Part shown: one piece after another, positions 1 to 64,000 of the stretch
Position numbering within the stretch: position 1 is the first letter of the stretch
Layout of the letters: every line of letters begins with the position of its first letter
Assembly: GCA_046075565.1 (NCBI GenBank)
Contig: JBJTQJ010000052.1
Location: 75,912 to 139,911, forward strand
From: Verrucomicrobiales bacterium
Lineage (GTDB): Bacteria; Verrucomicrobiota; Verrucomicrobiia; Verrucomicrobiales; SLCJ01
Direction of reading: 5' to 3'
Length of the DNA stretch: 64,000 nt
Notes under the pieces: model-generated
What the model saw: only the letters and a program-made list of their open reading frames with translations
Database searches by the model: none
What the model was told of the DNA's origin: nothing
Position numbers and translations under genes: made by a program

Positions 1-385
1 GGATCGTGACCGCGCGCCCGAGGTCAGCGGCCAATTCCATCTGGGAGACAAAGACCCCGCTCTGGATGTTGATGTCAGGGCCTTTTACCCAACGATCGAG
101 TCCGATTTCCCCAACCGGGCAACCCGGGAATTGCTCGAGATAGCCAGCCAATGTTTCCAGCCAAGCCGGGGTGCGGTCCGCAACGTGCCATGGATGCAAA
201 CCGAAAGAGGGGATGACAAACCCGGGAAACTCCCTCGCCAAACGTGCTACTTCCGACCAGTCGCTTTCACGGGTTCCATTGACCACCGCGCGTCCAATGC
301 CGAGATCTTGCAGCGACGCGACAAATCCGGCGTCGAGTGGTGGCAGTCGCGAATCGTGCAGGTGATTGTGGGCATCAATCCACAT
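1..385 (-). CDS. TatD family hydrolase (partial, runs off window start)
   Basis: Manual translation from ATG at 385: MWIDAHNHLHD...VVNGTRESDW...SFGLHPWH...GEIGLD, the TatD DxHxH, GLHPW and GEIGLD motifs; not in the ORF track because it is truncated. Confidence 0.88.
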   Translation of the reverse strand, partial: MWIDAHNHLHDSRLPPLDAGFVASLQDLGIGRAVVNGTRESDWSEVARLAREFPGFVIPSFGLHPWHVADRTPAWLETLAGYLEQFPGCPVGEIGLDRWVKGPDINIQSGVFVSQMELAADLGRAVTI

Positions 386-809
386 GGGAATCCAGCGCCT
401 CTTTTGCGAGAGTTTGGATACGCGTCACCACGGATGCGAGTCCGTTCAGACGCGTCGGGGTGATCTGACGTTCCAGTTTCAAGCGGGCAGGCCAATCGAG
501 ATTGATGGCAGCCAATTCCCTGGCGGAACAACCATCCGCGAGCCGGACGGTCACGCCGACGAGTCCGCGCACCATGACGGAATCGGCGAGGACGCGAAAA
601 TGAAGGCTGGTGATATCACCATCCACCGCGAGATGAACCCTCGACACGCAACCGTGAACGCGGTTTGTTTCGGTACCGAGTGCTTCGGGAAGTTCGGTCG
701 CTTTTTTCCCCCAATTCGCGAGCGCGCCCAATCGCTCCTGAGGATCCGGCAGTAGAAGCATGTCTTCCACCAACGTGTCCAAGCGGGCTTCGATTTCCAT
801 GCGGCTCAT
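375..809 (-). CDS. sufE: SufE family Fe-S cluster assembly sulfur acceptor
   Basis: NRVHGCVSRVHL, ADSVMVRGL and ITPTRLNGL motifs. Confidence 0.88.
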   Translation of the reverse strand: MSRMEIEARLDTLVEDMLLLPDPQERLGALANWGKKATELPEALGTETNRVHGCVSRVHLAVDGDITSLHFRVLADSVMVRGLVGVTVRLADGCSARELAAINLDWPARLKLERQITPTRLNGLASVVTRIQTLAKEALDSHVD

Positions 810-1348
810 GGTGCCAGCGCTTGTTCAATGGCCGCGATGACCTCCGGGCTCTCCGGTTTTTGTTTTGGCTCGAAACGGGCCAGTGGTTTCCCATCCTTCC
901 CGATGAGGAATTTGCCGAAGTTCCACTTCACGTCACCGGGGAAAGCGCCATCCTTGCCGGTGAGGGCAGTATAAAGCGGATGCTGTTCCGCGCCCTTCAC
1001 GTGGATTTTTTCCATGAGGGGAAAACTGACCTTGAAACGATTGCTGCAGAATTCCTGGATTTCCTCGGCGGTGCCGGGTTCTTGTCCTCCGAAGTCATTG
1101 CAGGGAAAAGCGATGACCGTGAAGCCCTTGGCGGAGAATCGCTGGTGAATTTTCTCGAGTTCCTCGTATTGCGGGGTCAGTCCGCATTTGGACGCGGTAT
1201 TCACCACCAGCACCACCTTACCGCGATGGGCTGCCAGGCTGGTGCTCTCTCCGGTGATGGTTTTGAAGGGAATTTCGGCAAGGTCACCGGCCAGAGCGCA
1301 AACGCCGGAACCGAGAATGGCGAGGGTGGAAAGGAAAATGCGGATCAT
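806..1348 (-). CDS. Glutathione peroxidase with signal peptide
   Basis: VNTASKCGLTPQY, FPCNDFGGQEPG and WNFGKFLIGKDG motifs; start moved to MIRIFL. Confidence 0.93.
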   Translation of the reverse strand: MIRIFLSTLAILGSGVCALAGDLAEIPFKTITGESTSLAAHRGKVVLVVNTASKCGLTPQYEELEKIHQRFSAKGFTVIAFPCNDFGGQEPGTAEEIQEFCSNRFKVSFPLMEKIHVKGAEQHPLYTALTGKDGAFPGDVKWNFGKFLIGKDGKPLARFEPKQKPESPEVIAAIEQALAP

Positions 1349-1444
1349 AATGCCGAAGATACGCGTTCGGGAGCGGCCACGTTTCGCCGGAAATGGGAAC
1401 ATGGGTTACGTTGACGGTTCGTCCGTGAAGTTCGTGCGAACGCT

Positions 1445-2254
1445 TCACGGAACATTTTCGGAACGATGCGGGTTCCAGAAACCATTCTCCTCATCGGGGC
1501 CGAACCAGCCGAGGCCGGCAGCATCCGCGTCCCCGCCATGGGGGTTCTCACCGACCGCCCGGGTATTTTTTGGTTCGGCGGTCACGCGTCCATCGCACCA
1601 GGCGACGAGGGCTTTTCCATTCGCGCGGAAATGCACGGTGGGTGAGGGGCGTTGGCCGCTCGGACCGGCGCCGAAATCCCAGAAGGGCGGTTCGCAATAA
1701 GGGTATTCCTGAATTCCACCTTCGCGCGCGTAGGCCGTGGTCGCGAACATGACGGTGTGTGCGGGATTGCCGACACGGCCCGGATGTTCGGGAATCCGCA
1801 GGCCGCTCGCGCGGTCGAATTTTCCTCCCGGCCGGCCGCCGATGTATTGCGCGTTGTATCCATATCCCCCGGTGCCGGTTTCAAAACTCTCCTTGCCTTC
1901 GACCATGGCCGTGAGCAAAGGACAGGGTGTAATCTGACGCGATTTTCCCAGATAGGGGGCGAGGAATCCATCTTCCGGAGCAAATGCCTGACCTCCTTTG
2001 CGCGCGCCGTGCCAGCGCTTGTTGTTTGTCCGGTCATCGGCCGGAGCGAAGGTGCCGTGATCCGCGACATACAGCAGATTGGCGGCGGCCAGTTGCCCGA
2101 GGTTCTGGCTACTGCGTGCGATGCGGGCGCCTGTGACGGCTTTCTGCAAGCTTCCAAAACCAACAACCGCCAGCACCGCGATCACGACGAGCACGATGAG
2201 CAGCTCGACGAGCGTGAAGCCGGGGCGTCGGAAGTTGGCAGTTGGAAAATTCAT
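1445..2254 (-). CDS. Prepilin-type N-terminal cleavage/methylation protein with C-terminal H-X9-DG motif (DUF1559-like)
   Basis: G|FTLVELLIVLVVIAVL prepilin motif; YGYN; HFRANGKALVAWCDG; TGATG overlap with the upstream gene. Confidence 0.88.
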   Translation of the reverse strand: MNFPTANFRRPGFTLVELLIVLVVIAVLAVVGFGSLQKAVTGARIARSSQNLGQLAAANLLYVADHGTFAPADDRTNNKRWHGARKGGQAFAPEDGFLAPYLGKSRQITPCPLLTAMVEGKESFETGTGGYGYNAQYIGGRPGGKFDRASGLRIPEHPGRVGNPAHTVMFATTAYAREGGIQEYPYCEPPFWDFGAGPSGQRPSPTVHFRANGKALVAWCDGRVTAEPKNTRAVGENPHGGDADAAGLGWFGPDEENGFWNPHRSENVP

Positions 2255-3528
2255 CAGGGCGTAGTGGGCCGGACGGCGAGTCGGAAATGGGCGCTGGGAG
2301 AGGAAGGTAAGGGCAAAGTGACGGTTTGGCGACGGATAACTCCGATGCTGGCGATGGGTGAGGCCGAAACGTCGCCCAGAGTGGGGGAAAAGGGCGCGAC
2401 GGGTTTGAATGCCCCGCCATCCGTGGAACGTGCGATGGTGTCCCAATCTTTGAGATTGAGGGAGCGTTGCACTTCCAGAACCAGTCCCCGGGCACGCGTG
2501 TCGCGGTTGAATTCCAGCACCACGGAGCCGTAGGTGATGTTGATGGACATCGCTGGTTCGTTTTCCCTTCGCGTCGGTTCGCGGCCGAGGGCAAACTCGA
2601 GGGCATTCGAACAACCATCATCATCCGCATCGACTAACCAGGCCGACGATTCGGACGGAATCTCTTTGATGCCGACCCATGTCGTGAAATCAACCGGTGT
2701 CGAGATCCCGCCGATGGCTTCGAGGTCGAAACCACCCGAGCCGGTGGTGACCGATGGGTCGTAGATTGGCGATCCTTCGCTATCGAAAAACTGCCCGGTG
2801 CCGGGAATATCGACGACCCGCACATGAGTGATGGCGTTGAGATTGACAGCCCCACTAACAACCACTGAATGCGACGTGAGTTGCGAAAGATCAAACGGTG
2901 TGCCCCAGGAAATTCCGTAACCATTCGCGTGTTTGCCCGCGAGGTTGAAGACATTGGTGGCATTAAAGACTCCATAAGCGGTAATAGACGATGTGCTCAA
3001 CGAACGCGACGGAAACCGCGCGAAGACGTTGCCATTGCTCGACACCTCAATGTAGGCGAGTTCGCCGAAAATCTGGTTGCCACTCGAGAATCCATTTTCA
3101 AAGACCGCGAGGTCGGCGCCGGGAAGATCGGCAATCGGACGCGCCAGGGTAATGGTGATGTGGCCGGGCAGGAAGCCGCTGGTGACCTGTGTGGCGGTCA
3201 AATCGCCGAGCGAAACGGTGTCGAGATAATGATCTCCGGTGACCGGGCCGAGGGCCCACTGGGGATCGTCATTCGTGTCGTCCCCCGGATTCGCGCTTTC
3301 GTAGCTCACGACTTGATTCGCCCACGTGAAGAATAATGGATTCACCCGATTCGCGGCACCCGGTTCTCCATCGAGTCCGGTAGCACCTTCTCCATCCGGA
3401 CCGATGAAGCCGGGAATTCCGGCGTCGGCTTTTGTAGGATCCGATCGTGGCCCGGAATACGGACCGGCGGCGGCCAATCCCGCAAGCACCATGACCGAGC
3501 ACGCAATGATATGAGAGGGTAATTTCAC
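2254..3528 (-). CDS. Secreted cell-surface protein, putative cobalamin-associated, with verrucomicrobial C-terminal domain
   Basis: Signal peptide; VSLGD...DLAVFENGF...ELAYIEVSSNG...NLAGKH...GTPFDL...GFDLEAIG; C-terminal DADDDGCSNALEFALG...SLNLKDW...FRLAV. Confidence 0.75.
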   Translation of the reverse strand: MKLPSHIIACSVMVLAGLAAAGPYSGPRSDPTKADAGIPGFIGPDGEGATGLDGEPGAANRVNPLFFTWANQVVSYESANPGDDTNDDPQWALGPVTGDHYLDTVSLGDLTATQVTSGFLPGHITITLARPIADLPGADLAVFENGFSSGNQIFGELAYIEVSSNGNVFARFPSRSLSTSSITAYGVFNATNVFNLAGKHANGYGISWGTPFDLSQLTSHSVVVSGAVNLNAITHVRVVDIPGTGQFFDSEGSPIYDPSVTTGSGGFDLEAIGGISTPVDFTTWVGIKEIPSESSAWLVDADDDGCSNALEFALGREPTRRENEPAMSINITYGSVVLEFNRDTRARGLVLEVQRSLNLKDWDTIARSTDGGAFKPVAPFSPTLGDVSASPIASIGVIRRQTVTLPLPSSPSAHFRLAVRPTTP

Positions 3529-4502
3529 GCGGAAATTCTCCGGCGGCGGATACCAAGCATGAAAACTCCGGCAAGGCCAAGAACGGCCGCGCCCGGTTCG
3601 GGAATCGGCAATGTCGAGAGAGGCGCATATCCATAGGAAACGGCATCACCGCTTCCAAAGCCCGCCCGATTCACCCAGCCGAGATACTCTGTTCCGCCAT
3701 TCGTGAAGGTGGCTAGACTCGCGTAGTTGGAGTTGTTGAAACCGGGCGCGACGAGGGTTCCTGTCTCACTGGTGCCGAGATCGAGCACGCGGATGCCATT
3801 GATTTGATATCCGCTCGCGTAGAGCCGGTTGGTTGTCGAATCCACCGCCAGGTAACCACTCACGCCAAGATTCGCTACAAAAGTGCCGTTCGCGAGGGTG
3901 AGCGGCGTTCCTGCGATGGCCGTGGTGATTTGCGCGGCGGTATAGCGGTAGATGTTATTGTCGTTGGCATCGAGCCCGGCATGGGCGAGATAGACATTTC
4001 CGACATCATCCATGGCGATGCCACCCGAGAAATCGGAGAACGCGGTAATCAGGGTTGTGATGGTGCCACCGGATGAAATGTGATAGAGAGCCGATGAACC
4101 GAATCCCTGCGAACCGACCATGAGCAAGGCGCCCGATCCGTAGTTGACGCCCGCATAAGGATTATTGGGCGGGGCTATCGCGGCGTTGAAAGTGGTGGCG
4201 GTATTCGTGCCGTCGTAACTTCGCGTGCCGGAGTTGGAATATCCGATGTGCGTGGAAGTGATGAAGCTTGAATCACCTGCTGGTGCGTTCGTGTAAGGAG
4301 TCGCCGTCGACGCTCCGAAAGTATCCTGCCGGATGAGGTTTCCGTTGTGGCCGTATACAAAACGACCGTCCGGCAGATGGCCAAGAGCGGTATTGGTGAA
4401 GTTTTGCGTATTCGGCAGGGGCAACACAGTCCATGACGCGCGGGCCGTGGAAACAAAACCGGCCGCGATGGCGGCCGCCAATACAAACAATGATTTTTTC
4501 AT
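3525..4502 (-). CDS. PEP-CTERM sorting domain-containing surface protein
   Basis: MKKSLFV signal peptide; C-terminal IPEP + hydrophobic helix + RRRR; AAAGGA SD-like sequence upstream of ATG 4502. Confidence 0.9.
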   Translation of the reverse strand: MKKSLFVLAAAIAAGFVSTARASWTVLPLPNTQNFTNTALGHLPDGRFVYGHNGNLIRQDTFGASTATPYTNAPAGDSSFITSTHIGYSNSGTRSYDGTNTATTFNAAIAPPNNPYAGVNYGSGALLMVGSQGFGSSALYHISSGGTITTLITAFSDFSGGIAMDDVGNVYLAHAGLDANDNNIYRYTAAQITTAIAGTPLTLANGTFVANLGVSGYLAVDSTTNRLYASGYQINGIRVLDLGTSETGTLVAPGFNNSNYASLATFTNGGTEYLGWVNRAGFGSGDAVSYGYAPLSTLPIPEPGAAVLGLAGVFMLGIRRRRISA

Positions 4503-4576
4503 GTGGTGTCCTTTGCAAAGACGGGGTGGATGAAAAGGACAATCCTTTTCCCCGAATGCGAAAGGACTACCCCCGC

Positions 4577-4700
4577 ACGGACGTTTTCGCGACGCCGTTG
4601 TCCATTTCAGGACGGTGCGGTTTTCTCCGCCGGTTCGAACCCGGACTTTGACCTTTGCGCGACAGTGAGGGACTTTCACCCTGCTTTCCTAGGCCGGCGG
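4577..4700 (-). ncRNA. Cobalamin riboswitch, short class II / AdoCbl-variant type
   Basis: Minus strand reads CCGCCGG-CCU-AGGAAAG-CAGGG-UGAAAGU-CCCU-CACUG-UCGCGCAA-AGGU-CAAAGUCCG...CCGGCGG (closing stem, T-loop, L5), then hairpin ACGGCGU-CGCGAAA-ACGUCCGU whose loop is complementary to L5 (UCGCG/CGCGA). Confidence 0.85.
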
Positions 4701-4890
4701 ATTGGTTGGATAATGGAAAGATCGAATCGAAACCGCAGGCGGCTTCGTTGGTGACAAGATGCTTTAGGATACACGGGTCGTCAAGTATCGGATTCCTTCA
4801 AATCTCCCGTCAAAGTCGGCGAATCCAAATATCCAACGAATCCGGCAGATCCCGGGGTGGCAAGCGCCCGGCCGCCGCGTATGGTGGGGC

Positions 4891-5649
4891 ATGACATCTG
4901 CAGTGGAGCCCAATCCGGCGCGTCGCCGCCCCACCTTCATCCAGGTGGCCCTCATGGTTTTGCCGATTGGCACGGTCGTGCTGGGAACCATCGCCATGCT
5001 CTGGTATTTCCACGAAGGTTCACGCCCGGGAGCAAAGGAAGAACGCGGCCTTTACACCAAGGAACCAACGGCGGCTTCCATTCGTGACAGCGTGCGGAAA
5101 CTCTCCCTGCCCCCGTTGGCGGTGCGCGGGGAAGCCACGGAAGCCGGTGGAGTAGGCTGGCAGGCGACGATGAGTTTGATCGAAGGCGCGACTGGCGAAA
5201 CGAACATGGGTTATCAACCGGTCCTGCATGAATACGACTCCGGCGCCGGAAAATGGCGGCATCTCTGGGTGGACAACTCCGGCAAACGCAACCTCACCGA
5301 GATCATCGAGGTGCGGGCACGCAGCGTCCCGACCGGCAATCGCGAGGGACTGGCGGTGCATTTGCCCATCGCGGTGGCCCTCGAACTGGCCCAAGCCTTT
5401 GCGGGTACGGAAAATCGACGCACCATACGTTTTGTTTTTCTCGGCGGAGGTCAGGATCCGACGGGCGAGCAATCCTATGCCGAGTTGATGAAAGACCGGC
5501 GCATCAAGGTGCAGGGGGTTTTTGATCTCGATGCCTCGGATTTCCGCGCCGCCGCCTGCCTCGATGCCTCCGGCCAAATCGACGATACCGCTCTCATGCG
5601 GGAGGTGGAAAACCTGCGGCAGAATATCCGGCGCGCCGCCAACCAGTGA
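4891..5649 (+). CDS. Membrane-anchored protein with degenerate M28 peptidase-like fold
   Basis: One N-terminal TM helix; VALELAQAF...RRTIRFVFL resembles M28, but HxD, DD and EE ligands are absent. Confidence 0.55.
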   Translation: MTSAVEPNPARRRPTFIQVALMVLPIGTVVLGTIAMLWYFHEGSRPGAKEERGLYTKEPTAASIRDSVRKLSLPPLAVRGEATEAGGVGWQATMSLIEGATGETNMGYQPVLHEYDSGAGKWRHLWVDNSGKRNLTEIIEVRARSVPTGNREGLAVHLPIAVALELAQAFAGTENRRTIRFVFLGGGQDPTGEQSYAELMKDRRIKVQGVFDLDASDFRAAACLDASGQIDDTALMREVENLRQNIRRAANQ

Positions 5650-5723
5650 GTGAGAAAATCCCGTGCGAGGTTGATTTCTCCGCTCCGGGTTCTAGAGTTG
5701 GCGTCCACCCGCATTCCTGAATT

Positions 5724-6947
5724 TTGGCCCGCATCGTCCAGAAATACGGCGGCACGTCCGTCGGCAATCCCGAACGCATCCGCAATGTCGCCCGCCGCCT
5801 GATGGAAAGCGCCCGCCAGGGCAATCAGGTCGTCGGAGTCGTCTCCGCCATGGGAGGCGTGACCGACAAGCTTATCGGGCTTGCCCGCGAGGTCTCGGAA
5901 GACCCCGCCGCCGGCGAAATGGATGTGCTCTTGTCCACGGGGGAACAAACCACCATTGCCCTCGTCTGCATGGCTATTCAGGCGATGGGCGGCAAGGCGA
6001 TTTCCATGACCGGTCCCCAGGCTGGCATCCTCACTGATTCCGGGCACACCCGCGCCCGCATCCTCGACATTCATCCGGAGGCGGTGACCCGGGCCCTCGA
6101 CGAGGGAGCCATCGTGGTGGTCGCCGGTTTCCAGGGGCAATCGGTGCAAGGCCGACTCACCACCCTCGGCCGCGGTGGTTCCGACCTCACCGCCATCGCC
6201 ATGGCCTCGGCGGTGAAAGCCGACCTCTGCCAGATCTTCACCGATGTGGATGGGGTCTATACCTGCGACCCGCGTATCGTGCCCGACGCGAGAAAATTGC
6301 ACGAGATTTCCTACGACGAAATGCTCGAAATGGCCAGCAGCGGCTCGAAAGTCATGCAGGCCCGATCGGTCGAATTCGCAAAAAAATATGGCGTGCCCTT
6401 CGAGGTGCGCAGCAGCCTCAACAACGAACCCGGAACCCTCGTTACCGAAGAACACCCCAACATGGAATCAGCAGTCATCCGCGGCATCAGCCTGGAACGC
6501 GACCAGGCCAAGGTCACCATCAACGATCTGCCCGACGAACCCGGCGTCTCGGCGAAAGTTTTCAGCGCGCTTGGTCGCGCCGATGTGAACATCGACATGA
6601 TCATCCAGAACGTGTCGAAGTCCGGCAAAGCCCGGATTTCCTTCACCGTGCATCGCAATGATCTCGGACGCGCCGAGAAGGCGCTCGCCCCGGTGGTTTC
6701 CTCATTTGATGGCTCGATGATGGAAAGCGAAGCCGGTATCGCGAAACTCAGCGCGGTCGGTATCGGCATGCGCTCCCACTCGGGTGTGGCCGGGGAAATG
6801 TTCGATGCCCTCGGCAAAGGCGGAGTGAACATCCAGATGATCTCCACTTCCGAAATCAAGATTGCCGTCACCATCGATCAGGATCGGGCGGAAGAGGCGG
6901 CCCGCCTCGTGCACGCCGCCTTTGCGCTCGGCCGACGCGAGGCATGA
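5724..6947 (+). CDS. lysC: Aspartate kinase
   Basis: VQKYGGTSV, TTLGRGGSDLTA, DVDGVYTCDPR and two ACT domains; TTG start. Confidence 0.96.
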   Translation: MARIVQKYGGTSVGNPERIRNVARRLMESARQGNQVVGVVSAMGGVTDKLIGLAREVSEDPAAGEMDVLLSTGEQTTIALVCMAIQAMGGKAISMTGPQAGILTDSGHTRARILDIHPEAVTRALDEGAIVVVAGFQGQSVQGRLTTLGRGGSDLTAIAMASAVKADLCQIFTDVDGVYTCDPRIVPDARKLHEISYDEMLEMASSGSKVMQARSVEFAKKYGVPFEVRSSLNNEPGTLVTEEHPNMESAVIRGISLERDQAKVTINDLPDEPGVSAKVFSALGRADVNIDMIIQNVSKSGKARISFTVHRNDLGRAEKALAPVVSSFDGSMMESEAGIAKLSAVGIGMRSHSGVAGEMFDALGKGGVNIQMISTSEIKIAVTIDQDRAEEAARLVHAAFALGRREA

Positions 6948-7939
6948 AGATTCGCCGACCATCGCCGGGTCCGGGCACACGGTGGACACGCCGCGCCACC
7001 CTCGGAGGACTCGTCTCGCTCTGTCTTCCTCGCTGGAGCCCGGCCGTGCCGGCCAAGGGTTTTGATCCGCGTGATGTTGAAGCCAGCCTGCGCCTGCAAA
7101 TTTACCTCGACCGCCAGGGCTTCGGTCCCGGTAAAGTGGACGGCAAGCCGGGTGAGTTCACCCGCAAGGCGGTCGATTGCTACAACACGACCATCGGTCT
7201 CGCCCCCGGCGACTACAGCGCCGTGCTCAAGGAGTCGGAAAACATGCCGATCTGGAAAAACCACCTCGTGAGCGAAACGGACTTCGCGTGGGTGGATGCC
7301 ACTTTGCCAACCGATCCACCGGAACAGGCAAAGCGGAAACTTCTCCCCTACCGCAGTCATCTCGAGTTTCTCGCCGAGCGATACCATACCGACGAACCAT
7401 GGTTGAAAAAGTCGAACCCGAAAATCGACTTTGCCAACCTCAAGAGCGGCGACACCGTGCGTGTGCCCAACGTCGTGCCTTTCGCGATCGAAAGTTTGCC
7501 ACGTCCTCACCAATGGGCCTCCACTCCCGCCTACGCGAAACGCACCGCGCTCGTCGATACCAATTACAAATTCGCCTGCATCTTCGAAGAGAACCGCATG
7601 ATCGCGGCTTTCCCCGTCACTCCCGGCGAGGAAAAATTTATCCACCGCGGCGATTGGAAAATTGTCGTCATGCAAGCATGGCCGCAATTCCGTTGGGATA
7701 AATCCATGCTCGAAGCCGGACTACGCGGCGAGGAATTCCACATGCTCCCGCCCGGCCCCAATAGTCCCGTCGGCGTGCTCTGGGCCGGACTCAACCGCTC
7801 CGGCATCGGACTCCACGGCACCGCCACGCCCGAAACCATCGGCCGCTCGCGCAGCGCCGGTTGCATCCGCCTCGCCAACTGGGATGCCGTGCGCCTTCCC
7901 AATTTCTTGCGCCCCGGTTGCCCAGTCGTGGTGCGATGA
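6944..7939 (+). CDS. L,D-transpeptidase (YkuD family) with peptidoglycan-binding domain
   Basis: LQIYLDRQGFGPGKVDG; PPGPNSPVG; GLHGT...SAGCIRL; twin-Arg-like leader. Confidence 0.92.
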   Translation: MKIRRPSPGPGTRWTRRATLGGLVSLCLPRWSPAVPAKGFDPRDVEASLRLQIYLDRQGFGPGKVDGKPGEFTRKAVDCYNTTIGLAPGDYSAVLKESENMPIWKNHLVSETDFAWVDATLPTDPPEQAKRKLLPYRSHLEFLAERYHTDEPWLKKSNPKIDFANLKSGDTVRVPNVVPFAIESLPRPHQWASTPAYAKRTALVDTNYKFACIFEENRMIAAFPVTPGEEKFIHRGDWKIVVMQAWPQFRWDKSMLEAGLRGEEFHMLPPGPNSPVGVLWAGLNRSGIGLHGTATPETIGRSRSAGCIRLANWDAVRLPNFLRPGCPVVVR

Positions 7940-8119
7940 CCCGCCCCCGGTTCGAACCCGCGATGAACCATCGGACTTGAACTCCGAAAAGAGAACCACA
8001 GACTTCGCTGATACTGGGAGGGATGGATGAGGTGCTTTTCTGCCGAATGGTTTCTTATTCTTTCGACGGGCATTTGTCAACTTGAGCCCCCTCCGCTCTC
8101 CGCGTATCATTGTGCTGCC

Positions 8120-8410
8120 ATGGATTCCCCCGCACCCGATCGCGCCGCCGCCGAACTCAAGGCGATGCAGGATTCCATCTACCGGGAGAAAATCCTCCGG
8201 GCACGCCGCCAGACACCGGAGGAGCGCTTGGCCGATGTCTTCGTGCTAACCAACTCAGCGTTCGCCCGCATGCATGCGGGAGCGATGTGGCAGGCGGGAA
8301 CAACGGACGAGCAGGAAGGATGGCGGATCGTGCGACAGAGGCTCGCCCGTTTGAGCAAAGTCCATGACGCCGGGCGCTTTGTCAGCCACCCCCCATCCCC
8401 CCGCGCATGA
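8120..8410 (+). CDS. Small helical protein, putative antitoxin/partner of the downstream nucleotidyltransferase
   Basis: 96 aa, REKILRARRQTPEERL; ATGA overlap with the next gene. Confidence 0.65.
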   Translation: MDSPAPDRAAAELKAMQDSIYREKILRARRQTPEERLADVFVLTNSAFARMHAGAMWQAGTTDEQEGWRIVRQRLARLSKVHDAGRFVSHPPSPRA

Positions 8411-8973
8411 CCATCGAGCAACTTGCATGTGCTGTTCTGGATGCCTGTGAGGCCGAGGGGGTCGATCACATGCTCACCGGCGCCTTCGCGCACGGGCTCT
8501 ATGGTATCCCACGTTCGACAAAGGATGTGGACGTCGTGCTCAGTATCACTGCCGACGACTCGATCACGAAAGTGGTCAAGCGGCTCGATGGCATCGTCCT
8601 ATTCGAACCCCAGGTCCAGTTTGACACCCTCATGTGGGGCAGGCGCCTTGTAGGAGAGTCCATTGGCACACCTCCCTTCCAAGTCGAACTTTTCGAGTTA
8701 TTCGACGATCCTTTTGTCCTTTCCCAGTTCAAGCGGAGGCGGCGAATGGTCTCCGCCCAGATCCAGCGCGAGACGTGGCTGCCCACGCCCGAGGACGTCA
8801 TCGTGCAAAAGCTCCGCTGGGGCCGGAACAAGGACCTCGATGACGCCCGCGACGTGCTCGCCGTGCAGGGACCGGAAACTCTCGATATAACCTACATCGA
8901 GCACTGGTGCAGCCAGCACGGCACCGTCGCCCGACTCCAGGAAGCTCTCGCCGGCATCCCGCCGCTCGATTGA
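8407..8973 (+). CDS. Pol-beta superfamily nucleotidyltransferase (AbiEii/DUF1814-like)
   Basis: TGAFAHGLYGIPRSTKDVD and PEDVIVQKL...RNKDLDD motifs. Confidence 0.8.
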   Translation: MTIEQLACAVLDACEAEGVDHMLTGAFAHGLYGIPRSTKDVDVVLSITADDSITKVVKRLDGIVLFEPQVQFDTLMWGRRLVGESIGTPPFQVELFELFDDPFVLSQFKRRRRMVSAQIQRETWLPTPEDVIVQKLRWGRNKDLDDARDVLAVQGPETLDITYIEHWCSQHGTVARLQEALAGIPPLD

Positions 8974-9177
8974 CTTTTCCATCGGGGCAGCGTGGGAAAT
9001 CCTCGCCGTTTTCGGTGGACATCTCACCCTATTCTTGGTAAATCGCACATGAGATGGTCTTACCCGAAGAACCGCTGTCTCCCGATGTCGGGCTGGCTCG
9101 TCCGTTCCCGATTCCGCAAGGACTGAAAGCCGGGCATCTCACCGGTCACCATTTTCGGCCATTCTCCGCGCCATTGC

Positions 9178-9257
9178 GATCACGACAGGATTGTCGTGGC
9201 TCCAAACCTGAACAGCGACACGCGGATGTTCGGAGCAACCAAAATCCTGTGGTTGCC
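9178..9257. repeat. Inverted pair of REP-like hairpins (GGAGC...AATCCTGT family)
   Basis: Reverse complement of 9178-9203 (GGAGCCACGACAATCCTGTCGTGATC) resembles 9232-9257 (GGAGCAACCAAAATCCTGTGGTTGCC); each is self-complementary. Confidence 0.6.
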
Positions 9258-9350
9258 GAAAAAGCCAAGAGCAAGAGAAGCCTCGCTCATGTCCCCTGTC
9301 GCCCTCCACATGACTCTCCGGGAAGTTTGACGCCGCATGGGGCCTCGCTC

Positions 9351-9846
9351 ATGATTTTGGTATAAATGTCATCACTGCAATGGTGCGCTCGATGTGGGAC
9401 TTTCTTTCTGCCCCTATTGCGGGGTGCGCGCCGATGTTGATTTGCGGCAGGTGCATTTCCGAGATCTCGGACCGACAGAAGGGCAGAAATGTCCCTCGTG
9501 CAGCGGCAAACTCGGAGGCATCGAGTTTCCCGGCAAGACGCCGATCGTGATCGAGCGTTGTCTTTCCTGCCATGGCATGTTTTTCAATCCGGGGGAGCTG
9601 GAAGCCGGAGGACTGCGGCGGCTCATGGAGTGGTGGCGCGTGGGTGGAAAGCTCGTTTACGAGCAACACCAACACGAAAAAGCCCGGATTCTTTATGGCA
9701 AATCGGAGACCCCGACCTTCCACAAATCGGTCGAACCGGCGTCCTCCTGGCTGCCAAAAGAATCGAAGACGCCCGAGTATCCGATATACTCCGGCTGGGA
9801 GGATATCGTGGTCTGTCTACTGGAAGGGTGGCTTTCGAATGGCTGA
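9351..9846 (+). pseudogene. zf-TFIIB-type zinc-ribbon protein, frameshifted near the start and probably internally deleted
   Basis: ATG ATT TTG GTA [T] AAA TGT CAT CAC TGC: one extra base separates MILV from KCHHC...CPYC...CPSC...CLSCHGMFFNPGEL. Confidence 0.6.
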
Positions 9847-9943
9847 GTCGGGACAGAAAAAGGATGGAGGTGTCCGAAAATGGGAAATTTTGCTGGAAGA
9901 AGCCACGTTGTCCTGCTAGATGATGAATAAGGAGGTAAGAATT

Positions 9944-10834
9944 ATGAGATTCCAACAAATTGTCGTAGGGGTAGATTTTTCGCCGAACAGTCGCCAGGCG
10001 CTCAGGGAAGCGGCGCGTGTGCGCCGGGACAGCCACACCGGAGTGGTGGCCGTGCACATCATCGAAAAATCGCTGGTCGAGGACCTGAAAAAGCACGCCA
10101 AGATGACTGAAGAAGTGATTCAGCAGCAGGCTGAGAAACGTCTTTCGTATTGGCTGGCGGAATTCCTGGGTTCCGACCACGGTGTGGCAAGCGAGGCCGT
10201 GATTGCCCATCCCTTCGAGGGAATCATACACGCGGTGGAACGCCACCAAGCCGATCTGCTCGTGCTCGGATCACGCGGCATGGAGGCGGACGGCGGTCAC
10301 CCGGGAGCGGTGGCGAGCAAATGCATCCGCAAGACGCCCGTCGATGTGTTGCTCGTCCGGCGAGCCCAGGATGGGCCATTCCAACGTGTGGTCGCGTGCC
10401 TCGAATTCACGGAGACCTCGGCGCGGGCTTTGGAATGCGCGATTGCCGTCGCAACGGCGGACGGTGCGGTGTGCGAGGCGCTGCATGTGCATGTTCCTCT
10501 CGTGCTCGGCGATATCGCCCTCGATCCATTTCCACCATCCGAGTCCGTGCAACTGCACGACAACCGGGACCAGGCCGCGCGTGCTGAATTTGAAGCGTTC
10601 GTGGCCAAGTATGGGAAAAGCGAAGATGGCGTCGTGGTCATGCCGAATTTCCAGACCGCCGCCAGTCCGACCGATGGCATCATCGACCACTTGCGCCAAA
10701 GCAAAGCAGACCTGGCCGTGCTCGGCACACGCGGACGTTCCGGCTTGCGAGCCTTCCTGCTCGGCACCACCGCCGAACGGCTCGTGCACGATGCCCCATG
10801 CTCCTTGCTCGTGGTCAAAGAGCACAAGGCCTGA
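9944..10834 (+). CDS. Universal stress protein (tandem USP domains)
   Basis: IVVGVDFS, ADLLVLGSRG and LGTRGRSGLRAFLLGTTAERLV; AAGGAGG SD at 9929-9935. Confidence 0.93.
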   Translation: MRFQQIVVGVDFSPNSRQALREAARVRRDSHTGVVAVHIIEKSLVEDLKKHAKMTEEVIQQQAEKRLSYWLAEFLGSDHGVASEAVIAHPFEGIIHAVERHQADLLVLGSRGMEADGGHPGAVASKCIRKTPVDVLLVRRAQDGPFQRVVACLEFTETSARALECAIAVATADGAVCEALHVHVPLVLGDIALDPFPPSESVQLHDNRDQAARAEFEAFVAKYGKSEDGVVVMPNFQTAASPTDGIIDHLRQSKADLAVLGTRGRSGLRAFLLGTTAERLVHDAPCSLLVVKEHKA

Positions 10835-10855
10835 GACCCTAGCATCGGAGGGGTT

Positions 10856-10896
10856 CCCAATCCCGACGGGATTGTGTCCCGGAGCCCGGGGTTGCC
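10856..10896 (+). repeat. REP-like repeat family A (partial copy)
   Basis: CCCAATCCCGACGGGATTGTGTCCCGGAGCCCGGGGTTGCC matches the reverse complement of ~13499-13540 and part of 12765-12785. Confidence 0.75.
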
Positions 10897-10973
10897 ACGT
10901 GCATCGGACAATTTTGCTATTCAAATGCCCATAGGTTACAGGGACTGAAATGCTCAACTTGGCGCGTAGGCCC

Positions 10974-11065
10974 GTAGCGGCACCGCTTCCGGTGCCGGGC
11001 GAAGGACGCTCCACCTCCTCTGAGCCGCGAGGTCCCCACCTCGGAACGCGAAGGCGTTCCGCTAC
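10974..11065. repeat. GTAG-type REP doublet (REPIN-like)
   Basis: GTAGCGGCACCGCTTCCGGTGCCG at 10974 and inverted GTAGCGGAACGCCTTCGCGTTCCG ending at 11065. Confidence 0.7.
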
Positions 11066-11226
11066 TGGGAGAAATTCTTAACTGGACGCGTATGCCCGGT
11101 TGGATTCAATCCTTGACTGTCTCTGCTCCATCGAATGCACCAACGGCAGATTCAGAGCAAGACGCTATAACTCCACTCGATTTCCCGATGATCGTTGTTC
11201 CTTGGGATCTGTTAGTCGGGCCGCGG

Positions 11227-11616
11227 TCAGCGGCGCACCAGGCCGAGGAAAGCCCGGCGTTCCGTCCAGAGCAGGAAGAGAGAGGAGGCCGCGAGAAAGA
11301 GCATGATCGGACCGAATAACCCCTCTCCCTTGAGCAGGAATGCGTGGAAAGCGGCGATGTTCAAGATGATCGGCCCGAGCACGAGCAGGCCGAGATTCCT
11401 GGTCAGGGGAATGACGACGAGCAATCCTCCGATCACCTCCAACACTTTCACGAACCCAAGGTATCCGGTCGGGAACAACGCGCCCATGAAAAGGGCGGGA
11501 GGTGAGCCCTCCGGCGGAGGCGGAGGCATGGGCATGAATTGCAGGAAGTAATTGAGTCCGAAGACAATGAAGAGGAGGCCGAGAAGGCCGGCGATAACGT
11601 GGGCTGCGATTTTCAT
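11227..11616 (-). CDS. DoxX-like membrane protein
   Basis: Four TM segments; VFGLNYFL, LEVIGGLL, LGPIILNIAAFH. Confidence 0.8.
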   Translation of the reverse strand: MKIAAHVIAGLLGLLFIVFGLNYFLQFMPMPPPPPEGSPPALFMGALFPTGYLGFVKVLEVIGGLLVVIPLTRNLGLLVLGPIILNIAAFHAFLLKGEGLFGPIMLFLAASSLFLLWTERRAFLGLVRR

Positions 11617-11670
11617 ATTGAATGGATGGGGGGCAGATGTGGAATGTGGACTTGGGGTCGATAGGGCGGT

Positions 11671-12387
11671 TCAGGCGAGATCAAAAAGCAAGCCTTCGGA
11701 ACCAGCTTCACCGGTGATCTCCAGTTCGCCCGCTTCCTCGGTGCTTACGGCATCACCTTCACGGAGCGGCACGCCATTGACGGTGAATTGTCCGCGGGCG
11801 GCATGGAGCCAAATCCCGCGTCCGGGTTTCACCTCATGGGTTACCGACTCTCCGACGCGTGGACGAAGCAGGAAAACCTCGGCATCCTGGAAGATGACGG
11901 CGGAGCTATCGCGGCCGTCCGGAGAGATGACCAGGGTTTTGGCGGCGGCCGGACCGGAGGCGGGTTTCCATTCGGTGTAGCGGGGTTCGAGTCCGCGGGT
12001 GTGCGGCTCGATCCAGATTTGCAGGAAATGGGCCGAATCGGTCGGAGACGGGTTGTATTCGCTATGGCGCACGCCGCGCCCCGCACCCATGAGCTGGATT
12101 TCTCCGGGCCCGAGGATGCGCCCATTGCCCATGCTGTCCTGGTGCTGCAGTTTGCCCTCGAGCACATAGGAAAAGATTTCCATGTCGCGGTGAGGGTGGG
12201 TGGGAAAACCCCCTCCGGGCGCGACGCGGTCATCATTGATCACACGCAGGGAACGGAAACCCGTGTGGCGGGGATCAAAATAGTCGGCGAAGGAGAAGGT
12301 ATGATGGCTGTTTAACCATCCGTGATTGGCATGACCGCGGTCATTGGCCAGACGAACGGTGAGTCGGGGAGTCGAGTTGGTTTTCAT
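11671..12387 (-). CDS. Pirin family protein (YhhW-like)
   Basis: RGHANHGWLNSHHTFSF, HPHRDMEIFSYV, GVRHSEYN, LQIWI. Confidence 0.95.
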   Translation of the reverse strand: MKTNSTPRLTVRLANDRGHANHGWLNSHHTFSFADYFDPRHTGFRSLRVINDDRVAPGGGFPTHPHRDMEIFSYVLEGKLQHQDSMGNGRILGPGEIQLMGAGRGVRHSEYNPSPTDSAHFLQIWIEPHTRGLEPRYTEWKPASGPAAAKTLVISPDGRDSSAVIFQDAEVFLLRPRVGESVTHEVKPGRGIWLHAARGQFTVNGVPLREGDAVSTEEAGELEITGEAGSEGLLFDLA

Positions 12388-12529
12388 AACGAGTTGAGTA
12401 TTTCATCGAGCCGGCTTTTCCGCCAATGCCGATTCGTTGGGCTGGGTCAACCCGCCAGGCATAGCAAACTTTGGGGGAGGAAAGAGATTTTCCATCGGCC
12501 CGGATGGCGTTATCATGCGCTTCACAGGC

Positions 12530-12766
12530 ATGTTCGAACTGCGTCATCTCAAATACTTCGTGGCCGTGGCCGAAGAAGGCAGCATCAACCGCGCCGCCGC
12601 CCGGTTGCGTCTAACCCAACCGGCGCTGAGCCGTCAGATCCGTGCCTTGGAAGATGAAGTGGGCGAATGCCTGCTTTCCCGCACGGGAAACTCCATCCGT
12701 CTCACCGAAGCCGGCCAACTCTTGCTCGGGGAAGCCCGGGGCGTGCTCGAACGGGCCGAATCCGCC
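12530..12766 (+). pseudogene. LysR family regulator, HTH only, truncated at a repeat cluster
   Basis: ELRHLKYFVAVAEEGSINRAAARLRLTQPALSRQIRALE...LTEAG; similarity stops where the family A repeat begins; divergent from pirin. Confidence 0.85.
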
Positions 12767-12806
12767 CCAAAGCCCGGGGTTGCCCCGTGCGCGGGGCTAC
12801 CCCGGG
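12765..12806 (+). repeat. REP-like repeat family A
   Basis: CCCCAAAGCCCGGGGTTGCCCCGTGCGCGGGGCTACCCCGGG hairpin. Confidence 0.75.
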
Positions 12807-12828
12807 AAAACCATCCCCTGCAGAAAAC

Positions 12829-12930
12829 AACCCTCATCGGGAAGTCGTTTGTTTTTGCTCTGCGGCGACGTGTTTCACCAGACCAAATTCCCATTAGCAT
12901 TGTTCCGGTATCTACCGGTATGGACGCTGC
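12829..12930 (+). repeat. ~100-nt direct repeat, copy 1
   Basis: About 11 differences from 13316-13417 by manual alignment. Confidence 0.9.
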
Positions 12931-13117
12931 CTGTGAGCATTCCTCGGAGTCGTAAGAAGACCGTTGAGGCCTTCGAAGCCCTGGCGAAGTAGGCCCGGTC
13001 TTGCCCTGGGATCTGTCGCCGGAAGGTCCAGAACGACATCAAGATATCGACCTTGCGGAAGCTTTCGGCGAAATGACTTCGGATTGACGATTGGTTGAAA
13101 AGCGTTCGACATCCGTC

Positions 13118-13220
13118 CCCAAAGCGGTGTCATCCCCGACAGGTCGGGGTTGCCACCGCACTCCAACACACTCGCTTGGGCAGTCGCTGTGTTGGACTGC
13201 GCCGGCTGTGACAACGCTTT
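13118..13220. repeat. REP-like repeat family B (AAAGCG...CGCACTCC), two arms
   Basis: CCCAAAGCGGTGTCATCCCCGACAGGTCGGGGTTGCCACCGCACTCCA is nearly identical to 45087-45134; inverted arm TTGGACTGCGCCGGC...CGCTTT at 13192-13220. Confidence 0.8.
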
Positions 13221-13315
13221 CGGTTGTGGAGCACGGCGACTCGTGCGGCACCCCGCACGAAATGGCCTCACTCACTTGTAGGGCCCCGACGGCGTCGGGG
13301 CTACGCTTGACATGG

Positions 13316-13417
13316 AACCTCATTGGGAAATTGATTGTTTTTGCCCTGCGGCGGCGTGTTTCACCAGACCAACTTCCCAGTAGCATTGTTCCGGTATCTA
13401 CCGGTTATGGAGGCTGC
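13316..13417 (+). repeat. ~100-nt direct repeat, copy 2
   Basis: Matches 12829-12930; contains the CCGGTA-TC-TACCGG hairpin. Confidence 0.9.
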
Positions 13418-13477
13418 AAGGGTTGCGTCCAAAGGGGGCACAACCCTTACAGGGTTGCTGATCTTTGGTTTGGACCT

Positions 13478-13540
13478 CCCTGGGTAGCCCCGCAAGCGGG
13501 GCAACCCAGGGCTCTGGGACACAATCCCTTCGGGATAGGG
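13478..13540 (-). repeat. REP-like repeat family A, inverted copy
   Basis: Reverse complement reads CCCTATCCCGAAGGGATTGTGTCCCAGAGCCCTGGGTTGCCCCGCTTGCGGGGCTACCC. Confidence 0.75.
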
Positions 13541-13662
13541 AAGAACCCAGAGGATTAGGAAAAAGAGCAGTTCATCTTGTGGGTGAGAGAATACCCACAC
13601 ACAAGCCTCTGGGTTTCAATTTCTTCTTCGTGTTACTTCGTGTCCATTCGTGGTTTCTTTCT

Positions 13663-14856
13663 TTATTTCGCCGACGGAAGAATATCCCCTACGACCAACA
13701 GAGGACCCACATAGTAAGTCATGTTTTCCGGCAGTTTCGTGATCTCGAATCGCACGGTGTGCTCACCTGGCTTCATCTCGGGCAAGAAAAAGAATCTGCC
13801 CATCCTCTGCTCGGCACGATAAGTCTCCTTCCGCGAAATCACCACCGGCCCCTTGCCATCAATGAAGGCGGAAACCCTTGTCTCCTCGGGTCCCGGTAGA
13901 TCGATGAAGCCCGCTGTCGTCCCTTTGAATCGTATCGTCAACGTCGCGCCTTGAGCGGAGGTCTTAACCGCCGCAGGGAACATCGACGAGGATCGATCTT
14001 GCCCGCGCGCGATGATGGGATCCTTGGCCACATCCACCGGCGACCAGTTTCCACCGAGGGAAGCCGCTTTGATAGGCACCAACTTCGCTTTGTTCCACGA
14101 ACCAGCGTCCAACGGCGCGGGCAGACGATGCGCACCTGCGGTGCCGACCTTTTTCATGGCGGCAAACGACCTTACGATGACATCTCGATAGATATCATGA
14201 CCTATCTCGCCGGGATGTGTGCCATCTTCGGCGAAGATCCTCTTGCCCTCCTCCTTCTTCCCTTTGAAGACCAGCGACCGATCTTTCACCTGACGCGTGA
14301 CTTCGAGCCCGAAGTCAATGGTCGGAATCCCGTAATGGTTTGCCACGCCTTCCATGATCGAGCCGAAGGCAACATTCCTGCCCGAGGAAAGCGCCGACAC
14401 CATGCGTTCGCTGATCGTGTAAACGAAGCAGATATCGGTCGTCGGATCGTTGGTCCAAATCTGCCGGACAATTCCCTCCATCGACTTGAGATCCCCGCCA
14501 TTGACCCGGAACTCGACAAATACCAGGTCGGGCTTGTGCTGGAGCACATGACCGCCGAGACGGCAGGCCCCATAAGTGGAACCGGTTCCGGAAACGGCGG
14601 CGTTGATTTCAATAACATTCGTCTTTGCATTCGCCGCCTTGAAATGGGCGAGGGTCTTGACTCGCCATCCCTCGGCCTTGGTTATGCTCCCCCCGAGATA
14701 AGCAATGCGCACATCGCCGCCCCGATCCAGCTTGGCGAAGAAATTGGGCAATCCATCCCTCGCCCGAAGCTCTTCCGCGAGCTTAACATCGAAGTCAGTT
14801 GCCGCCCGCAGAAATCCGGGAATCAGCGCAATGCAAAACAATATCAGATTTCTCAT
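13663..14856 (-). CDS. Secreted SGNH/GDSL hydrolase
   Basis: YLGGSIT, NAAVSGTGS, VEFRVN and DGTHP motifs; signal peptide; AAGGAG SD. Confidence 0.88.
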   Translation of the reverse strand: MRNLILFCIALIPGFLRAATDFDVKLAEELRARDGLPNFFAKLDRGGDVRIAYLGGSITKAEGWRVKTLAHFKAANAKTNVIEINAAVSGTGSTYGACRLGGHVLQHKPDLVFVEFRVNGGDLKSMEGIVRQIWTNDPTTDICFVYTISERMVSALSSGRNVAFGSIMEGVANHYGIPTIDFGLEVTRQVKDRSLVFKGKKEEGKRIFAEDGTHPGEIGHDIYRDVIVRSFAAMKKVGTAGAHRLPAPLDAGSWNKAKLVPIKAASLGGNWSPVDVAKDPIIARGQDRSSSMFPAAVKTSAQGATLTIRFKGTTAGFIDLPGPEETRVSAFIDGKGPVVISRKETYRAEQRMGRFFFLPEMKPGEHTVRFEITKLPENMTYYVGPLLVVGDILPSAK

Positions 14857-14964
14857 GGTGCTCTCCTTGGTCGCAGGAAATGGGTTCCTCATCATGCCTG
14901 ATTCTCTCGCCATCGCAACATCGGATGTGCGCCACCAGTTCCAGGTGGGCGGGTGAAACCAACT

Positions 14965-15975
14965 TCAGATCCCTGGCATGAGTTTCACGCGATCCCAGTC
15001 GGAGGGTTCGAGGCAGCAAGGGTCGCGGCGGACGAAGTGGCCGGGTTCGATTTCCACGAGAGGCATGTCGAGGCCGACGGTTTCCTGGTAACGCGGGTGA
15101 GCGATGCGGTGGCCAAAGGCGCTGCCGGCCGGCGGATCGATAGGCGAGGGCACATCTCCTTCGAGCAGGACCCGCTGGGGCTGTCTTTCCGGATCCGGCA
15201 CGGGAATCGCGGAGAGCAGGGCCTTGGTGTAGGCGTGGCGTGGACCATGGTAGATGGTTTCCGCGTCGGCCAGTTCGACGATCTGGCCGAGATACATGAC
15301 GGCAACGCGGTCGGACACGTGTTTCACGACGGCGAGGTCATGGGCGATGAAGAGATAGGCCATGCCCATCTCACGCTGGAGGTCGAGCATGAGATTCAGC
15401 ACCTGACTCTGGATGGAAACATCAAGCGCGGATACCGGTTCATCGGCGATGATGAGGCGTGGCTTGAGCGCGATGGCGCGGGCGATGCCGATGCGTTGGC
15501 GTTGGCCGCCCGAGAACTCGAAGGGGAAACGGTCGGCGGCTCCTGATGGTAAACCCACTTTTTCGAGCAATTCTTGCACCCACATTCTCCGCTCCGCGCG
15601 TGTGCCGAGATTCTGGATCTCGAACGGTTCGGAAAGAATGTCTCCGATGGAGAAGCGCGGGTTGAGGCTCTCCGCGGGATCCTGGAAGATCATCTGGATG
15701 TCACGGCGCAGAGGACGGAGCGCGCGGCTGGAGAGCAAATTCAGATCGATTCCGTCGAAGCGAACATCGCCGGATGTGGCCCGATGCAAACGCACGATGG
15801 CTTTTCCGAGCGTGGACTTGCCGCATCCGCTCTCGCCGACCAGCCCGAGGGTTTCGCCGGTCTCAAGGCGCAGGCTCACATCCCGCACGGCCTTACACCA
15901 TTTGCGGGTGCGCATGAGGACCCCGCCCTTGACCGGGAAGTTCACGGAAAGATGTTTTACATCGAGCAGGGGCAT
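14965..15975 (-). CDS. Oligopeptide ABC transporter ATP-binding protein (OppF/DppF-like)
   Basis: GESGCGKST, FSGGQRQR, ADEPVSALD and oligo-HPY-type C-terminus. Confidence 0.95.
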   Translation of the reverse strand: MPLLDVKHLSVNFPVKGGVLMRTRKWCKAVRDVSLRLETGETLGLVGESGCGKSTLGKAIVRLHRATSGDVRFDGIDLNLLSSRALRPLRRDIQMIFQDPAESLNPRFSIGDILSEPFEIQNLGTRAERRMWVQELLEKVGLPSGAADRFPFEFSGGQRQRIGIARAIALKPRLIIADEPVSALDVSIQSQVLNLMLDLQREMGMAYLFIAHDLAVVKHVSDRVAVMYLGQIVELADAETIYHGPRHAYTKALLSAIPVPDPERQPQRVLLEGDVPSPIDPPAGSAFGHRIAHPRYQETVGLDMPLVEIEPGHFVRRDPCCLEPSDWDRVKLMPGI

Positions 15976-15983
15976 GAGGTCTG

Positions 15984-16964
15984 TTAGGAGCGGGCGGTGC
16001 AAATCGGGCAACCCTCGACCCAATGGCCGGGGGCGATTTCCATCATGGGATAGCGGGTTTCCAGGGTTTCTCCCTCGCGTCCCATACGCTGGCAGAACCG
16101 GCAGCCGGGCACGAGTTGATGGAGCGGGGCCACCATGCCCGGAATCACCGGCAGGCGGCTCTTTCTCGGTGTTTCGAGACGCGGCATTGAAGCGAGCAGC
16201 CCGCGGGTGTAAGCATGGGAGGGATTGCGGAAAAGGGTCTTCGCGGGAGCGCGTTCCACCACGCGGCCGGCATACATCACGACCACTTCGTCGCAGGTCT
16301 CGGCAATCACCCCGAGGTCGTGGGTGATCATGATAATCGACATACCGACTTCCTTTTGCAGCGATTTCAGCAACTCGAGAATCTGCGCCTGCACAGTCAC
16401 GTCCAGCGCGGTGGTCGGTTCGTCGGCGATGAGCAAGGCGGGTTTGAGGGCGAGCGCAATGGCAATGCCGACCCGCTGGCGCATGCCGCCGGAAAGCTGG
16501 TGCGGGTATTCCATGGCCCGGATCTCCGGCGCGGGAATGCCCACCTTGTCGAGCACCTCAATGGTCTGCTTCCACGCTTCCGCTTTGGTAGCTTTGCCGT
16601 GGGTGAGGAAAACCTCGCTGACCTGGCGTCCGATGCGATGCACCGGATTGAGCGCGGTCATTGGTTCTTGGAAAATGACCCCGATGCCTTGGCCGCGGAT
16701 CGTCCGCATTTCCTCGTCGCTGGCGGTTGCCAGATCCTTGCCTTGGAAAAGGACTTGTCCGGCGGCGATGCTCCCGGAAGGTTGGGGCAAAAGGCGGGTG
16801 ATGCTCATGGCGGTCACACTTTTGCCGCACCCGCTTTCCCCGACGATGCCGACCGTCTTGCCACGCGGCACGGAAAAACTCACCCCATCCACCGCCGTCA
16901 GCAATCCGGCGTCGGTGGCGAAAGTGGTGCGCAAATCGCGCAGTTCTAACAGCGTCTCGCTCAC
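15984..16964 (-). CDS. Oligopeptide ABC transporter ATP-binding protein (OppD/DppD-like)
   Basis: GESGCGKSVT, LSGGMRQR, DEPTTALD. Confidence 0.95.
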   Translation of the reverse strand: MSETLLELRDLRTTFATDAGLLTAVDGVSFSVPRGKTVGIVGESGCGKSVTAMSITRLLPQPSGSIAAGQVLFQGKDLATASDEEMRTIRGQGIGVIFQEPMTALNPVHRIGRQVSEVFLTHGKATKAEAWKQTIEVLDKVGIPAPEIRAMEYPHQLSGGMRQRVGIAIALALKPALLIADEPTTALDVTVQAQILELLKSLQKEVGMSIIMITHDLGVIAETCDEVVVMYAGRVVERAPAKTLFRNPSHAYTRGLLASMPRLETPRKSRLPVIPGMVAPLHQLVPGCRFCQRMGREGETLETRYPMMEIAPGHWVEGCPICTARS

Positions 16965-19231
16965 GATTTGGGAAGGGGTTGGGGTGGCGGTGGCGCGGGC
17001 TCTTCACCGGTGGCGGGCGGCGGGCCATTCCGGTAGTTGTCGTGGATGGCCATGACTTCGGGGAATTTCCGGTTCTCCACCCGCGCTTCGAGGGTTTCCT
17101 CCCTCATCTTTTCGTCAATCCACCAGACATAACTGTCGAATCCGATATAACAAGCCGCAGTTGCATACTTCTCCGGCCAGCGGATCCACCGCCACGAGGC
17201 CTCGCGCAGGAAATTGATGCGCACCGCGGGAATGAAAATCCCCTCGTCGTAAATGAGTTGCTCGATCTCCGCCGTCAGACGCGACATTTCCTCCAGACTG
17301 GTGGCGACCCGGTGGGCTTCGGTTAGCTTGTCCATTTCCGGATTCGAGTAACTGAAGAGGTTGTTGGTGTCGGTCTTGACCCGTCCGTCTTTTTCGTAGG
17401 CATTGCTGCTATGAAGAAACTGGAAGTAATCGTTGATGGGAGGGCTGAAGCCCCAGGAATTGTAACCGATCTGATGCAATTTCTGCCCGACCTTCTGAAA
17501 GGCGCCTGTTCCCTCCATGGCATCCACCTTGATTTCAATGCCGGCCTTTTTCGCCAACTCGGCCAGAAGGTTCAGGGTGGCGACGCGGGTGGCTATCTGG
17601 ATGACGGTGACGGAAACGCTCAAGCGTTCGCCCTGGGCGTTCTTGAGAATTCCATCCGCATCCGGAATCGTGTAACCCGCGGCCGCGAAATGCTCGCGGG
17701 CCTTCGCCACATCATGGGGACGTGCTTTGACTGGTGGGTCTTTGATCAGGACATAACCCTCCTGCAATGCGTTGCCCCGCACACCGTCGCCGCGGAGGAG
17801 GATCTTGATCACGGAGTCCCAATCGCAAGCGTAGGCCAGACCGAGGCGGACATCCTTGTTGTTGAGCGGCGGTCGGGCGACGTTGAGATAAAGCCCGCTT
17901 CCGGATCCTGGCCAGACATTGTAGAAGGTATGGCGCTCGATGTAGCCATTGAAGACCTCGGGGATTTCGCTGCGTTCATACCAGTATTCGGGAACGCTGA
18001 GAGGGAAAATGTCCAGCCCTCCCCCGCGGAAGACTTCCCAGGCTTTCGGGATGTCCCGGATGACCCTGTGTTCGATGCGATCCGCATTGAAGCGGTAGCG
18101 GCGGTAACGTTTGTCCTTGGCCCACCAGTTCTCGACCCGGAACATGGTAATCGAGCGTCCCTTGTTGATGCCCTCGGGACGGAGGGCATAGGGTGCGACG
18201 GTGGGTCGGCAACGCCAGTCGTAACGTTTGTCGAAGTCGGGACCGATCTCGGAGTAGAATCCCGTGTGGGCCGGATAGTTGCCCGCCAGCACCGGCGCCA
18301 GGGGTTTCTTCTGCTTCAAGGTCACCGAGTAGATGCTATCGGAATAGACGGTCAAATGGGAGAATTGCTCGCGGTAATACTGCTGGCCGTAGGTGTTATT
18401 TGTATAGGTGTTGAGGTGCAGGTAATAGGATGTGAGGAAATCCTCGGTGCGCACCGGTTTCCCGTCGGAGAACTTCGCTTCGGGATCGATGTGGTAATAG
18501 ACCGTGCGTTCATCCGGGGACATGGCCCAGCGGTCCGCGACGCCGGGAATCATTTCGCCGGTGTCGGGATGCATCTCGACCGGCAGCATCTCCACATTGT
18601 CGTAATGCTCGGAGCGGAACGAGTTATTGGAATCGTTGCCAACGACACGCAAGGTAGGTGGAAAAGCCGGCATCATCTGGTGGAAGGTGCCACCCTTCTT
18701 GGCCTCTGGAGAACCGACTTCCGGAGCATCGAGGTTGGTCACCCAAGCCAAATCCTTAGGCAGATCGGCGAGGGTGGCGAAGGTAAAGTATCCGGGTTTC
18801 TGCAATTCGAGGCTCTTCTTCCGGGCGGTTTCCAAGATGATTTCCCAATTCGCATCGGTCGCGACGAGGCGTTTTTCCATGGAGGAAAAATCTCCCGCCA
18901 CGACCGGCCGGGATTTCTCGACCTCTTTTACTCCGGGCAACGAACGGGCCCAAGTCAAAAGCGGCTCCGGCCACGGGGTGGATGCGTTCTGGGCCAGCTC
19001 CTTGGCCAAGCGTGGGATGTCTTCGCGTGCCTTTTCCAAAGAACCGGCTGCTTCGAGCGACTTGACCATCAGTTGATCGCTGACGAACTGATCGTGATAC
19101 TCGCGATCCCAATCCCGCAGGAAATTCTGAAACTCCACTTTGGAATCATACGGCTCGAAGTCCTCCTTGGCCCCGCATCCGGAAAAGAGCGGCCAGAGAA
19201 CCAGAACAAAAATGGCACGGACGAATCTCAT
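16961..19231 (-). CDS. ABC transporter substrate-binding lipoprotein, family 5 (YejA-like)
   Basis: Lipobox FSGC; AKKGGT, AKFSDGKPV, DVRLGLAYACD. Confidence 0.9.
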   Translation of the reverse strand: MRFVRAIFVLVLWPLFSGCGAKEDFEPYDSKVEFQNFLRDWDREYHDQFVSDQLMVKSLEAAGSLEKAREDIPRLAKELAQNASTPWPEPLLTWARSLPGVKEVEKSRPVVAGDFSSMEKRLVATDANWEIILETARKKSLELQKPGYFTFATLADLPKDLAWVTNLDAPEVGSPEAKKGGTFHQMMPAFPPTLRVVGNDSNNSFRSEHYDNVEMLPVEMHPDTGEMIPGVADRWAMSPDERTVYYHIDPEAKFSDGKPVRTEDFLTSYYLHLNTYTNNTYGQQYYREQFSHLTVYSDSIYSVTLKQKKPLAPVLAGNYPAHTGFYSEIGPDFDKRYDWRCRPTVAPYALRPEGINKGRSITMFRVENWWAKDKRYRRYRFNADRIEHRVIRDIPKAWEVFRGGGLDIFPLSVPEYWYERSEIPEVFNGYIERHTFYNVWPGSGSGLYLNVARPPLNNKDVRLGLAYACDWDSVIKILLRGDGVRGNALQEGYVLIKDPPVKARPHDVAKAREHFAAAGYTIPDADGILKNAQGERLSVSVTVIQIATRVATLNLLAELAKKAGIEIKVDAMEGTGAFQKVGQKLHQIGYNSWGFSPPINDYFQFLHSSNAYEKDGRVKTDTNNLFSYSNPEMDKLTEAHRVATSLEEMSRLTAEIEQLIYDEGIFIPAVRINFLREASWRWIRWPEKYATAACYIGFDSYVWWIDEKMREETLEARVENRKFPEVMAIHDNYRNGPPPATGEEPAPPPPQPLPKS

Positions 19232-20766
19232 CGGTAGGTGGTGAACTTTTTGGGATCAAAGGCCTCGCGGAGCGCCTCACCAACAAAGGTGACGAGCAGG
19301 AGGACAAAAACGATCATGAAGAAAACGCTGGAGACAATCCATGGCGCGGTGCGGAGGTTTTCGACCCCGTCGCCGAGCAAGCGCCCCCAACTGGCATACT
19401 TTTCCGGCAATCCGAAGCCGATGAAATCAAGGGAGGTGAGGGCCGACGAAATACCGGTAATGGAGAATGGAATGAGCGTGACCAGCAAGGCGATGGTGTT
19501 GGGCAGGATGTGTTTGAAGATGATCCGCCCCGATCTCGCACCCATGACACGCGCGGCGGCCACATAGTCGCGGGCTTTTTCCCGGTAGGTTGCCGAGCGC
19601 ATGTAGTAGCTGCATCCGATCCAAGAGAAGAGGCAGAATACCCCGATGATCAAGGGCAGGGTGATATTCTCTTTCTCCATGATGCTCACGAGGATGATCA
19701 CGAGGTAGAGGAACGGGATGCTGCTGAGCACCTCGATGAAGCGCTGCATGATCAGATCGAAGATACCGCCCCAGAATCCCATCATCAGGCCCAAACTGGT
19801 GCCGATGACATACGTGACCAACAGGTAAAGCGCGGCCGCCTTGAGGATGACTTGGAATCCACCAAACAACTGGGCCGCCACATCCCAGCCCTTGCCATCC
19901 GAGCCAAGATAATGACGCCGCTCGAAGTTGGGGGCGATGGGCGGATAGTCCATTTCCTGCCAAGGGCCGATTTCCATGGAGAGGACGGCGTCCGCACCCT
20001 CCTCGCGTTTTTCCTCGATCTTCCGCCCCATGTCCCACTTCGCGTTGTAAACGATTTTTCCATCCGGCGAGAAGGCTTCTTCGGTCAAGTGTTTTACGCC
20101 CTCGCGGAAACGCGCCTGCCAGACCCGTTTGCCATTTTCGCCGGGAGTGAATTTCTGGGCCAATCCGGAGAAGGGTTGACCATCGGTATAAAACAGTTTG
20201 CCATCCTTCTCCTGAAGATTGATCGCGACTCCCGGGTCGGTGTCGGAGACGGGGTCCCAGGGAATGAGAGGAAGCACCACTTTGCGGCCATCGTTTTTCT
20301 CTTTGACCAACTCGCCCAATTTCCGATAATCGGTTTCCGCTTCGCCGGGCAATCCGAAGGTGCTAGCCGGATAAATCTCTTTCCGGAAGGCGGGAAAATA
20401 CCATTGGCCATCGTGTTTCACCGCGAGGGCACGGCGGCCGACCAAGGCTTGGTCCAAACAAGCCAGAGCCACCAGAACCAGCAGGATGCGGAACGACCAC
20501 ACGCCGCGCCCGATTTCCCCGAAGCGCTTGAGTTTGCGCGCGGTCATCGGGGTGAATTGGAATTGCCTTGTGGAAACCAACCAGACACCGAGCGCTCCGA
20601 ACGCGAGCGTCAACACGACGCCGAGCCAAGGTTGCCATGCGGGCAAGGAAGTGAAGATCCAACTCACGGTCGGGAAAACCACCGTATTGCCCTCGCTGGA
20701 GAGCACCTGCCCCACCATGGCCAGGACAGTGCAGAAGAGAACGAAGATGCCGAGCAGAAGGCGCAT
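19228..20766 (-). CDS. ABC transporter permease (YejE/OppC-like)
   Basis: HYLGSDGKGWDV, YVAAARVMGA, IIFKHILPN, GEALREAFDP. Confidence 0.92.
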   Translation of the reverse strand: MRLLLGIFVLFCTVLAMVGQVLSSEGNTVVFPTVSWIFTSLPAWQPWLGVVLTLAFGALGVWLVSTRQFQFTPMTARKLKRFGEIGRGVWSFRILLVLVALACLDQALVGRRALAVKHDGQWYFPAFRKEIYPASTFGLPGEAETDYRKLGELVKEKNDGRKVVLPLIPWDPVSDTDPGVAINLQEKDGKLFYTDGQPFSGLAQKFTPGENGKRVWQARFREGVKHLTEEAFSPDGKIVYNAKWDMGRKIEEKREEGADAVLSMEIGPWQEMDYPPIAPNFERRHYLGSDGKGWDVAAQLFGGFQVILKAAALYLLVTYVIGTSLGLMMGFWGGIFDLIMQRFIEVLSSIPFLYLVIILVSIMEKENITLPLIIGVFCLFSWIGCSYYMRSATYREKARDYVAAARVMGARSGRIIFKHILPNTIALLVTLIPFSITGISSALTSLDFIGFGLPEKYASWGRLLGDGVENLRTAPWIVSSVFFMIVFVLLLVTFVGEALREAFDPKKFTTYR

Positions 20767-20772
20767 GAAAAA

Positions 20773-22125
20773 TCAATGGTAACTCACCCGCGGATCGGTG
20801 AGGGCGACGAGGAAATCGGAGAGCACGTTGCCCAGCAGCATGAGCAGGGAGCTGATGGTCAAAATTCCCATGGTGACCATGTAATCGCGTTCGAGGGCGG
20901 AGTTGAAACCGAGCAGGCCGAAGCCATCGATATCGAAAATCTTCTCCACGATGAAACTGCCCATGAGGAAAACCCCGAGCACATGACCAAGGGTGGTGGC
21001 AATCGGAATGAGCGAATTGCGCAAGGCATGGCCGACCACCGCTTTGGGAAAGGCCACACCCTTCGACACGGCCGTGCGCACGTAGTCGGCGGCGAGGTTT
21101 TCCATAAGATTGTTTTTCACCATCATGGTCGTGATGGCGAAGGAGCCGACCAGATAACAAAGCAACGGCATGGCCGCGTGGGACAGGATGTCTTTGATCT
21201 TATCGAAGGTCCCGAGGTCGGCGAAGTTGTCGCTCACGAATCCGCTGATCGGGAACCATCCCAGGTTCGTCCCGAAGACGAGCAGGAGCACGGAGGCGAG
21301 GGCGTAACCCGGAATCGCATAACCCATGAAGATGAGGATGGAACTCAAGTTGTCCACATAGGTGCGGTGGCGGATGGCCTTGACCACCCCAAGCGGGATA
21401 CATATCCCGTAGGTGGCGATGATGGTCAGGATGCCGTAGAAGGTGGATATGGGAAAACGCCGGGACATCATTTCCCAGACCGGCTCGTTGTAGCGGTAAG
21501 ACCGCCGCAGATCGCCTTGCAGAAGACCGCTGAACTCTTTCTGGTGGATCAAGACCCTTGCGCGGATGGTGTCGGGTGGTTTGCGCTCCCCGACCGGCAA
21601 GCCCTTGAGCTTGCGTGTGAAAGCCCTGAAGCCGGTTTCCCCCATGGCATCGAGCCAACGGCCCTGGAGTTCCGATACCGTTTCCACCTGGATGGTCCAT
21701 TCCGAACCGAGCGGAGTGCCATCCGCCGCCATGGTGGCCGAAACGACTTTTTCTCCTTCCACTTGCACCTTTACCAGTTTTCCCGAACCGGAAAGAGCGA
21801 CCTCGACCTCATTCTGTCCGGTGGGAATTTCCTCGCGGGCGACCTTGACTTCCCGGGGCAAAATCCCGAACCAACGCAAGTAGGCCACCGGGATGCTCTT
21901 GTGGAAATCGAAACGTTCCTGGTCGTCCAGAGTCTGTTGCCAAGCTACCGTGCGGGCCATTTCCTCCTTCGCCCCCCGTTTTCCCGATTCCCCGGCCTGA
22001 CGGGCCGCCTTGAGGGCATCCATCGGTCCTCCGGGCGCCAGTCGCGTGATGGCGAAGACCATCAGGGTGATCCCGACAAAGGTCAGCGGAATCAATAGAA
22101 AGCGGCGGATGAAGTAGGCTCCCAT
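20773..22125 (-). CDS. ABC transporter permease (YejB/OppB-like)
   Basis: YFIRRFLLIP, APGGP, DYVRTAVSKG, HALRNSLIP, DPRV. Confidence 0.92.
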   Translation of the reverse strand: MGAYFIRRFLLIPLTFVGITLMVFAITRLAPGGPMDALKAARQAGESGKRGAKEEMARTVAWQQTLDDQERFDFHKSIPVAYLRWFGILPREVKVAREEIPTGQNEVEVALSGSGKLVKVQVEGEKVVSATMAADGTPLGSEWTIQVETVSELQGRWLDAMGETGFRAFTRKLKGLPVGERKPPDTIRARVLIHQKEFSGLLQGDLRRSYRYNEPVWEMMSRRFPISTFYGILTIIATYGICIPLGVVKAIRHRTYVDNLSSILIFMGYAIPGYALASVLLLVFGTNLGWFPISGFVSDNFADLGTFDKIKDILSHAAMPLLCYLVGSFAITTMMVKNNLMENLAADYVRTAVSKGVAFPKAVVGHALRNSLIPIATTLGHVLGVFLMGSFIVEKIFDIDGFGLLGFNSALERDYMVTMGILTISSLLMLLGNVLSDFLVALTDPRVSYH

Positions 22126-22265
22126 ACGGCGGATTGCAGGTCCCTGCTTAGGCTGGCTAGCAGGCCTAATCAAGCCATTTTCGAGCCATCCAGCGGATAT
22201 TACGGAATCCAGCTTGCCAATATTGCGCGTTGCACTGACTATCCCCTCTGAATACCCCGATTTTC

Positions 22266-24668
22266 ATGTTTCCATTTTTCTCCGAATCCCGGCGACTGAC
22301 ACGGGGCCCGATCTTCCGGAAGTATTTCGGCATCAGGAATGATCATTTCACCGGGGCGGCTTGCTGCCCGGGCAGTCCGTCGAAGCGGCTGACCATTGCT
22401 TTGCTGGACGCGGAGGGAAAAATCGCGGGGATTGCCGTAGCCGACCAGCCAAGCCCCCGGGCACAAGTCGGCCAAGATTGTGGATTCCGCATTCCGATTC
22501 CGCTGGCGTGGGCGCGCAATCCAGATGCCCATCCCCATTTCTCGTTCCGGATTCTCGAGACTGGTCTCGAATTTCCCAAGGAGGCTCGAAAATTCTCTCT
22601 CCCTCGCAAAAGCAAGGTGAGAAGCCCGGTCGCCGCCATCGAGGCGGCAAAGATTCTGACTCGACTTCGGGCAGCGACCCGGGAGTTGGCTTATGCCCCC
22701 CGGCCGTGGCTTCTGGTGATCCACGAGACCCATCGCACCGGCGCACCGTTGATAGCTCTGTCCCTCGCCCGCCGGATTGCTGGCGCGCTCACTGCCACTC
22801 CACTCACCCTATGCCTTGGCGAAGAAGGCGCGTTATTTGGAGATTTCGCCGCTCTGGGCCCGGCGGTTGGAGGTTTGAGCATCCTTGATGGAGAGGATGA
22901 CTTCATCGTTGGCCAAATCCGGGAGGAATTGGCGGGCTTGCGTTCGTTTTGCCATCCGCGAGCTCTGGTGAACTCGTTCTGCAGCGCCCCTTTGGTGCCT
23001 GCACTTGCCGCGGCGGGATTCGAAATCGTGTCGCTCGTCCATGAATACCCGTTCGCGTTTTCGGACAGAGCCATCCGCGAGATGCTGGACCATAGCGCGG
23101 AGTTGGTATTTCCCTGCGAGGATGTGCGGCGAGAGTACGCCCTGAGATTCGGCGAACCTGCGGTTCCGGTGCACGTGCGTCCGCAAGGTGTCAACGTCAC
23201 CCACCCCCCATCCGCGAAGACGCAGGAATGGAAAGTGGAATGCGGCCTGCCATTGGAGGCACGTGTGGTTTTGGCGTGCGGCACCGTGGACTTGCGAAAA
23301 GGATTCGACTGGTTCTGCGATTTTGCCCTTGGGTTTCTTCGCCATTCCCCGTTCGCTTCTTCGACCCATTTCGTTTGGCTCGGAAAATGCGGGGACCGAG
23401 ATCTTGTTTTCCATTCCATGCTACCCCTGAGACTGGCAGGGTGGGAGTCTCATGTGCACCTTGCTGGAGAGCGCCCGGATCCTTGGACTGTCTTGGCTTG
23501 CGCTGATGTTTTCCTGATGTGCTCGCGTATTGATCCTTTTCCTACTGTCGTGCTCGAAGCCTTGGCTCTTGGCATCCCCGTGGTCGGATTTGATCGGGCC
23601 CAGGGATGCGCCGAACTACTGGAAAAAAGTGGATTCGGAAGGGTGGTGCCGGCCGGTGATCAGGCCGCTGTTCGCCAGGCCATCGAAAGCTATCTGGGCA
23701 ATGATGATTATCGCGCCGAAATCCGCCTTCGCGCACCGGCGTGGATTCAAGCACATTTTCCCGTCGATGGTTATGCAACAACCGTTGCGAATTACCTAGG
23801 ACTTCAGGCTGCGCCAACCACGCCGCGCTCCCCGGATTGGGTAGTAGATTCATCGGAAAATGCTTCTGTACCCTTTGTTTCTTGGAAAGGCGCCCTCACC
23901 AACTCGCTCCGCGGGTTGCGGGCGTCCATTGCTTCGGGGGAGAATCCTCTCTCGTGGCCGATGCCCTGGGGGCCGCTCGAGTTTCAACGGGCTGGGACGA
24001 TTCCGCCGCAGCTAGAGGACATCATCCTCCATGAATGCTATCGGGTCGCCAGCGAAGAACCCATCCGCCGCATCGTCGAGGGCGGATGCAATGTTGGCGT
24101 GTCGGTCCTTTGGTTCGCCTCCGCCTACCCGGAAGCCAGCATTGAAGCTTACGAGGCCGACCCCGCACTCGCCGATCTCTGCCGCAGAAACCTAACAACC
24201 GCCGGGCTAGCCGCGCGCGCGGAAATTGTTTCAGCCGCACTTTGGACCCGCAATGGCGAGGTCGGCTTTGACGCGACCGGCGATGATCGCGGGCACATCT
24301 CGACCTCGGAAAGCGCAGAACACGTGCCCTGCCGCGATATCGCTGCTGTAATCGCCGATGGTGTGGACTTGCTGAAACTGGATATCGAAGGCGCGGAAAT
24401 CGATTGCCTCGAGCATCTCCTGGATACCGGAGTCATCCGCAAGGTCCGCCATCTCGTGGCGGAAGTGCACCTCGCCCAATCGACCGCGCATCGCGCTTAT
24501 CGAATGCTCGCCGGACTCGCCGAGGCCGGGTTCGCCACCACATTCGAGGCCGGGACACACAATTGGTGTGGACCCGATACGACGCGATCGCCGTTTCCCT
24601 CGGTTGGTAGCAACCGCACCTTCATGCTGCTCCGCGCCTGGCAAAGCAATAACCTGCCCACTCCATGA
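22266..24668 (+). CDS. GT4 glycosyltransferase fused to an FkbM-family methyltransferase
   Basis: HETHRTGAP, RKGFDWF, SRIDPFPTVVLEALA; then GCNVG, YEADP, LLKLDIEGAE. Confidence 0.85.
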   Translation: MFPFFSESRRLTRGPIFRKYFGIRNDHFTGAACCPGSPSKRLTIALLDAEGKIAGIAVADQPSPRAQVGQDCGFRIPIPLAWARNPDAHPHFSFRILETGLEFPKEARKFSLPRKSKVRSPVAAIEAAKILTRLRAATRELAYAPRPWLLVIHETHRTGAPLIALSLARRIAGALTATPLTLCLGEEGALFGDFAALGPAVGGLSILDGEDDFIVGQIREELAGLRSFCHPRALVNSFCSAPLVPALAAAGFEIVSLVHEYPFAFSDRAIREMLDHSAELVFPCEDVRREYALRFGEPAVPVHVRPQGVNVTHPPSAKTQEWKVECGLPLEARVVLACGTVDLRKGFDWFCDFALGFLRHSPFASSTHFVWLGKCGDRDLVFHSMLPLRLAGWESHVHLAGERPDPWTVLACADVFLMCSRIDPFPTVVLEALALGIPVVGFDRAQGCAELLEKSGFGRVVPAGDQAAVRQAIESYLGNDDYRAEIRLRAPAWIQAHFPVDGYATTVANYLGLQAAPTTPRSPDWVVDSSENASVPFVSWKGALTNSLRGLRASIASGENPLSWPMPWGPLEFQRAGTIPPQLEDIILHECYRVASEEPIRRIVEGGCNVGVSVLWFASAYPEASIEAYEADPALADLCRRNLTTAGLAARAEIVSAALWTRNGEVGFDATGDDRGHISTSESAEHVPCRDIAAVIADGVDLLKLDIEGAEIDCLEHLLDTGVIRKVRHLVAEVHLAQSTAHRAYRMLAGLAEAGFATTFEAGTHNWCGPDTTRSPFPSVGSNRTFMLLRAWQSNNLPTP

Positions 24669-25297
24669 ACGACGAACTCCTAACAATTGAAGCTCCCCCA
24701 GCCCCAGGCTCAAGGGATCCGGCATGGTCGCCAGAACTGGCCTTCTCCGTTGAGCAGGCTTCGCCCGGGCAACGGAAATCACTTGGCAAAGGAGTTACCC
24801 TGCGCACAGGCTACGCCGAAACCCCATTCGGTCGCGCCCTTCTCGCGCAAAGCCCGCGCGGGCTTTGTCACCTCGCCTTCCTCAATCCGTGGGGAGAAAC
24901 CGAAGCGCGGAATGATCTTGTCGCCCGTTGGCCTGCGGCAAAGTTGATTCGCGATGGTGACGCGGCCGTGATTCTTGCAAAAGACATTTTTCATCCCGCG
25001 GGAAAGCATACCAAGCCCTTGCACCTTCATTTAGCGGGTAGTGCATTCCAGCTCGCTGTCTGGCAAGCCTTGCTTGCCATCCCTGTTGGCACGGTCAGCA
25101 TCTACAGCCAGATAGCAACGGCAACCGGAAACCCGAACGCCCACCGCGCCACCGGAACGGCCATCGGCATGAACCCCGTGGCATGGCTGATTCCTTGTCA
25201 TCGTGTGATCCGGCGCGATGGCGCGACCGGCAACTATCGCTGGGGACGAGAACGCAAACTCGCCATGCTCAAACACGAAGGGGTGCGAGGGATTTGA
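24665..25297 (+). CDS. ogt: Methylated-DNA--protein-cysteine methyltransferase
   Basis: FQLAVWQALLAIP, NPVAWLIPCHRVI, YRWG. Confidence 0.9.
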   Translation: MNDELLTIEAPPAPGSRDPAWSPELAFSVEQASPGQRKSLGKGVTLRTGYAETPFGRALLAQSPRGLCHLAFLNPWGETEARNDLVARWPAAKLIRDGDAAVILAKDIFHPAGKHTKPLHLHLAGSAFQLAVWQALLAIPVGTVSIYSQIATATGNPNAHRATGTAIGMNPVAWLIPCHRVIRRDGATGNYRWGRERKLAMLKHEGVRGI

Positions 25298-25338
25298 TAT
25301 CGATAGCGGGTCGCGTGATTGCTACAGGGACCACTCGA

Positions 25339-25521
25339 TCAGAGATCGGTCGAAGAATCCCCCTTCACGAACAAGGCGACCAGGAACATCCCCACCGCGG
25401 CGAATAGGAGTTTTGGCATCCACATGCCCATGACGTAAAGAACTCCATTGACCAGCAAACCGAAGGTGCCCCAGAAGATGAGTTTGCCGCGGATTCCGAG
25501 ATTGCTCCACCAGTTCAACAT
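25339..25521 (-). CDS. Small two-TM membrane protein
   Basis: 60 aa with two hydrophobic segments, filling an intergenic gap. Confidence 0.5.
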   Translation of the reverse strand: MLNWWSNLGIRGKLIFWGTFGLLVNGVLYVMGMWMPKLLFAAVGMFLVALFVKGDSSTDL

Positions 25522-25696
25522 GGATTTGTTTGCGTGAGGTTTCTCAGTGATTGGAGATCCAATGGGTGATCAGTCTGGCCAGAGCCAGCAACGCGAACAC
25601 CACGCATGTTGTGAGAATCATCATGGCCATGGACGGCTCCCTTTGCCTGAGTTCATCACGAATAGCGGATTGCGTTAAGATCACGGTCATCCATTT

Positions 25697-26035
25697 TCAC
25701 TCCTTCACGACCTTTCCACCGAGCGAGAGGATGCGGGCCTTGCCTTTGGCGTCCTCGGCTTCGGCAATTTGGCCGGCGCGGACATACATTTGGGAGAGCC
25801 CGGTCCAGGCGAGGAGGTCGTTGGGCCGGATCGTGGTGGCCATGAGCCCGGCGCCGATGGCTTCGGTGGTTTCACCGGTTTTGAGCAAGGCCATGCCAAG
25901 TGCATGCCACGCATCGAAGAATTGGGGATCGCGCTCCACGCAAGCCCGGTAGCCCTCGATGGCTTTCTCCAATTCGCCGACGGCAAGTTCGCCATTGGCA
26001 TCATCAAAGAGATCCTGGGTTTCCGCGTCGGGCAT
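25697..26035 (-). CDS. Tetratricopeptide repeat protein
   Basis: AWHALGMALLK and AWTGLSQMY TPR-like helices. Confidence 0.85.
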   Translation of the reverse strand: MPDAETQDLFDDANGELAVGELEKAIEGYRACVERDPQFFDAWHALGMALLKTGETTEAIGAGLMATTIRPNDLLAWTGLSQMYVRAGQIAEAEDAKGKARILSLGGKVVKE

Positions 26036-26041
26036 GACTTT

Positions 26042-26386
26042 TCAGCCGGGCGGCCAGTCGAGGGGGCGTCCGGCGAGCAGATGGACATGCAAATGCGGCA
26101 CGGCCTCGCCGGCGTCGCGTCCGCTGTTGATGACCAGGCGGAAGCCCTTGGTCTCATCGCGCACACCGAGTTGGTCCGCGATGTCGCGGGCGGCAATCAG
26201 AAGATGTCCGAGTGTGGCTGCGTCGTCGTCATCCGCGCGGGCGATCCGGACAATCGGTTTTTTCGGAACCACGAGAATGTGGATGGGTGCCTGCGGATTG
26301 ATGTCGCGGAAGGCGATGCAGACATCATCCTCGTGCACGATGTCGGCGGGAATTTCCCGCGCGATGATGCGTTCAAAGAGGGTCAT
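26042..26386 (-). CDS. Histidine triad nucleotide-binding protein (HinT-like)
   Basis: MTLFERIIAREIPADIV, FRDINPQAP, HLHVHLL. Confidence 0.95.
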   Translation of the reverse strand: MTLFERIIAREIPADIVHEDDVCIAFRDINPQAPIHILVVPKKPIVRIARADDDDAATLGHLLIAARDIADQLGVRDETKGFRLVINSGRDAGEAVPHLHVHLLAGRPLDWPPG

Positions 26387-26924
26387 GCGGTTCGAGAGTG
26401 GGCGCGAGCTGGTGCGAGGCGATGAAGTCGAGGATCTCGCGAGCCAGGGCCTCGCAGTCCTTGCGCCATTTGCCGGTCCCGCGCAACTGGCGCACGCAGG
26501 GCCGGAGTTCGCGCACCTTGACTTCGCGCGCGCCGTGGGCGGTGCAGGCTTCGAGGTGTCGGCGTAGGCCGGCAAAGAAATGCAATTCGAAGCCATTGCC
26601 GGCTTCGCGCGCCATTTCGGCCAAGCGGAGCACCGGGGGCGGCGGTGTCGCATCGATGTGGGCGGCGATATCCGCGCAGTCGAGTTTGTCGAGCAAGGCC
26701 TTCATGCGCTCGAGGAGAGCGGGGAGGGGAATGACGGTGCCTTCGTAGTTCCGGACGAGATATTCCATGATGCCGCGCGCGATATCATCGGCGGGCCAGA
26801 ATTCTCCACGACCGGAGGCGCGCGCCGCTTCTTCGATACGCTGGCGGATCCATTCCTCGTCGCAAGGCTCCATCGGCAGATTGCCGACGCTGAGGAGCGG
26901 TTGACGGTGGGGAAGGGAAATCAT
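26373..26924 (-). CDS. Hypothetical protein with ATP-cone-like N-terminal half
   Basis: Co-oriented between nrdR and the HIT gene; helical pattern reminiscent of an ATP cone. Confidence 0.65.
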   Translation of the reverse strand: MISLPHRQPLLSVGNLPMEPCDEEWIRQRIEEAARASGRGEFWPADDIARGIMEYLVRNYEGTVIPLPALLERMKALLDKLDCADIAAHIDATPPPPVLRLAEMAREAGNGFELHFFAGLRRHLEACTAHGAREVKVRELRPCVRQLRGTGKWRKDCEALAREILDFIASHQLAPTLEPHDPL

Positions 26925-26948
26925 GGAGGAGAATGTAACGGGCGTTTG

Positions 26949-27452
26949 TTAGCGACCGGGGGAGGGGAAAAGCTCGATTTGTTGGACCGGGCGACCGGCA
27001 GCGGTATTTTCGAGCGATTGGATTTCTTCGATGAACTCCTCGACGGCGGTGAACTTCCGGTAAACCGAGGCGTATCGCACGTAGGCGACGGGGTCGATAT
27101 CGCGGAGCATGGTCATGACTTTGTTGCCAATGGTGGCGGAAGGGACTTCTCTCACACCGTCGGACTGGAGTTCGTTGATGATGTCGTCGATGGCCTTGTC
27201 GAGCACGTCGATGGAAACCGGGCGCTTTTCGCAGGCCTTGACGACCCCGCGGAAAAGTTTTTCCCGGCTAAATTCCTCCCGACGATTGTCGCGTTTCACC
27301 ACCGCGAGGGTGGCCTGTTCGATGGCCTCGTAGGTTGTGAACCGATGGCCGCATGCGAGACATTCGCGACGCCGGCGAATCGACGTCCCTTCTCTGGCGA
27401 GTCGGGAATCAACCACCTTGTCATCCAATGAGCCACAGCGAGAACAGCGCAT
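26949..27452 (-). CDS. nrdR: Transcriptional repressor NrdR
   Basis: MRCSRC...KVVDSR...IRRRRECLACGHRFTTYE, ATP cone, VAYVRYASVY. Confidence 0.97.
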   Translation of the reverse strand: MRCSRCGSLDDKVVDSRLAREGTSIRRRRECLACGHRFTTYEAIEQATLAVVKRDNRREEFSREKLFRGVVKACEKRPVSIDVLDKAIDDIINELQSDGVREVPSATIGNKVMTMLRDIDPVAYVRYASVYRKFTAVEEFIEEIQSLENTAAGRPVQQIELFPSPGR

Positions 27453-27465
27453 TTCTGCGAAACAA

Positions 27466-27512
27466 CCTCAAAATATGGGGGTAAAGTCACGATGGCAATC
27501 ATTATCTTGTGG
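27466..27512. promoter_or_regulatory. Tandem NrdR boxes
   Basis: CCTCAAAATATGGGGG (27466-27481) and AATCATTATCTTGTGG (27497-27512) fit acaCwAtATaTwGtgt; starts are 31 bp apart. Confidence 0.65.
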
Positions 27513-27653
27513 TTTTTGGTCAAATTTCCCAAATGAAATGCAAATAATGTTTAACAATTGAGGAGGTCTTTCGACCTTGCGGCTGGCCCTCATCGGCCGT
27601 GATGCCGGGGCAGGAACCCGGGTCGGAGTGCCCGAATCGCGTTTTTCCTACCC

Positions 27654-27743
27654 GGAGGGACACGATCCCGCAGGGTCGTGTCCGTTGCCCGCGCGAACGA
27701 CAGGCCATGTCGGGCAAGCCGATGACGCGGACCCCGACCCTCC
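27654..27743. repeat. REP-like GGAGGG...CCCTCC inverted pair
   Basis: GGAGGGACACGATCCCGCAGGGTCGTGTCC hairpin with a distal GACCCTCC arm. Confidence 0.45.
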
Positions 27744-27787
27744 TCGTTTTAGGCACCAGAGCCCTCAGGCGCCTGTGCGGAACCGTG

Positions 27788-28456
27788 TCAGCTCACCGGG
27801 CATCCTCCCCTCACCGCCTCGAACTGATGGGCATTGAGCGGGGTCTCGCGGGTGGAGATATTCCACTCCGGTTGCCGTAGCCCGAGGGTGTCGGCGAGTT
27901 CGGAGCCGAGGAAGCCGGCTTCGATGCTGATCTTCATGTCGTGTTTGGTCACGGGATTGAGACGGAAGGGATAAAGAAGAAATCGCATCCAGAGCGACTG
28001 CCGCGCGGGTTCGCGCGCCAGGAAGAACCGGGCATTTGTTAGGCGCGCACCGAGTATAGACAAGGTCCGATCATCAAAGTGGTGTAACATCAGACAAACC
28101 ATGACACCATCAGCATCGGCGAGGGCATCGGAATGGAAGATATTTTCCTGCCGCCATTCGAAGCGGGGGTCGTCCGGCCAATCGGGCGGACGTGGTGCCA
28201 AATCAATGGCGGTGAAATGGATGGAAAAGTCGCGCGACAGGTGGCTCTGCAAACTCCGGGCGAAGGAACCATCACCAGCGCCCAGCTCGACGATTTTCAT
28301 GCCCGGCCTGAGATGTTTCATCAAACGGGTGCGCAACCAGCGGTCATTACCCATGAGTGTATTGATGAACCGGAGGTCGCGCCGGGAAGCAACCGCATCC
28401 GGGTGATCCGGCGGCAAATGGTCGAGGATTTCCGGTTGGGGATTTCTCGTGGTCAT
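27788..28456 (-). CDS. Class I SAM-dependent methyltransferase
   Basis: DLRFINTLMGN, IVELGAGDG, LMLHHF, TKHDMKISIEAGF. Confidence 0.85.
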   Translation of the reverse strand: MTTRNPQPEILDHLPPDHPDAVASRRDLRFINTLMGNDRWLRTRLMKHLRPGMKIVELGAGDGSFARSLQSHLSRDFSIHFTAIDLAPRPPDWPDDPRFEWRQENIFHSDALADADGVMVCLMLHHFDDRTLSILGARLTNARFFLAREPARQSLWMRFLLYPFRLNPVTKHDMKISIEAGFLGSELADTLGLRQPEWNISTRETPLNAHQFEAVRGGCPVS

Positions 28457-28469
28457 CGCTCGGGATCGC

Positions 28470-29450
28470 TCAGGTGATGAACATACAATCGCCGTAGCTG
28501 AAGAAGCGGTAGCGTTCTTTCACGGCCTCGCGATAGGCTTCGAGAATCAACTCGCGTCCGGCCAGCGCGCTCACCAGCATGAGCAGTGTGGATTTCGGAA
28601 GATGGAAGTTGGTCAGCAGCGCGCCCACGCATTTGAACGTGTAGGGCGGGTGAATGTAGATGGAGGTAACACCCGGCCCGGCCTGCGGATGTGCTCCCGG
28701 TTCGGTGGCGGATTCGAGCACGCGGGCGCTGGTGGTGCCAATGGCGACGACACGGCGGGCCCCGGCCATTGCGGCCACGGTTTCATCCGGCACGAAGAAT
28801 TGTTCCGCGTGCATCTGGTGATCGGTGATCGCTTCGGCTTTCACCGGCCGGAAGGTCCCGATGCCAACATGCAAGGTAACAAAAGCGTGCGGGATGGCGG
28901 CGAGGATTTCGTCGGTGAAATGGAGCCCGGCGGTCGGAGCGGCCACCGAACCGGCCGCGCGCGCATAGACGGTTTGGTAACGCTCGCGATCCTCTTCTTC
29001 CTGGGCGCGGTTCATGTAGGGAGGCAGGGCCAGTTGGCCGTGGCGTTCGAGATCGATTTCCATGTTCCACCGGATGCGGCGCATGCCTTCTTCGACCACG
29101 GCTTCCACGGTGCCGGTGGCCCCGGCTACGCTCACCACCGCTCCGGGCCGCATTTTTTTGCCCGGTTTGACGAGACAATGCCAGACCAGCGGCTCGGGCT
29201 CCGCGATCCTCAGGATCTCGATTTTGCCATCCTCGGAGAAAAACCGGGCGGGCACGACCCGGGAGTTGTTGAAAATGCAAATGTCGCCGTCACAAAGAAG
29301 GGATGGAAAGTCCCGGAACATGGCATGGCGGATCGTGCCGGCCGCGCGGTCCACCACCATCATTCGCGATGCGGCGCGGTCCGGCAGCGGGTGAGCGGCG
29401 ATCAACTCATCCGGGAGTTCGTAATCAAAGTCCGACGTTTTCAGGCTCAT
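28470..29450 (-). CDS. queA: S-adenosylmethionine:tRNA ribosyltransferase-isomerase
   Basis: DFDYELP, LPPYM, YQTVYA, SVAAPTAGLHF, TNFHLPKSTL, YRFFSYGD. Confidence 0.97.
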   Translation of the reverse strand: MSLKTSDFDYELPDELIAAHPLPDRAASRMMVVDRAAGTIRHAMFRDFPSLLCDGDICIFNNSRVVPARFFSEDGKIEILRIAEPEPLVWHCLVKPGKKMRPGAVVSVAGATGTVEAVVEEGMRRIRWNMEIDLERHGQLALPPYMNRAQEEEDRERYQTVYARAAGSVAAPTAGLHFTDEILAAIPHAFVTLHVGIGTFRPVKAEAITDHQMHAEQFFVPDETVAAMAGARRVVAIGTTSARVLESATEPGAHPQAGPGVTSIYIHPPYTFKCVGALLTNFHLPKSTLLMLVSALAGRELILEAYREAVKERYRFFSYGDCMFIT

Positions 29451-29540
29451 GCGCCGTATCAATACGACGCATCAGGCCCTGAAGCCAAGGGACATTTTCC
29501 AGATGACGAATTCCCCATCTGATGGCATGGGTGGCTGCCG

Positions 29541-30158
29541 ATGAATGAACCGATCGAAATCACCGTGGCGCGGGGGGCCGAAGTCCTGGCGCGTATGGAC
29601 GCTCTTGCCGAGTTGCGGGTGCGTGTTTTCCGGGAATGGCCTTATCTCTATGACGGCGACACCGCCTATGAACACGACTACCTCTCGACCTATGCGAAGT
29701 GCCCCGAGGCCATCGTCGTGGTGGCCAGCACCGGCGGACGTGTGATCGGGGCATCCACCGCCCTGCCATTGAAGAAAGAACCGGACACGGTCCGCGCCCC
29801 TTTTGCATTGGCCGGCTTGCCCGTCGAGTCTTATTTTTATTTCGGGGAAAGTGTTCTGCTACCCGAGTTTCGCGGTCGGGGCATTGGCGGGAGGTTCATG
29901 GAGGAACGATTGCGGGAAGCGAGCGACACCGGCTACACCTGGGCGACATTTTGTGCGGTCGAACGTGATCCCGCCGACCCACGCCGTCCGCACGGTTTCT
30001 TGGATCTTCATCCTTTCTGGGCCAGCCGCGGCTTCGAAAGACGCGCCGACCTTGCCACCGAATTCCACTGGAAGGAAATCGGAGAAACGGAGTCCACGGC
30101 CAAACCCATGGTCTTCTGGGTGAAATCACTCTCAACCAACCCGCCCGCCCATGGCTGA
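29541..30158 (+). CDS. GNAT family N-acetyltransferase
   Basis: LRVRVFREWPYLYDG, GESVLLPEFRGRGIG. Confidence 0.88.
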   Translation: MNEPIEITVARGAEVLARMDALAELRVRVFREWPYLYDGDTAYEHDYLSTYAKCPEAIVVVASTGGRVIGASTALPLKKEPDTVRAPFALAGLPVESYFYFGESVLLPEFRGRGIGGRFMEERLREASDTGYTWATFCAVERDPADPRRPHGFLDLHPFWASRGFERRADLATEFHWKEIGETESTAKPMVFWVKSLSTNPPAHG

Positions 30159-31014
30159 ATCCTTTCCCATCGCCCTCTCGACCATGGGCATCGAACGCCC
30201 GCTTTGTTACGAGGATGTCGTTCGATCGTTGGAGGCAGAGGCCATGCTCGCCGCCGAAAAAGGAGCGCGCTTGCTGGTCTTCCCGGAATATGGATCGATG
30301 GTCTTGACCGGTTTGCCCGGTATGACAACCGATCCGAATGACGTGCGATCGCAGATCGAAGCCATCCAAGTCTGGCGCGAGCAATGGTTGCAAACCCATC
30401 TCGAACTCGCCAAGAAACACGGGCTCTCCATTATCGCGTCATCGTTTCCATGGCGAGGATCGAATGACACCACGACCAACCGCGCGTGGCTTTGTCATCC
30501 GGATGGCCGGTATGATTTCCAAGACAAACAAATGATGACCCGCTTCGAACGCGAACAGTGGGATATTGCCAGTGGCGGTGGAGGGCTCAAGGTTTTTGAG
30601 GTCGGCGGGATCCGCCTGGCGATCGCGATTTGTTATGACGTCGAGTTTCCTTTGCTTGTCCGCGCGGCGGCGGAAGCGGGGGCGGAATTGATTGTCACGC
30701 CAAGCAATACGGATGGCTGGCATGGCTACTGGAGGGTCTGCACCGGCGCGCGCGCGCGGGCGCTGGAGAACCAGTGTTATGTCGCAATGGCTCCGCTCGT
30801 GGGCGTGGCCGACTGGACGACGGCCATTGATGTGAATGTCGGTATGACCGGTGTGTTCGGTCCGATTGACACCGGATTTCCCGAGGATGGAATTCTCGCG
30901 AAGGGGGAACAAGCGGGAGGGTTGTTATGCGCCGAATCGTTTCCCGCGCGGTTGCGTTCGGTGCGAAGGCATGGGCAAAATCACAATTTCGCCGACTGGG
31001 ATCTTCAACCGTGA
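30151..31014 (+). CDS. Carbon-nitrogen hydrolase (nitrilase superfamily)
   Basis: LVFPEY, QDK, ICYDVEFP (E-K-C triad), ARARALENQ. Confidence 0.9.
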   Translation: MAESFPIALSTMGIERPLCYEDVVRSLEAEAMLAAEKGARLLVFPEYGSMVLTGLPGMTTDPNDVRSQIEAIQVWREQWLQTHLELAKKHGLSIIASSFPWRGSNDTTTNRAWLCHPDGRYDFQDKQMMTRFEREQWDIASGGGGLKVFEVGGIRLAIAICYDVEFPLLVRAAAEAGAELIVTPSNTDGWHGYWRVCTGARARALENQCYVAMAPLVGVADWTTAIDVNVGMTGVFGPIDTGFPEDGILAKGEQAGGLLCAESFPARLRSVRRHGQNHNFADWDLQP

Positions 31015-31068
31015 TGGAAACGGGAGCCCGGGTTTTACGCACAGCAACTCAGTGCTCCTCCGCAAGCT

Positions 31069-32769
31069 TCACTCGTCCTTGAGCAATTCCTTGTAAAGCA
31101 ATTCAAGGGCTTTCTCGTCTTTGGCCGCAGGGTCATCCGGAGTCGGCCCAGGCACCACGGGGCCGGGTTCGCCGCCGGGAGTGGTTTCTCCCGGTGGTGT
31201 CGGGCGCGCAGAGGATCCCTCCTTGTTTCGAGCGGCATCCCAGGCATTAATGCGTTCGCTAAGATCTTCGCCGGGATTGGTCGTTGTTCCGCTCAGGATC
31301 ACGGAGGTCCACGCTGCTGATTCTTCGCCGGGCTTGAAGAAGGGGGGAGGATTTTCCATGAGCGAATCCTGGGAGATGCCGATTTGGATTTGCCCGTCCA
31401 GTTTGCCGTTCGAAGCGATCCTCATTTCGCCGGTCACATACGCCCTGCCGATGCCACGGGCCTTGATCTCGCTGATGCGGGTGCCTTCGGGGGTGAGATT
31501 CAGGACGGCGCTGGTTTCGTCGAAATCGAGTCCGGCCAGTTCCCCCGCAGTTATATCGCCGAGTCCGTTGAGAGCGGCGAGTTCGCGTATTTGTGTCCTA
31601 CGGACAGTGATCGGACCTTCGATGGTCCATGTATTGAGCGGGTCGGAAGTCCGCCATGTCAAACGGAGGCCTTCGGCGTTCAGGGTGCCGGAGAGGTAAC
31701 GGTTGACGTTCTTGGGCAAAATATCCGCGAGGTTGACGTTGTTCAGGTCGAGCAGGAGTTCGGCGGTGGCTCCGGGGGCTGAAGGAATGGTGCCTTGAGC
31801 TTCAATGAAGCCGACGGGGGCATTGGCTGGTTTGTTTTCGACGGGAGCGGCGAATTGGAACGCGCTGCGTTTCAGTTTCGCACCATCGGACCGAAGTTCG
31901 GCGCGAAGAACCTCGATGCGAAGGGCAGGCCAGCCGGGCAAGGTGAGCGTGCCATCGCGACCACCGCCAATTTGCAAATCGAAGTAGGTAGGTGAACCAT
32001 CTTCGGAAGGCCGCTCGAGCAAAGAGAGCCGAACCTTACGCAGTCCGGGAAGCGCATCGCGGGCGGCGGCGGTGGAATTGGCGGGCACCCCGAACACGAT
32101 GTCGGCCTGGGCCACCGTCACGTCGCTGAAGTGGATGCGCTCCGGTTCGTCGGCGAGAAGAAACCCAGCGGCGGTGGCGCGCGCCCGATTCAGGGCAGCG
32201 ACGGCGACCGGAAGAGGCGCGGCAAGACTGACTTTCAGATTCGCGATGGCACAACCTTCCACTTGCCAACTGCCTCCCAGAAATGAACCGGGGTTCAACC
32301 GCATCTCCACTTCCTGAAACTCCGCGGTGCGGATCATGGAACCCGGCTTTCCTTGCATGGCGGCTTGGCCGACCATCAGGCTCAAGGCGCGCAATTTCGT
32401 GTCTTTGATCGCAACGGACTCAAGGTCGAGGTCACGGGTGAGAGTCCGGGCCACACCTTCCTGGAAACGACCGGTGCCGGTGGAAGCAGCCACCACGAAA
32501 TAGGTCACGGCCAGCAAAACGACCAGCGCGGGCACACCGAAATACGCGAGCCGGGAAAAAAAACGAATCCACCGGGGGTCGCGGACCAGTCCGGATTTGG
32601 TCTTGCCCGTGCGGCGGCGTTTCTGGCGGCGCACCGTCACCTTGCCGGTCTCCGGGTCCACCTCGCGTTCCTCACTGCGGACGCGCGAACCTTCCGGGCG
32701 GTTCTCGCGGAGGCGATCCACCATTTCCTGGTAAGAATACTGCAGCTTGGGGTCGCGATCGGCAGACAT
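31069..32769 (-). CDS. Membrane-anchored protein, AsmA-like periplasmic region
   Basis: Basic N-terminus (RRQKRRR), one TM helix, long beta-rich region. Confidence 0.6.
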   Translation of the reverse strand: MSADRDPKLQYSYQEMVDRLRENRPEGSRVRSEEREVDPETGKVTVRRQKRRRTGKTKSGLVRDPRWIRFFSRLAYFGVPALVVLLAVTYFVVAASTGTGRFQEGVARTLTRDLDLESVAIKDTKLRALSLMVGQAAMQGKPGSMIRTAEFQEVEMRLNPGSFLGGSWQVEGCAIANLKVSLAAPLPVAVAALNRARATAAGFLLADEPERIHFSDVTVAQADIVFGVPANSTAAARDALPGLRKVRLSLLERPSEDGSPTYFDLQIGGGRDGTLTLPGWPALRIEVLRAELRSDGAKLKRSAFQFAAPVENKPANAPVGFIEAQGTIPSAPGATAELLLDLNNVNLADILPKNVNRYLSGTLNAEGLRLTWRTSDPLNTWTIEGPITVRRTQIRELAALNGLGDITAGELAGLDFDETSAVLNLTPEGTRISEIKARGIGRAYVTGEMRIASNGKLDGQIQIGISQDSLMENPPPFFKPGEESAAWTSVILSGTTTNPGEDLSERINAWDAARNKEGSSARPTPPGETTPGGEPGPVVPGPTPDDPAAKDEKALELLYKELLKDE

Positions 32770-32800
32770 CGGGGAAAATCAGGAAGCAAGAAAATGGTGA

Positions 32801-35293
32801 TCAGGGCGAGATGGAAGCGGCATTCACCGAGGAAGCATTGAGCGGGCGACCGGATGGATCGAGCACACGCACGGTGAGGAAAATCATCAGGGCCTTCCGT
32901 GAACTCTTGCGGGCATTTGATTTGAAAAGACGTCCCAGGATCGGAGCATCCCCGAGAATCGGGACCTTGTCGTTGATGGTCTCGGACTGTTCCCCGAGCA
33001 TACCACCGACAAAAATGGTCTGGCCATCGTAAACACTGGTGCTCGTCTTGAGGTGGCGGGTCTCAAAGATCGGCTGGATGATCCTGTTTTCAGTGATGAT
33101 AATGCTTGTCGGACGGCCGAGACCATCTATGGCGCCGGAGGTAATCGGGGTGCCGTAATTGACGAAGCCGATGAACTCGCGGTGGGTGATATCCATGTTC
33201 ACTTCCACGAGTTTTTTATCGGCGGAAACAACAGGATCCACTTCGAGAATGGAGCCGACAGGTTTGGAGTCGAAGGCGGCCGGGTTCGCCGGGGTAACAG
33301 GGAAAGTGGTCACCGTGGCCGGACTCAAGAGACCACCGCCGCCGCCACCACCAAGCGCATCGTTGCCGACGGAGTTGGGCAACTCCGGCGGATCAAACTC
33401 GGTCGGGTAGATGAAATCGCGAATCACCTCGATGCGGGCGGGCAGACCACTGCGCGTGGTCACCGTCGGCGCGTTGAGGAAGTCGGTGCCTTTGGCTTGG
33501 GAAATCGCGCGGATGACGACTTGGAAATTCGGCTCGGACAACGCACCGGCGATGGAAAGAATTCCTGGCGCGCGCAGCACACCTTGCGCGAGTTTGCTGG
33601 CGTCCTGCACATCGAGCAGGCGGTCGAGATTCCGTCCGGTGAAAGCGGTATCACCGCTCCGGTTGCCCGCGGTCACCGGGTTCGATCCGACTGGTCCTCC
33701 GCCGGGATAATTGAAAGGATACGTGTTGGGCGCGAGCATTCCCGGGCCGGTGCCCCCGGCAACCGCCACACCATTCGATCCGGTGAAGGCACCGAGCAAC
33801 CAGTCGAAACCGAGTTCGCGCGCGGTTAATTCATTCACCTCGAGCATCTTGGCCTCGATGGTCACCTGGGGATTGATGTTGGACCTCGCCGCTTCGATCA
33901 TGCCCTCCAGCATCTCGTGATTGGCCTGGGAGCTCCGCATGGTCACCGTGCTCGTGCGGGGGTCGAAATTCGCACTCGCCCCCTCCGGGAATGTCAAACC
34001 GGTCTGCTCCAAAAATGTTTTCGCGGAAAGCCTTTGCAGTGCCAAACCACCGCCGCCCGGATTTCCGAAGGGATCACCCGCATCGCCACCGGCTTGGGTT
34101 GGCACATTGGAAATGAAATCCGGGGGAACATCATAGGTCCGCGTGTAAAGCGAGGCATTCGCCGATGCCGGGGGCACGAGCACCACGGCAAATGGCTCGA
34201 CCACCACGGCGAGCCCGGCTTGTTCGGCCAGATAACGCAGCACCGCTTCCAATGGCACGTCGGTGAGGCGGAGATTGATCTCGCGATTGATCACCTGCTG
34301 GGCGAACGGCTCGTCCAAAGAACCGATGCGCAGAATCACGCTCACGCCGCGTGCTTCACCCTCTTTCGCACCACGATCCAACATGCGGGCTTTGGAGACG
34401 ACGGTCTGCAACGCATCGCGGATATCAACTCCTTCGAGCGCGATGTTGTCGATCTGAATCTCGCGCAGTTTCTTGCCGATGGCATCACGAGCCGCCACCT
34501 CGGTGACCTGCCCTTGGGCCTGCGCAACGGTGGCGCGCACGGCGGCGGCGTTTGCCTCGGGGTTTTCCGACGTCCATCCTTGGTCCACCTGCCGGAGCAT
34601 GCGGGCCCGGCTGTGGTTGTAGGCGGCACCGGCATACTCGATGATGGCGCCTTCGACTTTTTCCATGCCCTCGCGGGCCGCGACATTGTAACGATCAATC
34701 CGCAGAACTTCTTCGTAGGTGGCGCGGGCTTCATCAAAGCGTCCGAGATTGTAGTGCGATTCCGCGAGCGTGAGCAAACGCAGGACTTCCTTGCGGTTGG
34801 CCGCCAGTTCCGGAGAGTTCGCGGGAGGATAACGCACGGGATCCTGGATCTCGGCCAAAAGGCGTTTGGCAGGACGGTTGTCCGGATCCATATCAACGGC
34901 CAGAACCCGATCGAGCAACGTTTTGGCTTCGGGGTAGCTGCCCGCGCTCGCCAGACGACCGGCTTCCTCGGTGGCAATCTCCGAAAAAGTATCGCGGGCG
35001 GCCGCACGGGTGGCGAGAGTCATGGGCGACTGCGGCAAGGAAGCACGCGCGGCCGCGAGTTTGTCGAGAGCGATGGCGACTTCCCCCTTCGCGGCCAATT
35101 CTCGTGCCTCAATGGTGGCGGCATCGGCCGCCCGGGTCGCATTGGCGCGTTTCTCGGCCTCGATTTCCGCCATTCCCGCGATGGAATGCGGGCCGGAATC
35201 CGCGATCGGACCAGCCACGACGGCGCACCAAGAGGCGCCCAAGAAAAGGGCAACCAGGAGGTTTCGGGATCGGGTCGTGGGTCTGGGTTTCAT
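32801..35293 (-). CDS. Secretin with TPR region (Amuc_1098-like type IV pilus/T2SS outer-membrane protein)
   Basis: QVTIEAKMLEV...ELGFDW, APTVTTRSG, DKVPILGDAPILGRLFKS. Confidence 0.88.
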   Translation of the reverse strand: MKPRPTTRSRNLLVALFLGASWCAVVAGPIADSGPHSIAGMAEIEAEKRANATRAADAATIEARELAAKGEVAIALDKLAAARASLPQSPMTLATRAAARDTFSEIATEEAGRLASAGSYPEAKTLLDRVLAVDMDPDNRPAKRLLAEIQDPVRYPPANSPELAANRKEVLRLLTLAESHYNLGRFDEARATYEEVLRIDRYNVAAREGMEKVEGAIIEYAGAAYNHSRARMLRQVDQGWTSENPEANAAAVRATVAQAQGQVTEVAARDAIGKKLREIQIDNIALEGVDIRDALQTVVSKARMLDRGAKEGEARGVSVILRIGSLDEPFAQQVINREINLRLTDVPLEAVLRYLAEQAGLAVVVEPFAVVLVPPASANASLYTRTYDVPPDFISNVPTQAGGDAGDPFGNPGGGGLALQRLSAKTFLEQTGLTFPEGASANFDPRTSTVTMRSSQANHEMLEGMIEAARSNINPQVTIEAKMLEVNELTARELGFDWLLGAFTGSNGVAVAGGTGPGMLAPNTYPFNYPGGGPVGSNPVTAGNRSGDTAFTGRNLDRLLDVQDASKLAQGVLRAPGILSIAGALSEPNFQVVIRAISQAKGTDFLNAPTVTTRSGLPARIEVIRDFIYPTEFDPPELPNSVGNDALGGGGGGGLLSPATVTTFPVTPANPAAFDSKPVGSILEVDPVVSADKKLVEVNMDITHREFIGFVNYGTPITSGAIDGLGRPTSIIITENRIIQPIFETRHLKTSTSVYDGQTIFVGGMLGEQSETINDKVPILGDAPILGRLFKSNARKSSRKALMIFLTVRVLDPSGRPLNASSVNAASISP

Positions 35294-35367
35294 CCTCAAG
35301 CGATATTCGCAGTGATCGAACTCTGAACAAAGCCTTTTCTTTCCTCCAACGCAAGCCGCTCTTGCGC

Positions 35368-37269
35368 CTATTTTTCAGGTGATTTGGATTCCGGGATCCA
35401 ACGGTAAATGCGGTTGTCGTGCACCGGGCTTTCGAGCGCCCAGGCGGTGTAGGCCAGCTCGAAGCGCCCGCCATGCTCGACAAAATCGAGAACCTCGGGG
35501 TGGGTGGACCGGGCTTTCGACTCATGGCCGACATAGAGAAACAGCTTTTTCCCCTCCCCATCGGCCTTGGCACCGGCCTCCCGGACCTGTTCCAAGGAAT
35601 CCGCCCAGCGCACGAGCGGGTCGTAGGTCACGGCGTCGCTCCAGAGGTCCAGGGTCACCACTTCCTTGTCGAAATTCGGAAAATCCCCGCCCCGGGCCAA
35701 GCGGACCAGCTCGCGCCCATCGGATTTTCCATGTTTCCAGAAGACCAGAATCGCGGAGACCGACGAAATGGCGAAAACGCAAGCGACCGCCCCCGCGAGC
35801 CAGCGTCCGCGACCGCGTGCACCCCCAAGACCCAGCCCGGCCAACACAATCATGCCCGGGAGGGCGGGAAGGGCATACCACCAGAGCAGGACATTTGCCG
35901 ACAACACCGAGCGGAGGTAAAGCGGCACCAGCGAGAAAAAATGCAGCAGGGCCAACACCAGAACCACTTTGCCGACAGTGGATTTTTTCCACGCCACCCA
36001 GCACCCCCACCCCGCTAGCAGATAAAACGCGATAGCCCCGGCGGTCCGCAGCGGGGAATGGACCGCCCCGGGATTGACGGGATTTTCCCAATCGGCCAAT
36101 CCCCATCCACAGCCGTTGCCGAGGAAAAACAAGGTGTCCCGCCACCATCCGGGGGGAATCGTGCCGACCATGGCGGGGTTACTTTGGAGCTGCTCGCGCA
36201 GTTGAATCATGCCGGGAGTAAGCACCAGACCGGCCGCTAAAGCTGCGAGCAATCCGCCGCCGGCCCAGCGCGTCAGATGATGCACCGCCTCGCGGCGGCC
36301 ACCGATGATCCGCCATCCTGCCAGCATGAGAAAGATGCCCCCTTGGCCCAAAGCCACTGCGATCAAGGAGCCGGGATTGGCCCACATCGCGACCAACTGG
36401 CACATTCCATGCCCGACCCACGCGCTCCAGCGTCCGGACTGCAATGCGGCAAGCAGGAAAACATACCCGGCCATAATCGCCATGATCATGATGCTGTAGC
36501 CCCGCGCCTCCGTGCTGTAGCGCACATGCCATGGATGGATGGCGAGAAGAAGGGCCATGGCAAATCCGGCCGAAGGACTCCCCATGCGCGCCCCGACCAA
36601 ACCGGCGAGCAGAATCGTGGCCAGCCCAGCCAACAGAGGCGGCACCCGCGTCGGCCACTCTTTCACCATGCCATCCGGAGCCCCGGCGGCTTTTTTCCAC
36701 GTGTCGTGGCCCACACGAGCGAGGATACTGTAGAGAAAGCCATTGTTGCCGGTGGAATTGCGGAAGGCGGTCTCCGCCCAACGCGGTTGGCGGAATTTTT
36801 CACCCTTTTCCCCGCAGTTTTTCCATTCTCCGGCGATGATGCGCACGTAGTTGTGCGATTCGTCGTTGTAGAGCGAATGGCCCATGCGGGGCAAACGGAG
36901 TCCGAGACCTAACAACAACGTGAGCAAAATCGCCGGCCAAAACCAGCGCGGGTGCGCGGGCGGATGCTCCAACAACCCAGGCAATTCCGACGGGCCGATC
37001 CACCCCGGCTGATCGAGTTTGGAAAAAAGCCCGGCGCTCGCCGAGGCGAGAGCCGCCACCACCGCGACCGCCACCCCACTCCACCAGAGGCAGGTGGCCG
37101 CCATCGGCTCCACCCGTATTTTCCCCGCTCCTTCAACGGATGCCGCGGCCTCGGCCCAAGCCGTGCGGGCATCGCTGTTGGCAATCAAAATACCCGCCAC
37201 CAGCAAGGCCACTCCTCCCGCCACGATGGCCGCACGGTGGTTGCGGGCTCGGAAGTTCGTTGGGCCCAT
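35368..37269 (-). CDS. GT-C fold membrane glycosyltransferase (GT39/ArnT-like)
   Basis: LRLPRMGHSLYNDE, WHVRYSTEARGYS and many TM helices; start placed after the terminator. Confidence 0.8.
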   Translation of the reverse strand: MGPTNFRARNHRAAIVAGGVALLVAGILIANSDARTAWAEAAASVEGAGKIRVEPMAATCLWWSGVAVAVVAALASASAGLFSKLDQPGWIGPSELPGLLEHPPAHPRWFWPAILLTLLLGLGLRLPRMGHSLYNDESHNYVRIIAGEWKNCGEKGEKFRQPRWAETAFRNSTGNNGFLYSILARVGHDTWKKAAGAPDGMVKEWPTRVPPLLAGLATILLAGLVGARMGSPSAGFAMALLLAIHPWHVRYSTEARGYSIMIMAIMAGYVFLLAALQSGRWSAWVGHGMCQLVAMWANPGSLIAVALGQGGIFLMLAGWRIIGGRREAVHHLTRWAGGGLLAALAAGLVLTPGMIQLREQLQSNPAMVGTIPPGWWRDTLFFLGNGCGWGLADWENPVNPGAVHSPLRTAGAIAFYLLAGWGCWVAWKKSTVGKVVLVLALLHFFSLVPLYLRSVLSANVLLWWYALPALPGMIVLAGLGLGGARGRGRWLAGAVACVFAISSVSAILVFWKHGKSDGRELVRLARGGDFPNFDKEVVTLDLWSDAVTYDPLVRWADSLEQVREAGAKADGEGKKLFLYVGHESKARSTHPEVLDFVEHGGRFELAYTAWALESPVHDNRIYRWIPESKSPEK

Positions 37270-37290
37270 GGCGGGTGCTTTCGGAAAACC

Positions 37291-37326
37291 AAAAACGCCC
37301 GCCGCGAGGGGCGGCGGGCGTTTTTT
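37291..37326. terminator. Bidirectional intrinsic terminator
   Basis: AAAAACGCCCGCCGC-GAGG-GGCGGCGGGCGTTTTTT just after the stop of 37335-39668. Confidence 0.8.
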
Positions 37327-37334
37327 GAGCGGAA

Positions 37335-39668
37335 TCACTTCGTCTTGAAGTGAATCGAGGTGCGCCATTGGCTCCCCTCGGGGAAGCGGCGCAGGGTCAT
37401 CGAATCCATCGTCGAGACCGTGTCGATGACCTCGCGGATGGTGTTTTCTTCGGAAAGAAACTCCTCGCGGGAAGAATCATCGGGGAACACCGTGCTGGCG
37501 TTGTTCTTCGCCAGGTCGAGCCACTCGAGCGCCGTCTTGGTCAGCGGGTCGAAGCGCATTTTCAGGACCAGACCACGGGGAGCATTGGCGTCGGGTTTGG
37601 CGGCGGCCAGTTTGCCAGCCAGCATCTCCGAGAAGTTCTTCGACGTGCTGAGGAAGAAATACTTCTCGCTGATGGAAGCGGAGGGCAGGAAGTCGTCGTT
37701 GGTGAAGCCGCTGACCGGATACGAGAAGGTCTTCAAGCCGAGGCTTTCTTTCTCGCTGATCGACGGGTCGGGCAGATTGATCCTCGAATCTTCCGGCATG
37801 GGCAGGGCGGCGAGCATGCCTTTGATGGCGGGCTCCATTTCCTTCCAGCCTTCGGTGATGAGGGCGCGGTTCACAACCGGGCGCAAAAGGGCCATACGCG
37901 GGACGCGGCCTTTGGTGAGCGCTTCCGGCAATCCGGGGAATTTCGGAATGGGAGCACCCATATCCATCACGAACGCGCTCTCGGAATCCACCGCCCCGCC
38001 GATCTTGCCACGGGCCGCTTTCCAAAGGGCCGTCACATGTGGAAGCATCTTGTCGCGGAAGAGAGTGAACTGCTCGGCCATGCCCGCTTCCTTGCCGGGT
38101 TCGCTTTCGGCATAGCGATGACCGAGTTCGTAACCGATTTCGGCGAGATCCTCGAGCAGATCCACCACTTTGCTGGTGTAGTTTTTGTCAGCACGGGTGT
38201 GGATGGCCAACATGGTATCTTCGCTGTCGAGGGCATTCGCGAAAGCCAGAGGCACGCTCGCGTCGAGGTCGGGGCTGTCGGCACCGCCGAGGCCTTCGAA
38301 GCGGACACCATTTTCAAACCAGCCCGCGCCGCAGAAAGCGGTGTCGGTGCCACGGGCGAGTTCGGTGAGCGTCTTGCCGGCTTTTTCCACCAGGGCAATC
38401 ACATCGCGCAAGTCGCCCATGGATTTGATCTCGCCGAGCACACCCGTGGCCATATCGGAAAGCCAAGAGTAATCGGCCGAAGCGCGGAAACTCTTGTTCA
38501 CTTCCTCGGCAGCCATGAGCACGAGGAACGGATTTTTGCCTTTCGCTTCACCCAACATCGAAAACTCCGGGCGCGCGGCCATGGATTCGTCTGGCTTATC
38601 CGTGAATTTGAGGGCTTCCGGATTGGGTGCGAGGAACAGCACGAGCGATTCGCCGCGCAGGCCGAAGCCGAAGCTGACTTGCTTCTTGATCAAGGCCGCG
38701 TGCAGCTTCTCGATTTGCGCTGGTTCGAGGTCCTCGCTCATGCCCTCGCGCATGTCGTCGATACTGATCATCTCCGCCGCCTTGACGGTGAACGAGACGA
38801 ACTTTCCGCCGCCCATTTCTTTTTCTTCCTTCACGACAAAGGGCGGAATTCCTTCGGACATCTCGCTGTTCCACGAAGCCAGCATCTCCTGAACCTTGTC
38901 GGCCTTGCCTTTGGCTTCCACGGCGATATAAAGCATCGGGGGGTCCATCTTCTCGACGCTTTCAAGAATCACGTCGAAGTTTTTCTTCAGCACGTCGGTC
39001 ATCGGGTTCACGTATGCATCGCTGGTATCCTCGATGAGACCCTGTTCCTGGGCCATCTGGACCAACGCCGTGCGATAGGTGGTGGCGTTGACCAAGTTCA
39101 TCAGTTTGAGGAGTTGGGTAGTCTGGGTGCCGGTGCCGGGACCGGTGGCGACCGTCAGCTTGCCGCTGGTGAACATGTCGAAATATTCACCGGCTTCCGT
39201 GCCAACCCCGACCGGGCTGTCATCCGGGGCTACCGCCGGCCCGTCGGCAGGGGAAGGTTCGCCATCGGGTGTCGTGGGAGCGGCGGGAGCGGCCGCCGCG
39301 GGTGCGGGCAGATCTCCTTCGCCGATGCCCATTTCTTCTTTGGCTTTTTTCCACAACTCGGTCCCTTCCAGCTTTTTCTTCACCTGGCCGAGGTCGAACA
39401 TCACCAGCGTCTCGAAGTCCTTCGAGAGCCCGGCACCATGCCCAATCAACGGGGCGATTTCCGCAGCGCTGACCGAAGGTTTCGGAGCCTCCGGCGCTGG
39501 AGCGGGGGCCGGGGTTCCTGGTGTGGTAGCGGGGGCCGTGCTGACGGGTGCGGCAGCGGTTTCGTTGCCCGGAGGCGGAGTTGCGGCTGGTTCCTTTTTG
39601 CCGCATGATGGAATGACTGCCAGCGTAAAAGCCGCCAGCGCAAGTGGGATTAGTTTATTTCTTTTCAT
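37335..39668 (-). CDS. Large lipoprotein of unknown function
   Basis: Lipobox-like IPSC, Pro/Ala-rich linker, long ORF with typical coding bias. Confidence 0.75.
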   Translation of the reverse strand: MKRNKLIPLALAAFTLAVIPSCGKKEPAATPPPGNETAAAPVSTAPATTPGTPAPAPAPEAPKPSVSAAEIAPLIGHGAGLSKDFETLVMFDLGQVKKKLEGTELWKKAKEEMGIGEGDLPAPAAAAPAAPTTPDGEPSPADGPAVAPDDSPVGVGTEAGEYFDMFTSGKLTVATGPGTGTQTTQLLKLMNLVNATTYRTALVQMAQEQGLIEDTSDAYVNPMTDVLKKNFDVILESVEKMDPPMLYIAVEAKGKADKVQEMLASWNSEMSEGIPPFVVKEEKEMGGGKFVSFTVKAAEMISIDDMREGMSEDLEPAQIEKLHAALIKKQVSFGFGLRGESLVLFLAPNPEALKFTDKPDESMAARPEFSMLGEAKGKNPFLVLMAAEEVNKSFRASADYSWLSDMATGVLGEIKSMGDLRDVIALVEKAGKTLTELARGTDTAFCGAGWFENGVRFEGLGGADSPDLDASVPLAFANALDSEDTMLAIHTRADKNYTSKVVDLLEDLAEIGYELGHRYAESEPGKEAGMAEQFTLFRDKMLPHVTALWKAARGKIGGAVDSESAFVMDMGAPIPKFPGLPEALTKGRVPRMALLRPVVNRALITEGWKEMEPAIKGMLAALPMPEDSRINLPDPSISEKESLGLKTFSYPVSGFTNDDFLPSASISEKYFFLSTSKNFSEMLAGKLAAAKPDANAPRGLVLKMRFDPLTKTALEWLDLAKNNASTVFPDDSSREEFLSEENTIREVIDTVSTMDSMTLRRFPEGSQWRTSIHFKTK

Positions 39669-39731
39669 GGTCTGGGAGGAAATGCGTCTAAGCATGCCCG
39701 TCTAGCCCGTCATCGTCAAGCAGGGATCCCG

Positions 39732-40163
39732 TTATTTGGACGGAAACCATTGATATAGAAAAAAATAGACAAGAACGCCCGTGACCGAAACATAAAACCA
39801 CGCTGGAAAGGTCCAGCGCGCCCACGCCTTGTGTTTTTCGAACCGGCCCTTGAGCGCGTGCCCGAAGGTCACGAAGATCAGGGGAAGGATGACCATGGCG
39901 AGGATGATATGGGTGATGAGCATCGTGTAATAGATGGTTTTCCATATTCCCTCGCCGCCGAATGGCGTATGCACGCCCTGAACAAGAATCTTGTGCGCCA
40001 CATAACCGACAAGAAACACTGCCGACACACAGAAGGCCGACATCATGCATTTCCGATGCGCCTCCTTCCTTCCTGATTTGATGAAAATGAATCCGGCCGC
40101 CAATAGAATTGTGGCAATACTATTGAGAAAGGCGTTGATGGCGGGTATGTCCTGAACGGTCAT
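39732..40163 (-). CDS. DUF420 family membrane protein (CtaM/YozB-like)
   Basis: PAINAFLN, HRKCM, YYTMLITHIILA, HKAWARWTFPAWFYVSVTGV. Confidence 0.9.
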   Translation of the reverse strand: MTVQDIPAINAFLNSIATILLAAGFIFIKSGRKEAHRKCMMSAFCVSAVFLVGYVAHKILVQGVHTPFGGEGIWKTIYYTMLITHIILAMVILPLIFVTFGHALKGRFEKHKAWARWTFPAWFYVSVTGVLVYFFLYQWFPSK

Positions 40164-40978
40164 GGCTGGGGAGTCGTGGGTTGATCCGATTTGCGCCCGC
40201 CGGTCAGAGCGAGAAAAACCACCACCACGACAACAAGCCCGACCAGCCACCAGAGCGACCGCCCCTCGGGTTCCTGCTCGGAGAGCACGGCTTTCAAATC
40301 CTTCAGCAAGGTTTCACGGGTGGCCTGTGAACGCACGGGATCGATTTCAAGAAGGTTGTAATAACCGCGGATGTGGCCGGCACCATCCACCAGCACGACC
40401 CGCGGATCGTGGGCGAATGGACCCTCGGCGGCAATGATGTCGGCCTGCGTCGCCGGATCATATCTCGTCACCTCCATGAGCTTGAACTGGCTGTCGGGTC
40501 CGGTCATCAAGGCGGTCATCTCCGCGGGTTTGTCGGTGGTGAGGAACCACCAGTTCGGCTTGTCCACCCCGTGCAACTCGGCCCAGCCTTTCAATCGTTC
40601 CGGGCGATCCGCTTCCGGTTCCAGGCTGAAAGCGATGAACTTCAACTTCTCCGGGTTTCCCGCTTCATCGCCAAGCGCGCGCAGTTCGGCGAGCACACCC
40701 ATACATTGTTTCGGGCAAGAAGTGTAAACATACGAAGCGATGTAGGTCGAACCCGCCAGTTCCGCCAGATTGACCTTGCGGCCACTGCGCTCAATCATCT
40801 CCGGAGCTTGTTCGATGCGTCCGAGAAGTCGGGGGCGACCTTGTTTTGGGTCAGCGTTTTGCATCGACTGTTTCACGATGTTCGCACCGACCACCACGCC
40901 GAGCGCCACGATGATCACGAGCATCCAAACCGTCCATGGATTGATGCGTCGGGAAGCGGGAGCAGGCGTCTGGGTCAT
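40160..40978 (-). CDS. SCO1/SenC family copper chaperone
   Basis: YTSCPKQC, HDPRVVLVD...IRGYY. Confidence 0.88.
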   Translation of the reverse strand: MTQTPAPASRRINPWTVWMLVIIVALGVVVGANIVKQSMQNADPKQGRPRLLGRIEQAPEMIERSGRKVNLAELAGSTYIASYVYTSCPKQCMGVLAELRALGDEAGNPEKLKFIAFSLEPEADRPERLKGWAELHGVDKPNWWFLTTDKPAEMTALMTGPDSQFKLMEVTRYDPATQADIIAAEGPFAHDPRVVLVDGAGHIRGYYNLLEIDPVRSQATRETLLKDLKAVLSEQEPEGRSLWWLVGLVVVVVVFLALTGGRKSDQPTTPQP

Positions 40979-41081
40979 GGTGCCACACCATACGTCCGGC
41001 CCGCGCAATGAGAAGCACTATTTGCATCGACAGACCCGGTGTGGCCCAAAAAATGGCTTCCTCGTGCTGGCGCCGGGCCTC

Positions 41082-42056
41082 TCACCGCACGCGGCGGAGT
41101 TTCGTGACCAGCAACCGATTGCCGGAGCCCTCGATGGACTGCACTTGGCGATCCAATACCTGCCAGTGATCGGAAACAAGAACGTGGTCCAGCGGCAGGC
41201 CGAAGGGGGGCACGGGCATCCACGTGGATTGAAATCCGTGGCCCTTGCCACTGTCACGCAGGCGGCCATTCGCGAGCACCTCGTCGAAGAGATCGGAGAA
41301 TGGATGCGCCCCAAGTGCTCCGGCGACGATGCGTGGCCCCTCGTGCGCCCCCGCCGCATCGGCAATGGCGAGAAGGGCTTGGCGGCGGCTCGGGAAGTCG
41401 GCGGCACGCCACGGACCCGGCGGCATGGTGGTGGCAAGACGGAAAAGCGACCCGTCGGTTAGCTTCAGGGTCCAATCACAGGAGGGTTCGCCCGCCTCGC
41501 GTGTCCGGGTGCGGCTGAGATCGCGCTCCAGTTCAAGCCGTGTGAAACACCAGAGACCGGGCGTATTTCCATCCGGCGTATTGATCCAATGGACGGGATA
41601 CCTTTCCCTTGCCGCTTGGAATGAGTCCTGGTAGAAGCGGTTACCGACACCGCCCGCGATCACGAGATCGGCATTGGCACCGAGGATTTTTTCTAACAAC
41701 GCGGTGCTTTCACCATCCGGGTCGATGTGGATCACGGCGATGGTCAGAACCGGCCCTGCGGAAACATCCCCGGTGGGTTCCGGTCCCCGTTCGGGCAGGA
41801 AATATGGCACCACCGGCCAGACCAGCCAGATCGCGACCATGATGCCGAGAATCACCCGGCCGAGCGACAAACCAATCAAAAAGAGGATTGTGCCGGTGAT
41901 GCAGAGAACAAGAACAAGCAACCGATAGGCAGTGATGGCCTCAACCCAAGCCCAGTGCCCACACCATTGCGTCAGCGCGGCATAGATCATCGAACCGGAG
42001 ACCGCCACGAACGGCAGCACCTTCATCCATCGAATCGGCCATTTGATCCACTTCAT
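41082..42056 (-). CDS. Membrane-anchored endonuclease/exonuclease/phosphatase-fold protein
   Basis: Three TM helices, then GLPLDHVLVS; catalytic GDFN and SDH are replaced by GALG and SGN, so it may be inactive. Confidence 0.7.
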   Translation of the reverse strand: MKWIKWPIRWMKVLPFVAVSGSMIYAALTQWCGHWAWVEAITAYRLLVLVLCITGTILFLIGLSLGRVILGIMVAIWLVWPVVPYFLPERGPEPTGDVSAGPVLTIAVIHIDPDGESTALLEKILGANADLVIAGGVGNRFYQDSFQAARERYPVHWINTPDGNTPGLWCFTRLELERDLSRTRTREAGEPSCDWTLKLTDGSLFRLATTMPPGPWRAADFPSRRQALLAIADAAGAHEGPRIVAGALGAHPFSDLFDEVLANGRLRDSGKGHGFQSTWMPVPPFGLPLDHVLVSDHWQVLDRQVQSIEGSGNRLLVTKLRRVR

Positions 42057-42610
42057 GTTCCCGCCGAGCCGGCTTGGATAACCTCTTCCTTGAGCACGCC
42101 GATGAAGGGAAGGTTGCGATAACGACCATCGTAGTCGAGTCCGTATCCGACCACGAATTCGTTCTGGATTTCAAAACCCGTGTAGTCGGCCTGCACTTCC
42201 ACGGAACGCTCCTTTTTCTTGCTCAGCAGCACGCATGTCTTGACGCCAGCCGCGCCGCCCTCGCGGATGAGGCGTTCTTTCACGGCTTTCAAGGTCAAGC
42301 CGGTATCGAGGATGTCGTCGAGGATTAGCACATGGCGTCCCTCGACATTCGGCAACGGGGTGGCGCTGAATTTCACCTCACCGCTGCTGCTGGTTCCGCC
42401 GTGGTAACTCGAAGCGACCAATGTCTCGATGCGCAGCGGGATATGCACCCGCCTCAAAAGATCGGCCATCAGGATCATGCCCCCGTGGAGAATCACCAGC
42501 ACGGACAGATGCTTGCCAAGATAATCGCGAGTGATCTGTTCGGCCAACTCGTCCAAACGGGCCAGAATGGTCGTTTCATGGAATAGGATTTTTCGCAGGT
42601 CCTCGCGCAT
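42053..42610 (-). CDS. hpt: Hypoxanthine phosphoribosyltransferase
   Basis: VLILDDILDTGLTL, EFVVGYGLDY...YRNLPFI. Confidence 0.95.
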   Translation of the reverse strand: MREDLRKILFHETTILARLDELAEQITRDYLGKHLSVLVILHGGMILMADLLRRVHIPLRIETLVASSYHGGTSSSGEVKFSATPLPNVEGRHVLILDDILDTGLTLKAVKERLIREGGAAGVKTCVLLSKKKERSVEVQADYTGFEIQNEFVVGYGLDYDGRYRNLPFIGVLKEEVIQAGSAGT

Positions 42611-42756
42611 GGACAATCCAACCCCATGGCGGGCGATCTGTCCACCGCGAATCGCCGCCCTCCAGGGTGGAGGGAAGGATTGATCGTGACAACCGCCGGC
42701 GGGCCTGCTATGCCTCGGGATAGTCGCCGGATTTGCCATCCGGCGTCCCCTTTCCC

Positions 42757-43550
42757 ATGGCCCCTTTCACCGAAAAAGATCCCCGCGCACTGGTGGTCGT
42801 CGGGCTTCTCGCCACGGCGGCATTTTTGCTGCTCGCCTTTCTCATCAAATCCGGTTTCGGAAGGTCGGATGCGGACGACCCGTCAACGGTGCCTTGGCAA
42901 ATGCCCACGCCGCCCCCCGATGCCGCCGAGCGGGAAAAACTCGCCCGTGGTGTGATGGAGACCGTTCTGGCCGCGAAAGGATGGCGGCAGTGGTTGCCTT
43001 TGGTTCGGGATCCGGCGCGAGTGGAACCGATGATGCGGTCGCACCACGAAATCCAGGGCCACGGCCTGATTCCGGGAGGCACCAGCCTTTGGCGGATGAC
43101 CGATGCCGGGTCAGCGGAGCGTATCGCTTGTTCCGCCCTTCTGCGATTGCCGGATGGTGAGATACTTCCCTTCGCTTTTGTGTGGAGCAACGGCGCCTTC
43201 CGCTTCGATTGGGAGGACTGGTCCGCCCACGGAAGCATCGCCTGGCGGGAATGGATTGATTTGCGGCCCAGCCGGGAACACGAATTGCGTGTCCTTGTCG
43301 AGGCCGCCGATGCTTCCATCGGATCTCCTCCCGGCGCGCCCACGAATTGGAAGCGCGTGACCCTTTCCCATCGCGACTCGCCTGTGAAGTCAGTAGCCTG
43401 GTTGACCGGGGAAAAGTCACCCGCGAGATTCTCGGCCTCCTCAAAAACGGAGAACCTGTGCCTGTTACCGTGAAAACCCGGTGGGAAAAGGTCGGAGACA
43501 TAGACGCCGCCATCGTCGTCGCGCTTGTGCATCAGGGATGGAGTCCGTGA
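42757..43550 (+). pseudogene. Membrane-anchored hypothetical protein split by a -1 frameshift near 43400-43415
   Basis: ORF ends at 43473, but the -1 frame continues VDRGKVTREILGLL...VHQGWSP to 43550. Confidence 0.55.
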
Positions 43551-43621
43551 GTGAATTTGGGGATAGGGGCCGGAGCAGTTTTTTCATTGACCGCCAACAC
43601 CCAATTGGGCAACATGCATAA

Positions 43622-43984
43622 ATGCAACGACGTGGATGTCTTGGTCTCTTGTTCTCGCTTTCCGCTTTGCTAGTCTTGTCGAGTGGTTGGTGGGTTTGGA
43701 ATTGTGCACCCATTAAAAATCCGGCAATCGAATTCGGATACTACGGGCGTTACCACAAGGTGCAGCGGGTAATCTCGCAGATCCCCGGCGCGAGTATTGT
43801 CGATTCATGGAAACACGAGGATATCGTGCTCGAAGATTTCGGATTCACCGTCTCCCTGCAAGGCAAAGAAGCGAAGCGGGTTAACTTCTGGGACGGCACA
43901 CCGATCAAGGAAAGCGGCGATGACGAGGAGATCCGGTCTTATGTGTTGGCCGAGCTTCAATCGCCCGAAAGTGCGGTGAAGTAA
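43622..43984 (+). CDS. Hypothetical membrane-anchored protein
   Basis: 120 aa with an N-terminal hydrophobic helix. Confidence 0.55.
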   Translation: MQRRGCLGLLFSLSALLVLSSGWWVWNCAPIKNPAIEFGYYGRYHKVQRVISQIPGASIVDSWKHEDIVLEDFGFTVSLQGKEAKRVNFWDGTPIKESGDDEEIRSYVLAELQSPESAVK

Positions 43985-44850
43985 TCCGCGAGCAGGCTGG
44001 TGGCTTGTTTCTCTGCCTCATCCAGCGGAAGACCGACCGGCACACCCGGACGCTGGTGTTTCGTATGTGACAGCCAAGCGAATTTAAGCAGATCGGAGCG
44101 GCGACGGAGGATATCCAACGCTTTCGGTGGCGGGGGCGTTGATGCTTTGACCTCGAGCAAGGGAAGGAGATCGACCAAGGCGGCATGAGCCATGAGGCTA
44201 TGGCCCTCGCTGCCGGGATGGACGCCATCGCCGGCGAAGACGAAGCGCGGCTCATTCTTTTTCCGCGTGGCGATGGCGGACTTCAAAGGCGCGCGCATGT
44301 CGGCGACTTTCCATCCCCGTTTCCGTTGCGCGATCAGCCACTCGGCCTGCGCATCGAGCACGGAATCGTAGCCGTGCTTGTCGGTGTCGGCATTGTCGAT
44401 CCGAAACGGCGGAGGAGTCGCGAGAACAAGAGTCGCTCCGGCTTCGGTCGCCGCCGTGGCGAGTTTTTCCATGCCCTCGCTGTAGGCTTTCATCCTCGCT
44501 ACATCGAGAGGAAGATAGATGCCGTCGTTCATGCCATAACAGGCGATGATGTGGGTGGGCCGATAGAGCGCGAGGATGCGGCCGAGACGTTCATGCAAGC
44601 AGGGCCGTGGGAAAGAACCGCCGGCATGACCGGGCTCCGACAAACCGGAAACCGTTTCACTCCCCAAGCCCATATTGACGATCTCGGCGGCACGGAATTT
44701 CGGGTCGGCACGCAAGGCGGCCTCGACTTCGACCGTCCATCCTCCGGCCTGGGTGATACTGTCGCCGAGAAACAACACACGCGGCCCGGCGGACGCAAGG
44801 GCCGGACAGAGGAGCAAGAACAGAAAACAAAACCGCGTGCCGCGTGTCAT
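43957..44850 (-). CDS. SGNH/GDSL hydrolase
   Basis: FLGDSIT, GLGSETVSGLSE, YGMND, DGVHP. Confidence 0.9.
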   Translation of the reverse strand: MTRGTRFCFLFLLLCPALASAGPRVLFLGDSITQAGGWTVEVEAALRADPKFRAAEIVNMGLGSETVSGLSEPGHAGGSFPRPCLHERLGRILALYRPTHIIACYGMNDGIYLPLDVARMKAYSEGMEKLATAATEAGATLVLATPPPFRIDNADTDKHGYDSVLDAQAEWLIAQRKRGWKVADMRAPLKSAIATRKKNEPRFVFAGDGVHPGSEGHSLMAHAALVDLLPLLEVKASTPPPPKALDILRRRSDLLKFAWLSHTKHQRPGVPVGLPLDEAEKQATSLLADYFTALSGD

Positions 44851-45021
44851 CCGGACAAAACGGCGGCGGGACCGAGCATCTTGCCCAATCCTGTCATTTT
44901 AACACTCTTATCGATATATTCTCCTCTTTCGCCTCGGCCCCTCGGAGCATGCGCGTCAAGTTAACAGGTTTGAGCCTGTTCCATCGGGTTTATCGAGGGG
45001 CGCCTGTGCCGCAAAAGTGTC

Positions 45022-45134
45022 GGAGTGCGCCGGCAGAGGGAGCCTTTGGCGGCCGTCGACGGCGCTTTGGGGGTGGAGCGTCCATGCCCAAAGCGGTGTC
45101 GTCCCCGACAAGTCGGGGGTGCCACCGCACTCCA
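45022..45134. repeat. REP-like family B doublet
   Basis: GGAGTGCG...GGCGCTTTGGG then CCCAAAGCGG...CGCACTCC in inverted orientation; matches 13118-13165. Confidence 0.8.
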
Positions 45135-45282
45135 CACATTGGCCGGCGCTTTGGCCGTATCAAAGCACCTCCTTTGGAGGATATCCCGCCAATTTTCCTT
45201 AATTTCACGCCTATGCCCTTTCAAAGGGGTGCCCTTCGTAGCTTCTGGTGCTAAACTCACAGGACCGGGCATCTTGCCCGCT

Positions 45283-46314
45283 TTATCGGGTGAGTGGTCC
45301 GAATCCGCGGAAGGAGCCGGAATCGAGCGGGGGTTCTTCCGGCAAGAGTTCGTCGGAGTGGAGATGACGATCACAAATACCATGGAATTCTTCCGGCGTG
45401 CTGGCGCGGCGGATCTCATGGAGAAAGACATTGCCCTCGCTCACGCCATCGGCCGTGAAGTTGAGGAACTTTTTCATCGCCTGCACGAGACGGTTCTCCG
45501 GTGTGCCGGGGATCCGCAAGACATCCCAGAGGGTTTGGATATAGCCCCGCAGGTCGCGCATGGTTGGCGCGGGTGCGGGGATGCCCTCACAGTGGCTGCG
45601 GATACGCTTGAACAACCACGGATCGCGGATGGCACCGCGCCCGATCATCACGCCGGCCGCGCCCGTGCGCTCCCAGAGAGCGAGTGCGGTGCGGGTGGAG
45701 ACCGCATTGCCATTGGCGATGACCGGGCAGGGCATGGTCTCGACGGCGATGCGGATGGCATCGAGATGCACCGGCGTCGCATACCCATCGCGCACCGTGC
45801 GCCCATGCACGGTCAATCCATCGATGGCATGGCGGCGGAAAACATCTAACAAACGCGGAAATTCTTCCTTGCTCTCGTAACCGACGCGGGTCTTTACCGT
45901 GAAGGTTCCTTGCAAGGAGTCGCGCAGAGTTCCGATGATGCGGTCGACATGTTCGGGTTGGCGGAGCAGGCCGCCGCCTGCATCCTTGCGGCAAACGACA
46001 GGGGCCGGGCAACCGAGGTTGAGGTCGATGCCGGAAGCTCCGCGCTTTTCCATTTCCACGGCCACCCGCACGAGGTCGGGAATGGAGCGTCCGATCATTT
46101 GCGCCACTACAGGCTGGCCGGTCGGGTTTTCTTCGAAACATTTCGCCACCGCCGGATCGACGCGCGCGTTCTCATAGACGCGGGTGTATTCGGTGACATA
46201 CCAATCCGGATCCCCATAGGCATGCATGACCCGCAGGAAGGCATGATGGGTGACGTCCTGCATGGGTGCGAGCACCAGGGCGGGACGTTGGAAGCCGGGC
46301 AGCCACGCGCGCAT
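45283..46314 (-). CDS. tRNA-dihydrouridine synthase family protein
   Basis: LAPMQ, IDLNLGCP, TVKTRVG, TVHGRT, GVMIGRGA. Confidence 0.92.
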   Translation of the reverse strand: MRAWLPGFQRPALVLAPMQDVTHHAFLRVMHAYGDPDWYVTEYTRVYENARVDPAVAKCFEENPTGQPVVAQMIGRSIPDLVRVAVEMEKRGASGIDLNLGCPAPVVCRKDAGGGLLRQPEHVDRIIGTLRDSLQGTFTVKTRVGYESKEEFPRLLDVFRRHAIDGLTVHGRTVRDGYATPVHLDAIRIAVETMPCPVIANGNAVSTRTALALWERTGAAGVMIGRGAIRDPWLFKRIRSHCEGIPAPAPTMRDLRGYIQTLWDVLRIPGTPENRLVQAMKKFLNFTADGVSEGNVFLHEIRRASTPEEFHGICDRHLHSDELLPEEPPLDSGSFRGFGPLTR

Positions 46315-46349
46315 GGGAGGTTGCGGGGCGGAGGGTTGGAACGGGTGTC

Positions 46350-47282
46350 TTAGTGCACCCCGCGCGCGGCGAGCCAACGCTCGCAATCGAGCGCGGCGGC
46401 GCAGCCTTGTCCGGCGGCGGTGATGGCCTGACGGTATACGTGATCGGCCACGTCACCGGCGGTGAAAAGACCGTCCACGCTCGTCATCGTGCCCTGCTTC
46501 TGCAGGATGTAACCGTTCTCATCGAGGTCGGCGAGGTTGGCAACAAACGCGCTATTCGGCACATGGCCGATGGCGACGAAAACGCAGGCGACTTCCAATT
46601 CCGACTCGGCTCCGGTCTTCAAGTTTTTCAGAGTCACAGCGCGCATTTTTCCTTTTTCATCGGGCAAATAGGCGCTGATGGTGGAATCCCAGATCGGTTC
46701 GACCTTTGGATTGGCGAGCGCGCGCTCGGCCATGATCTTCGAAGCGCGCAGAGTATCGCGGCGGTGAATCAGATAGACCTTGCTCGCAAACTTGGTGAGG
46801 AAACCTGCTTCCTCGCAGGCGGAGTCGCCACCGCCGACGACACACACCGGCACATCGCGGTAAAAGGCTCCGTCGCAGGTCGCGCAGGAGGTGAGACCGC
46901 GCCCTATCAGTTCTTTCTCGTTCGGCAAACCGAGGTGGCGCGGGGCCGCACCCGTGGCCACAATCACCGAGCGGGATTCGAGCCAGTTCTCTTCCCCAAT
47001 CTGCACGCGGAAATGTCCCTCGGGTGCTTTTTCGATCTTCTGCACGACCTGGTAATCCAATCGTGCGCCGAACTTCATCGCCTGTTCCTGCATCTTGAAC
47101 ATGAGGTCAGGCCCCATGACTCCTTCGGGAAAGCCGGGGAAGTTCTCCACCTCGGTGGTAGTGGTCAGTTGTCCGCCGATTTGGGTGCCCGCGATGAGCA
47201 GGGGATTGAGGTTGGCCCGGGCGGTATAAATGGCGGCCGTGAAGCCGGCGCAGCCCGTCCCGATGATGATGACACTTTCCAT
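46350..47282 (-). CDS. trxB: Thioredoxin-disulfide reductase
   Basis: GGQLTTTTEVENFPGF, CATCDG, GGGDSACEEA, YRQAITAAG. Confidence 0.97.
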   Translation of the reverse strand: MESVIIIGTGCAGFTAAIYTARANLNPLLIAGTQIGGQLTTTTEVENFPGFPEGVMGPDLMFKMQEQAMKFGARLDYQVVQKIEKAPEGHFRVQIGEENWLESRSVIVATGAAPRHLGLPNEKELIGRGLTSCATCDGAFYRDVPVCVVGGGDSACEEAGFLTKFASKVYLIHRRDTLRASKIMAERALANPKVEPIWDSTISAYLPDEKGKMRAVTLKNLKTGAESELEVACVFVAIGHVPNSAFVANLADLDENGYILQKQGTMTSVDGLFTAGDVADHVYRQAITAAGQGCAAALDCERWLAARGVH

Positions 47283-47481
47283 GCCGAACCATGGCCGGGT
47301 CCGGGCCATCGTCAATGGCCGCATGCATTTCCCAGTGATTCATGCCCATCTTCCACCGGATTTTCTTCTGGCTGCCTATGAAGCAGTGCCACCGCACCTC
47401 CCCCGGCCGCCTCCGGTGGGGAAACCCCGCCCGGCCTCCGTTCCAGAGAAAAAAAAGACCACTTCAGCACGTAATAGGGGT

Positions 47482-48921
47482 ATGCCTTTCCATTTCTTTA
47501 TAAAGCGGCAAGGCCGAGCGAGAGCCTCCCGGCCAAAATATCTGCCATTTTTCTCCGGCTTGCTCTGCCTCCCTCTTTTTATGTCTGTGTCTGCAGCGGC
47601 CCAGAACAAGGCAAAAGCCGATTGCCGAGCATCTTCGCCGCGATACACCCTCGTCGAATCGATTGACATTGCACCCGTGGTGTCCGATTTCCGGGTTGGC
47701 TTCGACCTGCTAACAACCTCCAGCCACCAGTTTGTCGCCTATTACGATGCCGAACGCCGCATGACGGTTTCCTCGCGCGCACTCGACTCCAAGGTTTGGA
47801 CCCACCAGGTGCTCCCGTCGAATGTGGGTTGGGATTCGCACAATTACATCACCATGGCTCTCGACCCGGATGGTCATCTCCATGTCTCCGGCAATCTCCA
47901 CTGCAATCCGCTTGTTTATTTCCGCACGCGGAAACCAGGCGACATCACGACATTACAAGCGGCTCCGATGACCGGCGAACTGGAGGATAAGGCCACCTAT
48001 CCGCAATTCCTTCACGACGCGAAAGGACGGCTTGTCTTCACTTACCGGCATGGCAGCTCGGGCAACGGGATCAACATCTACAACCTTTACGACACCGCGA
48101 CCCGCACCTGGTCGCGTATGCTGGATACGCCACTTTTCGACGGCGAGGGGCTGCGCAACGCGTATCCGAGCCTGCCGACCTTCGGGCCGGATGGATGGTT
48201 CCACACCCACTGGGTCTGGAGAGACACTTCCGACTGTGCCACCAACCAGCATCTCTCCCATGCGCGCAGCCGCGACCTCCTCCACTGGGAGTCGATTTTC
48301 GGACAACTGGTCAAACTTCCGATCCGCTTCGACCAGCGCGAACTGATCGTGGATCCGATCCCGAGCGGCGGCGGGATCATCAATGGCGGCCATCGGCTCG
48401 CCTTTGATTCGAACAAGCGGCCACTGTTGGCCTACCACAAGGCGGATAAAGAAGGGAACATGCAGATCTATGTCGCCCGCGCTGGCAAGAACTCGTGGGA
48501 AAGCCATGTTCTAACAGATTGGAACACACCCATTCCCTTCGCGGGCGGCGGGACCATGCCGTTCATCGGCATCGCCATCACCCGCTTCGAACAAATCGCC
48601 CCGGGTATCCTTGGCGTTGGCTACAACCACAAGGAACACGGCTCGGGACTCCTGCAAATCGATGAGCGCACCCTCCAGCGGGTGGACAAGGATATCAAGC
48701 CGCCCCCGTCACTTCCGCCCGAACTCAAACGCCGGACCAGCACCTTTCCCGGGATGGGTATCCAACGGATTTCCGAGACCGATAAAACCGGCGGAGGCTT
48801 CACCTATTTGCTCCAGTGGGAATCGCTCGAGGCCAATCACGACCGCCGACCGGAACCACCCCTGCCCGCACCGAGCATGTTGCGCCTCCACAAGCTGAAA
48901 CGCACGGCCGGCACGGAGTGA
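47482..48921 (+). CDS. BNR repeat-containing beta-propeller protein (BNR_4-like); start uncertain
   Basis: WDSHNYITMA, HVSGNLH, TYPQF, YRHGSSGNG, ARSRDLLHW. Confidence 0.8.
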   Translation: MPFHFFIKRQGRARASRPKYLPFFSGLLCLPLFMSVSAAAQNKAKADCRASSPRYTLVESIDIAPVVSDFRVGFDLLTTSSHQFVAYYDAERRMTVSSRALDSKVWTHQVLPSNVGWDSHNYITMALDPDGHLHVSGNLHCNPLVYFRTRKPGDITTLQAAPMTGELEDKATYPQFLHDAKGRLVFTYRHGSSGNGINIYNLYDTATRTWSRMLDTPLFDGEGLRNAYPSLPTFGPDGWFHTHWVWRDTSDCATNQHLSHARSRDLLHWESIFGQLVKLPIRFDQRELIVDPIPSGGGIINGGHRLAFDSNKRPLLAYHKADKEGNMQIYVARAGKNSWESHVLTDWNTPIPFAGGGTMPFIGIAITRFEQIAPGILGVGYNHKEHGSGLLQIDERTLQRVDKDIKPPPSLPPELKRRTSTFPGMGIQRISETDKTGGGFTYLLQWESLEANHDRRPEPPLPAPSMLRLHKLKRTAGTE

Positions 48922-48960
48922 AGAAGCGACACGGGGCCGATAACCCGTGGATACGGGCAT

Positions 48961-49004
48961 AAAAAAACCGATGGTCCGTCCGGGAAACGAACGAAACCAC
49001 CGGT
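48961..49004 (-). terminator. Intrinsic terminator
   Basis: ACCGGUGGUUUCGUUCG-UUUCC-CGGACGGACCAUCGGU followed by a U run on the minus strand. Confidence 0.7.
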
Positions 49005-49018
49005 GCGGAGAGCCGGCC

Positions 49019-49192
49019 TCATTCATCCGACTCGCTTACCTGGCCAAGGTATCGGTGGAGCGCCTCGCAAGTCTTGCGGCGCTCATGGCGGCGGGCTCGC
49101 GTCTTGGCGGCGCCATCGGAAAGGTCTTTTCCTTTACGGGAGAGCTTGCGGAAGCTCCCCATTCCTCCATTGGTGGTTTTGGTCAGGTCCAT
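49019..49192 (-). CDS. Small basic hypothetical protein (57 aa)
   Basis: A-rich leader before ATG, terminator right after the stop; KTRARRHERRK. Confidence 0.5.
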   Translation of the reverse strand: MDLTKTTNGGMGSFRKLSRKGKDLSDGAAKTRARRHERRKTCEALHRYLGQVSESDE

Positions 49193-49426
49193 TTTTTTTG
49201 TTGTTTTCGTGCCCGCCACCATGGCGGGACAAATTTCAGGATTAGCATGGAGTCTGCCAAAATAGCGAGAAAATTCATTGCGCGGATTTTCCGTCCTGCC
49301 ACAAATCCCCCAAGGACGGGGCGGGACTCCCCCGAATTCCCGGGGGAATTTTCATTTTCGCCCTTCTGGCACTTATCTTTGAACGCGGGGGGCCGCCGGT
49401 CTGGCGGGCATGGCCGGATTCCGGGC

Positions 49427-51262
49427 TCACGATTTGCCGCTGGCGCTTTTCTTGTTCTGGTCCACGAAGATCTGGATTTCCGCCTCGCGGGTGCCGAGGA
49501 CTTCCTGGGCGCGTTGGAGGGCATTGCGGGTGGAGACGTTCGGGTTGCCGGTGGAATGGATGAAGACATTTCTCCGGTCGAGGCGTTCAAGGGTTCCGGC
49601 GTTCCGGAGGACACGATAGACACTCTTCGTGACACCGGAGATGAGCAGGTGGCGCCCTTCCGCCGTGACGGCGTCCATCAACTCCTCGAGGGCGAGCACG
49701 CTGGTGGCGTCGAGGTTGCGGGCGTTGCGGAGGCGGAGGATGATCACCTTGAGCATCGGGTCCTGCATGCTGCGCTGGATCTGATTGCGGAAAAGATCGG
49801 CGGCTCCGAAGAAGAGGTCGCCTTCGACATGGACGATGGCGATGGCCGGAATTCGGCGGCTGGTGGTTTCGGTCAGCGCTCCTTCTTCGTTAAATTCGTA
49901 TTCGACCAGCTCGGGACGGGCGGCTTTCCTCAGGTAAAGCATGACGGAAACCGCGATGCCGGTGAAGATGGCGACGTAGAGCGGCACCAGCAGGGTGGCG
50001 AGCAAAGTGGCGACAACGGTGATGGCATCCGAGCCGGTGGCGCGCAAGCACACGCGGATCTGCCTGGGGTTGAACAATTTCCATGCCACGGCGATGACGA
50101 GACCAGCCAGCACCGCTTTCGGGATCCACCCGACAAGAGGACCGATGGCGAAGGCGAGGCCCCCGCAAATGAGGCCGTTGATGAGCATGCTCAAGCGGGA
50201 CTTGCCCCCGGCCGTGCGGGCGAGGGCGGTGCGGGTAAGCGAGCCAGAGGCTGGCAGCCCACCGACGCAAGCGCTGGCGAGGTTCGCCATGCCGAGGCCA
50301 TAGAAATCCTGGTCGAGATTTACCTTTTCCCCGCTGCGCCCGGCCATGCCCTTGACCGTGACCGAAGTCTCGAGCGAGGAAATGAACCCGAGGGCGAAGG
50401 CAAGCCCGAACAAGGCTCCGAGGTCGTCAAGAAGGTTGGGCGTGGGAACGGGCAACTTCGGGTGCAAATCGGAGGGCAAATAAGCACCCAGACGAGGCAA
50501 AGAGGCCACCATCGGCTGGAACATACCGACCCCTAGTGTCAACAAGGTGGCCACGAACATGGCGAGGGCAAAACACGGCCAGCGGGGCCGCCACCGGCTG
50601 AAGACTTCGTAAATGACCAAAGTCCCCGCGGCCACGCAGACGCTGGCCGGGTTTACTTCCGCCCATTTTTCCAAGAGCCGCCCGATCGTGCTGAAAAACG
50701 TGCGGGGAGCGACTTCACCGGGCCCGCTGAGGCTGATGGCAAACACGTCTTTCATTTGCGTGGCCATGATGAGCAGGGCGGCCCCGGAGAGGTAACCGAT
50801 CATCACGCTTCGGCTGATGTATTGCACCAGTTCGGCGACGTGGAGGAATGCTCCGGAAACAAAAATCACCCCCAGTAGCACGGCCAGCCAGGGCATGAGT
50901 TCGGCTTGGCGCATGCCAAGCGCGGGGTAGGTGGCGAAGAAGCTGAAGACGGTGAAAGCGGTGGCGTTGGTGGGGCCCAAGGCGACAAACCGCGACGCGC
51001 AGAACAACCCGGCCGCCATGGCGGCCACGGTGGCGCAGGCAATTCCTTGCGCCAGGCTCATGCCCGCGATGCTCGCGAAGGCCATGCCTTGTGGCAAGGC
51101 GAGAAGCGCCACGTTCAAGCCGGCGATGCCGTCCGCTTTCAAGTCCGCCCGCCCGTAACCAGACCATCCTTTGCGCGCGGGCAGCAAGTCCACCGTTTGT
51201 CCGGCGAAAAAGGCCCGGGCCTCGCGCCAAAGCAGCTTCAGTCTGGTTGTTCGTCTGGGCAT
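49427..51262 (-). CDS. SulP family inorganic anion transporter with STAS domain
   Basis: DLKADGIAG, LPQGMAFASIAG, GSLTRT, GDLFFGAA. Confidence 0.93.
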   Translation of the reverse strand: MPRRTTRLKLLWREARAFFAGQTVDLLPARKGWSGYGRADLKADGIAGLNVALLALPQGMAFASIAGMSLAQGIACATVAAMAAGLFCASRFVALGPTNATAFTVFSFFATYPALGMRQAELMPWLAVLLGVIFVSGAFLHVAELVQYISRSVMIGYLSGAALLIMATQMKDVFAISLSGPGEVAPRTFFSTIGRLLEKWAEVNPASVCVAAGTLVIYEVFSRWRPRWPCFALAMFVATLLTLGVGMFQPMVASLPRLGAYLPSDLHPKLPVPTPNLLDDLGALFGLAFALGFISSLETSVTVKGMAGRSGEKVNLDQDFYGLGMANLASACVGGLPASGSLTRTALARTAGGKSRLSMLINGLICGGLAFAIGPLVGWIPKAVLAGLVIAVAWKLFNPRQIRVCLRATGSDAITVVATLLATLLVPLYVAIFTGIAVSVMLYLRKAARPELVEYEFNEEGALTETTSRRIPAIAIVHVEGDLFFGAADLFRNQIQRSMQDPMLKVIILRLRNARNLDATSVLALEELMDAVTAEGRHLLISGVTKSVYRVLRNAGTLERLDRRNVFIHSTGNPNVSTRNALQRAQEVLGTREAEIQIFVDQNKKSASGKS

Positions 51263-51732
51263 GGCGATTCTTCCCCGCCGGGCAAGGTGACACCAAAGAA
51301 ATCCTGCATCACCTGCCGGTAAACCGGTTGTTTAAATTCGGGCAGCCATTCGAGCCGGAATTCATGGGGTGCGATCCATTTGAACGAGCGGAATTCGGGA
51401 TGGCTCGTCTTGAGGTTAATGTCGGCGTCGGTGCCGAGGAAGCGGCAGAGGTAGTAAGTCTGTTCTTGGCCGACATTGCGCCCGAAGCGCCGCATCGGTT
51501 TGGGGAACCGGTAACGGTATCCACCTTTCCGCATCACGATTTCGATCAGGCCCGGTCGCAAGCCGATTTCCTCGCCCAGTTCGCGCACGAGGGCATCGTC
51601 GGGATTTTCACCGCGATCCACGCCGCCTTGGGGAAACTGCCATGCGTTCCGATGGCGGATCCTTTCGGCAATAAGCAACCGGCCCTCGTGATTCACGAGA
51701 AGAGCGGCGACATTGGGGCGATAAATTTCCAC
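51238..51732 (-). CDS. NUDIX hydrolase, RppH-like RNA pyrophosphohydrolase
   Basis: YRPNVA, WQFPQGGVDRGE...RELGEEIG, GQEQTYY, FKQPVY. Confidence 0.88.
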   Translation of the reverse strand: MEIYRPNVAALLVNHEGRLLIAERIRHRNAWQFPQGGVDRGENPDDALVRELGEEIGLRPGLIEIVMRKGGYRYRFPKPMRRFGRNVGQEQTYYLCRFLGTDADINLKTSHPEFRSFKWIAPHEFRLEWLPEFKQPVYRQVMQDFFGVTLPGGEESPCPDEQPD

Positions 51733-51785
51733 GGCGAGATTTCTTCCTTCCTCTTTGGTCCGTTCATGGCATGATGGCAAGTGAA

Positions 51786-52262
51786 ATGCTTCGGATTCGG
51801 AGAATATCTTTCATTGGAGCGGCCATTTTTTTCGCGGTCTGGCTCGTTTGGTGGCTCCAACCCGAGCATCGGCTCCGCGCCAAGGCGGAAAATTTGCTCG
51901 AAGCCCTCGAGGATGCCGACCGCTCGGACCTCCAGAAATTGCTCGACTCCACCTACAGCGACCCCTGGCACGACAACCGTGACGAAGCCATCGGCAATGC
52001 CATCGAGGCGTCGAAACAATTCTACAGCCTCAAAATCACGCCGATGGACTACCGCGTTGCCACCGGAGCGGATTTTTCGGGCACGGTCAGTTTCCGCCCC
52101 CGCCTCGAAGGCGACGGAACCCCCGTCGCTCCGATGATCCGCGAACGCGTCGACCGACTTGACCAGCCTTTCACCTTGACGTGGCGTCGGCAACCATGGA
52201 AACCCTGGTCTTGGACGGTACACCGGGTGGAAAATCCATCACTCAAGTCGATCGATCGCTGA
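51786..52262 (+). CDS. Hypothetical membrane-anchored protein (possibly NTF2-like)
   Basis: N-terminal TM helix; LLDSTYSDPW. Confidence 0.6.
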   Translation: MLRIRRISFIGAAIFFAVWLVWWLQPEHRLRAKAENLLEALEDADRSDLQKLLDSTYSDPWHDNRDEAIGNAIEASKQFYSLKITPMDYRVATGADFSGTVSFRPRLEGDGTPVAPMIRERVDRLDQPFTLTWRRQPWKPWSWTVHRVENPSLKSIDR

Positions 52263-52298
52263 ATCCGCGCGATCGTCCGTCCGTGGCCGACTGTTGGA

Positions 52299-53783
52299 TC
52301 AGGTCAGCAAGTCGTGGATGACCTTGGCGGGCTCGACTCCTGTTAATTTGGCATCCAACCCTTGGTGTTTGAAGACAAAACGGGAATGATCGATGCCGAG
52401 TTGATGCAGCATGGTGGCGTGGAGGTCCCGCACGTGCACCGGATTTTCCACTGCATGGTAGCCGAAGTCGTCGGTAGCCCCATAGACCGTGCCCGGCTTC
52501 ACGCCGCCACCGCAGAGGAACATCGAGTAGCCTTTGATATGGTGGTCGCGACCATCGCCCTGGGCCATCGGGGTGCGCCCGAATTCGCCGCCCCAGATGA
52601 TGAGTGTATCTTCCAGCAGGCCCCGGCGCTTCAGGTCGCGGATGAGTGCGGTGCTGGCTTGGTCCACGAGTTTCGAGGCGGCGGCCATGCCCTTTTTCAC
52701 CTCTCCATGGTGATCCCAACCGCGGTGGTATAGCTGGATGAAGCGCACTCCGCGCTCGGCCAGCCGTCGGGCCATCAGGCAATTGCTGGCGAAGGTGCCA
52801 TCGCCGGGCGTGCCCCCATATTCGGCGAGCACTTTCGGATTTTCCGTCGAGAAGTCGGTGAGTTCCGGTGTCGCCATCTGCATCCGGAAAGCCAGTTCGT
52901 ATTGGGCGACGCGATCGGCGATTTCCGGATCATCAACGACCTTGGCGTGATCCTGGTTGAGCTGGCTGATGGCTTCGATCAACTCGCTCTGGCAAGGATT
53001 CGATACCCCATCGGGAGAGCCAACATAATACACCGGATCCCCGATGCTGTTAAGCTTCACCCCTTGGAACTTTCCGGGGAGGAAACCGCTCGCCCATTGG
53101 CGCGCGGAAATCGGTTGTGCTTGCCCGCCACCCTGACTGGTGAGCACGACGAAGCCCGGCAGGTTATCGTTCATCGAACCGATGCCATAGAGCAACCATG
53201 AGCCGATGCTCGGATAGTTCGGGCGGATGGTGCCGGTGTTGAAATACGTGTGGGCGGGATCGTGGTTGATCTGTTCCGTGACCATCGAACGGACCACACA
53301 AAGATCATCGGCGATGGTCTGGATGTGCGGGAAGAAATCGCTGATCTCGATGCCGCTTTGTCCACACTTCTGGAAGGTCGTCTGCGCCCTGAAGGCCTTG
53401 AGGGCCTTGCCCTGGAGCTGGGCGATCGGTTGACCCGCAGTGATGGATTCCGGCATCGGTTGGCCATCCTGGCGATCCAACTCCGGCTTGGGATCGAACG
53501 ATTCAAGGTGGCTCGGCCCGCCCGCCATGCAAAGGTGAATCACGCGTTTCACCTTGGGCAGGTGTGTGAGGAATGAGGGCAGATGAATGCCCGATGGGTC
53601 GAATCCGGAGGGCTTCGCCGCCAGCAAACGTGAGCCAGCCATGCTGCCGAGCGCGAGGGATCCCAAGGACCCAAAGGCACTCGTGAGGAACTTGCGGCGC
53701 GTCTGGCTCAACAAGCAGTTCTCGGCTTGCTCACGGGGCAGCAGCACTTTTTCGAGCCGGGGTTGGAAATGCGGAGAGTTCAT
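52299..53783 (-). CDS. DUF1501 domain protein
   Basis: Tat-like TRRKFL; MAGGPSHLESFDPKP, ARRLAERGVRF, WDHH, GEFGRTP, GRDHH. Confidence 0.95.
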   Translation of the reverse strand: MNSPHFQPRLEKVLLPREQAENCLLSQTRRKFLTSAFGSLGSLALGSMAGSRLLAAKPSGFDPSGIHLPSFLTHLPKVKRVIHLCMAGGPSHLESFDPKPELDRQDGQPMPESITAGQPIAQLQGKALKAFRAQTTFQKCGQSGIEISDFFPHIQTIADDLCVVRSMVTEQINHDPAHTYFNTGTIRPNYPSIGSWLLYGIGSMNDNLPGFVVLTSQGGGQAQPISARQWASGFLPGKFQGVKLNSIGDPVYYVGSPDGVSNPCQSELIEAISQLNQDHAKVVDDPEIADRVAQYELAFRMQMATPELTDFSTENPKVLAEYGGTPGDGTFASNCLMARRLAERGVRFIQLYHRGWDHHGEVKKGMAAASKLVDQASTALIRDLKRRGLLEDTLIIWGGEFGRTPMAQGDGRDHHIKGYSMFLCGGGVKPGTVYGATDDFGYHAVENPVHVRDLHATMLHQLGIDHSRFVFKHQGLDAKLTGVEPAKVIHDLLT

Positions 53784-53797
53784 GGCGTGGGCTTGGA

Positions 53798-56284
53798 TCA
53801 ATTTCGGGTGAGCGTCTCGTGCAGGTTGAGCATGGCGCGGCAGACCGCCGTCCACGAAGCAACTTCGATGGCGTCAAGATCCGTGGCCATCGGCGCTTCC
53901 CCCGCGCCCGCGAGTTTTTCGGCTTCGAGCGGTGAGGCCTTGTAACGAACACGCTGGTTTTCCAAAAGCCGGCCGAGCGTGGCCAGTTCATTGTCGGCGG
54001 GTGCCCTCGCGAGCACCAGCATGAACAGCTTCTCGAATCGCGCCGAATCGGTCGGCTCCTCGCGCACCAGACGGGCGGCGAGCACCCGGGCGGCTTCGAC
54101 ATACTCCGGACCATTCAGCGTGGCCAGTGCTTGCAATGGCGTCGTCGAGACCATCCGTTGTCCGGTGCAGGTTTCACGCGATGGCCCGTCGAAGGTCACC
54201 ATCATGGGATGCGGGAAGGTGCGCTGGATCCAAGTGTAGAGGCCGCGGCGATACAAATCGGGGCCCGTGCTGGTCGGATATTTCCGCGGCGGGAAATTCA
54301 GTGGCTCCCAATGCCCGTCGGGTTGATAGGGGAACACACTCTTTCCGCCGATGCGGCGATCCAACAATCCGGAAACCGCCAGCGCCTGATCGCGCACCGC
54401 TTCGGCGGGCAAACGCAACGCCGATTGGCGGGCGAAGAGATTTTCGTTGAACGGATCAATTTCAGCGAGGTCGGCACGATGGTCGGCGGACTGCCGATAG
54501 GCCCTGCTGGTGACAATCAATCGGATCATATGTTTCAGATCCCAATTCTTCTCCCGGAACTCGACGGCCAACCAATCGAGCAATTCGGGGTGACTCGGTG
54601 GCACTCCTTGGCTGCCCAGTTCGATGGCATTGGCGGAGATGGGTTTGCCGAAATAACGACCCCAGAGACGGTTCACGATGGCCCGCGCCGTGAGCGGGTT
54701 TTCTTCCGACACTGTCCACTTCGCGAGGTCGAGCCGGGTGAGGCGTTTCTCCTCAGTGGATTTCGGGCCACCGAGGAAGTCAGGCACGGCGGGTGCGGCC
54801 ACCTCGCCGGATTGATCCTGCCAGTTCCCGCGCGGCAAGACCCGGACGGTGCGCGGTTCGCCCCGCTGGCGGGAAATCAGCACATAGGGAATATTTTTCG
54901 CCCTCGCAAGTTCGGTCCGCTGATCGAGGATTTTTTTGAACTCCTCGCCGTACTCCGGCATTTTATCTCCAGGCAAAGGAGGAAGAGGATCACGGCTTCC
55001 AAAATACTCTTCCACCAGATAGGCATCGGGGTGTTTCTCGTGCATTGCCTTGTATTCCGCTTCAACCTTGGCCACCTCGGCGGCTTGTTGCTCGTTCTCC
55101 GGCAGGAAGTGGATGGGAGATTTGAGGCCGGCAAAGTTGCGCTCCGTGCTCACGATGGCCTGATCGATGTCCGCGAAGAATGCGGCCATGGTATAAAAGT
55201 CCCGCGTTGTGATCGGGTCGAATTTATGGTCGTGGCACTGGGCGCAAGACACGGTCGATGCCAGCCACACATCGCTGTAGTTCGCGACGCGGTCGGCCCG
55301 ATAGATGACCTCATACTCACGCGGCTGCGCGCCGCCTTCTTCGGTGTGAAGAGCAAGGCGATTGTAGGCGCTGGCCACGAGCATGTCTTTGGTTGGTTCC
55401 GGTTGCATCAGGTCTCCCGCCAGTTGCATGACCGTGAATTGATCAAATGGCAGGTTTTCGTTGAGCGAACGGATCACCCAATCGCGGTAAGGCCAAACGG
55501 AAATCGGATTGTCGCTGTGTTGTCCCGTGGTGTCTCCGTAACGAACAAGGTCGAGCCACCACACGGCGAGATGTTCACCGTAAGCGGTGTCCGCGAGGAG
55601 CGAATCAACATATCGTTCGTAAGCGCCAGGGGATTCGTCGGCCAGAAAGGCGGCGGTTTGCTCGGGTGTCGGCGGAAGCCCGGTGAGATCGAAAGTCACG
55701 CGCCGCAGGAGGGTGCGCCGATCCGCGGGCGGCGATGGTTTGAAGCCGAGTTTGTCGAGCTTCGCGAGAATGAAACTGTCGATGGGATTCTCTTTCCATT
55801 CCGGATTGGATACTCCGGGCATTGGCTCTTCCTCGGGTTTCACATAAGCCCAGTGGGGTTCGTAAGTGGCCCCCTCGTCGATCCAGCGCCCGAGCAATTC
55901 GATTTGTTCCGGCTTGAGAGCCTTGTGCGATTTGACCGGAGGCATCGGGTCGTCGCTGTCGAGCATCCTTCGCCAAGCTTCGCTCTTCTCGCGGTCTCCG
56001 GGCACGATGGCGGCGATGCCATCCCTCTTTTCCGTGGCCGCCTCGAAAAGATCCAAGCGCAGATCCTCTCCGCGATGCCTCGGGTCCGGGCCATGGCAGA
56101 AAAAGCAGTTCTCCGAGAGAATGGGCCGGATATCCTTATTGAAAGAAACCGGAGGCGGGGGAGCCGGAGGCGCGGTGACCACTTCGCCCATCGAGCCGGA
56201 ATCCTTCTTCACACCGCAGCCACCGAAAAAGATCGGGACAAGCGCGAGCAACGCGACGCGGAACGTTGGGGTGGACTTTTTCAT
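53798..56284 (-). CDS. PSD1 / planctomycete cytochrome c domain protein (DUF1549/DUF1553)
   Basis: CFFCHG, CAQCHDHKFDP, NPLTARAIVNRLW, PSHPELLDWLA, TPLQAL. Confidence 0.95.
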   Translation of the reverse strand: MKKSTPTFRVALLALVPIFFGGCGVKKDSGSMGEVVTAPPAPPPPVSFNKDIRPILSENCFFCHGPDPRHRGEDLRLDLFEAATEKRDGIAAIVPGDREKSEAWRRMLDSDDPMPPVKSHKALKPEQIELLGRWIDEGATYEPHWAYVKPEEEPMPGVSNPEWKENPIDSFILAKLDKLGFKPSPPADRRTLLRRVTFDLTGLPPTPEQTAAFLADESPGAYERYVDSLLADTAYGEHLAVWWLDLVRYGDTTGQHSDNPISVWPYRDWVIRSLNENLPFDQFTVMQLAGDLMQPEPTKDMLVASAYNRLALHTEEGGAQPREYEVIYRADRVANYSDVWLASTVSCAQCHDHKFDPITTRDFYTMAAFFADIDQAIVSTERNFAGLKSPIHFLPENEQQAAEVAKVEAEYKAMHEKHPDAYLVEEYFGSRDPLPPLPGDKMPEYGEEFKKILDQRTELARAKNIPYVLISRQRGEPRTVRVLPRGNWQDQSGEVAAPAVPDFLGGPKSTEEKRLTRLDLAKWTVSEENPLTARAIVNRLWGRYFGKPISANAIELGSQGVPPSHPELLDWLAVEFREKNWDLKHMIRLIVTSRAYRQSADHRADLAEIDPFNENLFARQSALRLPAEAVRDQALAVSGLLDRRIGGKSVFPYQPDGHWEPLNFPPRKYPTSTGPDLYRRGLYTWIQRTFPHPMMVTFDGPSRETCTGQRMVSTTPLQALATLNGPEYVEAARVLAARLVREEPTDSARFEKLFMLVLARAPADNELATLGRLLENQRVRYKASPLEAEKLAGAGEAPMATDLDAIEVASWTAVCRAMLNLHETLTRN

Positions 56285-56433
56285 TCGACTTGAACGGCTT
56301 GGTATTTCTCCCAAATTCGGCCCGAAGGCTCGTCTTATACGCCGCGGAACGCCCGCTCTTGCTCAAAAATCGGGGGAAATCGGGACAATCCCCGGACCGG
56401 AGCCCGGCGCCAACGGTTTCCGAAGACTTGTCG

Positions 56434-57609
56434 TCACAACCACTTCACTTCGGGTGGCATGTTGACGAATTTCCCGTCCATGCAGAATGGTTTGCCATCG
56501 AGGGTGACGGTGGATCCTTGGTCGAGTCCCGCGATGAGGTCCCAGTGCAGCGCGCTCTGGTTCGAGTTTCCGGTTTCCGGATACCCCGAACCGAAAGCGA
56601 GGTGGAAGGAGCCGCCCATTTTCTCGTCGAAGAGGATTTGTCCGGTCGAACGCGAGATGGCGCGGTTGGTCCCGAACGCGACCTCGCCAATCCGGCGCGC
56701 CCCCTCGTCTTGATCGAGCATGGAAATGAGGAAGTCCTGCCCCTCATCGGCCGTCACTTCGGTGGCACGGCCATTTTCCATGACGATGCGCGCATTGCGG
56801 ACAGCCCGGCCTTGGTAGACGCAACGTTTTTCGAAGACGACCACACCACTCGCGCCGCCATTCGGGGCTTTGAGATTGGGGCCGGAATAGACTTCGCCAT
56901 CGGGGAAGTTTTTACGCCCGGGGCTCGAGAGCCATCGCATCCCGGTGACATTCACTTTTAGGTCCGTGCCCAGTGGAGTGCGGAAATGTAATTCACTCCC
57001 GCTCATCAACTCTTCGGCGAGTTCACATTGCCACCGATCCAGTCCTTCCCAGAAGGCAACGGGATCCTCTTGCTCAAGTTGGCAGGCGCGAATCACGAAC
57101 CCGCAGTAATCGCGCAGGCTCATCCCGGCGTCCTGCGCATAAGCATTGGTGGGATACAGGGTGGTTGTCCAGAGCAACGGCTTGAGCGTGGAATCAATCG
57201 ACGGATCATCCGCCACCGCCGCCCGCTGGTAGAACAACTCGCGACTCGCCCGATCCGCCCGCGCAGCCCGTTGCATGATCTTTGGATCGAACTTATCCAA
57301 GGCCCGGAGATTGGTGGAAGCGCTGAGATTGATGGTAGCCTCGACGGTTTCCGCATCGAAACGGGCAAAAGGACTCGCCCAGTCCAACTGGTGCTCCTGA
57401 GCCAGCTCGTAAAATGCCTCGCCGAGAAATTCCGGACGGCAGTTCACCACAGGCAAGCCGCCCGCAATGATCACTTTCCGGTAAACCGCTTCCAGCAAAA
57501 GTTCGGCAGCCGGTTGCGCCGTGATACGCACAATCGTTCCCGGCTGCACATTGGTGGCATGCCGGACAAGAACTTCGGCCCAGCGGTCGATATGGAGATG
57601 ATTCAACAT
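56434..57609 (-). CDS. M29 aminopeptidase (AmpS/PepS-like)
   Basis: NFPDGEVY, GEVAFGTN, LFDEKMGGSFHLAFG, SALHWDLI. Confidence 0.93.
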   Translation of the reverse strand: MLNHLHIDRWAEVLVRHATNVQPGTIVRITAQPAAELLLEAVYRKVIIAGGLPVVNCRPEFLGEAFYELAQEHQLDWASPFARFDAETVEATINLSASTNLRALDKFDPKIMQRAARADRASRELFYQRAAVADDPSIDSTLKPLLWTTTLYPTNAYAQDAGMSLRDYCGFVIRACQLEQEDPVAFWEGLDRWQCELAEELMSGSELHFRTPLGTDLKVNVTGMRWLSSPGRKNFPDGEVYSGPNLKAPNGGASGVVVFEKRCVYQGRAVRNARIVMENGRATEVTADEGQDFLISMLDQDEGARRIGEVAFGTNRAISRSTGQILFDEKMGGSFHLAFGSGYPETGNSNQSALHWDLIAGLDQGSTVTLDGKPFCMDGKFVNMPPEVKWL

Positions 57610-57681
57610 GCCTGAGCTATAGTCGGCATCGCGACTCTTGTCACGTGACGGTTGATGAAATCTCCACCCGTTTCGCCACGG

Positions 57682-58743
57682 TTACTTTTTCTCTTTGGGA
57701 GGAGAAAGGAGCTCCATGGTGCTGACAATCGCGGGCACCTTCTGGCTCACATCAACCACCACCATCTTGCCGAGCCCATCACCTTCCTCGCCCTTCTCCC
57801 AGGTCATGATGCAGGCGAGAATGAGTGTCTTTTCATCCCTCCAGTAAAGCGGCTCCAAGGTATCATACAGTTGGGTGAACCCATTCCCGAGGGCCGTGGC
57901 CTTCTCTTCCTTGAACGGTTGGGGCAACGCGACCTTTACCCACCGGTCATCCCTGAGTTGATAAACTTCCGTGCGCGCGACCCGCGGACCATCGCCGAGC
58001 CGGATCGTGAAATGTTTCGAGTCCGCCGACCAGATCACCTCGGTGCGGAAGGAAAGACAACGGTCACCGGCCTCCTTGAACAAAAGCTGTGCCTTGGCCT
58101 TGCCATCGGCGGCTTGAACCGACATGCCGGCCACCGCATCGCCTCCCATGGTGAAAGTGAATGACCATTTTCCATCGGGCGAAAGATGATCCGCCTCCTC
58201 GCGCAGCCCGCCGGGCAACGAGCCGCGGAGCGTGCTATCGGCCGCCCACTCCCCGCCCATGAGAATATCCTCGAGAATCCAGGTGCCGTTTTGGGGCAAG
58301 AAGACATAGAGGTCCACCCAATTCTCGAAGTTGCCTTGCTCGTCCTTGTAGCCCTGCTGGATTTCGATCGATGGCAGGACACCCGGCAAGAGGTGGCTTT
58401 CTCCGAGTTTCCATGATGTCGCGCCTTCGGTCAGGCTGCTGAAAAAATCTCCCTCCACAAAAGAGGGTTTCTCATCCGGGTTGGCGGCGGCTTCGCGATC
58501 GCGAATCATGGCAGCCTGCCGGAAGCCCGCCAGAAGGCCGGGGGAAATGTGCGGGGCGAGGCGCCGCAATTGTGCGTCATTCGGCACGCCCGAGACGGGT
58601 TCGGCGCGCAGTTCTTTCAGGCAACGCCCGGCGGCGGCGCGGAAAGCGTCAGCCTCACTGCTGGGCTTGGTTTCTTCCCCAGCCACAGCTGAAACTAAGA
58701 TCGCCGTGCAAAGAAAAAGAACGGAAGTCGGGATGGTTCTCAT
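57682..58743 (-). CDS. Secreted hypothetical protein (YbjP/DUF3828-like N-terminal domain)
   Basis: Signal peptide; PDEKPSFVEGDFFSSLTEGA. Confidence 0.65.
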   Translation of the reverse strand: MRTIPTSVLFLCTAILVSAVAGEETKPSSEADAFRAAAGRCLKELRAEPVSGVPNDAQLRRLAPHISPGLLAGFRQAAMIRDREAAANPDEKPSFVEGDFFSSLTEGATSWKLGESHLLPGVLPSIEIQQGYKDEQGNFENWVDLYVFLPQNGTWILEDILMGGEWAADSTLRGSLPGGLREEADHLSPDGKWSFTFTMGGDAVAGMSVQAADGKAKAQLLFKEAGDRCLSFRTEVIWSADSKHFTIRLGDGPRVARTEVYQLRDDRWVKVALPQPFKEEKATALGNGFTQLYDTLEPLYWRDEKTLILACIMTWEKGEEGDGLGKMVVVDVSQKVPAIVSTMELLSPPKEKK

Positions 58744-58898
58744 GGGGGCAGGGGGAGAGGGAGATTCGCCCCGTGAAAAAGTCTAGAAAATCGTCCCCAT
58801 GCGTCAAGGTTTTCCCCAGCCGAGCCCACTTCCTAAAAAGACCTTGCCGGGAGCGGGGAAATGGCTTAGGCTATCCTTTAGCCAAATTTCAAAACGTC

Positions 58899-59054
58899 AT
58901 GTCCCAGCATCCCAGCCTCAAGTCGTCGAAAAGTGTCGGCGCCAAGCGCAATGTTCTGAAGCGTTTCGAGCGCCTCAAGCAACTCAAAGCCGAAGGGCGC
59001 ATCCAAGAAGGCCGCTCGCCCCATGGTCTGCCGAAGACGAAGCCTCTGGACTGA
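58899..59054 (+). CDS. PVC-superphylum small basic protein
   Basis: MSQHPSLK...RNVLKRFERL...SPHGLPK signature. Confidence 0.9.
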   Translation: MSQHPSLKSSKSVGAKRNVLKRFERLKQLKAEGRIQEGRSPHGLPKTKPLD

Positions 59055-59095
59055 GGTTTCCGTCCCAGCCCGACGCCCCTGCCGGCGAATTCTCC

Positions 59096-59134
59096 AACGC
59101 CCTTGCCGGCCCCCCGGCAACGGGCGTTTTCTTT
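59096..59134 (+). terminator. Intrinsic terminator
   Basis: AACGCCCTTGCCGG-CCCC-CCGGCAACGGGCGTT followed by TTCTTT. Confidence 0.75.
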
Positions 59135-59139
59135 GACTT

Positions 59140-60147
59140 ATGGAAGCCATCCGCATCAACCGCTACCTCGCCATGTGCGGGCTGGGCTCTCGCCGGACCT
59201 GCGAACAACTGGTCGCCAGTGGCCGCGTGACCGTCGGCGACCGGGTGGTCGATTCCCTGGGTTATCGGGTGAACCCCGGCGATCGCGTGTTCGTAGATGG
59301 CGAACCCGCCCGCCCGGAAAAAGAGCTGGTCGTTCTGTTGCACAAGCCGCCGGGTGTGGTTTGCACACGGTCGGATCCTCAGGGGCGCCGGACCATCTAC
59401 GACCTTTTGTCCCCCGAACTGCAGACCTTGGCCCATGTCGGGCGTCTCGACCGCGAATCGGAGGGCATGTTGGTCCTCACCAATGCGGGCGATCTAGCCC
59501 ACCACCTTACCCATCCTTCGACCAAGGTGGAAAAAGAATACCTGGTCCATGTGGATAGGGTTTTCGACGGCCGGGACCGGGCACGCCTGCTCGGGGGCAT
59601 TGAACTCGAGGAAGGCATGGCCTACGCCGCCGAAGTGGAAGTGGTGGCCCCGCGAATCCTGCGCATGATTCTCCAACAGGGGATCAAACGCCAGATCCGC
59701 CTCATGCTCGCCGCGGTCGGCTACGAGGTTCGGGAATTGGTCCGCACTCGGATCGGTTCACTGGAAGACTCCAAGCTGAAAGCCGGAAAATGGCGCCGGC
59801 TCAAGCCGCATGAGATCGAATTGCTCAAGACGAATCCTGGGAAAACGAAAAAAAACGCCCGTCTGCCTGCCGGAATCTCAACTCCGCCCCCATCCACTCC
59901 GCCGAGGGTGCGCCGTCCGGCCGCGAAAAAGTCGCGCGGGTTCAGCCCGGGTGGACCAATCTCCAGAAAGCCGGTTGGTCCGGCCAAATCCTCCCAAGGT
60001 CCCGGTCAGAGCCGCGGTCCGGTGAAGAAAAAGGCACCCACCAAGACCGGGCGCGCTCATCCCGTCTCCGGTCCACGGAAAGGCGCCGCCCCCGGCTCCC
60101 GGCGTCCGGCCGCGAAAAAGTCAGGCGGTCGCGGACGCGGACGTTAA
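59140..60147 (+). CDS. rRNA pseudouridine synthase (RsuA/RluB family) with basic C-terminal tail
   Basis: S4 domain RINRYLA...SRR; KPPG; VGRLDRESEG; KEYLV. Confidence 0.93.
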   Translation: MEAIRINRYLAMCGLGSRRTCEQLVASGRVTVGDRVVDSLGYRVNPGDRVFVDGEPARPEKELVVLLHKPPGVVCTRSDPQGRRTIYDLLSPELQTLAHVGRLDRESEGMLVLTNAGDLAHHLTHPSTKVEKEYLVHVDRVFDGRDRARLLGGIELEEGMAYAAEVEVVAPRILRMILQQGIKRQIRLMLAAVGYEVRELVRTRIGSLEDSKLKAGKWRRLKPHEIELLKTNPGKTKKNARLPAGISTPPPSTPPRVRRPAAKKSRGFSPGGPISRKPVGPAKSSQGPGQSRGPVKKKAPTKTGRAHPVSGPRKGAAPGSRRPAAKKSGGRGRGR

Positions 60148-60276
60148 AAGTGGCCGGGCCGAAAGCCATTTCCTTTTGCGTGGAGTGGCGAGAAGATAAT
60201 GTTTGAAATACGCCAGATTCCGTGATATACATTTGCCCCACGGGCGGCGGCATCGCCCCCAGGCGCGGTTATCATC

Positions 60277-61629
60277 ATGAATACACGACTTTTCGGCACG
60301 GACGGCATTCGCGGGGTGGCCAACCAGTATCCCATTACCCCGGAAATGGCGCTCAAGGTCGGGCGGGCGGTAGCGCGGGTGCTCAGCGGATCAAAACCCG
60401 GCCGCCGAAAGGTGGTCATTGGAAAAGACACTCGTCTGTCTGGCTATCTGCTCGAGACCGCGATCACCAGCGGGTTGGTTTCCGAAGGAGCGACCGTTCT
60501 TCTGACCGGTCCGATCCCCACCCCGGCCATCGCCCATCTGACCCGCACCATGGCCTGCGATGCCGGCATCATGCTGACGGCATCCCACAATCCTTACACC
60601 GACAACGGCATCAAGATTTTCGCCGCCGATGGCTACAAACTGCCCGATGATCTCGAGGATGCCATCGAGGCTTTCTTGCACGAGGAAGGAAATCACACGC
60701 CTCTCAATAGCAGCGACATTGGCAAAGCCATCCGCGTCGATGATGCCGTCGGACGCTACATCGAAGCGGCCAAAGGTGCGGCGGGAGCGACCTCCCTTGA
60801 TGGTTTGAAAGTGGTCGTGGATTGCGCGAATGGCGCGGGGTATTTCGTGGCCCCGCTTGTTTTCGAGGAACTCGGTGCCGAAGTGATCACCCATGCCGTG
60901 AAACCGAACGGAAGGAACATAAATGAAGGTTGCGGGGCATTACATCCGGAAACAGCGGCCAAGCTGGTCGTGGAAAACGGAGCCGACATCGGCATTTGCC
61001 TCGACGGCGATGCTGACCGCGTGATCTTCATCGACCACCGCGGGCAAGTGGTGAATGGGGATCGTATCCTCTGCCTTTGCGCGAAAGCACTCGCTGCCAC
61101 CGGCCAACTTCGCCAACAGACCGTCGTGGCCACCGTGATGAGCAACCTTGGATTGCGCGACGCGCTCGCTCGTGATGGAATCAATGTGGAAACAACCGGT
61201 GTGGGCGACCGCCTGGTCATCGAACGCATGCGCGCAGGCGGCTTCTCCCTCGGCGGGGAAAATTCCGGCCACATCATCTTCGCCGATCACGCGACCACCG
61301 GTGATGGCATCGTGAGCGCCCTGCGGGTGCTCACCGTCATGCGCGAAGCCCACAAGTCGCTCGCCGAACTCGCCGACTGCATGGACGAATACCCGCAAGA
61401 GACGCGGGCGCTGAAGGTGCGGGAAAAACCACCGATTGAAGAGGTGCCGGAACTCGCTGGAGCCATCGCTGAAGTCGAGGCCTGCCTCAACGGCCATGGG
61501 CGAAGCCTCGTTCGCTACTCGGGCACCGAGAAAAAAATCCGCATCCTCGTGGAGTGTCCGGATGGGGCCGAGGCGAAAAAACATGCGGACCATTTGACCC
61601 GAGCGGTGGCCGCATCCATCGGAGCCTGA
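60277..61629 (+). CDS. glmM: Phosphoglucosamine mutase
   Basis: LFGTDGIRG, TASHNP, DGDADR, GGENSGH, RYSGTE. Confidence 0.96.
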   Translation: MNTRLFGTDGIRGVANQYPITPEMALKVGRAVARVLSGSKPGRRKVVIGKDTRLSGYLLETAITSGLVSEGATVLLTGPIPTPAIAHLTRTMACDAGIMLTASHNPYTDNGIKIFAADGYKLPDDLEDAIEAFLHEEGNHTPLNSSDIGKAIRVDDAVGRYIEAAKGAAGATSLDGLKVVVDCANGAGYFVAPLVFEELGAEVITHAVKPNGRNINEGCGALHPETAAKLVVENGADIGICLDGDADRVIFIDHRGQVVNGDRILCLCAKALAATGQLRQQTVVATVMSNLGLRDALARDGINVETTGVGDRLVIERMRAGGFSLGGENSGHIIFADHATTGDGIVSALRVLTVMREAHKSLAELADCMDEYPQETRALKVREKPPIEEVPELAGAIAEVEACLNGHGRSLVRYSGTEKKIRILVECPDGAEAKKHADHLTRAVAASIGA

Positions 61630-61648
61630 CCCAGCTTTCCTGCCCATC

Positions 61649-62515
61649 ATGCCGATTCCCGAGTTCACTTCCTCGCCCGACCTCAGCGGCCTCTGGCCTT
61701 TGGTTGTCGGACGACCGCCAGGCGAGTTGCCTTTGGCCGGACGCACCTTGCGCGTGTGGCAGCAATGGGCATGGATGGATGCCGATGGCTCGTCCTGCTG
61801 GCAACGTGAGGATGCATGGATCGGGCCGGTTGACGCGGCTCTGTTAGGCAAAGCCGAACCGGGCATCACCCTCGTGGCCGCCGACGGCACCAAACTCGCG
61901 GGCAAACAGGGGCTCAACTCCAACGAAACAATCCTCACGAGTGACTCCCGTTTGTTAGCCCATCCCTGGGATCTCCTCGCGCTCAACGAAGAGCGTGTGG
62001 GAGCACTCGACCGGACCTCCATTCAGGGATTTCTTTCCCCCTCCGCCACCCTCGATGGGATGCTCGTGCTGGGCGAAGGCTCGCGGGTTTTGCCCGGTGT
62101 TTACATCGAAGGAAAGGTGATCATCGGCAACGATTGCAAAATCGGCCCGAATTGCTACATCCGCGGCAATACTTCCATCGGTAATGGCTGCCATATCGGG
62201 CAGGCCGTCGAAATCAAAAACAGTCTCATCGGCAACAAAACCAATGCCGGGCACCTGAGTTACATCGGCGACAGCATCCTCGGTGATGGTGTGAATCTCG
62301 GCGCGGGCACCATCACTTCCAACTTCCGTCATGATGGCGGCCACCATCGTTCGATGGCGAATGGACAACTCGTCTCCACCGGACGCCGCAAGTTCGGCGC
62401 GATTTTCGGCGATGGCGTGCATACCGGCATCCACACGGCCATTTATCCCGGACGGAAGCTCGGCCCGAAAACAACCACCCTTCCCGGAGCCATCGTCCAA
62501 CGGGATCTAACCTGA
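61649..62515 (+). CDS. GlmU-like hexapeptide-repeat acetyltransferase with reduced N-terminal domain
   Basis: IGPNCYIRG, VEIKNS, HLSYIGDSILG, NLGAGTITSN, TGRRKFGAIFGD; located between glmM and glmS. Confidence 0.85.
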   Translation: MPIPEFTSSPDLSGLWPLVVGRPPGELPLAGRTLRVWQQWAWMDADGSSCWQREDAWIGPVDAALLGKAEPGITLVAADGTKLAGKQGLNSNETILTSDSRLLAHPWDLLALNEERVGALDRTSIQGFLSPSATLDGMLVLGEGSRVLPGVYIEGKVIIGNDCKIGPNCYIRGNTSIGNGCHIGQAVEIKNSLIGNKTNAGHLSYIGDSILGDGVNLGAGTITSNFRHDGGHHRSMANGQLVSTGRRKFGAIFGDGVHTGIHTAIYPGRKLGPKTTTLPGAIVQRDLT

Positions 62516-62530
62516 ACCTCTTCCTATACC

Positions 62531-64000
62531 ATGTGCGGCATCGTCGGCTACTGCGGGAATCGCCCCGCCACTCCAGTTCTCCTTAATGGCCTGCGGCGTC
62601 TCGAATACCGTGGCTACGACAGCGCGGGTGTCGCTCTACTTGATAAAAGCGGCTTGCGGGTGCGCAAACAGGAGGGAAAAGTCGCCCGCCTCGCCGAAGC
62701 CATCGAACAAGATATGGAAGCAAGCGCGCTGGGAACCGCCACCACCGGCATCGCCCACACACGCTGGGCCACTCATGGACCACCCACCGCCACCAATGCC
62801 CACCCGCATCTCGGCGGACACGGCCACATTGCCGTCGTGCACAATGGGATTATCGAGAACCACGCCGCCTTGCGCTCGCGCCTAGAAAAACTTGGACATG
62901 TCTTTGTTAGCGAAACCGACACCGAGGCGCTGGCGCATTTGATTGCCGAACACTACGACGGGGATCTGCTCGCGGCCGTGCTGGCGGCATTGCGCGAGGT
63001 CGAAGGCACCTTCGGAATCGCCTGCGTGAGCAAAAAGGAACCGGGTCTGCTCGTGGCGGCCCGGCGCGGCTCTCCTTTGCTGATCGGATTGGGCGAACAC
63101 GAGACCCTGCTTGCTTCCGATGCCAGCGCGATTGTCAGCCATACACGGCAGGTCATCTATCTCGAGGACAACGAGGTCGCCCGCATTTCCGCTGGAGAGG
63201 TGGAACTGCGCACGCTCTCCAATGCTCCGGTGGAACGTGGAACCGCCGAGATTTCCTGGTCGAGTGGTGAAGCGGAGAAAGGCGGGTTCGAGCACTTCAT
63301 GCACAAGGAAATCCACGAGCAACCGGAAGCGCTGCGCAATACCTTGCGTGGACGCCTCGATCTTGCCCGCGGCACCGCCATCCTCTCCGGTCTCGATCTT
63401 TCGCCCCGTGATCTCGCTGCGGTCCGCCGCGTGGTCATTGTCGGTTGCGGCAGTTCCCTTCATTCCGGCATGGTCGGCACCTATGCCTTGGAGGAACTCG
63501 CCGGGATTCCGGCTGCGGTCGAACAAGCGGCGGAGTTCCGGTATCGCAATCCCATCCTCGGACCGGATGATCTCGTCTTGGCCATCAGCCAGAGCGGTGA
63601 AACCGCCGATACACTTGCTGCCACGCGTGAGGCAAGGGAAAAGGGAGCCATTGTTGCGGGACTGGTCAATGCGGTCGGTTCAACCATCGCCCGTGAAGCC
63701 GGACGCGGCATCTACTTGCACGCCGGCCCCGAGATCAGTGTTGCTTCGACCAAGGCTTTCACATGCCAAGTCGCGGCTCTTCTCATGGTTGCCCTCAAAC
63801 TCGCACGCGGACGCCGCCTCAGTCGCGAGAACGGCATGATCATGGCAGAGGCCCTCGCGCGGCTTCCGGAATTCGCGGCCGCCGTCATCGAACGGGAGGC
63901 GGACATTCGCCGCGCCGCCGCTCGATTCGCCGAAACAAAAAACGCGTTTTTCATCGGACGTGGATACCACCACGCCACCGCACTCGAAGGTGCGCTGAAA
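62531..64000 (+). CDS. glmS: Glutamine--fructose-6-phosphate transaminase (partial, runs off window end)
   Basis: Manual translation: MCGIVGY, LEYRGYDSAG, HTRWATHG, HNGIIEN, SQSGETADT, VASTKAF. Confidence 0.96.
   Translation, partial: MCGIVGYCGNRPATPVLLNGLRRLEYRGYDSAGVALLDKSGLRVRKQEGKVARLAEAIEQDMEASALGTATTGIAHTRWATHGPPTATNAHPHLGGHGHIAVVHNGIIENHAALRSRLEKLGHVFVSETDTEALAHLIAEHYDGDLLAAVLAALREVEGTFGIACVSKKEPGLLVAARRGSPLLIGLGEHETLLASDASAIVSHTRQVIYLEDNEVARISAGEVELRTLSNAPVERGTAEISWSSGEAEKGGFEHFMHKEIHEQPEALRNTLRGRLDLARGTAILSGLDLSPRDLAAVRRVVIVGCGSSLHSGMVGTYALEELAGIPAAVEQAAEFRYRNPILGPDDLVLAISQSGETADTLAATREAREKGAIVAGLVNAVGSTIAREAGRGIYLHAGPEISVASTKAFTCQVAALLMVALKLARGRRLSRENGMIMAEALARLPEFAAAVIEREADIRRAAARFAETKNAFFIGRGYHHATALEGALK

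Follow-up and report, generated by a model that had tools for sequence, protein, structure and literature searches.

The window analysed here, by which we mean the whole stretch of 64,000 nucleotides, contains on its minus strand three overlapping genes preceded by a structured leader. The features of the locus, from upstream to downstream, are the following:

4784..4813, minus strand: promoter-like site TTGACG-18-GATACT, about 85 nt upstream of the aptamer (consensus scan, 9/12 matches)
4627..4700, minus strand: candidate cobalamin riboswitch aptamer of the AdoCbl-II (RF01689) type (Rfam covariance model, 35.0 bits)
4503..4626, minus strand: expression platform, with the Shine-Dalgarno sequence AAAGGA 6 nt before the ATG, paired with an upstream UCCUUU
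3525..4502, minus strand: gene A (P0002), 325 aa, signal peptide, six-bladed NHL/Pizza-like β-propeller and PEP-CTERM-type tail
2254..3528, minus strand: gene B (P0001), 424 aa, signal peptide, BtuH-like jellyroll, D-x-D-x-DG motif and Ig-like C-terminal domain
1445..2254, minus strand: gene C (P0003), 269 aa, prepilin leader and globular domain of about 230 residues, a divergent H-X9-DG/DUF1559 relative

The gene junctions given in the preliminary description were correct (GTGA at 3528-3525 and TGATG at 2256-2252). Gene A starts at ATG 4502 and not at GTG 4679 of the mechanically called ORF, as all 18 sequences of alignment A1 start there. A Pfam scan of 48 ORFs of the window revealed among them no TonB receptor, BtuF/BtuCD, ECF or cobalamin-synthesis gene; the same scan located a secretin within the window, and assembly genes for pili are missing from the operon.

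The promoter-like site is weak, since the consensus scan found one such site against 1.3 expected from shuffled sequence. The Rfam search at gathering thresholds returned no riboswitch match and the aptamer surfaced in E-value mode only, where it scored 35.0 bits (gathering score, 36.5) and covered positions 1-81 of the 81 of RF01689 at E 2.5e-6 (2.3e-6 in the whole-genome search). No other cobalamin-clan candidate was found in the genome. The aptamer lies in the 5' leader 125 nt upstream of gene A, and has the conserved GUGAAA hairpin and the closing P1 helix. The same aptamer was detected by Rfam upstream of the gene A homologues at loci L017, L018, L019, L021 and L022, and was recognised by eye at L020 and L023 as well, the L023 orthologue having been missed by Rfam because of an insertion of ~33 nt after the GGAAAG element. 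Pairing in the hairpin is preserved despite changes on both sides in three of its pairs. The sub-threshold call could be rescued because the element is conserved at related loci, and what stands of the earlier identification of a cobalamin riboswitch is a full-length AdoCbl-II aptamer conserved in orthologues, although its score here stays 1.5 bits below the Rfam gathering score. The minimum-energy fold of 4490-4705 (-75.6 kcal/mol, z -2.17) pairs AAAGGA with UCCUUU, and the sequence of the expression platform is kept in L020 and L023; judging from the folded model, the leader would act by translational control.

To our knowledge BtuB is the only well-described outer-membrane route for vitamin B12, a shared nutrient of keystone importance. 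The host genome, scored as 100% complete, encodes a five-domain MetH and both subunits of methylmalonyl-CoA mutase, and gave no match to CobS, CbiB/CobD or a BtuF-type (Peripla_BP_2) binding protein; from this gene content the host, a freshwater verrucomicrobium, is best explained as B12-dependent and B12-auxotrophic. A BtuB equivalog was not found in the genome, the best TonB-B12 score being 60 bits where the cut-off is 599.7, and because two Plug-domain genes are present a TonB-dependent route is conceivable here. DUF4465 had no match in the genome at E<=0.01. For the pilus machinery, three ATPases of the PilB/GspE kind and four of the PilT kind are encoded, as is a prepilin peptidase.

The predicted structure of gene A (pLDDT 86.1) resembles the six-bladed Pizza, NHL and SMP30 propellers. 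Its top Foldseek matches were Pizza6, SMP30, Drp35 and PknD, with BtuG absent among the matches listed, and its profile matches the NHL repeats of PknD. The protein ends in IPEPGAAVLGLAGVFMLGIRRRRISA, which comprises IPEP, a hydrophobic helix and RRRR; P301-E302-P303 is invariant in 18/18 sequences of alignment A1, and two exosortase genes are present in the genome. The PEP-CTERM HMM (PF07589) gave no match at E<=1 in P0002 and was present in two of 17 homologues, and the MYXO-CTERM model matched P0002 at E 0.087. The PEP-CTERM signal first attributed to gene A is upheld by the PEP motif, the hydrophobic helix and the basic tail. Genes A and B are both without a lipoprotein signal, in contrast to the Btu proteins, and neither matched any Pfam family above that family's own cut-off.

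For gene B, the predicted structure (pLDDT 89.7) comprises a jellyroll at about residues 60-278 and an Ig-like β-sandwich at 312-423. Its two top matches in VIA-align are both Bacteroides B12 binders, namely 7biz_B (BtuH2; Z 11.8, rmsd 3.1, 162 residues) and 8blw_B (BtuG1; Z 10.9), and the matches that follow are generic jellyrolls at Z<=9.5. The margin over these generic folds is modest (Z 11.8 vs 9.5). Searches of PDB sequences with phmmer and with profiles, at limits of E<=1 to 10, recovered neither 7BIZ nor 8BLW. In the alignment of the family, some acidic and some aromatic columns are invariant. The N-terminus is a plain hydrophobic signal, whose sole Cys, at position 10, is embedded in the hydrophobic core with no lipobox context, and no membrane anchor is seen in the model. 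What had been called a verrucomicrobial C-terminal domain matched no Pfam or NCBIfam model and is replaced by the Ig-like β-sandwich of the predicted structure. Among 30 family representatives, the gene B-type domain is fused to DUF4465 in seven, to PKD in nine and to β-propellers in six, and fusions to PKD domains and to propellers have been described for BtuH (PMC8941943; PMC13616437). At L017 a jellyroll, a propeller and a C-terminal domain occur together in a single ORF of 698 residues, in which the jellyroll is that of B (45% identity), the propeller of the A type (29% identity, E 2e-24) and the C-terminal domain that of B. None of the three genes matched PF14717 (DUF4465) at E<=1. On the strength of fold, fusions and genomic context, genes A and B are candidate corrinoid catchers and may be functional counterparts of the Bacteroides BtuG/BtuH/BtuJ.

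Gene C had been described as an H-X9-DG pilin with a type IV prepilin leader. The leader is secure, as it scores above the cut-offs of PF07963 (29.9 bits vs 21.2) and TIGR02532 (29.2 vs 16.3) and shows G-1, F+1 and E+5; F13, L15 and E17, the last of which is E+5, are invariant in 14/14 family members, and the N-terminus also matches the GspG, GspH, GspI and GspJ models. In established pilin biology the E+5 residue serves filament assembly. The family assignment holds in part: the motif spacing is H-X12-DG and P0003 matched neither TIGR04294 nor PF07596 at E<=1, while TIGR04294 is matched by 9/14 family members (best E 8.6e-6) and PF07596 by one (24.1 bits). Relatives ~62% identical to gene C are named H-X9-DG by one source, and PF07596 occurs in 10-31% of the members of its protein-language-model neighbours. 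With the H-X9-DG/DUF1559 proteins (TIGR04294, PF07596) of PVC bacteria gene C shares the prepilin leader and, behind it, a large C-terminal domain whose end reads ...W.DG.V, and it differs from them in its spacing, in missing both HMMs and in forming a single-copy subfamily. The 14-member alignment contains the invariant aromatics W81, Y131, Y133, F170, Y184, F209, W219 and W250, and at least 713 relatives were found at E<=1e-10. All 13 riboswitch-linked pilins of other genomes had gene C as their best match among the 26 prepilin-like ORFs here, over the full length and at E 1e-29 to 1e-84, the next paralogue lying at 1e-10 to 1e-15. By these comparisons gene C is a single-copy orthologous subfamily bound to one regulatory context and not a large paralogue expansion, and it is probably a dedicated, functionally required partner of the operon.

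The preliminary description had made its proposal depend on pilins of this kind being associated with B12 riboswitches elsewhere, and homologous pilins are indeed riboswitch-linked in many other genomes. A riboswitch above the Rfam cut-off, from one of three Rfam families, precedes gene C homologues at 8 of 20 further loci, seven more have a sub-threshold match in the right place, and none was detected at the other five (L091, L103, L105, L106 and L110). Gene A homologues have a cobalamin-clan match directly upstream at 7/11 loci (two above the Rfam cut-off) and at two more by eye, and in distant relatives class-I Cobalamin riboswitches fill the same operon slot (L016, 74.6 bits; L015, 35.6 bits). 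At L018 the riboswitch is present and gene A is reduced to a frameshifted stub; L024 holds a gene A homologue, but no riboswitch, B or C within its 2.4-kb contig. Upstream of gene B homologues, RF00174 was found above the Rfam cut-off on the same strand, at 34-78 bits, in half of the 20 loci scanned across the phylum, and three of the ten negatives (G047, G112 and G062) gave a match once longer upstream DNA was taken, that of G062 being below the Rfam cut-off. Above-threshold RF00174, RF01482 and RF01689 elements precede homologues in the same slot, with a maximum of 86.5 bits.

In all ten riboswitch-positive extended loci the pilin homologue closes the operon, and in seven of them a DUF4465 protein, which carries a PEP-CTERM tag or forms one protein with the jellyroll, stands ahead of jellyroll and pilin; none of the 39 ORFs scanned in these ten loci is a TonB receptor or an ABC transporter component. 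Among the 22 further genomes that have a gene B homologue, 14 also have the pilin, always just downstream and on the same strand, and in eight it is missing at E<=1e-15. The partners vary between loci (propeller, DUF4465, jellyroll, fusions) and the pilin remains 37-54% identical, being in some lineages the first gene after the riboswitch. Two families of the phylum gave no Plug-domain match (0/32 and 0/17 genomes), and the pilin is present in 25/32 and 7/17 of these genomes, often directly behind a riboswitch. Locus counts such as these overstate the support, because related genomes are not independent. We found no published description of a B12-riboswitch operon paired with a dedicated pilin, and the recurrence of riboswitch, binders and pilin across the phylum points to an undescribed B12 uptake route.

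The riboswitch-controlled Btu relay of Bacteroides thetaiotaomicron consists of BtuJ, BtuH, BtuG, BtuB and BtuFCD (PMC13616437; PMC8941943; PMC6143338). The operon resembles it in placing several predicted extracellular corrinoid binders under a cobalamin riboswitch, in combining a β-propeller partner with a jellyroll for which BtuH2 is the closest match among solved structures, in the natural jellyroll-propeller fusion of L017, which recalls BtuGH, and in the DUF4465 (BtuJ-type) proteins of sister operons. Unlike the Btu relay, it is without lipoprotein signals, anchoring being attributed to the PEP-CTERM tail of gene A; the propeller of gene A is six-bladed and NHL-like, that of BtuG seven-bladed; similarity of gene B to BtuH is not detectable in sequence with HMMER; btuB and btuFCD are absent from the operon and no BtuF-type protein was detected in the genome; and a pilin-like gene ends the operon. 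DUF4465 (PF14717) was reported to bind B12 in vitro in the seven proteins characterised, the family including D5EK51 of the verrucomicrobium Coraliomargarita akajimensis, and the neighbourhoods listed contain TonB, ABC and propeller domains (bioRxiv 10.1101/2025.08.21.671476). The words "pilin", "prepilin" and "PEP-CTERM" are absent from the main text of that preprint. In sister operons DUF4465 occupies the slot of gene A, whereas the genome studied here is without a DUF4465 match and genes A and B miss PF14717.

Competence pili take up DNA, and macromolecule uptake through pilus retraction serves as the analogy here. Gene C resembles the subunits of type IV competence pili and type II pseudopili in its G-1/F+1/E+5 leader, and the genome has the peptidase, ATPases and secretin; it departs from them in that the cargo would be a 1.3-kDa vitamin, in that no assembly genes are co-located, and in that its filament is putative. 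The job of the operon is very probably B12 acquisition. The first proposal, a B12 capture system with a pilin-like subunit of its own, is well supported on genomic grounds, because pilins are riboswitch-linked elsewhere and the folds and contexts of the partners are binder-like; its mechanistic part, in which the pilin itself would carry corrinoid by a pilus/secretin route, stays conjectural. At low intracellular cobalamin, the AdoCbl-II-type leader would free the ribosome-binding site and the three coupled genes would be translated. Anchored at the cell surface through PEP-CTERM/exosortase sorting, gene A would capture extracellular corrinoids together with gene B, a secreted or surface BtuH-like jellyroll, as their folds, fusions and context suggest. 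Gene C, cleaved by the prepilin peptidase, would enter a type IV filament or pseudopilus that might bring the vitamin or a loaded binder across the outer membrane and the periplasm in the manner of a competence pilus, and an inner-membrane carrier would finish import. We give a little less than an even chance to this reading as a whole, that is, to a B12-repressed corrinoid-capture operon with candidate binding and transport functions and the pilin as its dedicated envelope-crossing component. That gene C is an import filament rather than a periplasmic binder or an export pseudopilin is a tentative choice. A more specific version, in which cobalamin, or a BtuH/DUF4465-type binder loaded with it, attaches to an H-X9-DG-type pilin and is carried by retraction through a secretin into the periplasm independently of TonB, is possible and rather doubtful.

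The globular domain of gene C (~230 residues) is large for a pilin and has many invariant aromatics, and the B12 pocket of DUF4465 is described as aromatic-lined (bioRxiv 10.1101/2025.08.21.671476); gene C could instead be a periplasmic B12 binder replacing BtuF, which, cleaved or uncleaved, would stay in the inner membrane by its N-terminal helix and pass the vitamin to a carrier there, the outer membrane being crossed via one of the two TonB-dependent receptors or another pore. The two Plug-domain genes, the failure to find a BtuF-type Peripla_BP_2 protein in a 100% complete genome and an operon without assembly genes all agree with such a role. A mere anchor, however, has no need of E+5, which is invariant in 14/14 members, and riboswitch-pilin loci persist in families without any Plug domain, where something else must therefore cross the outer membrane; we consider a periplasmic binder unlikely. 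The fit of the N-terminus to the GspG, GspH, GspI and GspJ models, together with the GspE-like ATPases and the secretin, would also suit a dedicated minor type II secretion pseudopilin that recognises A, B or DUF4465 binders in the periplasm, drives them out through the secretin and makes no contact with B12. The pilin is always found together with exported binders, and gene B, whose signal peptide is of the plain kind and which lacks an anchor, must have some way of passing the outer membrane. Export is nonetheless improbable, as binders that change beside a constant pilin (37-54% identical) favour a constant small ligand over a varying cargo, PEP-CTERM proteins possess their own sorting system, and several lineages have the pilin first behind the riboswitch.

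An operon unrelated to B12 uptake, with a chance or decayed aptamer or with adhesins that are induced at low B12 and attach to B12 producers, would accommodate the sub-threshold Rfam score and the want of any Pfam match above cut-off in A and B, since β-propellers, jellyrolls and pilins are common adhesin parts. It is highly improbable in view of the riboswitches of up to 86.5 bits, from three Rfam families, that precede homologues of A, B and C, of the B12 binders that are the top structural matches of gene B, and of the partner DUF4465, which binds B12 in vitro (bioRxiv 10.1101/2025.08.21.671476).

The operon and its relatives in Verrucomicrobiota couple known kinds of B12 binders to a dedicated pilin, without a gene for a TonB-dependent transporter, and two families lacking such a transporter in the genomes searched still hold riboswitch-pilin loci. 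If a pilus did act as vitamin importer, the large DUF1559/H-X9-DG family would gain its first specific ligand and PVC bacteria a TonB-independent outer-membrane route for B12; the function of H-X9-DG/DUF1559 proteins, a question of PVC biology, becomes testable with one ligand and one phenotype. The six-bladed PEP-CTERM propeller joins the candidate corrinoid binders, and the large unnamed jellyroll family of gene B, with 10,239 cluster representatives at E<=0.001, is now placed beside BtuH.

Behind an RNA element of the AdoCbl-II type, three genes are arranged in tandem on the minus strand, in an operon that is very probably a B12-repressed unit for corrinoid capture; the products of genes A and B would be candidate extracellular corrinoid binders, and gene C is likely to be a dedicated partner. 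The features are:

4627-4700, minus strand: AdoCbl-II-type aptamer
3525-4502, minus strand: gene A, propeller protein with a PEP-CTERM tail (P0002); ATG start backed by 18 of 18 aligned family members
2254-3528, minus strand: gene B, jellyroll protein (P0001); GTG start
1445-2254, minus strand: gene C, prepilin (P0003); ATG start

Both overlaps named in the preliminary description were recovered, the GTG start of gene B sharing GTGA (3528-3525) with the TGA of gene A, and the ATG of gene C sharing TGATG (2256-2252) with the TGA of gene B. The window had also been described as devoid of B12 uptake and synthesis genes, and in agreement with this none of its 48 other ORFs was assigned by Pfam to a TonB-dependent receptor, to BtuF/BtuCD, to ECF or to cobalamin synthesis. 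A GTG at 4679, the start of gene A in the mechanical ORF call, would read through the RNA element and was rejected, the family alignment starting at the ATG. The operon is bordered upstream by an aspartate kinase gene on the opposite strand and downstream by genes for glutathione peroxidase and SufE. Only 42 nt (1403-1444) separate the stop of gene C from the glutathione peroxidase ATG (1402, same strand), with a 6-bp hairpin without a T-run on the minus strand, and transcription from the operon into the glutathione peroxidase gene is possible; the genes downstream of the operon vary between related loci.

Rfam at gathering thresholds gave no match in the whole window. In E-value mode the best match was AdoCbl-II (RF01689) at 4627-4700 on the minus strand, with 35.0 bits (E 2.5e-6) and all 81 of the 81 model positions spanned; the gathering score of this model is 36.5 bits, and the element is visible in E-value mode only. 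Over the whole genome no other RF01689 match was of note, a second one reaching 17.1 bits (E 0.86), and RF00174, the class-I model, scored 16 bits at most and elsewhere, while the single match of RF01482, of the same clan, coincided with the 4627-4700 element (23.8 bits). The proposal of a cobalamin riboswitch ahead of the three genes therefore stands on a full-length match kept in related loci, although the score falls below gathering. The pairing of the central GUGAAA hairpin is kept through two-sided changes at three positions. In the minimum-energy fold P1 is formed and the AAAGGA ribosome-binding site is paired with an upstream UCCUUU, and from this modelled pairing we infer translational control.

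Eleven loci encoding a gene A homologue were compared (L026 was left out, being on the same contig as L018), and seven carry a cobalamin-clan match directly upstream on the same strand: RF01689 with 34.8 bits in L018, L019 and L021, 32.1 in L017 and 29.8 in L022, and RF00174 with 74.6 bits in L016, an Opitutales contig, and 35.6 bits in L015, a Verrucomicrobiaceae contig. In L023 an aptamer was seen by eye (800-930, plus strand) with an insertion of ~33 nt after the GGAAAG element and no Rfam match at E<=1, and Rfam may be less sensitive to this verrucomicrobial AdoCbl-II-type variant. The contig of L020 begins within the 3' half of an aptamer, again by eye, that of L025 begins within the gene A homologue, and no riboswitch was seen in L024, a marine contig. 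The L018 locus looks decayed (63-615): its riboswitch is intact, gene A is reduced to the first 114 residues in two frames, and neither B nor C occurs within 6 kb downstream.

The gene A product has a signal peptide, and its model (pLDDT 86.1) is a six-bladed beta-propeller whose nearest structures are Pizza6, SMP30, Drp35 and the PknD NHL propellers; against Pfam and NCBIfam it gave a weak SGL match only (E 0.081). The C-terminus runs from IPEP through a hydrophobic helix to RRRR, the PEP triplet being invariant in the family; PF07589 is matched by 2 of 17 homologues and the genome has two exosortase genes. The family is small, with 17 other proteins at E<=0.001, and since none of three same-family species genomes yielded a homologue, orthologues were drawn from metagenome contigs.

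The gene B product likewise has a signal peptide, and matched nothing in Pfam or NCBIfam. Its model (pLDDT 89.7) consists of a jellyroll (~60-278) and an Ig-like sandwich (312-423); Foldseek with the whole two-domain model returned poor global matches (TM ~0.25), and for this reason the jellyroll was compared by VIA-align with ~48,000 representative solved chains. B12 binders from Bacteroides take the first two places: 7biz_B (BtuH2) with Z 11.8 (rmsd 3.1 A over 162 residues) and 8blw_B (BtuG1, a BtuH-propeller fusion) with Z 10.9 over 171 residues. They are followed at Z<=9.5 by generic jellyrolls, including the AlyQ CBM32 that is named as nearest neighbour of BtuH (PMC8941943). No BtuH, BtuG1 or BtuJ entry turned up when PDB sequences were searched with HMMER, whether the query was P0001, profile A2 or either of two PKD/propeller-fused relatives; the tie therefore rests on structure and context, and we call the domain BtuH-like rather than a member of the BtuH family. 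The gene B family comprises 10,239 cluster representatives at E<=0.001 (1,022 at 1e-30), and among 30 representatives scanned the domain is fused to PKD in nine, to DUF4465 in seven, to beta-propeller repeats in six and to four DUF4430 domains in one. For BtuH alleles, too, the reported architectures are fusions with PKD domains and with propellers (PMC8941943; PMC13616437).

In L017, the riboswitch and a gene A homologue are followed by one 698-residue ORF (6981-9077, plus strand) in which the jellyroll of gene B, at 45% identity, is combined with an A-type propeller (E 2e-24, 29% identity across 316 columns) and with the C-terminal domain of gene B. As this ORF unites both types, genes A and B belong together, and the natural jellyroll-propeller fusion parallels Bacteroides BtuGH. 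Two members of the gene B family are noted for their architecture. In P0259 (2697 aa) a gene B-type jellyroll occurs together with six PKD domains, DUF7507 repeats and four DUF4430 domains; as DUF4430 is transcobalamin-like, the protein may be a multi-site corrinoid binder. The predicted protein P0179 (658 aa) carries a gene B jellyroll (3-290) and a prepilin N-methyl motif (389-413), and is either a real fusion or an artefactual B-C read-through caused by a frameshift or by gene calling.

Gene C encodes a canonical prepilin leader and a globular domain of ~230 residues with the conserved motifs NxxRW, CP, FExGGYGYN, EY, PxxHFRxxGxAxVxWxDGxV and GWFGPxxN; E+5 is invariant in the family. The label of H-X9-DG pilin holds in part: the leader is present and 9 of 14 family members match TIGR04294, but the spacing from H to DG is 12 rather than 9. 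P0003 itself matched neither TIGR04294 nor PF07596. Given those nine relatives, and others at ~62% identity that bear the H-X9-DG name in one source, gene C would thus be a divergent member of the class. Records with 60-65% identity to gene C include Luteolibacter, Akkermansiaceae and Chthoniobacter.

Homologues of gene B were found in 23 of 201 genomes of the phylum. Twenty of the 23 loci outside the operon's own were scanned with Rfam (L048-L050 were left out), and in ten RF00174 lies upstream on the strand of the gene (34-78 bits). These ten loci were extended and their 39 ORFs scanned. These include neither a TonB receptor nor a binding protein nor an ABC component; the last gene is a prepilin-motif ORF in nine, and in the tenth, L054, BLAST identified a P0003 homologue (41% identity, E 9e-43). 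DUF4465 is encoded in seven of the ten, four of these loci having it on the jellyroll protein and three on a separate PEP-CTERM protein, and the gene A propeller occupies the slot that this domain holds in related operons. B12 binding by DUF4465 has been shown by experiment, in a preprint whose main text makes no mention of pilins (bioRxiv 10.1101/2025.08.21.671476). One related operon has, after the pilin, a gene of the tetrapyrrole (corrin/porphyrin) methylase family (L058:6547-7263, minus strand).

A motif scan of the genome gave 26 prepilin-like ORFs, and P0003 is the best match of all 13 riboswitch-linked pilins from other loci, over the full length (E 1e-29 to 1e-84), with the next paralogue far weaker (1e-10 to 1e-15) and matched mostly in the N-terminal region. 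These pilins form a single orthologous line, as opposed to chance picks out of an expanded set of paralogues. Two false positives of the motif scan for pilins, L055_4333 (a glycosyltransferase) and L058_5917 (on the opposite strand), did not match P0003 and are not counted in the 13. A search starting from gene C, which avoids the bias of starting from gene B, found homologues in 53 of 201 genomes. Among 22 other genomes with a gene B homologue the pilin occurs in 14, always just downstream on the same strand, and is lacking in eight. At 20 further pilin sites, for which up to 5 kb of upstream DNA was taken, a riboswitch scored above gathering at eight (six RF00174, one RF01482, one RF01689), and a sub-threshold match on the right strand was present at seven of the remaining 12, one of them, in L095, heading the operon ~3.3 kb upstream and the other six immediately ahead of the pilin; five sites had none (L091, L103, L105, L106, L110). 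The pilin is the first gene after the riboswitch in several lineages of this set. The preliminary description would have been refuted had homologous pilins elsewhere shown no association with B12 riboswitches; the ten gene B loci and eight of the 20 further sites show such an association.

The genome (3.9 Mb, 129 contigs, scored 100% complete) encodes a five-domain MetH and both methylmalonyl-CoA mutase subunits. CobS, CobD/CbiB, a Peripla_BP_2/BtuF-type protein and DUF4465 were not found in a genome search, FecCD matches were marginal (33 bits), and the two Plug-domain genes, one within a 196-residue open frame, scored at best 60 bits with TIGR01779 against a cut-off of 599.7. On this gene content, the cell is predicted to need B12 and to lack the usual enzymatic means of completing or remodelling it; no canonical BtuBFCD set was found. 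Two short MetE-like (Meth_synt_2) ORFs of ~340-370 aa occur beside the full MetH (G000:C95:13908-14906 and G000:C129:11991-12893). The genome also encodes three PilB/GspE-like and four PilT-like ATPases and a prepilin peptidase.

Three roles for gene C were weighed. It could be an inner-membrane-anchored periplasmic binder in place of BtuF, which we hold to be unlikely, or, less probably still, a secretion adaptor for the binders. Our tentative preference is for an import filament, since the E+5 residue does not vary, the genome encodes retraction ATPases and a secretin, the pilin remains the same whichever binder accompanies it, and clades without a TonB-dependent transporter retain the riboswitch-pilin pair. 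In the phylum sample, 134 of 201 genomes gave a Plug-domain match; in two families no match was found (0/32 and 0/17 genomes), with the pilin in 25/32 and 7/17, respectively. A Plug match is missing from 34 of 53 pilin-bearing genomes vs. 33 of 148 without the pilin, counts that are dominated by two clades and not independent.

The riboswitch-pilin-binder pattern is present in Verrucomicrobiota; the literature, supplements aside, yielded no published link of a pilin or DUF1559 to cobalamin. Among the matches listed, four of the five DNA runs with the sequence are freshwater metagenomes of one study and the fifth is sludge (0.05 share), and no RNA run with the sequence was among them. Elsewhere in the window, ~28 kb from the operon, the minus strand encodes a secretin with a TPR region (32801-35299, 832 aa), with two large ORFs of 666 and 786 aa, both without Pfam match, on its upstream side, the whole region spanning 32801-39695. 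A PSCyt1/PSCyt2/PSD1 (DUF1549/DUF1553) protein is encoded beside a DUF1501 protein at 52299-56314 on the same strand, a gene pair typical of PVC bacteria.
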